Source of the DNA: Nemertoderma westbladi
Taxonomy: Eukaryota; Animalia; Xenacoelomorpha
DNA length: 64,000 bases
NCBI GenBank assembly: GCA_032718475.1
Contig: JAUCBJ010008794.1
Coordinates: 62,001-126,000, forward strand
Reading direction: 5' to 3'
In this document: one piece after another, positions 1 through 64,000 of the stretch
Position numbering within the stretch: position 1 is the first letter of the stretch
How the letters are laid out: each line of letters starts with the position of its first letter
Program-made: the position numbers and the translations under genes
The notes under the pieces: generated by a model
Databases searched by the model: none
What the model was told of the DNA's origin: nothing
The model's input: only the letters and a program-made list of their open reading frames with translations

Positions 1-795
1 CCCTGGTTACAATTTGTTACAAATGGTTGGGGTTGCAAATTTGAGCACCCAGTATCAGCCAGCACTACCTATACTAATACTGTAATTTGCACATATGTTC
101 AGCATTTATAATAAAAAATTGCACCAAGGTAGTGAACAAAGTTAGTTAGCAAACAATTGTATTATCTCATAATCTGTTCCTAATAATTATTAAAGCAGTT
201 AGGGCACCATCTCCTGTCTACATCAAAATTATATCTGATACCAAACACAACTCATAGTATTAATGTTGCAAAAACATAATTAAACCTCCAAACTCTGATT
301 TTAATTGAACATTGCAACTATTAGTATAGTTTATTAATAGTACCCTACAGTTAGTTAACAGTACATATATGGCGAGTTAGAACTGCGAGTCATCAGTGAA
401 CTTACAGTAGGTGTAGGTTTCAGTGTGTGTGTCAGAAGCCAATATCAGAATATATAACCAGCCATAGTATAATTAAATAATAATATAATTAATAATACAG
501 TTTGACTACAGTTATATAGAATGTCAAAGAAATATTCTAGAATACATAATAATAGTAGGCCTCAAACATATAAACTTCTTAAACATTTATATAACTTTTA
601 GGAATTTTTTTATATAACTTTTGCGAATTTTTATATAACCTTTGGAAATTTAATATATAACTTTTGAGAATTTTTATACAACTTTCTTTAACGAAAATGG
701 TGCTTACATCATCCTTTAAGTATGTATACACCACCGCTGGTCTGGGCAAGGAAATTTTTTAATGATTATTTTTAACAAGGTACTTTATATTTTAT

Positions 796-1334
796 TTATC
801 CTAGGTATTTATCATTTGTAACAAGATAAGTTACTATAGGCCTACACTCACAATTTCTGTTGAACGCGACAGTAACAGCTCCATTACTGGAAGGATCGAA
901 GTTACGTGAAACATCATCTCTTAATTCACAATCGTATTCCCCGGCGTGTTCCTTCGTGCAGCCAGTAAACTCGTAGTCGATGTAATGTGGTCGGCCTATT
1001 TCTCCAGCAATGATTGGAGGATTCTTTGGAGGGTCTTCTGTGTGGTAGGTTCCTTTTATTATACAACCACGTACTGGATAAGGGGTGATTACTATTTCAG
1101 TTTTAATTGCGCTAAAAGCTGTAGTAGCGAGTTCCACCTTATCCGCATCCCCGGGTTTCTTTAACACGAACTTTGATATTGATTTTCCAGGGTTATTGCC
1201 AAATTTATATCCGATACAATAAATATTCCAACTCGCTGTTTCTTCTTCGCAATAATCAAATGAGGTTCCTGATACCGACGGTTTGGGACTATTGGGAAAG
1301 AACTTGGTGAATACCTCAACAGCAATAACAGGAT
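796..1334 (-). CDS. Probable terminal exon of a host gene with an Ig-like domain
   Basis: Open frame after a phase-1 acceptor (ttccatag|AT CCT). Has Cys in WNIYCIG and an Ig-like F-strand motif HAGEYDC, and ends in a stop. A paralog lies at 3738-4085. Confidence 0.5.
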
Positions 1335-2499
1335 CTATGGAATAATAAATAAATAACTTGATAAATAAAAAACGTATAGTATATATGTGCACATCAAAAT
1401 TCTCAAATATTAACATTACCGGTACTCAAAAATATATTATATACACTATACAGGTTGCAAGACTGGCAATCTAGCTAAGATAAGATAATAGCAGTTTAGT
1501 TAGTTAATTAAGTTGGTTAATAACTCAGCCAAATGTTAGTGAAATTTAACTAAACTTGGTACACATGTAGTCTGGCCAAAGTTTAGAAATTTTCCAAGTT
1601 AAAATTCCGCTTGGCCTTCGAGAAGATAAGATAATATCAGTTAATTAGTTAATTAAGTTGATTAGGGTAAAAACATCAATTTCAACCTGCAAGGATTAGA
1701 GATGAGATTGGGGATGAACAGAGGGTGCAGTGCAGTAGCAATAGTTTGAGGGGGAGCCAGTGGCAGCGACTGAACAGCACCTTCTGGTGCAGAGTAACAA
1801 TATAGAATGAGTCAGGATAACGGAAGTAGGCAACCATCAGGGCCCTATATTTTGACAGAGGGGTGCATGGCTGGTAGGGGAGAAAGCGGAGTAGGTTCCT
1901 ATATCCTATGTGTTGGGGTTAACGAGTTGATTTGGAAGGCCTGCCATGTAGGGTGATGCTTGGCCTGTGGAGAACAAACAGGAACCAATCACTGAGCAGG
2001 GTAGTTGGGATAGAGTGGATGTAGGTTGGGGACCACGACCACAGGGTGTTGACTGGGTTCAATGATGGACAATGGGAGAGATAGAGGCCCTGTTCATGTG
2101 AGTCAGAGAATGGTACATGATGAAGTGAGGAGAAAACATGTTTCTGAAGAAGACACAGGATCCAGGGGTGAGAGGTTGGCTTCCCAGATTAGGGATCTTG
2201 GAGATGGGCACCCCTGTGCGGTCCTACGAATTACCCCAAAATACCCCAAAACACCCCAAAAGACCCCAAAATACAGTAAGGTATAGGTACCGGTATATAA
2301 GTATATAGTATAGGTATATAGGTAAGGTAAAACACAATAATTATTTATTACATGGAAATAAAGTTGAAAATGTTTTCACTATTCTCGACTTCTCGAGGGA
2401 TCTAGAGGCTGAGCAGGAACCATGGAGCGGTGCCTGGGGCGTCCCTGTGCTGACCCTGCCAACCAAGCCGATCTTGCCACCCGCGTGGTCCGCGAATGG

Positions 2500-3737
2500 A
2501 CCATGGAGCCTATTTTGGCACTTAGAAGGATAATTGAAGAGTTATCAAAAAAGAAAGACAGGCATCTGGCTGTTATCTTTGTTGACTTCTTCAAGGCCTT
2601 TGATTCAGTCTCTCGCTCACGTATGTTCAGCATACTTTCATTATATGGGATTCCTGATGAAATTATTGCAGCAATCAGATCAGTATACGATGGTTCAACA
2701 ACATTTGTATCTACTGTTGACGGTGACACAAAACCATTTGAAGTGTTATGAGGCGTCCTCCAGGGAGACACACTTGCACCATTCTTGTTCATAATTGTTG
2801 TTGACTATGTTCTACGCATGTCCTTAGATCATCATAATGATGATGGGGTGATGATAACTCCACCTACTGGCTCCAGAAGTCGAGGAAATCCTGCCAAGTA
2901 CCTAACTGATCTAGACTTTGCCGATGACTTAGGAGTACTCTCAGAATCACTAGAGGGAGCCCAACGGCTCCTCAGCTCATTAGAACATGCTGCTTCTAGT
3001 GTTGGTCTTTTTATTAACTCCAGAAAGACCAAAATTTTGACAGTTACCTTTGAAAGTCCTCAGCAAGTCTCTGATCGGATGAGCATAAGCTCAAAAGATG
3101 GTATGCTTGAGCATGTGGATGACTTCTGTTACCTGGGATCATGGATCCGGAAGTCAGGTGAGGACCTTCGAATACGTAAGGGAAAGGCATGGGCAGCCTT
3201 GAATAGGCTTTCCAGGATTTGGAAGTCACCGAGAATTAATCGGAAACTTAAGGTCCGGTTATTTAGAACAGCAGTAGTTCCAGTACTCCTCTATGGGAGT
3301 CCATGCTGGGCTCTAACTGCTGAGGACACCAAATCTCTGGATGGCACATTCACAAGAATGCTACACCGGGTTCATTGTGTCAAGTTCAATGCACACATCT
3401 CCAACCAGACACTATATAACATTGGAGGTGTCTCATTGGTTCCCCCAAGCTTGACACTAGAACAAAATCGCCTCCGCTTTGCAGGACATTGCTTTCGCCG
3501 TGAGGACCAGCCAGTGCATAATCTTGTACTTTGGCAGCCTCATGGAATGAATAAGCATAGTGGACAGCCCATGACTTTCTTGAGACGCATCTTAAAGGAC
3601 ACTGGCCTTGAAGATGCGGATGATCTAGCAAATGTCATGGGTGATAGGGAGTTGTGGCGGTGCAATTTTGTCGATAAGCCGGCACAGCATTCTTAAAAAT
3701 GCAGCTGCAATGCAGCATGCCGATCCTAGTAGTAGTA
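2500..3737 (+). mobile_element. 5'-truncated RTE-clade LINE (RT), with an in-frame stop
   Basis: Motifs FVDFFKAFDSV, L*GVLQGDTLAP, LDFADDL, FCYLGS, RLRFAGHCFR; (TAG)n tail at 3727-3737. Confidence 0.9.
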
Positions 3738-4085
3738 CGGCTGTTTCTCCAGCAATGAGTGGAGAATTCTTTGTAGGGTCTTCTGTACGGTAGGTTTCCT
3801 TCAGTATACAACCACGTTTTGGATATTCGGTGATTATAATTTTATCATCAAGCACGTTATATACAGTGGTAGCGAGTTCAACCTTAACAGAAACCCCGGG
3901 TTTCTTTACCACCAACTTTGACCACGATTCTTCAGGGTTATTGCCAAATGCATATCCTATACAATAAATGTTCCAACTCGCTGTTTATCCTTCGCAATAA
4001 TCAAATGAGGTATCTAATACCAGTACCGCTGGTTCAGGATTAACGTGTTTGAACTTGGTGAATACCTCCACGGCAAAAACAGGAT
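3738..4085 (-). pseudogene. Disabled paralog of the Ig-like exon, truncated at the RTE
   Basis: Collinear with ~991-1334 (KKPG..KVELATT, YP.RGCI.K.TY.TEDP.KN); same-phase acceptor ttccag|AT CCT; has an internal stop. Confidence 0.7.
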
Positions 4086-4432
4086 CTGGAAGTAGAAATA
4101 GGGTACATAATTTGAAGGATTGCGTTGTGGTGATGGTGGTGCTTCGACCTTCGAAATAAGATAATGTTACATACCGGTACTCTACTATATATAAATAGCG
4201 CCATGAACAGATGAAAGAATAAACACTTTAAATTAGTCGATAATAGGGTATTTGGCTCTATCTTTAAATATGTTACTGGAACCATACGCGTACCGGTAGT
4301 GAAATTTATAAATAAAATCCCAAATACTAAATTTTTGTAATTTTGTTTAAATTTTTCGATTTGTTAGTTTCTTGTTTTGCCTAAAATTTTTTTAAGTTGG
4401 ATCTGAAAAAAAATTTTGTAATTTGGAAGGTC

Positions 4433-5657
4433 TGTAAAAGCTTTTGCTGAATTGTCCGGTTATTTTTCCTTATTTTTCCCGTAAAGTACTCTGTAGTTGG
4501 TTTACCAGGCATAAAAAGGCCGTGTCCTTGCTGTACTGGTGTTTTAGCGGACATAAAAGCTATTTCTTCTGTATTTGTACTTTAGAGGACATAATCCGTA
4601 ATTCCGTGACGTAAAAGCTCGATACTCTTGAAAACAGTGTCGCTACCATGACGACGGCTAGCAGCTGATATTGCCACGTCGACGTTTCTTTGTTTCTCTG
4701 TTCTCTCGTTGTTCAGGTTGACCAATCAGAGCGTTTGTTGTCTCTGTGTTGGAGGTGTATACAGAAACTCAGTAGTTCAGTGTTATGTTTTGCCCAGAGC
4801 CTAAGAACCGGCTTTTGGCACCTCCGTGTTTTCAGTTTTTAGTCCTACACTAGTAGGCTTAATTATAAGGACATATATCCGTTATCTGCAAACTGATGTC
4901 TGATGTCTGATGTCTGATGTCTGCATACTGCATACTGCAGTACTGCATACACGGCATACTGTGTAACACTGTGCATACTTTTATATTGTTATACTGCTAT
5001 TTACTGTCAGTTCTTCATAATATGGTTGATGAATTATTATATTTGGAATAACGACAAATAACCCCGAAAACCCAATATTCTTGATATACCGAAGGTAAGA
5101 GAGAAAGGTTACAGATAAATGATTGCGACCTATGTTGAGTGGTTTGAAGTGAATCTAATGTTATTTGATAGACCCTACATGATTCGGTCCGTGTTCCTTT
5201 TATATGTGACTAAAATCAGTGAAGATCGGCAGATCAGTGTGCAGTATTGTGCAGCATTGTGTATGAGTGAGACTGATAACGAAGCATTTCCTAAAGAATG
5301 CGCCATATATGTGAATTGTAACTAAGCCATATCGTTGTGAGTAGTTTAAGTCATAACTCTGTTTGTATAGATAGAGCGCCACGTCCTAAAGGAACTGTTA
5401 ATATTTCCCGAAGGTGAATAATATTGTCAGAGATTATATAATACTGTCAGTCGAATAATACATTAGGCTTACATAGCAATAAAATTAAGCCGTCGAACCC
5501 AATCTCCCGGGTATATCCAGCGGGTGAATGATCGCGCACAGATTGGTTTCAACTAGTGTAGTGAATTAAATACTTGTCATAGACTAAAGGTGATTTATTA
5601 TCTAGAAGACATCCTAATTTGGCGGGTTAAACTGCCAAAGGTCTGAAAGCGCGAACA
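4433..5657 (+). repeat. 5' LTR of copy 1
   Basis: Ends TGTAAAAGCTTTTG...AAAGCGCGAACA shared with three other copies; 4458-4595 is identical to 15117-15254. Confidence 0.8.
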
Positions 5658-7765
5658 ATAACGGATATAGCTTCTTTATTGCAGTAAGCAATAAAGTTGA
5701 AAGTACCGGTCAACCGGTAAACCTGAAAGGGTACATCTGTAGGTCAGTAGGCCCAACTGCCAGAACCGGTACTGCCGTAGGTCCGTAGGTCCAACTGCCA
5801 GAATCGGTACTTCAGTAGGTCGGTAGGCCTAACTGTCCTAACCGGTACTTCCCGTATAAGTACAGCAGTATTATTCGATTTGATTATTATATACCGGTAG
5901 GCCTTAATAATTAATCAGGGACTGCAGCCCTGGGTTTTTATTGAGATTTTTACTTATTTCTGTCAAGTTTTATTTGTTTGTAGGCCAGTATTGAACAGAA
6001 GGCGTGTAAGCCTGATCAGATTGTACAGACAATTTGTAGGCTGAGCTGTTGTCTGATTGCTGTTAAGTCCGAACGGATTGCAGTGTGTGTAGATCACTTG
6101 TCCGATAAAGAACGGTTAGGAAGTAGGGGCAGCGAATGCTGTAAGGTAAACCCCCCAACTAAAGAATAAGTCGTACTACTGGGTTAGAACGCATACTACC
6201 TAATTATTTCGGAGTCTGCATATACCGTAGTTTGTTTAGGCTTGATAGTAGTCTGTCAGTGTTCGGTCTGCATTTTGTTTGAGTAGTTTGTACGCGTAGC
6301 GTAATATTTATTATTCAGAGTTTATGCGATTATTCGCAACATTCATATCCCCAAGTTTGTTCCTACAGTAATTGTGTTTGTTATACATACCGTTATAGTT
6401 AAACTAACCCCGGTACTATACGGGCTGCTTGGCGTAGGTAAAGACTGGTGATTTTGTGCACCGGTCACTCCAGCAGATGCCGTGGTTCTTTTAACTGTTC
6501 AAGTATATTTAACTACTGATTATATGTTATACAAGTACTCGTACCTAATTTAGGGTTTAGTGTACAGTGCTTACCGAAAGTAATTAGTGTAGGCATTATA
6601 TTTGTGTTGTAAAGTGGTTGATAGGCACGTTCGATTAGCTCTATTAACTTCTAGGTAGGAACACTCCGTGATACATAACGTAGTACCTATAGCGATACGG
6701 CTATAGGTCGTCAGGCGGTGGTATTTTCCTATCTGGACAACGCAGTGTATTTACTACTACGTATTATTTTCAAATACCGCAGTACCCTGTCCGTTGTAAT
6801 AACCAGATTTCTAACCCTTTGTTAGGCTGGTTTGTAGACTTCTTGTAAAATTACCCTAAAAATTCGTATTTTGTGTTTTTTGTAAATTTTTGTGTTTATT
6901 TAGAGATTGTAATCTCAACCCGAATCGTACGTAATTTGTAGTATTAAGTAACTTAGGTAAATTAGAATTATTTGTTTTAGTGTCCTATAAGTAACACTTC
7001 ACTGAAAGCGCACCGCTTTGTGTAGTGATTACTCCCCAGAAATAATAACATTTATTTCAAACATTGACAAACCCATTAAAACGGGTATATATATATTTTA
7101 TAAATCAAATCTAACGATTTATAAATAGTAGGCCTACCATATAACAATTAGGTCTCAATATCAGTTGGACTACTGCTTAAATAACGGCAATAAAGTAAGT
7201 TAAGGTAACCAAGTAACCCTTAAAATTCAGAAATTCAGTTATTTAAAATAATTGATATACCGGTATTTACAATAGGCTTATTATATTTATTTCTATAAAT
7301 TTTAGGTTGAAATCATACCGGTATTCTGTAATTAATTCTAGTTTGTAATTATACTTATATATATACACTATAAGTGTAAACTGCATACCGGTATTTACAA
7401 TAGGCCTATTATCTTTATTTCTATAAATTTAGGCTGAAATTATACCGGTACTTGTAATTAATTCTAGTCCAGAATTATATATACTACAAACTGTAAGCTG
7501 TATACCGGTATTCCCGATAGGCCTATTATATATTTATATATATTTGTGCTAAAATTATACCGGTATTCTGTGATAAACCTAGTCTGTAATAATACTTATA
7601 TAGTTATATATACTATAAGCATACCGGTATTCTAATATATTATATATATCACGCTACACTGAGTAGCAGTATCGGTAATTAATTACTAGGCTAACAGTTA
7701 ATACAGAATTACTAGACTTGCTTAGACTGTAATATAGCAGTAGGCATCCAACTGTACACATAAAC

Positions 7766-10700
7766 ATGTCTGACACAAGGCAAACTCTGTCAGATAGTCT
7801 CCTAGAAACAACAGTCTGTTTATCAGATAGGAGTATAGAGAATCCCAGACCGAGGTCTGAAACCCCTCCTACTGTAAGAAAGACAACCCCTACAGTAGCT
7901 GTGTCAGAACCTAGGTTAGTAGAAGCAATTTCGCAATTCGCGAAGTTAGTGAAGCGCCGTAGGTCTATCATCGGTACTCGGGCCCAAGTTAAGCGGGATC
8001 AAGAAGCAGCTGCCAAACAGCAGCAACCTCCTAGCCAAGAACCTAGTTCTCAGCGGCCCGAGAGCTCCAGTAGTTCGGATACTGTTGAGCGGACGCCCGA
8101 ACGCGGAGCGAAGATGGCGGATACGGTTTATGATGAACAGCCAACCTATGAAGAATCAACCGACGCCACTTCTTCTCAAGAAGAAAGCGAAGAGACAGCG
8201 GAAGGGCCGCGAAAGAGAGATGCCATTGACATCTATCTGTCAGACTATCAACGCTTTGTGGGAGATGAAGAGTTGAGGAGAAGGCTGGAGGGGCTTAGCC
8301 CTAATAGTGAAGGAACCAAGCTTGTGCTGGACGCAATTGATGCGGAAATGTTAGCGGCGAACCAAGCTAAATTTGATGAACTCCTCCGCATCAATAGAGT
8401 TCAAGAAGAGCAAGTAAAGAAAAAACTTATAGAAGACAAAAAGAAAATAGAAGCGACCTTGGCAGAAGCAGCGGCAGAGGCAAAAGCGGCAGCAGCAGAA
8501 GCCGAGGCAAAGGCAAAAGCGGCAGCGGCAAAGGCAAAAGCGGCAGCGGCAGAGGCAAAAGTGGCAGCGGTGGCGGAAGCAGAACGGAGAGCGACTGAAG
8601 AAACCACTCAACTAGAATTGGAATACATTCAGGAGAATCAAGACTGCATAAATAAACAGTTAACAGCTAGTAATATGCAGATGATGAATCGATCTACTCC
8701 CAAAAGACAGGGATATACATCATCTGAAGAAGGCGATACCACCGATACTGAAGGCAAGGGAAATAGATCTCGTCTAAGCAGACGTAAAAGAACATTCCAC
8801 CGTCAGAAATTGCCTGATTTGCCTCCAGCTGTTAGAAGGCAACTAAATAACACCAACTTAGGCAGTACAGAACCCACAGACCAAATAATTAAAATAGAAA
8901 GACTCCCTACTATAGTAGATGAGCCTGAAATAATTAGGCCTGTTCTCGAAATCACCCCTTCGGTGATAGACACACCTGTACTCCCTGAAGTTACCTCTAA
9001 ATTCCCTCTGCACAGCACTAAGCTACCTGTGCCCAGTAGAACAGCCCATGAGACAGTTCAGGTCCTGGACCCCGAGCGAAATATTCATGATTTGTCGCCC
9101 GTTGTCCCTCGTCCGCCCGCTACAACGTTGGCGACTCCCGCTTCTGCGGTCGAATGGGTGGACGAGAGACGGCGGGGGATGGATCTCCTGCTCGGGCAGA
9201 TGCAGGAGACTGTTCAGCAATTCGGGGGCACAGTAAGGGAAAGTAGGCTAGAGTTGCAAGAAGTGCAGCAAAATATCACGCTAGAACGTGATAAATTAGT
9301 CAATTTACAAAAGGGTATACCACCACCCCTTGTAACAATGTGTCAACCTGTTAGGTCTGAAGTATCTCATGCGCAAGGTGTGGAGCCTACACGCATCTAT
9401 ACTGCTAGCGAAGTAGAAACTCCTATAGTGAACCCTATTAAGGGTAATTATAAACCTGTTGATAATGATATTCCCTATAGACCGGATCATAATCCGAGAA
9501 ATTTATATACCGATAACTCGATATTAAATAACACGATGGCCCAAGAAAGTTTTACGCGTCAAATGGCTAGAACCGAAGCCCGGCAAGCGGTAAAGGTGGG
9601 AGAGATCGTCAAGTTCAATGGAGATGAGATGAAATGGTTACCTTTTAATGAATATTACAAAGATAACATACAGAACTCTGTGCTATCTAATGGAGAGAAA
9701 CTTAGATTCCTCATCGAGTGCTTGGAAGGATCTCCCAAGTCAATGGCGTTAAAATTTATTGGACATCCAGATGGATTAAGACAAGTTTGGGATACACTAA
9801 ACATCAGGTATGGTAATAGGACTAACATAGCTAGGTATTTATATGCGAAATTAATGGCGCCCCGAAAGTTTCTTAGCAGCGGGATTATAGAGTTTTCCGA
9901 TGAGATTCAGGAGATCTGTAGACAACTAGATTGGTTAGGTAAGTCTCATGAATACCAGAATTCTATGGTTGTAGGAGCCTTAGCATCTACTTTGCCCAAG
10001 GGTGGAGTAGGTACACGCTGGGACAAGAAGGTGTTATATATGATGGAACAACAACGACGAGACCCTACCATGACTGATCTCATGTCATTCTTAGATAGAG
10101 AAGTGAAATTACAGCTCCTAAGGCAGTCCAGAGAGAAGACATTGGAAAACAAGGTAAGTGAGAAACCCGTTTCTAGGAGAAGGGTAACACCAGTATGTTA
10201 TACCGACGACGGTGAAAGCCAAACTTCTCAAGGAGAGGACAGCGGGAAAGACACTGACAGATCTTATTATGTCAATAAAATGCCTAAAGATCAGGTAAGT
10301 AAATCCGAGTCTCGACCCAATGACAGAAGGGAACCGGTACAAAAAACCCTTCCTACGTCTCCTAAAAGAATTCAGGTGAGAAAGCCCGAGGAAAGAACAA
10401 GTGTGCACCACATAGCACAGGTTAAAGTAAGTAACATCAAGCCAAAATGTGTGCTGTGCGACGGGCCCCACTGTTTAAATGCGTGTGATAAATTCCTGAG
10501 GAAATCACTAAAGGATAGACGTGAAGTCATGTGGGATAAGCGGTTGTGTTATAATTGCCTCAGACGAGGACACCAACGGCGAACCTGTTACTCCGACGCA
10601 AGGTGTGCAAAGTGCGGCGCAAAACATCATATCTTGTTGCACACGGAATTCGAACGAAACAGCCCGAGTCAGGTAAGTGAGTCCGAACTACATGTCCAAT

Positions 10701-12187
10701 TCAGTGATGTGAACGACACTGATCAATCTGAGATGGAAGGATTCTATACGGACGAGTTCTCCGACGAAAACGAATCCTGTTACTTAATAAACACCACCGC
10801 AGTGTATCGAGCACTCATGTATGAGAAAGACACAGACAGCGACCTCACCCTAACTACTTCAGATCAACAACCATCTTGGAAAGCGCCAACTTCCAATATA
10901 GGAATCCGAGAATTTCCTGTAGTCCAGTTACGGGTCCACGGACCTCAGAAGAGCTATATAGTGAACGCCCTCCTGGACTCCGGTAGCACAGGAACATTCA
11001 TCGATAAAGAACTAGCCGAAGTCATCTTTGCTGGACAACCCAAGTTCCGAACCAAGCTAAACATGTCAGGGATCATGCAGGTTTGGAATTCTACTGTAGC
11101 TGCCGACTATTATATAGGTGAGTTGTCCACTCCACAGGATAAACTAGGAGAATACAGTATAAGGTCAGTAAAAATGGTGGCAATAAAGAACTTCGCTACC
11201 ACCCAAGTGGAACCTTATAATTGGGACGAAGATGATCATGCCCAACAACTTAACATCCCTAGATTCGACACCGATTATCCTGGAGTACAAATATTAATCG
11301 GTCAAAACGCGCATGAGGCGCTGGAGACATTAGAGAAACGACCTACTCAACCGCAACCACTTCAGACCTATGCGGTAAGAACTAGAGTAGGTTGGTACCT
11401 TACTGGACCTTTCCGTAGAACGCTCAGGGAAAGACTGCTTCAAGATCGCGTCTGCCAGGTGAGTGAATGGGAAGACGATACTAGTGAGGGAGACGACCCA
11501 ACTGAGGGAACACCACACTCCTCAGATAATGACAATCTTAACTCCAATGTAGATCAATGGAGATATTGCCCCAAGACGATGAATACAGCCGACATCGCTT
11601 CCAGAGGAGCAACTCCTCAAGAACTGACAGATACTACAGACCGGTTAGGTGAACCCGACTTCCTGAGTAAGGAGGATGAATGGCCTCCCCATCTTACTCC
11701 GACTGAGATTAGACCAGCCAAGGGAGCGGAGAAAGTCAAACCAAAAACCCGGACGGGTGGAGCGGAGTTATTTGAACCCGGGATAGATCTGTCGGTATTA
11801 CATATTGCCAGGGACGACGCCGTGGATCTGGACCTCCCCACCGCGAGTGGATCCTTCATGAAGATCAGAGAGAGCGATTGGAGCTCTGGAACATCAGACG
11901 TCTCGCAGGGACTCTCACCTCTCCTGCAGGGAGCGACGGACCACTATAGCTCCTGGAATCGGCTTTGTAAGGCCGTCGTGTACCTAGAGCGATGTTTCTA
12001 TCGTCACTATTCCAGGACGAAGAGGAAACCTGGAATTGTATTCGGGATGCAGCGACTCAATCACCCAGTCGGTCGTTTGTGTTTACCGGAAGGGAATAGA
12101 GGACTCTCCGGAAACTGTGGAAGGCAAGATTCTCTTCCCACGACCACCTCCCTAATCCTTCAAACATCTAGGGACTCCATAACGTAA
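7766..12187 (+). CDS. BEL/Pao Gag + aspartic protease, with residual RNase H and integrase tails (1473 aa, open)
   Basis: DUF1759-like capsid region (KFNGDEMKW...EKLRFL), triple zinc knuckle (CVLC..H..C, CYNC..GH..C, CAKC..HH..LH), protease ALLDSGS, RH tail WRYCP..NTADIASRG, IN tail HPVGRLCL. No RT YxDD and no DDE core. Confidence 0.9.
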   Translation: MSDTRQTLSDSLLETTVCLSDRSIENPRPRSETPPTVRKTTPTVAVSEPRLVEAISQFAKLVKRRRSIIGTRAQVKRDQEAAAKQQQPPSQEPSSQRPESSSSSDTVERTPERGAKMADTVYDEQPTYEESTDATSSQEESEETAEGPRKRDAIDIYLSDYQRFVGDEELRRRLEGLSPNSEGTKLVLDAIDAEMLAANQAKFDELLRINRVQEEQVKKKLIEDKKKIEATLAEAAAEAKAAAAEAEAKAKAAAAKAKAAAAEAKVAAVAEAERRATEETTQLELEYIQENQDCINKQLTASNMQMMNRSTPKRQGYTSSEEGDTTDTEGKGNRSRLSRRKRTFHRQKLPDLPPAVRRQLNNTNLGSTEPTDQIIKIERLPTIVDEPEIIRPVLEITPSVIDTPVLPEVTSKFPLHSTKLPVPSRTAHETVQVLDPERNIHDLSPVVPRPPATTLATPASAVEWVDERRRGMDLLLGQMQETVQQFGGTVRESRLELQEVQQNITLERDKLVNLQKGIPPPLVTMCQPVRSEVSHAQGVEPTRIYTASEVETPIVNPIKGNYKPVDNDIPYRPDHNPRNLYTDNSILNNTMAQESFTRQMARTEARQAVKVGEIVKFNGDEMKWLPFNEYYKDNIQNSVLSNGEKLRFLIECLEGSPKSMALKFIGHPDGLRQVWDTLNIRYGNRTNIARYLYAKLMAPRKFLSSGIIEFSDEIQEICRQLDWLGKSHEYQNSMVVGALASTLPKGGVGTRWDKKVLYMMEQQRRDPTMTDLMSFLDREVKLQLLRQSREKTLENKVSEKPVSRRRVTPVCYTDDGESQTSQGEDSGKDTDRSYYVNKMPKDQVSKSESRPNDRREPVQKTLPTSPKRIQVRKPEERTSVHHIAQVKVSNIKPKCVLCDGPHCLNACDKFLRKSLKDRREVMWDKRLCYNCLRRGHQRRTCYSDARCAKCGAKHHILLHTEFERNSPSQVSESELHVQFSDVNDTDQSEMEGFYTDEFSDENESCYLINTTAVYRALMYEKDTDSDLTLTTSDQQPSWKAPTSNIGIREFPVVQLRVHGPQKSYIVNALLDSGSTGTFIDKELAEVIFAGQPKFRTKLNMSGIMQVWNSTVAADYYIGELSTPQDKLGEYSIRSVKMVAIKNFATTQVEPYNWDEDDHAQQLNIPRFDTDYPGVQILIGQNAHEALETLEKRPTQPQPLQTYAVRTRVGWYLTGPFRRTLRERLLQDRVCQVSEWEDDTSEGDDPTEGTPHSSDNDNLNSNVDQWRYCPKTMNTADIASRGATPQELTDTTDRLGEPDFLSKEDEWPPHLTPTEIRPAKGAEKVKPKTRTGGAELFEPGIDLSVLHIARDDAVDLDLPTASGSFMKIRESDWSSGTSDVSQGLSPLLQGATDHYSSWNRLCKAVVYLERCFYRHYSRTKRKPGIVFGMQRLNHPVGRLCLPEGNRGLSGNCGRQDSLPTTTSLILQTSRDSIT

Positions 12188-13844
12188 CAACATAGGGAGT
12201 GGGTGTGTGACTCTATTATTTTATATTATTTTATTATTTTTATATTTACGTATGTATTACTATGTAATTTTATCATAATCGTTTTCTTTAATTTTATTCA
12301 GTAGAATGTTATTTTAGAGATTATTTAGTAGATTAGTGCAATATATTCGTGTTTATTGCGTACGTAATTACGTATATATTATATTTAGTGCGACGGCAAG
12401 AAATAATTATTTTCCTCTTTCCTTACTGTCCGTATCATATTATAAATACGTGACTACAGTAAGATGAAATGTCTGTACTTATTAAAGTACAATAAAGCCA
12501 CTACTATATTCAAGTATTATTGGTAGGCAGAGTATTAGGAATGCAAAGTTCAGATCCTCGTGTCTCGGCTAAACCAAGCTCTGGGTAGACCTTGGAAACG
12601 ACTTGCCTCTTCACACTGACATTGCTTCGTGCGATATTGCTCTCATACCGTATATTAAATAATACATATAGTAGCGTGATGTCCCTTTAACAGTAGCGTA
12701 TAACGCGAAATAAATCTGTTAAACCCTTTGACCATCTGTCATTCTAGTCGATTAAGATATCGCGGCACCCACCGATATACTTGAAAGACAAATTCTAGAA
12801 TCAGTGGTTAACGTCCCCAGACAAGTTCTGGAATAAATCGGTGCCCATCTCAAATATTAATTATTTAATATTTGCAAATCTAATAAATCAAAATCTGTAA
12901 ATTCAGATCCTTCAACAATTCTAGTCAATTAAGATATCGTAGCATTTACCGATATTCTTAAAAAGACAATTGTCATAGAATTAAGGATCTTGTGTCCCCA
13001 GACATATTCTAGAATCAAAATATGTCCATTTAATTATCAAATAATAAAATTTCAGGGAATAATTTAAATTCATGCCTTTTAATGAATTTAATAAATTGCC
13101 ATTTTTACGCAATTTATAACATTCCCAAAATTCCATTAATTAATAGATCAAGGGAGCGGAGATTTATCTTATCATGCGTATGAGTGTGTGAAAGTCTCCC
13201 AAACATAGTCAATAGCCGATAAAATTCATAAAGTCATGTATAAAACAGAACATTGACTATTAAAGAATACTATTAAATAACATCCCAGATCTGTATGCAT
13301 TGGAATTACCCTAATTCTACCGCTAGCTTTGCATAATGTCACCATAGCAACAACCACGCTAGAATTAGAATTGAGTTAAAAGAACAATAGAAAGCTTGTC
13401 CCATTGAATAGCATAGGGAATAAATAGCGCACTACTAGTATCCAAGGATACATAATAATACAGTGACATTCTGGAAGGCATTGACTAACGGACAAATGGC
13501 CTGAATGTGTGTAATTTGTGACAAGTTGTGTGTGTGGTATTTGTGAGTTTATAGGTGAATGTTACTGCTAAGGTGTGTTTACAGTAGCTAGTCGCAATCG
13601 TAAAAGTAACCTAACTCTCCAAGGAAAACCTGAAGTACATCTAAGCCTTTGGGACGGACAGTCGAGTGACTTGTGCCGGTTGTCGTTGTCGTTGTGCGGC
13701 TACGTCGTTGGCGAAAGTACAGCGGCGACGACACATCGGCGCTGAGGATCTCGTACTGTCCGGGGGTTAATTGGAGTAGGCAGCGACGCTCGCTAGCCTA
13801 AATATAAACTCCTTATAATATGGATAAACTCATATATAGCAGAT

Positions 13845-15116
13845 ATGACGGAGTTGATAGAAGATGGTCTTGGTATCGGGGAGTGATATACTCTACTTTT
13901 ACAAGCGTTTGTTGATAGCTTAATACGCGGCGACGTTAGTCCAACTGCTGCGGAGGACGATGGTCGTTATATCGAACCGACAATGTCCCAAGTGCAGCTC
14001 TCGCGAGAGTTGGACTATAGAAAATTCGCTGCTCGATATACGCAGCGTAATGGTACGTATATGGGCTTCTTAACTACTGATCATCCTATCGATTTACACA
14101 ATACGGACTATGTCGACTATATATCCTGCCCAGCGGAGTCGGAACCATAAACTGAAATTCGAATGCGAAAATTCTATTCGAAATCGGCTCGAAAGAAAAG
14201 ACATTAAAGAAACAAATAAACGCGGTAACTCCAACATATATTTGGAATTCTTGATAGAAGCATTGTAACAACAAATAAATATCACCCGCGTTTCCCCTAC
14301 CAGACGTGCGTCTTTGGTATTATTATGATAAATGCCCTAGACCCAACTAATAAACGGAAAGACATAAACATCCACGGAAACGTTGTGTTAAACACAGTTG
14401 TGCTCGTTATATTTACTGGAGTTTCGAGCGAAACTTGTTTGACGTATCACCTATGCTCACTCGGCTCGAACGATCCTGGAGTAAACCTACGATCAGAGTC
14501 CCGGAATACTCGGTCAAACCTCCTCATTCCTTAGTTGGACCTCAGACCTGCGATCCTGGTGGTGTCGCGGATCCTCGCGGACTGTATTCACTGTTCAAAG
14601 ATCTAGTGCTACCCTAACAATTAATCGGTAACACTCCGACAGTGATTTCTAGCTAGCCGCCCATCTTACCTAGCCGGATTGTGACGCGGACATTTAATAT
14701 CGCCGTTTAACCCTTACCATCGTCCCGGCTTGACACGATATAACCTGTCACCAGAGTGGCGGAGAACGTTGTACCAAACGAGTTAAACGCTATTCTACAA
14801 AGATCAGAAAGGAAACCTACGTTTGTTCAGATAAACGTAAGTTATAACAGCAAGTCCAAGCGATAAACGAATTGTCTTTATCTCAGTTCGATTGTGAAAT
14901 CCAGAATCTCTAAGAAGATATCGCACTTAGACAACCCCATTCTCTGCGAGAGTTTTTGGATGAACGTATCCAGCTACGAGCGGAGGAAAATCAGCTCGAG
15001 GAGAAGCATATCGAAACGGTGGATACCCCGACCATAATCCTACACCTTCTGATGCAATCATATTGCACCCTTCACCCAGGATTTATAGCCCTCCTAGTAA
15101 AGTGGCTCCCCCCAAA
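13845..15116 (+). pseudogene. ORF2 remnant of copy 1, internally deleted
   Basis: Starts MTELIEDGLG like 24016 (-); its 3' end matches the end of the 35203-37548 ORF; several stops and frameshifts. Confidence 0.8.
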
Positions 15117-15254
15117 GGTTATTTTTCCTTATTTTTCCCGTAAAGTACTCTGTAGTTGGTTTACCAGGCATAAAAAGGCCGTGTCCTTGCTGTACTGGTG
15201 TTTTAGCGGACATAAAAGCTATTTCTTCTGTATTTGTACTTTAGAGGACATAAT
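15117..15254 (+). repeat. Truncated 3' LTR of copy 1
   Basis: 138 bp identical to 4458-4595. Confidence 0.85.
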
Positions 15255-15312
15255 AATAATTAGATTAATAATTATATCATAAAGCCAACCAACCACCAAG
15301 GTTAAGGGGGGG

Positions 15313-16300
15313 CCCTTAACCTTGGTGGTTGGTTGGCTTTTCCGCCCAGTAAGCAGATTGATCGATTTCCATGCCTGGGATGATTGCCTGCTGTCGTCAG
15401 CATCATTGATGGCATCAACCTGTTGGTTTATTAGCTCCTGTAGATTAACAGAGTACTGCCTGTTCAGGGACCTAGATGCAGCCTTAACTGCATTCTTGGC
15501 CGCTGTAGTCTGTTTGAGTCGGGACTCTTTCTGCGCCTTATGAAGGTCATTTCGGCACTTCTGAATTTTGTTGTCAGTCCAGGGGGCCCTTTTCCTGTTT
15601 CGAGGGTATACAGGAACTGTTTCTGCAGCTGCTAACTTAACTGCTTCTGTAAAGGCAGTATAGCCCTCACAGTGATCTGCCGCCTCAGAGGCAATCGAGG
15701 CCTCATACCTGTTGCTCAGCTGTAGTGTGAACCTGGATCTCACACTTGGCTGTTGCAACAGAGAGGACCAGTCATGCCGCGGCAAGGCAGATTTCGTTAT
15801 TCTGCTAGCACGCAGACTAAGTCTTACCTTGGCCACAATAAGGCGGTGATCACTGGAGAAGGGTCGAAGTGTAAATGCATTACAGTCTTGTATAGAGCTC
15901 CTGTATTTCCTACGAAACAGAATATGGTCTATCTGGGACTTGTGACCACTGGGTCCACTTCCACTATGAGTCCATAGCTTTCCAGTCGCTTCTTGAACTG
16001 GGTTCCAGCCGAAAACAATCCATTTCCAGAGATAAAATCCTGAAGATGGACAGAATTTCGGTTAACACTATTGCTATAGACCCAGGGCGATGTAGGTGAT
16101 TGATGCAGACTTGCATTAAAGTCTCCCAGGAATGTTAAGAATGCATGCTGATCCACGCCATCAGTAGCTGCTTGTAGATTGTGGTAGAAATTTTCCACCT
16201 CCTCTACAGGGGCAACACTAGTTGGAGAGTAGCACACAATCAGAACCACCTTAGGAAACTTCTTAGCCAGTCTTCCAGAACATGAGAAGTGGCAACGGAT
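15313..16300 (-). mobile_element. RTE-type LINE fragment (AP endonuclease C-terminal half + linker)
   Basis: IVCYSPT..EVENFY, LGDFNA, SDHRLI-like motif, QLSNRYEA, AWKSINLLTG. Confidence 0.8.
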
Positions 16301-16312
16301 GATGCGGTTAGA

Positions 16313-17107
16313 GATCCGTCATGGATGTTGGACGGATCCATCATGGATGTTGGACGGATCCGTCATGGATGTTGGACGGATCCATCAAGGATGTTGGACG
16401 GATCCATCATGGATGTTGGACGGATCCGTCATGGATGTTGGACGTATCCGTCATGGATGTTGGACGGATCCATCATGGATGTTGGACGGATCCATCATGT
16501 ATGTTGGACGGATTCATCATGGATGTTGGACGGATCCATCATGGATGTTGGACGGATCCGTCATGGATGTTGGACGGATCCATCATGGATGTTGGACGGA
16601 TCCATCATGGATGTTGGACGGATCCATCATGGATGTTGGACGGATCCATCATGGATGTTGGACGGATCCGTCATGGATGTTGGACGGATCCGTCATGGAT
16701 GTTGGACGGATCCATCATGGATGTTGGACGGATCCATCATGGATGTTGGACGGATCCATCATGGATGTTGGACGGATCCATCATGGATGTTGGACGGATC
16801 CATCATGGATGTTGGACGGATCCGTCATGGATGTTGAACGGATCCATCATGGATGTTGGACGGATCTGTCATGGATGTTGGACGGATCCATCATGGATGT
16901 TGGACGGATCCATCATGGATGTTGGACGGATCCATCATGGATGTTGGACGGATCCGTCATGGATGTTGGACGGATCCGTCATGGATGTTGGACGGAGCTA
17001 TCATGGATGTTGGACGGATCCATCATGGATGTTGGACGGATCCGTCATGGATGTTGGAAGGATCCGTCATGGATGTTGGACGGATCCATCATGGATGTTG
17101 GATGGAT
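16313..17107. repeat. 22-bp minisatellite, ~36 units (ATGGATGTTGGACGGATCCRTC)
   Basis: Directly visible; no spacers. Confidence 0.97.
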
Positions 17108-17899
17108 ATATTTCGAATAATTTTAGATAGATTTCGATAGATAGATTTCGTAATTTGCTTCATTATCAATGCCTACTACACATAGTTCTATCGAAATACG
17201 AAAATAAGTGGCCTAATTTGTAATGATTGGAAATTGCAGAATAAAACTAGCACAAAATCGCACAGACTAAATACTGAAATAGCACGGCGGTACTCTACTA
17301 CTATAATAACAGTGGCCTTCTACGTCCTACATACAGAAGCTAGGGACCCCCAATTATTCTACTACATTACATATTTCTCAATAGCAGTCTTACATATGTT
17401 TCCTTACATTTTCAGATATCACTAAATTCTATATAGTAATTTCACTTTGCTACTAATGGGCTACAGTATTATTTAATATAATTAAGGATAACAAAATGTA
17501 GCATTTTATAGCGGTTTGTATATTCGCTATATGTACAAATTCTATATATAGAAATAATCTGTGTTTTTAAAGATATCTCGAAATGCTACCATCACCACTC
17601 CCAAAGTTTAATAATATACAGTATAAGTAGCATAGCCGTCAAATCTTCCCATCAACTGAAGGGTTTTTGTATATTCAGTTTCAGAATACAAAAATTATAT
17701 GTATATTGACCATAGCAGCCGAACCATGATGATTTGCAAAAAGCAATTTGTTTCTAATGTTAAACATTTTGATTTATTCAATAATAAAATAGTTAAATAA
17801 AATGTATTATATAATAAAATTAAAATATAAGAAATGTTAATATAAAACTATATGTATGTCTTTGAAATATATATTAGTGACGGTTCTGCTACATTTTGT

Positions 17900-18165
17900 G
17901 TATATATATATATAATATATATGTATTATATATATATATATAATATATATGTATTATATATATATATATAATATATATGTATTATATATATATATATAAT
18001 ATATATGTATTATATATATATATAATATATATGTATTATATATATATATATAATATATATGTATTATATATATATATATAATATATATGTATTATATATA
18101 TATATAATATATATGTATTATATATATATATATAATATATATGTATTATATATATATTATATATT
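17900..18165. repeat. Compound (TA)n microsatellite with a ~26-28 bp period
   Basis: Repeated tatatatataatatatatgtat. Confidence 0.95.
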
Positions 18166-18316
18166 TTATAGGTGAGTTTGTAAAATTTCCAAATTGGGTT
18201 ACCCATATCGAACCAATGCCCAAATTTTTAAATGCTTTAAAATGCTTATAATTTTTACTCTTAAAATTAATTATTAATGCACCTTTCGAAAACGCTTGTT
18301 TCTTAATAAAGAACTA

Positions 18317-19577
18317 TGTTCGCGCTTTTAGACCTTTAGCAGTTTAACCTGCCAATTTTAGGTGTCTTCTTGTTTATAAATCGACTTTGGCCTATGACAA
18401 TTATCTAATACACTAAAATAACATTAGCCGAAGCCAGTCTATGCGCGACCATTCACCCACAGTTAAGGGAGACTGGATTCGGAGGCTTTGACTTATTATT
18501 GCGTTGTAGACCTACTGTATTATTCGATTGATTGTTACTATATAATCTCTGACAATATATTCTCTTTCGGGGAAATATTAACAGTTCCTTTAGGACGTGG
18601 CGTTTTAAGTATAAAAACAGAGTTATGACTTATACTAATCACAACTAGATGTCTACTGATTTACATAAAAGGCGCATTCTTTAGGAGATGCTTTATTACC
18701 AATCACATCACTGCACACAACTTCACACTGTTTCACACTGATCAGCCGACAGTCACTGAATTTGATCATATATAAGGAGAATAGCAACTGACACATGTAG
18801 GGATTATGAAATAGCATTTAATTCACATGAAAACCACTATAATGTAAGTCGCAGTTGCTACAGGTAACTGGTCCCTCTTACCTTTAGTAATCAAAAAGAT
18901 TGGGGTTTATGATTATTTATCGCTATTCTCCAAATACAATAACATATCCATCCATATATAACAATTATAACAAACAGTGAAATAATGCGGTGAACAATCA
19001 GTATATGATACGATAATGTGGCTGGTAATGTGACCGTGGTAATAGTTTATGTTTCGATAATCAAAGGCATCTAATGTTCTGGCCAAAGTCTGAAACTTCT
19101 ACAGAAGTACAGAAGAATCCCAAGCCGGTGTTCTGGCTTAGAAAAGAGGATGACTGCTAACATACACAGACTTGCTCGGTTTACATAGCTCTTTTCCACG
19201 AAAATGAAAATCGCTCTGATTGGCTGAGCTGAGCCGAACAAAGAACACAGAGGACAAGGGAAAATTCCACGTCAGCAAATCAGCTGTTAGATGTCGTCAT
19301 TTGAATTCCAGCCTTTAGAGTATTTAAGCGCATTGTGGCATAAAATTGCTTGTTATGTCCGCTAAAACACCTACACGGTACGTTGCGGAGAAAAATGGCT
19401 TGCTATATCCGCAAAAGCTTTTACACCGCTCCCAGAAAATGGGATTTGAGTCTATAAAATATACAAAATCACAGTTTCTAAAATAAAAGAATACTCTAAA
19501 CTACTAGTCCTTCTTACGTGAACGGCGTTTACAAAGTTTTTTTGAGGCTAGCAAGAGTCCTTTTCTCTTTGGGGCGA
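18317..19577 (-). mobile_element. 3' fragment of the BEL family: ORF2 end + 3' LTR (18317-19425)
   Basis: Reverse-complement LTR ends, PPT-like GGGAGCGG, and the ORF2 terminus (PKEKRTLAS...RRKD). Confidence 0.85.
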
Positions 19578-19739
19578 CCCGGGATCCCGGTTTATCCGGT
19601 TTTAGTTCACGCGTCCCCGCCGTGTATAAAGAGTGAATGAGTTCTGATGTTTGTCGTATATAATATGATATGCAGATATAGATATAGATATAATATTGTC
19701 GTATATGGAAGGCGGGATACGGTAACTAAAGTCCCGGTC

Positions 19740-20158
19740 CTTCCCTAGCTAAACTATTGTAACCTAATCTAGCACCGGTATTGCACTGAGATAACTGAAT
19801 TGGTATGATTACTGCCAAGTGGCTATATTGCACGGTTGCCTTATTACTCTACCTAATCGATGCCTTTCCCCCCTCTGATTGGTTGATACCCTTGTTGGCG
19901 CCCTTTGGAGTGTTCCCGTTCACTCCACCTATTCTCTCTGGGTTAGGGGTTTGGCCCCTGACCCTCATTGTGTGCTTCTCCTTCCCATTCTTATTGGGAT
20001 GGCATGAGTTGGTTAATTACCCAATCTCGTGGCTCCCAATATTGCTTATCGGCTTATAACTTTATGGGGTGTTAGCGGGATTGAATAAGCTAACATCTAT
20101 ATTTGTTATATTTAATAATTCAATTAGTGCATACCTTTTTTACGCTATACCAATGGTG

Positions 20159-20190
<32 letters not shown>
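19740..20190 (+). mobile_element. Possible 3' end of a poly(A) retroposon
   Basis: A-run of ~30 nt at 20159-20190; the 5' boundary is uncertain. Confidence 0.35.
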
Positions 20191-20193
<3 letters not shown>

Positions 20194-20449
20194 TTCTTCG
20201 GCTGCTAGGCCAGGGATTACGCACAAAGTCTGACGACTTATTTCCAGTGCGGTCCCCCCAGAACTTCACTCCCCAGAGAAAACTCCAGTACTCATTTAGC
20301 TACCACTTAAGGATGCAAGGCAGAGATGCGCCCTGGCTGATCCCTTTAAAGCATTCGTGCCGAAACGAAAACTGCCCTGGCGCATGTGAGGATCGAACCC
20401 ACGACCTACGGGAGATGTGAATTCAATGCAACCACTACACCAAGGTGGA
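20191..20449 (-). mobile_element. tRNA-derived SINE
   Basis: Box A TGGTGTAGTGG (20442-20432) and box B GGTTCGATCC (20399-20390), followed by a non-tRNA body. Confidence 0.65.
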
Positions 20450-20533
20450 ACCTATGTGTTAAATGGTGTTAAATTACTCGTCGAATGCATAACAGATTAA
20501 GAAAAGTAACAGGGAATCCCCTCATGTTATTAT

Positions 20534-21060
20534 TTATGACGCGTCCAGCATAGTACAACTCCCTACTCCAATACTGCAGCCAATCGGATTGCAGTATTCT
20601 TTTGTACAGGCCTCGTTTAGCTTACTAATGTTGTGATGCCTTGATATGGATGCCTGGCGGACGGGGCCCATTTTATTCCACCAATGGGGATCGAGAATTC
20701 CCTTAGTGTTGTTCCCTGCTTGTAGTATTATCTTTTCTAAACATAAACTTTGATATGGCACGCATCCAGCACCTTTTCCTTCACACGGAGGGGTGCATTT
20801 ATGTTTTCTCTCAAAAATGCATAAAACTTAATAAAGTGCTTTTGTCTGTTTTTTAAGTCTTCCAAAAACATATCTTTAATCTTTCCGGATGAATTTAGTG
20901 ACGAACCGAGGTAAATTTCAGAGTTCGAATGATTTATACTTCCGTGACTCAAAGTAAGTGGCTTGTGGTAACTTTCACCAGAATTGATGCAGATATAGCT
21001 ACATTTGGTGGGATTTAGTGTGATGAAGTTTTCTAAACAATATTTTTCCAGTGTTTCCAA
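20534..21060 (-). mobile_element. L2/CR1-like RT C-terminal fragment
   Basis: LEKYC....TLNPTKC, EIYLGS. Segment 20631-20729 is duplicated at 21170-21268. Confidence 0.65.
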
Positions 21061-21268
21061 TTTTACTTCGGCAAGTGTTCGGCTGGTTGCTAGGACAAAG
21101 GCTGGGGCTAGATCTTCGCCCCCCCCCGGGGGCTAAAGGGGCAAGAAAAAGGCCGAAAAAACGAAACGATTGTGATGCCTTGATATGGATGCCTGGCGGA
21201 CGGGGCCCATTTTATTCCACCAATGGGGATCGAAAATTCCCTTAGTTTTGTTCCCTGCTTGTAGTATT

Positions 21269-22421
21269 TGTTCGCGCTTTTAGACCTTTAGCAGTTTAAC
21301 CTGCCAATTTTTGGTGTCTTCTTGTTTATAAATCGACTTTAGCCTATGACAATTATTTATTACACTGAAATAACATTAGCCGAAGCCAGTCTATGCGCGA
21401 CCATTCACCCACTGTTAAGGGAGACTGGATTCGGATGCTTGGACTTATTATTGCGTTGTAGACCTACTGTATTATTCGATTGATTGTTACTATATAATCT
21501 CTGACAATATATTTACTTTCGGGGAAATATTAACAGTTCCTTTAGGACGTGGCGCTTTAAGTATAAAAGCAGAGTTATGACTTATACTAATCACAACTAG
21601 ATGGCTACTGAGTTACGTAAAAGGCGCATTCTTTAGGAGATGCTTTATTACCTGTCACACTGCTTCACACGACTTCACACTACCTCACACTGATCTGCCG
21701 ACCGTCACTGAATTTGATCATATATAAGGAGGATAGCAACTGACACATGTAGGGATTATGAAATAGCATTTAATTCACACAAAACCACTATAATGTAAGT
21801 CGCAATTGCTACTGGTAACCTATCCTCTCACCTTCAGTAATCAAGAAGATTGGGGTTTTATGATTCTTTATCGGTGTTCTCCAAATATAACAATATATCC
21901 ATCAACATATATAACAATTAATAACCAACAGTAAAATAAGGCGGTGAACAATCAGTATGTGTTACTTAGTGCAACAGCAGTTGATATGGTTAGGTGATAT
22001 GTAGTCAGGTAACAGTTTTACGTTTCGATAATCCAAGCCATCTAATGTTCTGGTCAAAGTCTGAAACTTCTACAGAAGCACAGAAGAATCCTAAGCCGGT
22101 GTTCTGGGCTTAGAAAAGATAACAACAACACTGAATTGCGTGGGTTTCTGTAGGCCCCTTTCAACGCAAAGTGAAAATCGCTCTGATTGGCCGAACAGAA
22201 CAAAGAAAAAGCTCCACGAGTACAGTAAATCAGCTGGTAGATGTCGTCATCTGAATTCCAGTCTTAGAGTATTAAGCGCATTGCGGCAAAAATGGCTTGT
22301 TTTGTCCGCCAAAGCATACATGCAGACACAGCGGGTAAAAATGGCTTGTTATGTCCGCTAAAACACCTACACAGTATATTGCGGAGAAAAATGGCTTGTT
22401 ATGTCCGCAAAAGCTTTTACA
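21269..22421 (-). repeat. 3' LTR of copy 2
   Basis: On the minus strand GGGAGCGG|TGTAAAAGC...GCGCGAACA. Confidence 0.85.
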
Positions 22422-22500
22422 CCGCTCCCAGAAAATGGGATTTGAGTCTATAAAATATATAAAATCACAGTTTCTAAAATATAAAAAATCCTCTAAACTA

Positions 22501-24016
22501 CTAGTCCTTCTTACGTGAATGGTGTTTACGAAGTTTTTTGAGGCTAGCCAGAGTTCTTTTCTCTTTGGGGCGAGCCACTTTACTAGGAGGGCTATAACTC
22601 CTGGGTGAAGGGTGCAATACAATTGCATCGGAAGGTTTAGGGTTACGGTCGATGTCTCGTCCATTTCGATATGCTTCTCCTCGAGCTGATTTTCCTCCGT
22701 TTGTCATTGGATGCGTTCGTCCAAAAACTCTCGCAGAGAATAGGGTTGTCCAAGTTCGATAACTTCTTAGAGATTCTGGATTTCCCGATCGAACTGAGAT
22801 AAAGCTAATTCGTTTACCACTTGGACTTGCTGCTGCAATTTAAGTTTATCTGAACAAGCGTAGGTTCCTTTTCTGATCTTTTGCCGAATAGTGTCTAATG
22901 CGTTTCGTACAACGCTCTCCTCCACCTCGGTGACAGGTTGTATCGGGGTTAAACCGGGACGATTATACGGGTTGAACGGCGATATTAAATGTCCGCATCC
23001 CAATCCGGCTAGGTAGGATGGGCGGATATCTAGAGAGCCCACTACCTGAGTGCCACCGATTAATTGTTCGGGTAACACTAGATCTTTGAACAGTGAGTGC
23101 AGTTCATTACACCATTAGGATCAAGAGTTTGAGGTCTCACTAGGGAATGAGGAGGTCTGATCGAGTATTCCGGAACTCTGATCATGGGTTTATTTAAGGA
23201 TCGTTTGAGTCGAGCGAGCGTAGGTGACACGTCGAACAAGTTTCGCTCGAAACTCCCATAGGTATAACGAATAAAACTGTGTTTAGCGCAACGTCTCCGC
23301 GGATGTTTATGTCTTTCTGTTTGCTGGTTGGGTCTAGGGCATTCATCACAATAATACCAAAGACGCACGTCCTATAGGGGAAACGCGGGTGATCGTTCTC
23401 CAGTTTTACAATATTCCTCCATCTGTTCGAAGCTATCCGGGACAACAGGTAGCGGTCGATCGGCGGTAAGATACATCATAGTGAAATAGAGCCATTTGAG
23501 TTCTATCATAGGGTCATGATGTATACCTTGAGGATATCGAGTTTCTAGATTTTGTTGACTGGCAATATTGAGATATGTTTCTCTCAAGACTTCCAGATAT
23601 TCGTTGAAGTCGCTGCGTTTATCCGGCTCTTCAACGTCTTCCATTTCGAGTCGGTTTCGAATAGAATTCTCGTGTTCGATTCTCGGTTTGTCATTCCGAC
23701 TCCACTGGGTATGATATTTAAATAGAACCATTTCCCTTTCGGTGTCTACATCGTCCGTATCGTGTAAATCAATAGGATGACCAGTAGTTATGAAGTCCAT
23801 ATACGTACCATTACGATGCGTATAGAGAGCGGTGAATTTTCTATAGTCCAATTCACGCGTGAGTTGTTCCTTGGACATTGGCGGTTCGATATAATGGCCA
23901 TCATCCTCCGTAGCAGTGGGACTAGCGTCGCCGCGTATTAAGCCATCAACAAACGATTGCAACGGTAGGGTATATCGCTCCTTGATACCAAGATCATCTT
24001 CTATCAACTCAGTCAT
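22501..24016 (-). pseudogene. ORF2 of copy 2: N-terminal part joined to the extreme C-terminus, exonuclease region deleted
   Basis: MTELIEDD... with frameshifts; ends DRNPKPSDAIVLHPSPRSYSPPSKVARPKEKRTLAS, as in the 35203-37548 ORF. Confidence 0.85.
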
Positions 24017-25735
24017 AGCTGTTATATGAGTTTATCAATATTATAATTAATTATAATTAGGCTAGCGGTCGTCGCTGCCTACCCCTCACTGCCCCCGGAC
24101 AGCGCAAGGTCCTCAGCGCTGATGTACTGTCGCCGCTGTGCCTCTCGCCAACGTAGTAGCAACACAACAACAACAATACCCAGCGCGAGTCACTCCACTG
24201 TCCGTCCCAAGGGCTTAGATTTACTTCAGGTTCTTACTGCAGAGGTAGGGCTACTTTCACAACTGCGACTCGCTACTGTAAACACACTTTAGTAGTAACA
24301 TTCACCTATAAACGCACAAATTCCACACAACTGTCACAAATTGTACACATTCTGTCACACATTCGGGTCATTTGTCCGTTAGTCAAGTGCCTTCCAGAAT
24401 GTCACGTTATTATTATGTATCCCTGGATACTAGCAGTGTGCTATTTATTCCGTATGCTATTCAATGGGCAAGCTTTTTATTGTTCTTTTAACTCACTTCT
24501 AATTCTAGCGTGGTTGTTGCTATGGTGACATTATGGAAAGCTAGCGGTAGAATTAGGGTAATTCTCATGCATACAGATCTGGGATGCTATTTAATAGTAA
24601 TTCTTTAATTGTCAATATTCCCCTTTATACATGATTTTATGAATTTTATCGGCTATTGACTATATATTGGAGATTCTCACACACTAATACACTTAATAGG
24701 GTGAATCTCCGCTCCCATGATCCATTAATTAATGGAATTTTGGGAATGTTATAAATTGTATAAAAATGACAATTTATCAAATTCATTAAAAGAGATGAAT
24801 TTAAATTTATTCCCGTAAATTTTATTATTTAATGTTGGAATAAGCACAATTTTATTCCAGAGCATGTCTGGGGACTGGGATCCTTGATTCTAGAAAATTT
24901 GTCCTTTTAAGAGTATCGGTAAGTGCTACGATATCTTAATCGACTAGAATTTTAAAGGATCTAAAATTTAACAGATTTTAATTTATAGATTTTCTAGAGT
25001 TAACTTGTAAGTATTTACTCTATTGTATTTGTTGGACAGATTTTATAAATATTAATAGTTAATATTTAAGATGGGCACCGGTTTATTCCAGAACTTGTCT
25101 GGGGACGTTAACCACTGATTCTAGAATTTTGTCTTTCAAGTATATCGGTGGGTGCCACGATATCTTAATCGACTAGAATTACAGATGGTCAAAGGGTTTA
25201 ACAGATTTATTTGCGTTGTACGCTACTGTTAAAGGGACATCATGCTACTATATGTATTATTTAATATGCGGTATGAGAGCAATATTGCAAGAAGCAATGT
25301 CAGTGAGAAGAGGCAAGTCGTTTCCAAGGTCTACCCAGAGCTTGGTTTAGCTGAGACACGAGGATCTGAACTTTGCATTCCTAATACTCTACTTACCAAT
25401 AATACTTGAATATAGTAGGAGCTTTATTGTACTTTAATAAGTACGGACATTTCATCTTACTGTAGTCACGTATTTATAATATGATATGGACAGTAAGGAA
25501 AGAGAAAAAGAATTATTTCTCGCCGTTGCACTAAATATATAATATAATATAAGTAAGTAAGTAATAAACACTAATATATATTGCACTAATCTACTAAATA
25601 ATCGCTAAAATATCATTCTGCTAAATAAAATTAAAGAAAACGATTATAATCAAATTACATAATAATACATACATAAATATAAAATAATAAAAACAAATAT
25701 AAAATAATATAGTCACACACCCACTCCAGATGCTG

Positions 25736-28700
25736 TTACGTTGGGGAGTCCCTAGATGTTTGTTGGATTAGGGAGGTTGTCGTGGGAAGAGTATCTTGCC
25801 TTCCATAGTTTCTGGACAGTTCTCGGTCTCTTTCCAGTAAACATAAATGACCAACTGGGCGATTGAGTTGTTGTGTTTCGAATACAATTCCAGGTTTCCT
25901 CTTCGTACGGGAATAGTGACGATAGAAACATCGCTTCAAATACACGACGGCCTTACAAAGCCGATTCCAGGATCTATAGTGGTCCATCGCTCCCGGCAGG
26001 AGAGGTGAGAGTCCCGGCGAGGCGTCTGGTGTTCCAGATCTCCAGTCTCTCTCTCTGATCTCCACAACAGATCGGTTCGCAGTGGGGGAGTTTAGATCCA
26101 CAGCGTCGTCCCTGGCAATGTGTAGTACAGACAGATCTATCACGGGTTTAAATAACCTTGATTTACTCGTCCGGGTTTTAGGTTTGACTTTCTCCGCTCC
26201 ATTGGCTTGTCTAATCTCAGCCGTGGTAAGATGGGGAGGCCATTCATCTTCTTTACTTAGGAAGTCGGGTCCACCTAACCAGTCTGGAGTATCTATCAGT
26301 TCTTGAGGAGTTGCTCCTCTGGAAGCGATGTCGGCTGGATTAATCGTCCCAAGGCAATGTCTCCATTGATCTACATTAGAGTTAATATCGTCATTATCTG
26401 AGGAGTGTGGTGTTCCCTCAGTTGTGGTTGTCTCTCCCTCACTGATGTCTTCTTCCCGTTCACTCACCTGATGGCCCTGATCTTTGGGTAGCCTTTCCAT
26501 GAGTGTCCTAAGGGAAGGTCCAGTAAAGTACCAACCTACTCTAGTTCTTCCCGCATAGGTTTGCAGTGGTTGCGGTTGAGCAGGCCGTTTCTCTAATGTC
26601 TCAAGCGCCTCATGCGCATTTTGGCCGATGAGTATCTGTACCCCTGGGTAGTCGGTGTTGAATCTAGGTATCTCATGCTGCTGGGTGAAATCGTCTTCAT
26701 CCCAGTTATAAGGTTCCACTTGGCTGGTAGCGAAGTTCTTTATCGCCACCATTTTTACTGACCTTATACTGTGTTCTCCTAGTTCATCCTGGGGGGTGGA
26801 CAACGCGCCTACATAGTAGTCTGTAGCTACTGTAGATTTCCAAACCTGCATAATTCCTGAAAGATTCAACTTAGTTCGGAACTTGGGTTGTCCAGCAAAG
26901 ATGTCTTCGGCTAGTTCTTTGTCGATGAATGTTCCTGTGCTGCCGGAGTCAAGGAGGGCGTTCACTATATAGCTCTTTTTTAACCCGTGGACTCTCAACT
27001 GCACTACGGGAAATTCCCGGATTCCTACGTTGGAAGTTGGCGCTTTCCAAAATGCTTGTCGGTCCGGAATAGTTAGGGGGAGCTCGCTATCGGTTTCAGT
27101 CTCATACGTAAGCGCTCGATACACCGCGGTGTTTGTCATATAACAGGATTCATTTTCGTCGGAGAATTCGTCTGTGTAGAATCCTTCCATCTCAGAGCTG
27201 TGGTCAGTATCGTTCACATCACTGAATTGGACATGTAGTTCGGGCTTACTTACCTGACTCGTGCGGGTTCTTTCAAATTCTGTGTGCAGCAAGATATGAT
27301 GTTTCGCGCCGCACTTAGCACACCTAGCATCTGAGTAACAGGTCCGCCGTTGGTGTCCTTGTCTGAGACAATTATAACACAACCGCTTATCCCACATGAC
27401 ATCACGTCTATCCTTTAGGGATTTCTTTAAGAATTCATCACACCCACTCAAGCGATGGGGCCCGTCACACAATACACATTTGGGCTTGATGTTACTTACT
27501 TTAACCTGTGCTGTGTGGTGCACACTTGTTCTTTCCTCAGGCTTTCTTCCATGGATTTTCTTAGGAGACGTAGGAGTTTTTGTTACCTGTTCTCTCCTGT
27601 CACTGGTTCGAGACTTAAATTTACTTATGTCTTTAGGTGCTTTGTTGACATAGTAAGATCTTTCGGTGTCTTTCCCGCTGTTTTCCTCGTGGGAAGTTTG
27701 GCTTTTGTCATCGTCGGTATAACACACTGGTGTTACCTTTCGCCTAGAAACGGAATTTTCACTTACCTCACTTTCAGGAGTCTTCTCTCTAGACTGTTTT
27801 AGGAGTTGTAATCTTACCTCTCGGTTTAAGAATGACAGAAGGTCCATCATGGTTGGATCTCTATGTTGTTGGTGCATCAAATAGAGAACCTTTTTGTCCC
27901 AGCGAGTACCTACTTCACCCTTTGGCAAAGCTGATGCTAAGGCTCCTACAACCATAGAATTCTGGTATTCATGAGACTTACCTAACCAATCTAGTTGTCT
28001 ACAGATCTCCTGAATCTCATCGGAAAACTCTATAATCCCGCTGCTAAGGAACTTTCGGGGCGCTACTAATTTCGCATACAAATACCTAGCTATGTTTGTC
28101 CTATTACCATACCTGATGTTTAGTGTATCCCAAACTTGTCTTAATCCATCTGGATGTCCAATAAACTTTAACGCCATTAATTGGGAGGTCCTTCCAAACA
28201 CTCGATGAGGAATCTAAGTTTCTCTCCATTAGATAGTACAGAGTTCTGTATGTTATCTTTGTAATATTCATTAAAAGGTAACCATTTCATCTCATCTCCA
28301 TTGAACTTGACGATCTCTCCCACCTTTACCGCTTACGGGCTTCGGTTCTAGCCATTTGACGCGTAAAACTTTCTTGGGCCATCGTATTATTTAATATCGA
28401 GTTATCGGTATATAAATTTCTAGGATTATGATCAGGTCTATATGGAATATCATTGTCAACAGGTTTATAATTACCCTTAATAGGGTTTACTATAGGAGTT
28501 TCTACTTCACTAGCAGTATAGATGCGTGTAGGCTCCACACCTTGCGCATGAAATACTTCAGACCTAACAGGTTGACACATTGTTACAGAGGGTGGTGGTA
28601 TACTCCTTTGTATATTTACTAATTTATTGCATTCTAACGCGATACTCTGCTGCACTTCTTGCAACTCTAACCTACTTTCCCTTACTGTTCCCTTGAACTG

Positions 28701-30772
28701 TTGAACAGTCTCCTGCATCCGCCCGAGCAGGAGATCCATCCCCCGCCATCCCTCATCCACCCACTCGACCGCCGAAGCAGGAGCCGCCAACATAGTAGCG
28801 GGTAGACGAGGGACGACGGGCGACAAATCGTTGATGTCTTGCTCGGCGTCCAGGACTGGGGCGGATTCAGGGCCTATTCTACTGGGCACAGGTAGTTTAG
28901 TACTGTGCAAAGGGAATTTAGAGTTAGGTTTTGGAAGTACAGGGGTCTCTATCACAGAGGGAGTGGCTTTGAGAACAGGCCTAATTATTTCAGGCTCATC
29001 TACTATAGTAGGGAGTCTTTCTTCCCTAATAATTTGGTCTGTAGGCGCAGGATTACTCAAATCTACACTAGCTAGTTGCCTTCTCACGGCTGGAGGCAAA
29101 TCAGGCAATTTCTGCCGGTGCAGGGCCCTTCTACGTCTGCTGGAACGAGATTTATTTCCTCTACCTTCAGGATCTGTTGTATCGCCTTCATCAGAGGATG
29201 TAAATCCCTGTCTCTTGGGAGTAGATCGACTTATCAGCTGCATCTGACTAGCTGTTAACTGTTTATTCATGTAGTCTTGCTTCTCTTGAAGATTTTCCAA
29301 CTCTAGTTGGGTTGTCTCTTCAGATGCCTTCCGTTCTGCTTCTACCACTGCCTCCGCCGCAGTTCTTTCGGCTTCTGCCGCTGCCGATTTTCTTTCTGCC
29401 TCTGCCACTGCCGCTTTTCTTTCTGCCTCTGCCGCTGCCGCTTTTCTTTCTGCCTCTGCCACAGCAGCTTTTCTTTCTGCCTCTGCCGCTGCCGCTTTTC
29501 TTTCTGCCTCTGCCACTGCAGCTTTTCTTTTCACTTCTGCCGCTGCTGCTGTTGCTGCCTTTCTGTCTTCTATTTGTTTTTTCTTTAATTGTTCTTCCTG
29601 TTCCCTAACGATGCGGATTCTTTCATCAAATTTAGCTCGATCCGCTTCTAACCTTTCCGCATCTATTGCGTCCAACACAAACTTGGCTCCTTCACTATTA
29701 GGACGAAGTCCAGCCATCCGTCTCCTCAACTCTTCGTCACCTAGAAATCGTTGATAGACCGACAGATATATGTCAATAGCGTCTTTCTTCTGAGGTTTCT
29801 CTGCTGTCGCTTCGCTTCGCTTTCCACTTGAGAAAAGGTAGTGTCTGTTGATTCTCCATGGGTTGAGCGCTCAGCCAGCTGAAATTTCCACTGGGCCATT
29901 CCTTGAACTTTGAGACCCACCCGCTGGAATCAAGTCTTTACGGCAACTTGCAACGACGTGTCTTGGCTTCTTTTCGAAGCTTCCTCAAAGGCCGATAGGA
30001 TTAGTCTGATTCTTAGAATTCTTTCTCGAACTTGATAAAGCAGCTCTCCCTGCTCTTGAGGTCCTTGGGGTTGTTGAAACAGTTGTTCCTCTAATCGCTC
30101 CAGAGAGCTGAAGAATCCCTGTACATATCCTGCTGCTGACCTCTTCCACACAGCTGGATCTCTAGTGTCCCTTACCACTCCCATCCTGTATAAGTCCTCC
30201 CAGGCAGCTTCCGATAAGTTAAACGGGAGTCCGGGTCCGGGGAAATTCCATTGCGTCTCGACAATAGACTTCAGTTCCTCCTTCGTGTATCCCACATAAC
30301 TGTCCTTGGTCGATCGCTTACTTCTCGCTCAATCCATTTGATGTTCCTCCACCGCAATCAATACTCTAGTGAGTACGGCTTCAGGAAGAATGAGAAGTGG
30401 ATCCGAATAAACCGCTTCTGCCATCTTTGCTCCGCGCTCGGTTGTCAACTCTACAGTATCTGAACTACTGGAGCTATCGGGCCGCTGAGAAATAAGTTCT
30501 CGGCTCGGGTGTTGCTGTTGTTTAACAGCTGCCTCTTGGTCCCGCTTGACTTGAGACCTAGTGCCTATGATAGACCTATGGTGCTCTACTAGCCTAGGGT
30601 ATGACACTACTACTGTAGGGATGACCTTGCTTACAGTAGGAGGGGACTTGGACTTTGGTCTCAGACGTTCTATACTCTTAGCTGAGTCCCAGATCTTTTT
30701 AAGACCCTGTCTAACACTCATTCTAGCACTTTCTAAGAGACTATCTGACAGTGTTTGTTTTGTGTCAGACAT
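25736..30772 (-). pseudogene. Gag-protease ORF of copy 2, frameshifted
   Basis: Segments 30772-30329, 30295-29930, 29729-28326 and 28201-25736; all except 30295-29930 are homologous to 7766-12187. Confidence 0.9.
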
Positions 30773-30876
30773 GTTTGATTGTACAGTTGAATGTCTACTA
30801 CTATAACTACAGTTAAAGTAAGTGTTATTAAATTGTAAATTTAATAATTAATTAATTAATAATTGTAAACAGTAAA

Positions 30877-33800
30877 TTGTTGTTTTATTTCTGTTGTGGT
30901 TCGAATGGGTGGTTGAATGTCGTCTATTTTGTGCCAGACTACAGCTGCAAAATATGGAATGCACTAGCTTGTGGAATTAACATGCATATTTCCTTTTACC
31001 TCTTATTTTTCTCGTTTTGGTTAATTTTATATTTTTGTGTGTTTCACTATTCGCCTATGCAGCTCTCCATCGCATTACTATTTCAAATTTTATTTTCTAC
31101 ACTGTATCCATTTATAAATAATGGGTATTGATATTGGTCAATGGCGAGCTGCAATAGGTAATTTTCACAGAAACCTTTGTAGAATATCTATGCCCAATGT
31201 TTTTGCATCGACTTTCATTGGATTTTTTTTAATGTTCAACCAATTAATCATTTTACTTTTTGCTATTGTAATTTTTTTGCTTGTTGCTGGTGATGTTCAC
31301 CCCAACCCAGGGCCATCGCCAATCCGTTTTATGCAAACGAACATCCGATCGTTAGTTGCAAATTGGGACTTTCTACCTAATAGGCTATATATGGACTTTG
31401 ATATTATCGCTGTAGTTGAAACTTGGTTTATGGCCAAACATAAATCTGAAATGTTTAGATTATCCAACTTCTGTGATCCTATTAGACGAGACCGAAACTC
31501 ACTTGGGGGAGGCCTCGCCTTATATATATCAAATTCCATTACTTATAAGCGCGATTTATTAATTGAATGCATTGCACCTAATTATGAATCATTATGGCTA
31601 TCCTGTAAATCAGCAAACAAAAAATTTATTATTGGGCTTTTTTATAGACCCGATCATACCGATACCATGTTTTGGGAGTCAGTAAATGATATGGTAAATG
31701 AGGCTAAGGGAATGGGCTTCCATGAAATTATTTTACTAGGTGATTTTAACCAAGATCTACTAACTGTGGAAAAGAGTCGTAATTTATGTAATTTTATTTC
31801 CCGCCAAGGTTTTCTTCAATGGGTGAGCGAGCCAACACGCATTACTCCAACATCTTCATCTCTCCTTCTGCCTGTAATTACCTCCTTACCGAATGTCGTA
31901 TCTGGAGTTCACGTTCTGTCACCTATAGGTAGCAGTGACCATTCTGTTGTCTGTTTTAAATATAATTTTCCCATTAACCATGAACCAGCATTCTCTAGGA
32001 GGATCTGGTTATATAAACATGCAAATTTAAATTTATTTCGCCAACTTTTAATTGCCGCCAATTGGGACAACATATATAATGACTTCCATACTGTGGACGA
32101 GGTCGTATCGGCTTGGGTTTCAACATTTATGTCCTGCGCCAATACTGCAATACCGAACAAGGTTATAACTGTCAGGCCTAACGATAAACCCTGGTACACA
32201 ACGTATTTATGTAAGCTATGTCGCAAAAAGAGCGTCTCCACAAACTGGCCAAAAATAATAATAATTCTAGCTCTTGGTTAGCCTTTTGCTCAATACGTAA
32301 CCGTTACATATCGGATTGTCGCACTGCAAAGAAAAATTATTTTAGAACACTTTCAAATAAACTATCAAATTGCTCTGTTTCTAGCAAACAGTGGTGGTCT
32401 ATTTGTAAATCCCTTATAGGCACCGAGCACCATCGTGATATCCCAGTCGTCTCATATAACAATGTTACAGCTGTGACGTTACTTGAAAAGGCAGAACTTT
32501 TTAACTAATTTTTTTGTGATCAATATATACTAGATGACTCATCATTCGTACTACCAGCCAATGCAGTACCGCAGCCTACTTTAACTACTGTAAATTTTAA
32601 CCAGGATAGTATTCTGTGCGACCTGAAACTTATTGACTCGGATGGGGCTACTTGTCCCATTGATGATGTATCTAATAAAATGCTCAAAGCCGGCCTACCC
32701 GTTGTTATTCACGAAACAGTCCGTTTGTTTCAATATATTTTTGACAATGCTACACATCCTAAAGCCTGGAAGTCTCGTTTTGTTTTTCCCTTACCTAAAA
32801 CTGATATTTTGTTTTTTTGTGCCCATTTCAGGCCTATCGCACTGACGAGTAATTTGGGTAAACTTTTCGAGCGATCGGTACATAGTGTTCTTTACAACTA
32901 TATCATTAATTTCTTATCCAAATTTCAGTCTGGTTTCAAAAAGGGTGATGGGACTATTTACCAGCTGATATCTTTATACGATGCACTAGCCAAGGCACTC
33001 GATTCTGGGAAAGAAGTTCGCATTGTTTTTCTCGATATAAGCAAAGCGTTCGACAAGGTACATCATAAAGGTTTACTCTACAAATTGGCTAATATGGGCG
33101 TGGGGGGAAATTTTCTTTCATGGATATCTAGTTATCTTGCTGACAATTTTCAGTGTGTCGTTGTTAACGGGGCCACTTCATCGTGGCTTGCCGTCCTAGC
33201 AGGTGTTCCGCAAGGTTCGGTTCTAGGGCCGCTCCTCTTTCTTGTGTATATCAATGATATAGTCGATATTGTTAACAACAACATTAGTTTGTACGCTGAC
33301 GATACTGCCTTATATGTTGAAGTAAATAGCCGCAACTCCATGTCTTCATCTGAGTCACTTAATCGGGATCTCAATTCCATCTCTCAATGGGGTGCAACTT
33401 GGCTTGTTACTTTTAATGCATCCAAGACTGAGTCTATGGTTCTTTCACATCGGAAAACCAGGGACTCCGGTCACACTGTGTTGTCCTTAAATAATATCCC
33501 CATTGTTGAGGTTAATGAGCATAAACACCTCGGCTGTATACTGACACCAGACTTAAAGTGGCATTTGTAGATTAATTCCATGATTAGTCGTGCAAGTAGG
33601 AAATTGAACATGTTGCGCTCGGTAAAATATATTGTCAACAGGAAAGCTCTTAATAATATTTATGTTTCATTTATTAGATCTACCTTAGAATACGCTAGTC
33701 CAGTCTGGGATAACTGTTCAGAGGAATTAAAAAACTCCCTGGAACTACTGAACAAGGAAGCGATTAGACTAATCTGCAAATTAACAGTATCTTGTTCTTC

Positions 33801-35215
33801 CTCTAATTTATATGCTGAGTCTGGGCTATGTACTCTGCAAGAGCGCCGAAACTTTCCGAAACTTGTAATTATGTATAAAATGATGAACGGGTCCGCCCCT
33901 GGTCACTTAAGGGCCACTCTCCCTTCAACTTTTAGCAGTATTAGCCAACGGGCCACTCGCAATTCGGCAGACTTGCGTCCTCCTTTTGCTCGGACCAATT
34001 TCTATAAAAATGCGTTCTTACCATCATCAGTAAGGCTATGGAACACATTGCCCATTGAGATCCGTAATTCTGAAACCCTCCAATCCTTCAAAACTAACAT
34101 ATACCCCTTTGTATGCAATGTCCACTATGTTCCACCATATTACTTAATGGGTTCGCCTAGAATAAACAGTTTGTTATCCCGCCTGCGGTGCAATTGTTCA
34201 TCTTTAAATTTCGACCTATTTTCAAACTTCATCAAACCATATAAAAGTTGCCAGTGTGGTCACGTTAAAGAGGATGCATTCCATTACTTCTTTGAATGTC
34301 CTTTGTACCATAACTTCCACCTCATTATGCAAGCCAATATTGTTTCTCTTGGTTTCCGTCCCTCATTGTTTCTATTATTGCAAGGCCCCCAAAATAAGAA
34401 TGATCTGAACGGGGCCGAATCAATAATTTATGCAATCACTGATTTCGTAGAGAAGACAGGAAGATTTAACCATTTGGGGTACTAAAATAACAATAATAAT
34501 AATAATAAGCATAATAATTATAATATAAAGTGCCGTAATTTGTTTTTATTTCATTTATAAATCTAAAAATAAATAAAAGTACGTCCTGCTCCAGATTACG
34601 GACTGTTACCTGAAATTGTATGTTGTTGTTATATTTTTTAATTTATTTTCGTGGAGCCATAGAACGAGTTGGAGGCAACCTGGGTGATTAAACAAATTTA
34701 ACCTGTACAATATTACATTTCATGTTGCAACATGTAGCATTATTCATTGTACGAGCTATTTATTTAGTGCCTATTATACTCATTGCAATACTTAACGCTA
34801 ATTAATATTACACTAAGAAATTGTAATATTGTATTGTAATAATGTATTTTATATTGAATTATTTTGTAATTTGGTTTTGATTATATATAATCGTCTTACT
34901 TTTGGGTGTAGTTCTATCTAACTCTAGTATGGATCGTTAGTGCATACCTCTGCAGCAGTCTGGGCGTGTATGTATGAATGTTGTGTATGTTTGCGTATGA
35001 GTGGTGTGTGTACTGTTTGTATGTATGTGTTCAATGTTCGTATGATATGTGTGCTAGTTGTATGTCATATTTTTTTATTAAGAATATCAATCTAAAATAT
35101 ATTGGTGCCGGTGCAATTTATATAGTTTATCGTTATGGATGAACGGGCTTAACATAAGCTTAGGCTTGTTGCCCAATCATCCTCACCAATTGAGGTAAAT
35201 AAATGTTAAATGAAA
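30877..35215 (+). mobile_element. CR1/L2-group LINE (EN-RT, disrupted), with an N-terminal 2A-like motif
   Basis: EN: NIRSL, ETW, GGG, YRP, GDFN, SDH. RT: FRPIAL, FQSGF, LDISKAFDKV, GVPQGSVLGP, YADD. Long 3' UTR ending aataaatgttaaatgaaa. Confidence 0.9.
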
Positions 35216-37548
35216 TTAAAACTCGATTAGTCCATTGGAATCTAGACGTATTATTCGAGGAGGAGAAAATCCAAAGATATGGAAATGTGGAGACGTATAC
35301 CACTCGATATATGAAGTATAGTGATCTCCCTGACGCTAATCAATGCGCCACCTTGTGGCATCCGGTAGGGATGACCCTCGAGAACGCCACCAAAGAGTGG
35401 AATGAAACTCTTAATATCATTGAGATGTATGGCGTTGTTACTTATGATAACGAAGGTAGCGTTCCAATCGGAGAGTTAGGAACTACGCGCATGATACATA
35501 TACGCGGATTAGCTGGCTCCACTCACGTGTTTACGCGAGCGTGTTCCGACGTGATCGATTATTCCTTCGAAACTCTCACCGAAACGCAGAAGAATCTCCG
35601 ACATGGACAATTCGAACTCGCGCAGCGTTACGTCATCGACACCGAACGCAAACCGGCCATGGGTATCGATGGATCGATGTTACCCCAACCCGTTCTCGAG
35701 ATGTTATTCAACGAAAGAATCGTTAAAATCGGCTCAGCTGTTTATGGAGATCTCCAAAACGACTTTCGGAATATGGAGAATATCCCCTATCCTTTCGTGG
35801 ATACTCAGCTGATAGCGCCTTGGGCCGAAGGCCGAGGTTTCTTTCGCACCATGTATGCTAATGTGTCTAGCAACATTACAAAGGTGCAACGAACTTCCAT
35901 CGGACATCTTGCCTTTCAGGAATACGGGTGGAATTTCAAGGTCGGAAATCCCATCAACTATCAACAAGTATACGGAGACCATTATTCTCGATTATACTTT
36001 GACGGACCATTAACCGCACCTGGCGCCGTGTATAGCTTTATGAGTGTTCCACTCCGACCCTCCTTAGCTATCTACACGATCTTCGAAAACACCGCACTTT
36101 CCGGTTGGCTAGCCGATGTGTGCAGTCGTACTATACGCGCCCATCCATTAATCCTTGGGACCAAACTCGCTAAGCTAGATGAACATAATAAATTCATCCG
36201 CTTTGAATGTTTCCGACGGTTTTTAACCCCGTTTCGCAACGTGGATAGCCAATTCAAAGACCGCGCTTTGACCAAGCTCAGCTTAAGAGACTCAGCTGCG
36301 GAGAAGTTGGATAGCGCTGGATTCGCTATTTTCCGAGACATTTGTGTGATAAACCTGCACTCCTCGGTTATCCAAAGACCTCGGATCCCCACCGGTTATT
36401 CTGTCGTGGAAATTCAGACGGTAGGTCCACTTGAGGAGACGGCCATACCTACCTCAACTATACAAGGGGAAGACGAACCCATATGTTTAGAATCGGAAGA
36501 GATTCAGCCCCCCACGGCTCGGAGTAGCGATAGTGACTATATATTGGAATGGTATCAAGGTCCACAGTGTCTTACTGCGTATGATTATCGCCATGCCAAT
36601 TATGTTTCTCGACAACGTTGTCGGCTGTGCGCATCGAGAGACCATATTACGTCTATGGACACCAACGATCTTTGTTCCTATTTCCACGAGCAACCGTCGA
36701 TGGAAATCTATTGTGCATATTGTCGGCTTAATAATTTGCACATTTTTGCCGTCTGCCCCCAATTTATGACTCAATGCCATCATTGTCAACTAAAAGGACA
36801 CGCCAGCTTTGATTGTCCCTTTAACCATGATTTAGAGAGCGTAGATGAAATGATTGTACTACGTTATATCAGAGCTTGGGAAGCGAACGCTGATTTACAT
36901 TGTGACTCACGCCATCGCTATTATCCCGGACGCGCCTACGAAGGAGTTTATGCGTTCCATCCATATTTGTTTGCCTCCGTCGAGCAGAAATCGCGCCTAT
37001 CAAGTTATGAACTATTGAAGCGCGTTGGAGAATGTATTTCAACCAAATATGTACGTAAATTTCTCAGGAGCATTAATCCGAGTGACATCCAGTCTTACAA
37101 CTTAATAAACTTTATCCGTCAGGACCCTGCCTATGGAGACTTATTCGTCAACTCACACCCTGAGTTACAAGAAGTATATCGACGGCCTTACGAGTATCGA
37201 GCCCGCGAACGCGAGTTAGAAAGAACCATTAAACCAAGGAAGTTTCTAACTGCCTATGGTCCACCCACGGCCCTCGTTCAGACCACTCGTAAAGGACCCG
37301 TAAGAGCGGCTGTCTTGAAACGAGCTCTCAAAGCCGTTAGACCCCTCTCCCCGGACGTTGATGTCAATCAACCCGGTACTTCGACCGGTGGATATACCGA
37401 TCGCAATCCCATACCTTCTGATGCAATCATATTGCACCCTTCACCCAGGAGTTATAGCCCTCCTAGTAAAGTGGCTCGCCCCAAAGAGAAAAGGACTCTT
37501 GCTAGCTTCAAAAAACTGCGTAAACGCCGTCCGCGCAAGAAAGACTAA
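35203..37548 (+). CDS. BEL ORF2 3' part: DEDDy-like (RNase D/WRN/Mut-7) exonuclease + three zinc knuckles; 5'-truncated at the LINE
   Basis: ExoI VVTYDNEG; LPQPVLEMLFNERIVKIG..VYGDL (ExoII); FVDTQ; SIGHLA; PLRPSLAIYTIFE (ExoIII). Knuckles CRLC..H..C, CAYC..H..C, CHHC..GH..C. Followed by PPT and LTR. Confidence 0.7.
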   Translation: MLNEIKTRLVHWNLDVLFEEEKIQRYGNVETYTTRYMKYSDLPDANQCATLWHPVGMTLENATKEWNETLNIIEMYGVVTYDNEGSVPIGELGTTRMIHIRGLAGSTHVFTRACSDVIDYSFETLTETQKNLRHGQFELAQRYVIDTERKPAMGIDGSMLPQPVLEMLFNERIVKIGSAVYGDLQNDFRNMENIPYPFVDTQLIAPWAEGRGFFRTMYANVSSNITKVQRTSIGHLAFQEYGWNFKVGNPINYQQVYGDHYSRLYFDGPLTAPGAVYSFMSVPLRPSLAIYTIFENTALSGWLADVCSRTIRAHPLILGTKLAKLDEHNKFIRFECFRRFLTPFRNVDSQFKDRALTKLSLRDSAAEKLDSAGFAIFRDICVINLHSSVIQRPRIPTGYSVVEIQTVGPLEETAIPTSTIQGEDEPICLESEEIQPPTARSSDSDYILEWYQGPQCLTAYDYRHANYVSRQRCRLCASRDHITSMDTNDLCSYFHEQPSMEIYCAYCRLNNLHIFAVCPQFMTQCHHCQLKGHASFDCPFNHDLESVDEMIVLRYIRAWEANADLHCDSRHRYYPGRAYEGVYAFHPYLFASVEQKSRLSSYELLKRVGECISTKYVRKFLRSINPSDIQSYNLINFIRQDPAYGDLFVNSHPELQEVYRRPYEYRARERELERTIKPRKFLTAYGPPTALVQTTRKGPVRAAVLKRALKAVRPLSPDVDVNQPGTSTGGYTDRNPIPSDAIILHPSPRSYSPPSKVARPKEKRTLASFKKLRKRRPRKKD

Positions 37549-37626
37549 CTGTTTAGAGTATTTTTGTATTTTAGAAACTGTGATTTTGTATATTTTATAG
37601 ACTTAAATCCCATTTTCTGGGAGCGG

Positions 37627-38869
37627 TGTAAAAGCTTTTGTGGGATAACTGATACGTTTGCCTTTGCTGGCCAGTTCCCCCCCAGGCGCTGGAATACTCT
37701 AAAAGGGTTCTCGGACTGTATATATATTCCCCTCGCCCGCAAGGTACCTTTACAGGTGTTTTAACGGACATAAAAGTAATTCTGCTATATACGTGTTTTA
37801 GTGGACATGGTAAGGCAAAAAACCTGCAATGCACCAACTACCTTTCACAGCTTAGCCGTGATAATTCATATTACGACATCTAACAGCTGGTTGCTGACAT
37901 GGAAACAGCCATTGGACGCACGGTTCTTTGTTTGGCTTGAGCCAATCAGAGCGATTTTTCCTGTCGACGTGTAGCTTTTTAGTCGATCATAAGGAGAGTG
38001 TTCAGTCTTACTGTTTTTTCTTGATACTTTGTTGTTATTGCTGTCTAAGCCAGAAACACCGGCCTTTTGGGAAGAACTCTAGTAAACTGCTTAAATTATC
38101 GAAAGTATAAACTGTTACCTACTCACTTACTCAATAAATCACTAATTAACATGCTCACTTAATTTAATTGCATTAATCATATTGTTTTTACTGTTATTTA
38201 CTGTCAGTTATTAATTGTACCTATTTGTTGATGGAAATATTGCTATTTGGATAATACGGATAAATCACCCAATTCCCAATTTTCTTGATAACACTACAGG
38301 TTAGAGAGACCGGCTATACATAACAATTGCGATTTATATTAATGTGGTGTGTATTGAATCCAATGTTATTTAGCAGACCCTACGTGAGTCAATTACTGCT
38401 CTCTTTATGTTTGATCAAATATACTGACTGTCGGCAGAATAGTGTGTATGATTGTGATTGGTAACAAAGTATTTCCTAAAGAATACGCTTTATACTTTAA
38501 TCATAAGCAGTATCGTTGCGTTTAGTATAAGTCCTAGTTCTGTTTAAATAGATAAAGCGCCACGTCCTAAAGGAACTGTTAATATTTCCCGAAAGCCAAT
38601 AATATCTGTCAGAGATTAATTATTAACGATCTATCGAATAATACATTAGGTATACACTGCAACCTTACACTGTAATAATAAAATTTAAGCATCCGAATTC
38701 AGTCTCCCGGGTGTAGATCCATCGGGTGAATGATCGCGCATGGGCTGATTTCGGCTAGTGTTTTGCGTATTAGCATAAAATATTGTCGTATGCTAAAGTG
38801 GTTTTAATTAACGAAAAGACATATAAATTTTGGCAGGTTAAACTGCTAAAGGTCTCAAAAGCGCGAACA
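37627..38869 (+). repeat. 3' LTR of copy 3
   Basis: GGGAGCGG|TGTAAAAGC...AAAAGCGCGAACA. Confidence 0.85.
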
Positions 38870-40410
38870 GGAGCAGTTAGCTGGCGTTCACCCCTAACGT
38901 GTTAGTTAGGAAGCAGTTAGCTGGCGTTCACCCCTAACGTGTTAGTTAGGAAGCAGTTAGCTGGCGTTCACCCCTAACGTGTTAGTTAGGAAGCAGTTAG
39001 CAGGCGTTCACCCCCAACGTGTTAGTTAGGGAGCAGTTAGCTGGCGTTCACCCCTAACGTGTTAGTTAGGAAGCAGTTAGCAGGCGTTCACCCCCAACGT
39101 GTTAGTTAGGAAGCAGTTAGCTGGCGTTCACCCCTAACGTGTTAGTTAGGAAGTAGTTAGCTGGCGTTCACCCCTAACGTGTTAGTTAGGAAGGAGTTAG
39201 CAGGCGTTCACCCCCAACGTGTTAGTTAGGAAGCAGTTAGCAGGCGTTCACCCCCAACGTGTTAGTTAGGGAGCAGTTAGCTGGCGTTCACCCCTAACGT
39301 GTTAGTTAGGAAGCAGTTAGCAGGCGTTTACCCCCAACGTGTTAGTTAGGGAGCAGTTAGCTGGCGTTCACCCCTAACGTGTTAGTTAGGAAGCAGTTAG
39401 CAGGCGTTCACCCCCAACGTGTTAGTTAGGAAGCAGTTAGCTGGCGTTCACCCCTAACGTGTTAGTTAGGAAGCAGTTAGCTGGCGTTCACCACTAACGT
39501 GTTAGTTAGGAAGCAGTTAGCTGGCGTTCACCCCCAACGTGTTAGTTAGGGAGCAGTTAGCTGGCGTTCACCCCCATCGTGTTAGTTAAGGAGCAGTTAG
39601 CTGGCGTTCACCCCTAACGTGTTAGTTAGGAAGCAGTTAGCAGGCGTTCACCCCTAACGTGTTAGTTAGGGAGCAGTTAGCTGGCGTTCACCCCTAACGT
39701 GTTAGTTAGGAAGCAGTTAGCTGGCGTTCACCCCTAACGTGTTAGTTAAGAAGCAGTTAGCTGGCGTTTACCCCTAACGTGTTAGTTAGGAAGCAGTTAG
39801 CTGGCGTTCACCCCTAACGTGTTAGTTAGGAAGCATTTAGCTGGCGTTCACCCCTAACGTGTTAGTTAGGAAGCAGTTAGCTGGCGTTCACCCCCAACGT
39901 GTTAGTTAGGAAGCAGTTAGCTGGCGTTCACCCCTAACGTGTTAGTTAGGAAGCAGTTAGCAGGCGTTCACCCCCAACGTGTTAGTTAGGGAGCAGTTAG
40001 CTGGCGTTCACCCATAACGTGATAGTTAGGAAGCAGTTAGCAGGCGTTCACCCCCAACGTGTTAGTTAGGGAGCAGTTAGCTGGCGTTCACCCCTAACGT
40101 GTTAGTTAGGAAACAGTTAGCTGGCGTTCACCCCCAACGTGTTAGTTAGGAAGCAGTTAGCTGGCGTTCACCCATAACGTGTTAGTTAGGAAGCAGTTAG
40201 CTGGCGTTCACCCCTAACGTGTTAGTTAGGAAGCAGTTAGCAGGCGTTCACCCCCAACGTGTTAGTTAGGAAGCAGTTAGCTGGCGTTCACCCCTAACGT
40301 GTTAGTTAGGAAGCAGTTAGCTGGCGTTCACCCCTAACGTGTTAGTTAGGAAGCAGTTAGCTGGCGTTCACCCCCAACATGTTAGTTAGGGAGCAGTTAG
40401 CTGGCGTTCA
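38870..40410. repeat. 40-bp minisatellite, ~38 units
   Basis: Unit GGRAGCAGTTAGCWGGCGTTCACCCCYAACGTGTTAGTTA. Confidence 0.97.
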
Positions 40411-43400
40411 GTCCCGCGGTCTTTGATAGCATCAATAGTGACGCCGTGCTCTCCTGTGTACTCCACTCCCACGGTTCCCCAGGTCCCTCCGGCCTCGATG
40501 CAGACGCCTGGCGACGCGCCATGACAGCCTTCGGTAATGTATCCTGCGACCTTAGGAAGGCCGTGGCAGGGGTAGCGAGGCGTTTGGCGACGGAACTCAT
40601 CGACTCCGCGAGTTTACTTCCCTACAACGCGAGTCGGTTAGTGCCACTCGATAAACAACCAGGGGTTCGACCAATTGGTGTGGGCGAGGTATTACGGAGG
40701 ATTATTGGGAAGGTGGTCGGGAGGATAGCGAAGTTCGACCTTGGTGAGCTGGCGGGTAACACCCAACTGTGTGCGGGGCAAGTCGGTGGTATAGAACACG
40801 CTGTGCATGCCCTACGGGAACACTTTGAACAGCCTGAATGCGACGGCCTCCTTTTGATTGACGCAAAGAATGCGTTCAACGCCTTGAATCGCCGTTTAAC
40901 CCTTCTGAACTGCCAGGTACTTTGTCCAGTTCTCTTCACCATCCTAACCAATTCCTATCGGGAACCGTCGCCGCTTTTCGTAGGAAATGACGTTATCTGG
41001 TCGCAAGAGGGGTCAACCCAAGGGGATTCTCTGGCGATGCAGATGTTTGCAGTCGGCACATTGCCAATGGTTAAGAAACTAGAACCTATTCTTATGAATT
41101 GCCACACGTATGTGGCTTCCCCCGTCCAACCTTTGGGTTCCCCCCACCAACCTTCGGGTCCCCCCCTCAAACCGGCGGGTTTCCACATCCAACCGGCGGT
41201 TCCCCCCCTCCAACCTCCGGATTCCCCCCTCCAACCGGTGGGCTCCCCATGCCAACCGGTGGGCTCCCCCCTCCAACCGGTGGGCCCCCCGCTCCAACCA
41301 GTGGGTTCCCCCCTCCAACCCTCGGTTTCCCCTCTCCAAAATTCGGGCTCCCCCCTCAAACCTTCGGGTTCCCCCCTCCAACCTTCGGATTCCCCCCTCA
41401 AACCTTCGGGCTCCCCCCTCGAATGGGCGGTTTCCCCCCTTCAACCATCGGGTTCCCCCCTCCAACCTTTGGGTTCCCCCCTCCAAACTTCGGGCTCCCC
41501 CCTCAAACCTTTGGGTTCCCTCATCAAACCTACGGGTCCCCCGCTCCAACCGGCGGGTTCCACCCTCCAACCTTCGGGTCCCCACCCCCAACCGGTGGGT
41601 TCACCCCTCCAACCATCGGGTTCCCCCCTCCAATCCTCGGGTCCCCCCCTCCAACCATCAGGTCCCCTCCTTCAACTATCGGGTTCCCCCCTCCAACATT
41701 TGGGTTCCCCCCTCCAACTATCGGGTTCCCCCTTCCAATTTCCGGGTTCCCCCTTCCAACCTTTGGGTTCCCCCCTCCAACCTTCGGGTTCCCCCCTCCA
41801 ACAGGCGGGTTCCCCCTTCCAACCGGTGGGTTCCCCCCTCCAACCGGAGGGTTCCCCCCTCCAACCGGTGGTTTCTCCCCTCCAACTGGCGGGTTCCCCC
41901 CTCCAACCAGGGGGTTCCCCCCTCCAACCTTCGGGTTCCCCCCTCCAACCGGCGGGTCCCCCCCAACAACCATTGGGTTCCCCCCTCCCAACGGCGGGAT
42001 CCAAATTCCAACAGGCGGGTTCCCCCCTCCAACAGGCGGGTTGCCCCCTCCAACAGGCAGGTTCCCCCCTACAACCACAACCGGCGGTTTCCCCCCTACA
42101 ACCGGCGGTCTCCTCCACCCAACCAGGGGTTTACCCAGACCGAGAGGCGGTTTCATCGGATCCGATGACCTTTCCGGGTATCCACAAGTGGTATGCGGAT
42201 GATGGCAGCGCTGCTGGTAACCTCGGAATGCTACGTGACTATTGGGAGGAAGCGGCTACCATCGGGCCTGGCTATGGATATTACCCCACAAAGGCATTTC
42301 TTATTGTGAAGAACTCAAAGCGCGAAGAGGCCAACGCGATTTTCTCTGGCCTCCCTGTTGAAGTGGTCGATGGTCATCGAGTCCTGGAGTCCGTAATAGG
42401 GTCCACATCCTACTGTGCTGGGTATCTGGAGAAGCGAGTTGATGTCATCTGTCGCCAACTAAAACACCTCAACGATTTCGCAGTGACTGCTCCCCACCCC
42501 GCGTACGGATGCCTGGTCCGTGGCTTACAGCCGAAGGTAAACTTCTTGGCTCGCACCACACCCGGGTTAGTCGATCACTTGGATCGAGTTGAGGAAACAC
42601 TCTCCAGCACAGTCATCCCGACACTCACTGGCAGATACCCACCCGGCCTTTCGGAACGACAGCTGCTGGCACTCCCTGTGAGGGAGGGGGGGCTAGCTAT
42701 AAATCAACCTCAGGATGAGGTGGAAAGCTATGAGAAGTCGTTGCGACTCTGCGAGCCCCTACGGTGTTCGGACCCAGCCGCTCGTACAACACAGCAGACC
42801 ATCCTGCGTGAGATCCGCAAGGAGCAGGATGAGGTTGTGAAGACTCGATGTGTGGCGGTTGATGCTCAACTGTCCGGAGACGCCCTCTACCATCGGACAC
42901 TGGCGAAGGAGCGTGGAGCGTTAGCATGGCTCTCGGCCCTACCCATTTCCAGATACAACTTTTCCCTACACAAATCCGCTTTCCGGGATGCGTTGTGTCT
43001 GCGATTTGGGTGGGAGCCCCCGAGGCTGCCCGCCAACTGCTCCTGCGGTGCTGTATTCACCATCTCCCACTCCCTTCACTGCCCTATGGGAGCCTACCCG
43101 ATCCTGCGGCACAACGAGGTCCGCGATTTCCCCGCCGAGCTCCTCAGCGAGGTCGCACACGACGTTGAGGTGGAACCCCATCTCCAGCCGATCGAGGGCG
43201 AGTTTTCCGCCTGAGATCTGCTACGGTAGACCCGGAGGCCCGTCTGGACGTTGCGGCGAGTGGGCTGTGGGGTGGGCGCTTCGAGCGGGTGTATATCGAC
43301 GTCAAGGTATTCAACCCTCTGTGCTCCTCCAATCCTCGCTCCATGGATGCTGCTTACAGCAAACATGAACGAGAGAAACGGAGGAAGTACGAGGAGAGAA

Positions 43401-43824
43401 TCAATGACATCGAGCACGCCGGCTTCTCGCCTTTTGTAATTGCTACAACTGGTGGGGCCAGCCGCTCAGCCCACGCGCTCCTCACACGCATTGCGCTCCT
43501 ACTGTCGGCGAAACGGGATGCTCCCTACTCGCAGACTCTCTCCCTCATCAGGACTCGGTTGAGTTTCGCCCTCCTCCGTTCCTCCATCATGTGCCTCCGG
43601 GGCGCACGGAAGCCGAAGGCTAGGCTGGCAACGAGACAGACGATGCGGGAGACCGGCGTGAGCGCGGCTGTAGCCGAGGCTGGGATTGCATTAAATAGTT
43701 TCAACAATAATTATTAATTACCTACAATTTGTTGACATTAATTCATTATGCTGCTTGTTTGTTAATGTTTATTTTATTTGTAATTGAAATAAAGAAAAGG
43801 AAAAAAAAAAAAAAAAAAAAAAAA
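40407..43824 (+). mobile_element. 5'-truncated CRE-clade non-LTR retrotransposon (RT, Zn finger, RLE endonuclease, poly-A)
   Basis: GPSG, VRPIGVGEVLRR, DAKNAFN, QGDSL, WYADD, CSCG..H..C, RHNEVRD, ARLDV...IDVKV; frameshift near 43205; AATAAA and A-tail at ~43788-43824. Confidence 0.88.
41115..42130 (+). repeat. 21-bp minisatellite (~48 units) inside the CRE RT, reading GSPLQPS
   Basis: Unit GGTTCCCCCCTCCAACCNNNG lies between the QGD and YADD motifs. Confidence 0.95.
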
Positions 43825-44539
43825 TGTATTCCTGACAAACAAGTATGTCAGTGCATTACTTGGCCACAGTGATGAGCTACAAATTGCACATGGAGCCTTG
43901 TATGTATTACAAGTTCACTGCCTGTAACAGTGTTTGCCATAACACTGCAATGTTACAAAATTTGTAACTCCTAACTGCAAACATAATACTTATTCCTTAC
44001 ATTTTTATTTTCTCGAGCTTGGTTTCTCCTTATTTATGAGTGTGTAAATAGTGTCTAAATAGATAAATATACCCCTGCGTGTTAATTCATTATTGTTGCT
44101 ATGTAAAACATCTGTCGTTAAGATAAATAGTGTTCTAGAAAAAATTGCTCAATGCGGACTATGTGAAATATAACATAATTTCAAATGGTTTATACCAGTT
44201 AACACTTTCAGCAAAAAAACTGCAGTCATACCCAATTTGAACGGTGGTCGGTACTGTCTACTTGACTATTATGTTTAATGGATTAAACTTAAAGTAGATA
44301 AGTGGAACTTACCTAAATTAGTTAAATTAAGTATTTATGCAACTAACTTAGATGCTGACGTATAATTTTATGTCGAAAAATGATGAAAATGATGAAAAAG
44401 ATCAAGCATCAAGATCAGTGATCAAGATGCGAATTTTATATAACATTGTGGCCTTTTGATGTTGTGATGCTGACTAAGATACGATAATAACATGGTTTGT
44501 TTATCAAATCAACGTTTCTACAATATTATTGTGAGATAT

Positions 44540-46239
44540 TTAATAAGATAGGGCAATGATTACACCAAATATTAACCCACATGACTGCAATAAGGTTGAT
44601 ATTGCAGAAAAACCTGAGTGAGATGTAAAGACTGGCGATCCTGCGTTTATACCAATTCCATTCTCATTTTTTTGCGAAATATCTGCACTTTCAATGACTT
44701 CTTGTTCCTTGTCTGCAGTCTCACTGACTTCGTTTGCCTTAACTTCAGTTTCAATGATTTCGTGAATATCATCTGCAGTCTCACTGGCATCAGTTGTAGA
44801 AACAAGCGAGGGTTTAATTGTTGGATTTTTTAATTGTGGAACATCAGAAGAAGTTGATTGTGAATCTGAGTGATTGTCATCCATCCCATTTTGGTATAGT
44901 TTTCGTAGAACCCCTTCAGGGAGTTCTCTAGTCCCGTGCATCTGTACACTCCAGTCCCTGAGCGCGACATCTCCTCGTGGGTTATCCTTGGACGTGATTG
45001 TTAATGTCCACCTCCCGGAAGGGTTCTCGCCCCAGTTGTGGGTCGTCATAAAGGGCCATCTGATGAACCCCCTATTCGTGGAGTCAGCCGACCTGTAACC
45101 TAGCAACTCGGACCGCGTACCTCGCGGGGAATCGAGGAAGATTCGTAAGTTCCCTCGTTTAGGCGCATCCACTGTAACTAAGCTCTGTACGTGTTCTAGA
45201 AACCGGACCTGACCACTCTCGGCGTTCTGACACCCGTCGGTGTCGATGTAGAACCTCATCGATTTTCCCGCAGGGAACCGACGCGTGTCGTTGTTCCACC
45301 TCTCGCTGCATACCCGTTTCCCTGGCAACGTCATCCACGTCTGCGCCAACTCGACCATAGCTTTAGCGTCGACCAATCCGTAGCCGTAATTATTACTCAC
45401 CCATCGTCCGACCCCATTCAACTTCCAGTCCCCTGTAGAGAGATGCCGTCGCCGAGAGGTTAGCATTATGATGTACTGCATATCGCGCCAGGTGAGACTG
45501 GGGTTGGCCTCTAGGGTGAGGGCGCAGACGCCAGCGACCAGAGGTGCAGCCGCCGAGGTGCCGGAATGACCGGAAGTGCACCCGTTGCGGAGATCCGTGG
45601 TAACGATTCGTCCTTCACGGTGGTTGCCGCTGCTGTACGCGGTCGCCAGCGTCGAACTGCACGGCTCGCTGTAATACGGGACCCGACCTTCTTCCGACGC
45701 GGCGCTGATACTAATAGTGTAGATACTCGCAGTGTAACCATCGCAACTGCATTCGTCGCCTCTTCCTCTTCCGTTCCCGGACGCCCACACGAATATGGAA
45801 CCCAATCCGTGTCGACCCCGACTAGCTCCCTCGGAGAGCGCCAACCTCGCCGCCCGATCCGGCCCTTCCACCACCCGGCCGTCGTCCTCCGGCCCCCAGC
45901 TCGACGAGTAAACGTCCACGTGCTGCCGCTTGTACCCCAACGCGAAGGCCTCAACCGCGTCCGTTACTTCCCCGTCCAACATCTGTAAGCCGCCGATTCG
46001 CGAGCGGAACGCCACCCCGATGGAACAGACTCCGTTGCCGCCCACCGCCGCCACCTCCCCAGCGCACCGAGTTCCATGACGGTTCTCGTACTGGTTGCCT
46101 GACAACCGGTTGTACCTGGGGGTTGGGTCGTGATCAGAGTTGATGACGTCATAGCTGGCCTTCGGGTCGTAATTCGCGGCGAGGTCTCGATGTTTACTTT
46201 CTATTCCGTCATCGAGAATTGAAACAACAACTCCTTTAC
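44540..46239 (-). CDS. Furin/kexin-like proprotein convertase, exon 2 (S8 catalytic domain, P domain, acidic stalk, hydrophobic C-terminus)
   Basis: Acceptor cctgcag|GT AAA; ILDDG (Asp), HGTRCAG (His), WASGNG (Asn), GTSAAAP (Ser); P domain LEHVQ...RGNL...WGE.P.G.W.L. Confidence 0.95.
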
Positions 46240-47662
46240 CTGCAGGAATGTAATTTGTAATTTATAAATGTATTCTTCTAACAGTTCTAAACAAACAAAA
46301 TTTTAGTTTAAATTTCATTTTAACTTTAAATTTACCTGGTGCAGATGTAACAATTTAAATCTCGGTAGGTCTTGATTTCAAAACTGAAAGTATATAATAT
46401 CCTTATACGGTACATAATCAGATGGGGGGGGGGGGGGGGGGGTCTCTTTAACGCAATTTACAGGTGATTGCACCCAAAATTGAAACTGTGCTATTGTCTT
46501 TCGGTTATAATTTTGGTTAGAAATGTCACTGTAAGTTGTTTCTTTCCCTTAGTAGATATTTAACATTGTTAATTCACCGATAAAAGATTTTACTTGCATG
46601 GGCAATTGCATTCCATAATCGAGAAACCGCTTCATTGGAGAGCCAACGAGTATTCCAACATTTCCTAGAGAATGTAGCTTAAAGCCTGAGTAATACTTTT
46701 GTGGCCTCTACAATTGTTTCTCTGCGGCACACTTTGATACTTGTTCCGAGGAAGGAAAGTTATCGGCTCGGCGTGATCAGGGTACCATTTATGTTTAAAA
46801 ACGGCGGTATGATGTCAAGTTACTGCTCTTGTTTCCCAAAATAAATGACCATTCGGTTTTTGTAGGTGAAATATTTGATCTTATTTAGTTCCTCGATGAC
46901 AATATCCAGCATAACTTACATCTCCGTGGCGTTCCGTGCAATAAGCATGATGTATTCTGCGTAACAGAGAAAGCCCAGCCAGATAACTTTGTTATACTAT
47001 GTAACTCTACTATGTGGATTGTTTAATCCGATTCTAGAATATGGACTATAAATATTTTGATTAATACAACCCGGGTGGGTTAACTCGAGTACCACTATCT
47101 GGCTGAATGGATTTCGTATTATCTACGCATAATTGTATAATTATCGTGCAATTGATTAATTTGTTAAACGCAAGGTCATTGACCAATGACCATATGCATT
47201 GTAATATATATAACATGTTATTGTATTGTGTTGTAACACGTTTAACCTCACATACCGATTCATTGCGGTTATTCCTGATTACAAATCAGCAATGAATTTG
47301 ATTTCGTTTGAAATGTTGGATCTGTATGGCCGTTGGCCTACTTTTATTTTGTGCATAACTGATTAAATAGTTTTAACTCCATGTCCATGTAACCTAGGTT
47401 ACATTTAGTCTAATACTAGTACCCTCAAGGTAATTTTTAGCCGGACTATTATACAAGTTTTATAAGTCTTATTGGTATCTGTATAACCTTTAGCTATGGA
47501 CAGTGTTTCTGGTTATTTTAATGTTTTATCTGCCAATTTTACTGAATAAATGCCGGCTAGACCGGGCGCAACAAGTTAATAAAAAAATTATTGTCCCATG
47601 GCCAGTTTTATCGAGCGTCAGTAGGACATTGTTTGTATAAACCAGGAATAAAAATGGCGAAA

Positions 47663-47774
47663 GAATCTAGCCCTGTTTCACACCCTTAGTGAATCTAGCC
47701 CTGTTTCACACCCTTAGTGAATCTAGCCCTGTTTCACACCCTTAGTGAATCTAGCCCTGTTTCACACCCTTAGT
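47663..47774. repeat. 4 x 28-bp tandem duplication of the RT motif TKGVKQG
   Basis: GAATCTAGCCCTGTTTCACACCCTTAGT x4. Confidence 0.95.
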
Positions 47775-48097
47775 TAGAATAATTCCTTGGTGACTTATTA
47801 GTAGGTCGAAATTCAAGTAAGCGCATGTATTAGAATAATAATGAGCTAGAAGAAGCCAGATGTTGGGGTTCAGGACCTCCTTCAGTTTGTCGAACAGGAT
47901 GGTAGAGTCAACCCTGTCGAAAGCAGCAGTCATGTCGAACCGGCATAAGATAGCAGTAGTCTGACCTTGTTGCCTCTGTTCTTCCAGGACTTCGAGAAGA
48001 CCACTCTGTGTTTGTATGTGGAAGGAATGAACTCCGTTGGTTGACTAAAATTGGTTTGGCAGCTTGGTCTGGACATTGGTTGTTGTAAAACACTTTA

Positions 48098-49039
48098 TAG
48101 GCGAGTCAATCTAGCCGAAAAAAGGGGTCAACCCATAACAAATTCGCAATTCATCCAAACCAATTTATTTTTATTCTACATTACCTTGTTAATACCCCCA
48201 AAAAAGTCTATAAAAATATATTATGCGGATCCCCTTCAATTTCCTGTTTCTTTCCTTAGCAACATGGATTTTACATAGCAACAAGGGGTCTATTAGTGGG
48301 ATTTTCTCCAAATTTGGTACAAACAAACGCTAGAAGACGGGAAGCAACGGAAATTTGTCTAATAATTTAACCATTTTTAATATCAATTTTGCTGGTACAA
48401 TATAAGGACCTTATTTACACAACTTCTCTACTAAACGGGTGGATGTAACCTCGCCCATCGGATTTATCGACCTCAAAAACCTGTATCCCCAAAAAATTTA
48501 TTTGTTATAAAATAAACTATTGTGGTTTTCAAACTAAAACAAATAAATAAATTACACCTAAAATCAATAGAGCAATCACAATTTAATTATGTGAAAAATC
48601 TTCACTAACATTAATGGAAATTATAAAATTTCCTTGCTGTGGAATTGTATAATTTTTTTACAACAGTTACCTTAATATATCGTGAAGTTTTTGATATATT
48701 TAAAAATTTGATGCGACTTCTAGTTCCGAGATATACCAATTAATGTGTAACACGCCAGTGTAAATATTACTAATTTTACATTGAATCACAGCTTATTGTG
48801 AAATTAATCAAATTATTCTGGAACATCACCAATTTGCTACTTACTTTTCCCTACTGTTCCATTTGTTTGGCTTGTCTTATGCAAATTTACGCAGAATTTC
48901 CATGAATAAACATATGATCCGCAAAATAAACTTTTATAGACTTTTTTTTGGTAATTAATAAGGTAATATAGAATCCAAAATGTGTGGTTCGGATTGATTG
49001 CGAAATACTTATGGGTTTTTTGCTAGATTGACTCGACTA
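48098..49039. mobile_element. PIF/Harbinger-type MITE
   Basis: TIRs TAGGCGAGTCAATCTAGC / GCTAGATTGACTCGACTA with long imperfect extensions; TTA TSD. Removing it restores the LINE frame PIATVSILAKVF. Confidence 0.85.
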
Positions 49040-51271
49040 TTAGCCAGAATACTGACAGTGGCAATGGGTCGATAGGAGGAGACAAGAAGTGGATCCATTC
49101 ATCTACCCTTGTATGTGTTTAATAATTATTGTCGTATCAAAACTTTCTGGTACTGCACCTAAGCGGAAACAAGCATTCTGCATCTCTGACATTACTTCAC
49201 AAATATAATCGGGGTCCAGGGTTAGGAGGTGTTCGACGACCAATGTAGCAGTGTCGGGAGATTTACCTTTAGCCAAGGCAGTGATTGCCCTCTTTATCGT
49301 TGGCAATGAGATTGTTGGTGGAGGCGATTGACTAATAAGTTGAGCCAGATTCTTTAGCGTGTCGGATAAATCGTTGCTAGGAAGCTCAAATGAATCATGT
49401 GACCTCAAAAGTCCTTCGCGGATTTTTGTATTGGTGTTAGAGGGTGGCGACATGTTGTACTTGACATTTATCCCACTCCAAAATCGCCGAGGGTTAGATT
49501 TAAAAGCATGCACAGTTCTTCCAACCATATGACTAACTTTTCTATTGGCCAACCAGTTCTTTAGGCGTCTTACACCTTTTTTGGATTCTTTGAAATCTCC
49601 AATGTCCAATTTCACTCTCATTTGGTTTCCCCTCTTTGACCCTCAGATTGTAAAGATCTATTGTCACCCTTGATCGTTCCTTCAGTGCGGCAGAGCGTAT
49701 ACGGATATTCTTAGTTTTTTTTTCCAATTTCTTATAATTGGGAATGATGATGCTGCCGATGTTGATAGAATATTTTGAAGCCCACCAGCAAAGTAATCAA
49801 GATCAACCATATTGCATAGTGAGGAATGTTTAGATATTATGTTCTTGACTATGCCAAGCTTGTACAATACAGAAAGTCTACATTTCTCAATGTTCTCCTT
49901 CGTGATTCTGTTCCAAGCGTAGCGTTTCAACCTGAATCCATGAGTTGGAGAATTTATGTCATCAGTTCTCTTGTGATCAGAGATTGCACATTCAGAGATC
50001 AAACATTTCGAGGTATTATGGTCCAACACTTCACCTGATATTTGTAGTGATCTTCCAGCTTCAGTTGTTAAAATATGGTCTATATATGAGTGACAATCAT
50101 TCCGACAGAATGAGAAGGTGGGCCCTTTGAAAAGTGACGAAGAGAGTGTATCAACTGCTTTCATATCATTATTAATGAGGAATCTCTCAAGTTTCAATTC
50201 CCTTCTTGTGTGCTTCATGCGACTATATCTTGAGCCACCTGTGGCGCCAAGGTCAACATTGGTGTCTGACAGTATGAATGGGATACAGTCATTATGAAAA
50301 CTGATTAGCTCTTCTAACCTCTTCTAATCTTGCTTGCTGGAGTCTGGTGCGTAGCCTGATATGAAAAGAAGAGGTTTGTCATACCCATCAACCATAGCTC
50401 ATATACCAATTATGTCATCACCAGTGCACCTGTAGTCCAAGTATGTCACAGTAATCAAGGAGCTCAGTTATGTAGTCAGCAGAGGAACAGAAACCATAAC
50501 AGTTGAATGTGGCTGCTATAATCCGATCGGCATTTCCTAGTAAATGTAGTCATGCCCTTGTTTCGTTCGCCTGAAATTATGTTGTCTTTTTGTCAAAGAC
50601 ACTGCCGGGACCATTCAGGTGTCCTGGGATAGTAGCCTAGGGATAGTTTAAGAATCGTATCAGAGAGGATGTGTATCTGTTTGATCTGACCTGGCACCAT
50701 TGAATCCATTTGGTGAGAGATACAGTCCACCTTTGTCTGATGCTGAGTCTGAAATCTGTTGTGCACAAAATCAGGATGGTGATGGTCTTCAGTTTGGTTA
50801 GGTAATGGTGGATAGTCTACAATGACATTTGTTGCTGTGTTGGGTGAGTTTGCCTTGTTCTGGCAGTGTGTCAAGGATTTACTAGAGTGTGTCAGGTAAG
50901 GTCGATGATTATCATCATTCCTGTAGTCAGAGTCATGTCCATTAACTGCACTAACTCCCTTCGATGTTACTCTTGACAATAATCCAACATCATTCGGTGT
51001 CTTATTCCACACTCTGCAGTGCATCCCATTGGACCAGAACCCATCCTGACAAATTCGATAGACATTCCTTTCATCTATAATTGCACGAAAATTTCTGCCA
51101 TTTCTAAAGTTGCGTGTTGTAATACGATAGACGTTGATTCTATGTTCCTCAAGGAAGGTGATCACGTCATCCTCTGAATTGTCCATGCTCACACCGGAAA
51201 TGTGAACCACCTGAACATGGACAGGGTTATCCGGATATAACTCAACATTTTATTGCATGGCTGAAAATTTA

Positions 51272-54200
51272 TTTATACCTGGTGGGAGTGGCTGTCCCTC
51301 CTTGATGCCTTTCTTTATACCTGGTGGGAGTCGCTGTCCCTCTTTGATGCCTTTCTTTATACCTGGTGGGAGTGGCTGTCCCTCCTTGATGCCTTGTTAT
51401 ACCTGGTGGGATTGGCTGTCCCTCCCTGGTGGGAGTGTCTGTCCCTCCTTGATGCCTTTCTTTATACCTGGTGGGAGTGGCTGTCCCTCCTTGGTGCCTT
51501 GTTATACCTGGTGGCAGTGGCTGTCCCTCCCTGGTGGGAGTGGCTGTCCCTCCCTGGTGGGAGTGGCTGTCCCTCCCTGGTGGGAGTGTCTGTCCCTCCT
51601 TGATGACTTCTTTATACCTGGTGGGAGTGGCTGTCCCTCCTTGATGACTTCTTTATACCTGGTGGGAGTGGCTGTGCCTCCTTGATGCCTTTCTTTATAC
51701 CTGGTGGGAGTGGCTGTGCCTCATTGATGACTTCTTTATACTTGGTGGGAGTGGCTGTCCCTCCTTGATGACTTCTTTATACCTGGTGGGAGTGGCTGTC
51801 CCTCCTTGATGCCTTTCTTTATACTTGGTGGGAGTGGCTGTCCCTCCTTGATGACTTCTTTATACCTGGTGGGAGTGGCTGTCCCTCCTTGATGACTTCT
51901 TTATACCTGGTGGGAGTGGCTGTCCCTCCTTGATGACTTCTTTATACCTGGTGGGAGTGGCTGTCCCTCCTTGATGCCTTTCTTTATACCTGGTGGGGGT
52001 GGCTGTGCCTCATTGATGCCTTTCTTTATACCTGGTGGGAGTGGCTGTCCCTCCTTGATTCCTTTCTTTATACTTGGTGGGAGTGGCTGTCCCTCCTTGA
52101 TGACTTCTTTATACCTGGTGGGAGTGGCTGTCCTTCCTTGATGCCTTTCTTTATACCTGGTGGGAGTGGCTGTCCCTCCTTGATGCCTTTCTTTATACCT
52201 GGTGGGAGTGGCTGTCCTTCCTTGATGCCTTTCTTTATACCTGGTGGGGGTGGCTGTCCCTCCTTGATGACTTCTTTATACCTGGTGGGGGTGGCTGTGC
52301 CTCATTGATGCCTTTCTTTATACCTGGTGGGAGTGGCTGTCCCTCCTTGATGCCTTTCTTTATACCTGGTGGGAGTGGCTGTCCTTCCTTGATGCCTTTC
52401 TTTATACTTGGTGGGAGTGGCTGTCCCTCCTTGATGCCTTTCTTTATACCTGGTGGGAGTGGCTGTCCCTCCTTGATGACTTCTTTATACTTGGTGGGAG
52501 TGGCTGTCCCTCCTTGATGCCTTTCTTTATACTTGGTGGGAGTGGCTGTCCCTCCTTGATGACTTCTTTATACCTGGTGGGAGTGGCTGTCCCTCCTTGA
52601 TGACTTCTTTATACTTGGTGGGAGTGGCTGTCCCTCCTTGATGCCTTTCTTTATACTTGGTGGGAGTGGCTGTCCCTCCTTGATGACTTCTTTATACCTG
52701 GTGGGAGTGGCTGTCCCTCCTTGATGCCTTTCTTTATACTTGGTGGGAGTGGCTGTCCCTCCTTGATGACTTCTTTATACCTGGTGGGAGTGGCTGTGCC
52801 TCATTGATGCCTTTCTTTATACCTGGTGGGGGTGGCTGTGCCTCCTTGATGCCTTTCTTTATACCTGGTGGGAGTGGCTGTCCTTCCTTGATGCCTTTCT
52901 TTATACCTGGTGGGAGTGGCTGTCCCTCCTTGATGCCTTTCTTTATACCTGGTGGGAGTGGCTGTCCCTCCTTGATGCCTTTCTTTATACCTGGTGGGAG
53001 TGGCTGTCCCTCCTTGATGCCTTTCTTTATACTTGGTGGGAGTGGCTGTCCCTCCTTGATGCCTTTCTTTATACTTGGTGGGAGTGGCTGTCCTTCCTTG
53101 ATGCCTTTCTTTATACCTGGTGGGAGTGGCTGTCCTTCCTTGATGCCTTTCTTTATACCTGGTGGGAGTGGCTGTCCCTCCTTGATGCCTTTCTTTATAC
53201 CTGGTGGGAGTGGCTGTCCCTCCTTGATGCCTTTCTTTATACTTGGTGGGAGTGGCTGTCCCTCCTTGATGACTTCTTTATACCTGGTGGGAGTGGCTGT
53301 CCCTCCTTGATGACTTCTTTATACCTGGTGGGAGTGGCTGTCCCTCCTTGATGCCTTTCTTTATACCTGGTGGGAGTGGCTGTCCCTCCTTGATGCCTTT
53401 CTTTATACCTGGTGGGAGTGGCTGTCCCTCCTTGATGCCTTTCTTTATACTTGGTGGGAGTGGCTGTCCCTCCTTGATGCCTTTCTTTATACCTGGTGGG
53501 AGTGGCTGTCCCTCCTTGATGCCTTTCTTTATACTTGGTGGGAGTGGCTGTCCCTCCTTGATGACTTCTTTATACCTGGTGGGAGTGGCTGTCCCTCCTT
53601 GATGACTTCTTTATACCTGGTGGGAGTGGCTGTCCCTCCTTGATGCCTTTCTTTATACCTGGTGGGAGTGGATGTCCCTCCTTGATGCCTTTCTTTATAC
53701 CTGGTGGGAGTGGCTGTCCCTCCTTGATGCCTTTCGTTATACCTGGTGGGAGTGGATGTGCCTCCTTGATGCCTTTCTTTATACCTGGTGGGGGTGGCTG
53801 TGCCTCCTTGATGCCTTTCTTTATACCTGGTGGGGGTGGCTGTGCCTCCTTGATGCCTTTCTTTATACCTGGTGGGAGTGGCTGTCCCTCCTTGATGCCT
53901 TTCTTTATACCTGGTGGGGGTGGCTGTGCCTCATTGATGACTTCTTTATACTTGGTGGGAGTGGCTGTCCCTCCTTGATGACTTCTTTATACCTGGTGGG
54001 AGTGGCTGTCCCTCCTTGATGACTTCTTTATACCTGGTGGGAGTGGCTGTCCCTCCTTGATGCCTTTCTTTATACCTGGTGGGAGTGGCTGTCCCTCCTT
54101 GATGCCTTTCTTTATACCTGGTGGGAGTGGCTGTCCTTCCTTGATGCCTTTCTTTATACTTGGTGGGAGTGGCTGTCCTTCCTTGATGCCTTTCTTTATA

Positions 54201-57200
54201 CCTGGTGGGAGTGGCTGTCCCTCCTTGATGCCTTTCTTTATACTTGGTGGGAGTGGCTGTCCCTCCTTGATGCCTTTCTTTATACCTGGTGGGAGTGGCT
54301 GTCCCTCCTTGATGCCTTTCTTTATACTTGGTGGGAGTGGCTGTCCCTCCTTGATGACTTCTTTATACCTGGTGGGAGTGGCTGTCCCTCCTTGATGACT
54401 TCTTTATACCTGGTGGGAGTGGCTGTCCCTCCTTGATGCCTTTCTTTATACCTGGTGGGAGTGGATGTGCCTCCTTGATGCCTTTCTTTATACCTGGTGG
54501 GGGTGGCTGTGCCTCCTTGATGCCTTTCTTTATACCTGGTGGGAGTGGCTGTCCCTCCTTGATGCCTTTCTTTATACTTGGTGGGAGTGGCTGTCCCTCC
54601 TTGATGACTTCTTTATACCTGGTGGGAGTGGCTGTCCCTCCTTGATGACTTCTTTATACCTGGTGGGAGTGGCTGTCCCTCCTTGATGCCTTTCTTTATA
54701 CCTGGTGGGGGTGGCTGTGCCTCCTTGATGCCTTTCTTTATACCTGGTGGGAGTGGCTGTCCTTCCTTGATGCCTTTCTTTATACCTGGTGGGGGTGGCT
54801 GTCCCTCCTTGATGCCTTTCTTTATACTTGGTGGGAGTGGCTGTCCTTCCTTGATGCCTTTCTTTATACCTGGTGGGAGTGGATGTGCCTCCTTGATGCC
54901 TTTCTTTATACCTGGTGGGGGTGGCTGTGCCTCATTGATGCCTTTCTTTATACCTGGTGGGGGTGGCTGTGCCTCATTGATGCCTTTCTTTATACCTGGT
55001 GGGAGTGGATGTGCCTCCTTGATGCCTTTCTTTATACCTGGTGGGGGTGGCTGTACCTCCTTGATGCCTTTCTTTATACCTGGTGGGAGTGGCTGTCCCT
55101 CCTTGATGCCTTTCTTTATACTTGGTGGGAGTGGCTGTCCCTCCTTGATGACTTCTTTATACCTGGTGGGAGTGGCTGTCCCTCCTTGATGACTTCTTTA
55201 TACCTGGTGGGAGTGGCTGTCCCTCCTTGATGCCTTTCTTTATACCTGGTGGGAGTGGCTGTCCCTCCTTGATGCCTTTCTTTATACCTGGTGGGAGTGG
55301 ATGTGCCTCCTTGATGCCTTTCTTTATACCTGGTGGGGGTGGCTGTGCCTCCTTGATGCCTTTCTTTATACCTGGTGGGAGTGGCTGTCCCTCCTTGATG
55401 CCTTTCTTTATACTTGGTGGGAGTGGCTGTCCCTCCTTGATGACTTCTTTATACCTGGTGGGAGTGGCTGTCCCTCCTTGATGACTTCTTTATACCTGGT
55501 GGGAGTGGCTGTCCCTCCTTGATGCCTTTCTTTATACCTGGTGGGAGTGGCTGTCCCTCCTTGATGCCTTTCTTTATACCTGGTGGGAGTGGATGTGCCT
55601 CCTTGATGCCTTTCTTTATACCTGGTGGGGGTGGCTGTGCCTCCTTGATGCCTTTCTTTATACCTGGTGGGAGTGGCTGTCCCTCCTTGATGCCTTTCTT
55701 TATACTTGGTGGGAGTGGATGTGCCTCCTTGATGCCTTTCTTTATACCTGGTGGGAGTGGCTGTGCCTCATTGATGCCTTTCTTTATACCTGGTGGGAGT
55801 GGCTGTGCCTCATTGATGCCTTTCTTTATACCTGGTGGGAGTGGCTGTCCCTCCTTGATGCCTTTCTTTATACTTGGTGGGAGTGGCTGTCCCTCCTTGA
55901 TGACTTCTTTATACCTGGTGGGAGTGGCTGTGCCTCATTGATGCCTTTCTTTATACCTGGTGGGGGTGGCTGTGCCTCCTTGATGCCTTTCTTTATACCT
56001 GGTGGGGGTGGCTGTGCCTCCTTGATGCCTTTCTTTATACCTGGTGGGGGTGGCTGTGCCTCATTGATGCCTTTCTTTATACCTGGTGGGAGTGGCTGTC
56101 CTTCCTTGATGCCTTTCTTTATACCTGGTGGGGGTGGCTGTGCCTCCTTGATGCCTTTCTTTATACCTGGTGGGGGTGGCTGTGCCTCCTTGATGCCTTT
56201 CTTTATACCTGGTGGGAGTGGCTGTCCCTCCTTGATGCCTTTCTTTATACCTGGTGGGAGTGGCTGTCCCTCCTTGATGCCTTTCTTTATACCTGGTGGG
56301 GGTGGCTGTGCCTCCTTGATGCCTTTCTTTATACCTGGTGGGAGTGGCTGTCCCTCCTTGATGCCTTTCTTTATACCTGGTGGGAGTGGCTGTCCCTCCT
56401 TGATGCCTTTCTTTATACCTGGTGGGATGGCTGTCCCTCCCTGGTGGGAGTGGCTGTCCCTCCTTGATGCCTTTCTTTATACCTGGTGGGAGTGGCTGTC
56501 CCTCCTTGATGCCTTTCTTTATACCTGGTGGGAGTGGCTGTCCTTCCTTGATGCCTTTCTTTATACCTGGTGGGGGTGGCTGTCCCTCCTTGATGCCTTT
56601 CTTTATACTTGGTGGGAGTGGCTGTCCTTCCTTGATGCCTTTCTTTATACCTGGTGGGGGTGGCTGTGCCTCCTTGATGCCTTTCTTTATACCTGGTGGG
56701 GGTGGCTGTGCCTCCTTGATGCCTTTCTTTATACCTGGTGGGAGTGGCTGTCCCTCCTTGATGCCTTTCTTTATACCTGGTGGGAGTGGCTGTCCCTCCT
56801 TGATGCCTTTCTTTATACCTGGTGGGGGTGGCTGTGCCTCCTTGATGCCTTTCTTTATACCTGGTGGGAGTGGCTGTCCCTCCTTGATGCCTTTCTTTAT
56901 ACCTGGTGGGAGTGGCTGTCCCTCCTTGATGCCTTTCTTTATACCTGGTGGGAGTGGCTGTCCCTCCTTGATGCCTTTCTTTATACCTGGTGGGAGTGGC
57001 TGTCCCTCCTTGATGCCTTTCTTTATACCTGGTGGGAGTGGCTGTCCTTCCTTGATGCCTTTCTTTATACCTGGTGGGGGTGGCTGTGCCTCCTTGATGC
57101 CTTTCTTTATACCCTTTCTTTATACTTGGTGGGAGTGGCTGTCCCTCCTTGATGCCTTTCTTTATACCTGGTGGGAGTGGCTGTCCCTCCTTGATGCCTT

Positions 57201-57654
57201 TCTTTATACCTGGTGGGAGTGGCTGTCCTTCCTTGATGCCTTTCTTTATACCTGGTGGGGGTGGCTGTCCCTCCTTGATGCCTTTCTTTATACCTGGTGG
57301 GGGTGGCTGTCCCTCCTTGATGCCTTTCTTTATACCTGGTGGGAGTGGCTGTCCCTCCTTGATGCCTTTCTTTATACCTGGTGGGAGTGGCTGTCCTTCC
57401 TTGATGCCTTTCTTTATACCTGGTGGGAGTGGCTGTCCCTCCTTGATGCCTTTCTTTATACCTGGTGGGGGTGGCTGTCCCTCCTTGATGCCTTTCTTTA
57501 TACCTGGTGGGAGTGGCTGTGCCTCCTTGATGCCTTTCTTTATACCTGGTGGGAGTGGCTGTCCCTCCTTGATGCCTTTCTTTATACCTGGTGGGAGTGG
57601 CTGTGCCTCATTGATGCCTTTCTTTATACCTGGTGGGAGTGGCTGTCCCTCCTT
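51272..57654. repeat. 42/41-bp minisatellite, ~150 units, 6.4 kb
   Basis: Unit TTTATACCTGGTGGGAGTGGCTGTCCCTCCTTGATGCCTTTC, with a 41-bp GATGACTTC variant. Confidence 0.97.
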
Positions 57655-58111
57655 CATACCTTGCCAGTCCTTTTCTTATCTACTTTCCGGTGTTCTTCGC
57701 TGGAATAATTTGGTTCAGCAAGAGCTGAGAAGGGATTGTTGCTAAGGCGACAAGTGGTGGGCTTACAATGAGTATTGAGCTTTGAATCCGTTAATGGGCC
57801 ACGAATTGTATGGCGAAGTGGAGGTCGCTGCCACTTGTAGTCATTTGAATAATTATCCTTATTGATATTGTTTTGAAAGTTCATGGCAAATGTGGAAGCA
57901 TGCTCGTATATGTTATATCCATTCATTCTGGATTTAGGTCCATTTAATTTGGGTTGAGATAATCTTCCTCTTGTAATGAGATTCTCATCAGTTGAATCAC
58001 CGGAACAATATGCACTATACAATATACCTCACATTAATAACTTTCTAATATCATCAAATCATATAAATGTACATTTGTGGAAACATTATCTATATTTCAA
58101 ATAAAACCAAC

Positions 58112-58544
58112 CTGAGAATCCCATGTCCCAAACTTCCTTGATGTTCATTGTGTAATTGTTTCTCTCGCTATTGATGTACCACATCTCCGACCATTTTGGC
58201 TCATTGATATAATACCTCGTCTGACTGCTGACCTCTCGTTTCTTTCTTTTAAGAACCTTCTGTTGCTGAACCCATGAGACTCTATGGTCTCGGCGCAGTC
58301 TTCGGTGCAGTGAGAGATGAGGAACAACCGACCTCTTGCGGGTCTTTCGGGAATTTATTAAATATATGTCGCTACCTTGAATCACCTCGTGCAACAACTG
58401 GAGTCCATGGTGATTGGCAGTTGCGTGGGCGTGGTCTTTGCCGGCGGGGATGTGAACTAGCCATTGTTGATTGTAAACATTAGCCGATAAAATAATTTGT
58501 AGACAAGCCAAAAGTAACACCACCAACGTCCCTTGTGTTGCCAT
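58112..58544 (-). CDS. Proprotein convertase exon 1 (signal peptide, prodomain, RKKR cleavage site)
   Basis: MATQGTLVVLLLACL, KTRKRS, VSWVQQQKVLKRKKR, EPKWSEMWY, MNIKEVWDMGFSG; phase-1 GT donor at 58111 matches the acceptor at 46240, giving a ~710 aa protein. Confidence 0.92.
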
Positions 58545-59232
58545 GTATGTAATAAGTAACTGCCAGAAAATCAATATTATTGGTTAAAATGTATTTGTCC
58601 AATTGTTCTAAAACATGCTACAGTATATATACAGTAGCTATTATTTTTATTGGCAAAAATGTAAGATAAATGTAAATGTAAGATATACCGGTAATTTAAT
58701 TCTCAATTATACAATTGCCTAGAATAATTTATGAGTCATGGTGTAGCTAGTAATTTTTATTTGATAGTCAAAGTAGCTAGTAATTATTCACTAGCTAGTT
58801 TTTTTATACAAAATATAGGCAGAAGTCAAAATATAGTTTTTACTTATTTTTCTTATTTAGGCCTATTTTACTTATTACTAGATTTATTTATCTTCTTATT
58901 AGTCATTTCGAGAATATATTGATGATATGGAAATTGTATAAATAAAAGGGGCACTACAAAATTTCTTTTGTAATTTTAAGATCACTAGCTACCTTTAAAA
59001 AAACTAGCTACCATAATAAAAAATAATAGCTAACCTCTCTCAGAAGGTCGACATAATTTATGTTCTAGAACAAAAAACCTTCTTGATAATATCCATTAGC
59101 ATGGTCCAAAATATCATTTTGTAATTTTAAGATCACAAGCTAGGTACTACCTTTAAAAACACTAGCTACCTTAATAAAAAATAATAGGTAACCTCTCTCA
59201 GATGGTGAAATTTATGTTCTAGAACGAAAAAC

Positions 59233-59979
59233 GGTACTAGTGTGTTATAGGTACACCCCCCCCCCCCCCTCAAATGTTTTTAACTAGCTAGTTTTTGCTA
59301 TTTCTTTTTATGAAATGTTCTAGAACATGATATACATTTGAAAAAAAATAATATAATGTTCTAGAACAAATATTTTTTATTCTAGAACAAATTTTAAAAA
59401 AGCTTACACATTTTATTTTTTGTTAGTTATGTTTTATTTGATGTCAAGGAAATTGAATTTTCTAGAATATTCGAATTTCTACAGCTAAGATTTGACTTTC
59501 GCCCAACAACTAGCTGAGTTTCGTTGGAAGCTTCTACACAAAGAAAACCCATTTCATGTTAATTTTTTAATTTTAATTAGCTATTAAAAAAATACTAGCT
59601 ACCCCCCCCCCCCCCAAACCCATCTTGCCAGCAACGATTAAAAATTATATGAAACAAATTCTAAATAAAATAAAATAAAAATTTTTATATTTTATGAACT
59701 GTTCTAGAACAAAAACTATTTGTTCTAGAACTTTTTTTTCTAGTTCTAAATAGCTACCATGTTCTAGAATATTATTAAAAAATATAAATAGTACATTACA
59801 TTTTTTAATTTTTTTATAAATTGTTCTAGAACAAAAAATATTTTTTCTAGAACATATACTATATATATTTTAATAGCGAACAAGTTCTAGAACATGTTTA
59901 TAAAAAGAAATAGCAAAAACTAGCTCGTAAAAAAAATTTGAGGGGGGGGGGGGGGTGTACCCTATAACACACTAGTGCC
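59233..59979. mobile_element. Merlin-like MITE/foldback element
   Basis: TIRs GGTACTAGTGTGTTATAGG / CCTATAACACACTAGTGCC extending >80 bp; 8-bp TSD CGAAAAAC at 59225-59232 and 59980-59987. Confidence 0.75.
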
Positions 59980-61959
59980 CGAAAAACATCATGATAATAT
60001 CCAATAACATGGTAAAAAATTGATCAAAAATAGGTACGGTACCAATAATTTGGTTTTGTAATTTTAAAAACAGTAGCTACCATAAAAAACAATAACTAAC
60101 GTCTAACAGAAGATGACATTAATGTTTTAAAACAAAAATCCTCAAGATAATAGCCATTAACATTGTCAAATAAATGGTGAAAAAGTGGGTACCCATAACA
60201 TAGTAGTGCCCTAGAACATATTGTTTATTCAATACTTTTTTTATAAATTTTGTTCTAGAACAAATAATTGTTGTTCTAGAATATGTTCTATTAAATAATT
60301 CGGTTTTTGGTTATTATCAAAGCTAGTTTTTCTTACTTGTTTTTTTAAATGTTCTCGAACATATCGTATTAATTTCTGTAAAAAGTAATGTTCTAGAACA
60401 AATATTGTTTGTTCTAGAATTTTTTAATATAAATTGTTTTTTTGTGGTGTTCTTTTATTTGATTAGTATTAAAAACAATTACTAAGAACTACAAATTTTC
60501 ATTGTAACTAGTGATTTTTATTAAATATGTGATACAAAGATAACATACTGTACAAAATACATTAACAAATTAGCTAGTTTTTTGTTCTAGAAAAAAAAAT
60601 ATTTGTTCTAGAACAACAATATTAAATCAATAGATCATATGTTCTAGAACATTTTTAAGAAAAAAAAGTAACAAAAACTAGATAGCATAAAAAATTTGGC
60701 GGGGGGGGGGGGGGCAGAACAAAAAATATATGTTCTGGAACATCATTTTTTTTTAATAAATAGGCCTAGCTAACATGTTCTAGAACACTTCAAACAAAAG
60801 TAGCAAAAACTAGCTAGTATAAAAAATTTGGAGGTGGTGTACGGCTGCAATAGTAGTACCCGTTCTGAAATTTCACCTTCACTAACACTGTATAACTAAT
60901 TAATAGTAGCTACAGTAGTATTATTTAATTACACAATGGTGCTGAATTGACATCAAATTTGCGATAACTTTATTACTTCTAATTCAAAAGGCCACACAAC
61001 TGTACAGTTGCCCTTGCCACCCGGACAATAGCCCTACGCTACAGTTAACACCCAGACAACAGCCCTGCGGTACAGTTTCCACCCGGACAATAACCCTACG
61101 GTACCCGGACATAACCCCGCGGTACAGTTTCCACCCGGACAGTAGCCCCCAAACAATAGCCCCCCCCCCCCCCCCCATACAAACTTAAAAGGATTAAACG
61201 CTTAGCGAAATAGTAACAATAATTAATATCTAGAATATGGTCAAAAAACTTATAGAATTATATTGCTTTACCTTTACGTCTAAAACTGTATAGCAAAAAT
61301 TTAGTTCCAGAAAATAAAATAAATTCCAGAAAACTAATTCGATAGAAATAAATATAAATAGAAACATATCCTTTGTGAATTGGAAATAAGCTCAATGTAG
61401 ATAGGCCTACAACAATAATATATAATATTCGTACATTTGACCTAATGTTAATTAATGCAATTAGAAAACAAAGAAAAAAACAAAAGTGTGAGAAAAATAA
61501 TAAATAAAAGAACATGTCAACTTTATGTGTTAGTACTGATCAAACCTTGTTTGGGGGGCTAATGTCCAGGGCACCACCGGGGGCTATTGTTTAGGTAATC
61601 CGCGCGCTCGGTAATAAAGCTCCTCTGGTGTTTCATACCAAAGGTCGCCGTTCACAGAGGCCGCTCGCCGCGGCCGCCCGCCGCTGCCGCTCGCCGCTCC
61701 TGTGGTGTATCATGGCCTTAAGAATAACGTGCCACTGTACTCTACGGTAAATAATCTCACACCCTACAATCGCTATCATCCGTGGATAATATTCCATTAC
61801 AAACGGTTTAAAATAATATTGATTGATAATTATATTATTATTTAATTAGTTGTCAAGGAAGTTAAGTAAAAACTCTTACCGGTAGATATGCAACGCCCAA
61901 AGGATGTCAAAATTCAACAAGCAACTGGACATAGACGGTTGCATGCAATCAGTGATCAG

Positions 61960-63215
61960 CTGACGGCAGTCAGCTGACCGGTGGTTTCGCCTTGCCTTAC
62001 GAAGGAAGGCATTCTCAGGAGCCGCCAAGCCAAGAGAGGACATTTAGAGTGTGAAGTCCCAAAAGGATAAGGAACGGGCAATGAAACGAAGATATAGATA
62101 TGTCACCAGTAACTATCCACTGGGAAGCAGCACCACAAACTTGCGCCAATCACGTTTCTGCTTGTTGATACTGGACTGCTGCGTGAGAATATAATACATT
62201 TCAAGCTTTTGCAGAATAGGCAACAGGGGTGCCGTGCAATTACTTCGAAATGTTTTTAAATCTTAAATAGTTCAGTTCAGTAAGTCAGCCAACATGTATT
62301 GGGCTCACCGAGGTGTGTCATGATGTGGTTGTGCACAATCTGTGTTGCCTTGTTCACTACCATCTCTAGCAATCCCATCCTGTTGCTGTCAAACGCGTTC
62401 AAACAAGTGTTGGATAGTGTGTCCAATATATTCCCCCTTACAATAGGGACAAGAGAATGAATAAACAACGTTTGAAGCAAGAATATCTGGGACAGGGTGT
62501 TTCAGAGGAGCGACTGGCGTAGTTGGATGTTGTGAAAACAAACCGAACTGGCCGTGTGCACGACGTTGGTATGAGACACGCAACCTTCGCACAAACAGAT
62601 CGGTTGCCCGACCTCGGTACTAAAACTTACATATGATGGGCCTGGAATCGTCAGCAGTTACAAAATCCACCGGGTCATTGACCTCGGGGGGAACAACCGC
62701 TGGTACTCCTGCTCGCACGCCCCTTAGCGGCTTTAACAGCAGTGAGCTCGTTTTGGATCATCGCATCATTATATTGGTAATTGCCAAGAATTGGTTTAGC
62801 TTCCCCAATAGCGGTGTGGAGTTGGGAACAATCCCCACCCTTCATTACTGACGTTAAAAATACGATGGAACATACCACGAACTACAATACGTTTGTATGA
62901 CTCAGGGGCACACGCAGTAGCGTTAAGGACGAGCCCAGTATCTGTAGGCTTGCGGTACCACATTGCCGAAAGTGCGTAACTCAAACGTGTCACACTCACA
63001 ACCAAATCAAAAAAGGGCAACCGGCTCTGTTCCGGTTCCGCCATTTCAAGAGTAGACTTAAGATTGGGATGAGGTCTCTCACCTCTCTCAACTTATCAGT
63101 GGGGTCGTTATCACCAAGACCAAACACACCTCTCACTAAGTTTGGTGCCAGTAGTGATCTGCACACATAAAGATGTTGGCGAGTATGGGCCCCACAATGG
63201 GGACACCATGGTGAT
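61960..63215 (-). mobile_element. Degenerate Penelope-like element (RT C-terminus + GIY-YIG)
   Basis: LPFFDL, WYRKPTDTG, SNVVYSFSCPYCKGEYIGHT; many frameshifts. Confidence 0.85.
61971..62024 (-). ncRNA. Degenerate hammerhead ribozyme-like motif in the Penelope 3' repeat
   Basis: CTGAGAA - stem GCCTTCCTT/AAGGCAAGGC - GAAAC - short stem - GTC - AGCTG, which pairs with the upstream CGGCT. Confidence 0.5.
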
Positions 63216-64000
63216 ACGAATGAATAAGGTAATAAGTTCAAATACCGCAATGCCGGTATGAGACAAAAATACGCAACCAATAGCTTTAAAATAATTTTTC
63301 ATATTGCACTTTCATGGAGAAATTCAATATGATATGAAATAATAATTAATAATAATATTTATGATTTATCAATAATATTTATGAGATATTCATAAAGCTA
63401 AGAAATAAATATCGCCTTGTATAAGGTGTATGGCCAGCAATATATTATTACCTTAAATTAATTAATCAATTACCTATTTTACAATAATTAGCCTAAATGA
63501 CAAAGTATGTCGCCGTAAATGGATTAAATTATGCGTAATAACATGAAGTAGTTCGTTTAAAGGGTAATTCGACTTAACCAAGTAGTACAAAGTACTGTAT
63601 CGTATTGGCAGGTATATATAGGCCTAACTGTACCGGTAGTTTATGGGACCAAATTAATGATACCCCGCCAAGTATAGAAGAAACAAAAAGGCCATTTTAT
63701 TGACCAAGATAATATTATAGTGGTGATTATTTTACAGTATCCTTAAGTATACACTGACATATGTTGCCAATCATTAGCCTTATTTTATATACAAGCCTTC
63801 TTTATTATTTGATTTATTTAATCCTTACTGTCCACTATAGTATACAAACACACAGTTAGTAGTATAAATATACTACAGGATACAAACTACCTATACAGTA
63901 AACAATTAAAGACATTATGGAAAACACTCACAATAAACGGTAATATATAAACACTTGGTGTAGATCTTTTTAAACGGTTGCCTGGTTACTCTGGTTGGGT

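Follow-up and report, generated by a model that had tools for sequence, protein, structure and literature searches.

ORF2, an accessory gene in a 64,000-nucleotide stretch of Nemertoderma westbladi DNA (contig JAUCBJ010008794.1; hereafter the window), belongs to a multi-copy BEL/Pao retrotransposon with many divergent copies and is under purifying selection. Its product is predicted to combine a DEDDy 3′-5′ exonuclease domain with zinc knuckles, and our best guess at its role, a tentative one held with a little less than even confidence, is that it trims RNA ends in trans to blunt small-RNA silencing.

Table 1 Features of the ORF2 locus and of related copies in the window.
Feature	Position	Strand	Basis or detail
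LINE (endonuclease, RT, zf-RVT; two stops) replacing the 5′ part of this ORF2 copy	31118..35214	+	Pfam domains, cover step
Codons 1-4 of the ORF2 frame, from the LINE 3′ tail	35203..35214	+	contigs start and cover steps up at 35215; sequence
ORF2, element-derived part, codons 5-781 of the open frame, 5′-truncated	35215..37548	+	open frame, cover step, purifying selection
Predicted DEDDy 3′-5′ exonuclease domain, about aa 51-303	35353..36111	+	profiles, look-alikes, relative's fold
ExoI D82-x-E84 (YDNE, D82 at 35446)	35446..35454	+	invariant in three-way alignment
ExoII D183 (KIGSAVYGDL)	35749..35751	+	invariant; within RNase D profile match
Likely ExoIII Y291-x3-E295	36073..36087	+	alternative register Y277-x3-S281 at 36031-36045
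Three zinc knuckles (Cys/His motifs), of which the third is canonical	36619..36816	+	motif scan, profile
Basic C-terminal tail, 14/30 Lys/Arg, common to other copies	37456..37545	+	
PPT-like purine-rich tract, 8 nt with one C	37619..37626	+	same tract before LTRs at 22421 and 19425
3′ LTR, 1,243 bp, TGT...ACA ends	37627..38869	+	LTR comparison in window
Copy 1	4433..15254	+	5′ LTR 4433-5657, gag-protease ORF 7733-12187, ORF2 13845-15116, 138-bp 3′ LTR piece
Copy 2	21269..30823	-	gag-protease (broken), ORF2 24016-22501, PPT, 3′ LTR 22421-21269
Fragment: final ORF2 codons, PPT, LTR (19425-18317)	18317..19580	-	

The attribution to an element follows from sequence shared between copies. The initial annotation placed ORF2 in the env position of a BEL/Pao element, upstream of a PPT-like tract and the family LTR, and noted that its final ~45 aa recur in copy 2 and partly in copy 1 and the 18317 fragment. 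All of this is borne out: the C-terminal residues align with copy 2 along 49 aa (88%) and with copy 1 along 33 aa (85%), the 3′ end matches the fragment over 172 nt (91%), and three further copies have C-terminus, PPT and LTR in common with this one. Identity between the ORF2 LTR and the remaining three LTRs of the window is 77-81%; all four have TGT...ACA ends at lengths of 1,109-1,243 bp, and a purine tract precedes each of the three complete 3′ LTRs, in agreement with the BEL/Pao yardstick, under which LTRs of 0.2-1.2 kb end in TG...CA and the PPT has about 10 nt. The gag marks of the group are found on sister copies 1 and 2, the copy with the ORF2 frame having no 5′ part. They comprise a DUF1759 gag (PF03564, E 6.9e-13 in copy 1) and three gag knuckles (aa 906, 939 and 958, the last ending in His); the sister copies also carry an aspartic protease (weak Pfam match) and an RNase H tail motif. 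In these gag and protease marks, in LTRs of about 1.2 kb with TG...CA ends, in the PPT and in the third-gene position, the element resembles the Belpaoviridae (PMC8742986; PMC3118150). No TGG follows the single 5′ LTR (copy 1), where BEL/Pao elements are expected to have a tRNA-Arg or tRNA-Gly primer-binding site, and 0 tRNAs were found in the window. RT, RNase H core and integrase are absent from both sister copies, including the gag-protease ORF of copy 1, and the ORF2 of each is broken and internally deleted; copies 1 and 2 are non-autonomous, which the initial annotation had missed. In run X1, 2,901 contigs align to a stretch of 951 bases and fall into four identity classes. A 1.7-kb AT-rich non-coding spacer lies upstream of the gene, and the whole element would measure about 16-17 kb.

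The 781-codon open frame first described (ORF 35203-37548, + strand) is present, and its chance of arising at the local base composition is ~5e-19. Its start codon, taken as ORF2's own, is not: the ATG lies in the 3′ tail of an overlooked LINE, whose APE, RT and zf-RVT domains appear at 31118-34485 in a Pfam scan. At 35215 contig cover rises from ~220 to >100,000 (runs X1 and X3), and contigs from 4/4 runs continue into non-LINE sequence; because cover steps up and contigs leave the LINE at this point, the element-derived part is taken to start here. Since the ATG and first four codons are LINE tail, this ORF2 copy is a 5′-truncated gene rather than a complete 781-aa ORF. Full-length ORF2 probably comprises about 1,200 codons, in support of the length of >1200 aa that had been proposed by joining an N-terminus at 24016/13845 to the part at 35203.

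Comparison of ORF2 copies shows that 34/40 differences are synonymous, against 22% expected, among the differences listed (40 of 123), and 8/13 listed differences are synonymous in a wider set. This strong synonymous excess, together with the many divergent copies that carry the frame open and without introns, largely refutes the view that ORF2 is a passive passenger, a piece of a host gene captured not long ago. A variant of that view, in which the DEDDy likeness is spurious, draws on the lack of a significant curated-family match and of a usable model for the window domain, and on homologue searches of a 5.8-billion set that gave nothing new; it is opposed by two unrelated proteins that share the two-domain layout and by several methods that point to one family. 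Taken together, the passive and spurious readings are very improbable. As a separate observation, none of the 40 listed differences (of 123) falls at D82, E84, D183, S281, Y291 or E295, which carries no evidential weight.

The ORF2 product very probably has a DEDDy fold, a prediction based on a weak RNase D profile, on look-alikes and on two relatives, P0003 and P0004, one of which is EXD2-like. The RNase D profile TIGR01388 matches the window domain at E 7.8e-4 in the ExoII region only, with 18.8 bits vs a cut-off of 298.95, and Pfam gives no match to the domain even at E 10. PF01612 is nonetheless carried by 24/30 Atlas look-alikes (language model) of the window domain, the best such at 0.92, and by 27/30 of those of P0004, at 0.95. 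A profile of P0003 and P0004 scores window ORF2 at 51.8 bits, vs <=3.6 for 1,000 shuffles; P0003 itself matches the family profile at E 0.039, below the curated cut-off. Three PDB sequence matches are each non-significant (E 0.49-2.2), single-sequence PDB searches gave no match, and an AlphaFold model of the window protein (pLDDT 31.7) retrieves only unrelated chains (best Z 3.4). A partial model of P0004 (mean pLDDT 48, first 100 residues mostly 64-89) finds EXD2 in 12/12 Foldseek matches at E<=0.001, and its fold agrees with the EXD2, WRN-exo, Nibbler and RNase D group at Foldseek E 2.9e-5 and VIA Z 8.0 (rmsd 3.4, 90 aligned); its fold matches also include WRN, polymerase proofreading domains, Egalitarian and EXD1. 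P0003, P0004 and window ORF2 have the same two-domain layout, with three knuckles each. The label "Mut-7/WRN-like" in the initial annotation is too narrow, as the matches range across RNase D, EXD2, Egalitarian, EXD1, Nibbler and WRN. No Pfam match to MUT7-C or the Nibbler N-terminal helical domain occurs on the 781-aa frame or the 219-aa upstream piece, and no HRDC or helicase domain was detected in ORF2.

Word-indexed homologue searches of the 5.8-billion set returned 0/4,647 candidates with P0001 as query and only P0004 itself among 7,995 candidates with P0004. A search with alignment A1 (0/5,366 candidates) also missed P0003 and P0004, both in the collection, and is uninformative. Locus scans confirmed none of the candidates in viral contigs (0/69 and 0/3 stretches) or metagenome contigs (0/211 and 0/52), and phages gave no match.

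The motifs listed at the outset, YDNE (35446), KIG..VYGDL, FVDTQ (D200) and PLRPSLAIYTIFE (Y291, E295), are all present in ORF2. Their reading as RNase D/WRN ExoI-III holds for ExoI and ExoII, which are invariant, and for the ExoIII motif, which is the better register, but the last catalytic Asp is absent. Across window ORF2, P0003 and P0004, at 25-29% identity, the D, E and D and a Tyr column are invariant. No ExoIII Asp lies between 268 and 300; Y291-x3-E295 or Y277-x3-S281 occurs instead, the latter derived from alignments A1 and A2 and from BLAST vs P0004. Register scores are split, P0003 favouring E295 (53 vs 24) and P0004 favouring S281 (16 vs -9), and P0003 and window ORF2 share Y-x3-E-N-T, which backs the Glu register. 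From these alignments Y291/E295 is the likely register, and an active site of D82, E84, D183 and E295 with Y291 is, by a modest balance of probability, still cutting.

The altered tetrad also bears on whether ORF2 encodes a weak or dead nuclease serving as an RNA-binding adaptor, like EXD1 and Egalitarian, that chaperones or routes element RNA or decoys piRNA factors. The missing fourth Asp, replaced by Ser in the alternative register, is in keeping with such a role, as is the Glu that inactive mouse EXD1 also has at the last position (PMC4712191); the fold matches of P0004 include both Egalitarian and EXD1, and the knuckles and basic tail may add RNA-binding surface. An adaptor is nevertheless somewhat unlikely in view of the ExoI and ExoII acids, which do not vary among three very distant proteins, of the full tetrad of P0004, ExoIII Asp included, and of the Glu register backed by the closer relative P0003. 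Inactive EXD1, moreover, lost the first acids, which ORF2 keeps (PMC4712191). Conserved acids do not in themselves prove that cutting is the function of ORF2, because Egalitarian works without its five residues: it keeps all of them, yet its known job needs none (bioRxiv 10.1101/2025.08.03.668247).

C-terminal to the nuclease domain, the three CCHC knuckles proposed at ~36619-36816 are found at those positions. The canonical spacing, CX2CX4HX4C, is seen in the third alone, whereas the first reads CX2CX4HX9C and the second CX2CX5HX4C. Used as a profile they match HIV-1 nucleocapsid (E 1e-3). An origin from the element's own gag is unsupported beyond the motif itself (14-residue matches). An env function of ORF2 is ruled out, since the protein lacks a membrane segment (hydropathy of the best 19-residue stretch 1.33).

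In the counter-silencing reading, the ORF2 product would act in trans on the ends of RNA, its substrate, gripped by the nucleocapsid-like knuckles, and ORF2 may have its own transcript, driven from the AT-rich spacer. Substrates might be small-RNA precursors that are unmethylated, or pieces of element RNA cut by slicer, the removal of which could starve piRNA/siRNA amplification. Nucleocapsid-like knuckles are also a point in favour of an active nuclease within the replication cycle, packaged via the knuckles, that trims element RNA, tRNA primer or cDNA 3′ ends, or proofreads. The closest folds include EXD2, WRN and polymerase proofreading domains, for which DNA is a substrate besides RNA, and the inferred size of the element, beyond the 4.2-10 kb of the family, could make a fidelity aid advantageous; the first role suggested for the ORF3 nucleases of rotifers was 3′-end processing of element RNA (PMC5408684). 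Such a role is unlikely given that ORF2 is separate, behind the 1.7-kb spacer, rather than fused to Pol, and that the family description names only gag, pol and env. To our knowledge, most BEL/Pao elements replicate without such a nuclease.

An accessory exonuclease gene of this kind has its nearest parallel in rotifers. Captured DEDDy ORFs in bdelloid retroelements, cited as precedent in the initial annotation, are confirmed by PMC5408684, and ORF3 DEDDy exonucleases are described for Juno and Vesta LTR retrotransposons and Athena/Terminon elements (PMC5408684, PMC6431247, PMC5718144). Such accessory genes are thus in print for Gypsy elements of rotifers. Like rotifer ORF3, ORF2 is an additional ORF located 3′ of pol; its product has an RNase D-like DEDDy domain, no membrane segment, an altered tetrad and a predicted function. 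The rotifer tetrad is DEED, vs a likely D-E-D-E in ORF2. The window element differs in its BEL/Pao gag and protease marks and its many copies, and ORF2 in the three knuckles that follow the domain and in a probable length of about 1,200 codons. The rotifer paper reports no significant departure from neutrality, vs clear purifying selection in ORF2, and does not name Pao apart from one reference author name (PMC5408684); in the accessible part of PMC8220671 only clade names are relevant. With EXD2, WRN-exo, Nibbler (Mut-7) and RNase D (PF01612), ORF2 shares ExoI D-x-E, the ExoII Asp and the PL-x6-Y-x3-acid ExoIII spacing, but its last Asp is replaced, it has a knuckle array instead, and it scores under all curated cut-offs. 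Within the same fold family, EXD1 and Egalitarian are precedents for RNA binding in which catalysis is dispensable, the settings being piRNA biogenesis and RNA transport (PMC4712191, bioRxiv 10.1101/2025.08.03.668247), but they are host genes, and EXD1 is without the ExoI Asp kept in ORF2. The third gene of Belpaoviridae is env-like, with exonuclease unmentioned in PMC8742986 and PMC3118150; the word is absent from PMC3118150, PMC9094657, PMC535339, PMC1262188 and PMC2774666 and has one unrelated use in PMC11662393. No BEL/Pao element with an exonuclease was found in print, in a search that reached few subscription papers. Some C. elegans Cer elements of the BEL/Pao group may carry an RNase D-like domain.

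ORF2 bears on the question whether retrotransposons of animals make enzymes of their own that counter small-RNA silencing. The published rotifer cases are low-copy and neutral-looking, with activity unproven, whereas ORF2 is multi-copy and clearly selected, with a compact domain expressible straight from the window's own codons, which makes the question testable. If the reading is true, a second LTR superfamily would join those with captured nucleases, and BEL/Pao elements would have room for something other than env as their third gene. A bolder version, which we consider distinctly doubtful, makes ORF2 the founder of a widespread family of silencing suppressors borne by retroelements: an active D-E-D-E-y exoribonuclease with nucleocapsid-like knuckles would destroy piRNA/siRNA precursors in trans, its carrier would be a giant BEL/Pao element (about 16-17 kb), distant animals would have it too (P0003, P0004), and non-autonomous derivatives with gag-protease would profit from it after dropping ORF2. 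In copies 1 and 2, from which the nuclease and ORF2 knuckles are absent, differences by codon position number 85/70/178 in gag-protease and 28/18/26 in the ORF2 remnant; gag-protease is under selection and the remnant is not. Retention of gag-protease with loss of the nuclease fits a trans-acting product, and would fit any such product, RT and integrase included.

The 781-codon open frame that the initial annotation placed in a BEL/Pao retrotransposon is present (chance computed at ~5e-19), but its beginning derives from a LINE. Contig cover at 35215 jumps from ~220 to >100,000 in sequencing runs X1 and X3, and contigs of all four runs extend 5' beyond this point into non-LINE sequence (loose ends, median 14-235 letters). 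The ATG and first four codons are therefore LINE tail, and the gene, ORF2, is 5'-truncated in this copy, the LINE having given it an in-frame ATG. Between 30823 and 35215 this LINE connects copy 2, on the minus strand, to the ORF-bearing copy, on the plus strand; the two stand back to back, and neither has its 5' part. The 3' side is as first described, with a purine-rich tract and a family LTR, and a tandem array begins exactly where the LTR stops. The window has three further family LTRs (mutual identity 77-92%). The ORF end also recurs as had been proposed: it can be aligned to copy 2 over 49 codons (88%), to copy 1 over 33 codons (85%) and to the fragment at 18317 over 172 nt (91% identity).

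Contigs aligned to 951 bases number 2,901 (X1) and 1,008 (X3), and high cover runs through the entire ORF and on into the LTR. Summed contig depth is not copy number; the multi-copy reading rests on contig count and on spread, which covers all four identity classes. At a share of at least 35%, 123 differences were found, and among the best-supported 40 of these, 34 are synonymous (22% expected) and 34 fall at third codon positions (p ~2e-11), a count of best-supported differences and not a dN/dS estimate. A wider contig alignment gives 8 synonymous among the 13 ORF differences listed. The nuclease stretch shows no indel among the differences listed. With this many divergent contigs and the synonymous excess, neither a passive passenger nor a lone host gene is a tenable reading. 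The ORF is part of the element and selection acts on it; the initial annotation would have been refuted by an ORF occurring elsewhere only as a host gene unlinked to these LTRs, and what was found is multi-copy, selected and LTR-linked.

The ORF very probably contains a DEDDy exonuclease domain, an assignment based on the agreement of independent routes. Pfam gave no match for the domain; in NCBIfam, a 65-residue stretch around ExoII matched RNase D (E 7.8e-4). In the ESM Atlas, whose look-alikes are a lead only, 24 of the 30 matches listed carry PF01612 (best 0.92, 165 of 256 features), and the three best clusters (0.92-0.94) are unnamed. A HMMER scan of 1.84 billion representatives yielded two proteins, P0003 (E 1.5e-6) and P0004 (E 3.5e-4), on metagenome contigs of 9-11.5 kb. 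In both, as in the ORF, a charged linker leads from the nuclease-like domain to three knuckles, and an aromatic motif is shared. A profile from their N-terminal domains alone scores the ORF at 51.8 bits (1,000 shuffles, <=3.6), and PF01612 appears in 27 of the 30 ESM Atlas matches listed for P0004 (best 0.95). With an E limit of 10, the three-way profile retrieved three PDB sequences, all of them DEDDy proteins (EXD2, Egalitarian and RNase D) and none of them significant. Structure prediction, proposed earlier as a check, gave an unusable model for the window domain (pLDDT 31.7; no meaningful fold match) but a half-confident one for P0004, for which all 12 Foldseek matches at E <=0.001 are EXD2 chains. 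In VIA this model reaches Z 8.0, middling if taken alone, for a family-A polymerase and for EXD2 (rmsd 3.4, 90 aligned); judged by title, the first 41 of its best 50 rows are DEDD-fold proteins.

D82, E84 and D183 are invariant in the three-way alignment, and ExoIII can be placed in either of two registers, which do not differ in their PL-x6-Y spacing. The choice falls on Y277/S281 when longer pieces are aligned with MAFFT or P0004 is the BLAST partner, and on Y291/E295 with the trimmed alignment, with the HMM and with P0003 as BLAST partner. Constrained scores for Y291/E295 versus Y277/S281 are 53 versus 24 with P0003 and -9 versus 16 with P0004. Y291/E295 is probably the true ExoIII, since P0003 is nearer in the nuclease domain (63 versus 36 bits) and has in common with the ORF Y-x3-E-N-T and the insertion from which the first look-alike arises. 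The predicted tetrad in the ORF and P0003 would then be D-E-D-E; in P0004 the D-E-D-D-y set is complete. In both registers the ORF lacks the last Asp of the canonical tetrad, which makes the predicted nuclease activity plausible rather than settled.

Of the three CCHC knuckles originally claimed, three Cys/His motifs do lie at 36619-36816, but just the third is canonical. The knuckle family profile matches HIV-1 nucleocapsid (E 1e-3), which binds single-stranded nucleic acid. The last 30 residues include 14 Lys/Arg, and hydropathy revealed no membrane segment in the protein.

Copies 1 and 2, 84% identical, have a gag of BEL/Pao type with three knuckles (DUF1759, E 6.9e-13) and then a protease, followed within ~60 codons by a motif that we take to be the end of the BEL/Pao RNase H. 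RT, RNase H core and integrase motifs are absent from every frame of both copies, as is most of ORF2, whose broken remnant follows a non-coding spacer of ~1.7 kb. Their gag-protease differences by codon position are 85/70/178 of 824 each, mostly third; the alignable ORF2 start shows no such excess (28/18/26 of ~140 each). The copies thus represent a non-autonomous lineage that retains gag-protease under purifying selection and lets ORF2 decay. A 138-bp 3' LTR remnant in copy 1, 100% identical to its 5' LTR, suggests recent insertion; a LINE fragment cuts off this 3' LTR. No TGG-starting primer-binding site was found at 5658-5690, after copy 1's 5' LTR, the sole 5' LTR in the window, and an AT-rich leader of ~2.1 kb with short tandem repeats precedes gag.

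Within the opening 200 bases of the window ORF, the best match of the ORF2 remnants (~1.4-1.5 kb) of both copies is at 35255-35275 (17/21 nt). In copy 1 it stops at the exact base at which similarity to the ORF from 37386 on takes over; a chance match would fall within two bases of this joint ~0.4% of the time (arithmetic, 5 of 1,400), and immediately upstream no likeness is visible. This is moderate evidence for homology, the match marking a putative deletion joint. If so, both copies lack ~35276-37385, and full ORF2 would span ~450 + 757, some 1,200 codons, in line with the >1200 residues first proposed. Parts of the upstream 450 codons scanned with Pfam and NCBIfam gave no family match. Runs X3 and X4 contain another deleted form (left break 35261, ~1,877 bases skipped, 35261-37138) that also loses nuclease and knuckles. 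Adding the absent pol parts puts the predicted parent element at ~16-17 kb, beyond the 4.2-10 kb of Belpaoviridae (PMC8742986).

One protein would pair a predicted RNA-binding module with an end-trimming module. Two such modules encoded by a gene of their own, which the parent lineage keeps under selection and still-spreading derivatives have dropped, point to a putative diffusible factor acting on RNA ends. Mut-7, a DEDDy protein of the same branch, works in small-RNA pathways, and so does EXD1 (PMC4712191). In the favoured though tentative reading, the factor may serve counter-silencing by removing unprotected small-RNA precursors or slicer fragments. An adaptor needing no catalysis is a close, somewhat less likely rival; Egalitarian (bioRxiv 10.1101/2025.08.03.668247) and EXD1 (PMC4712191) offer precedents. 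A replication helper, also close, is slightly less likely still.

Some C. elegans Cer elements may carry an RNase D-like domain. The literature searched, largely open-access, yielded no BEL/Pao element with an exonuclease. Extra ORFs with a DEDDy domain occur in the rotifer LTR elements Juno and Vesta and in Terminons, where activity is not demonstrated and evolution is apparently neutral (PMC5408684; PMC6431247; PMC5718144), whereas the window ORF is clearly selected. It differs from known cases in superfamily (subject to the Cer elements), layout, tetrad and clear selection.

The furin-like frame in the table has its catalytic motifs in one exon, which suggests a retrocopy or else an exon of exceptional length.

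Features of the window
Feature	Position	Strand	Description
Copy 1	4433-15254	+	gag + protease; ORF2 broken, start 13845
Copy 2	30823-21269	-	gag + protease; ORF2 broken, start 24016
ORF2 end + LTR fragment	18317-19580	-	
LINE			upstream of window ORF; endonuclease + RT + zf-RVT (domain search)
Window ORF (ORF2 part)	35203-37548	+	781 codons
Purine-rich tract			8 nt, 3' of window ORF, before LTR
LTR	37627-38869	+	1,243 bp, TGT...ACA ends
LINE fragment	2413-3696		RT with DUF6451
LINE fragment	15219-16318		endonuclease region
Tandem array	16313-17107		~22-bp units
Tandem array	38870-40410		~40-bp units
Tandem array	41110-42136		~21-bp units
Tandem array	51268-57662		~42-bp units
Furin-like proprotein convertase	44540-46261	-	573-codon unbroken frame; Peptidase_S8 E 1e-51, P domain E 2e-22
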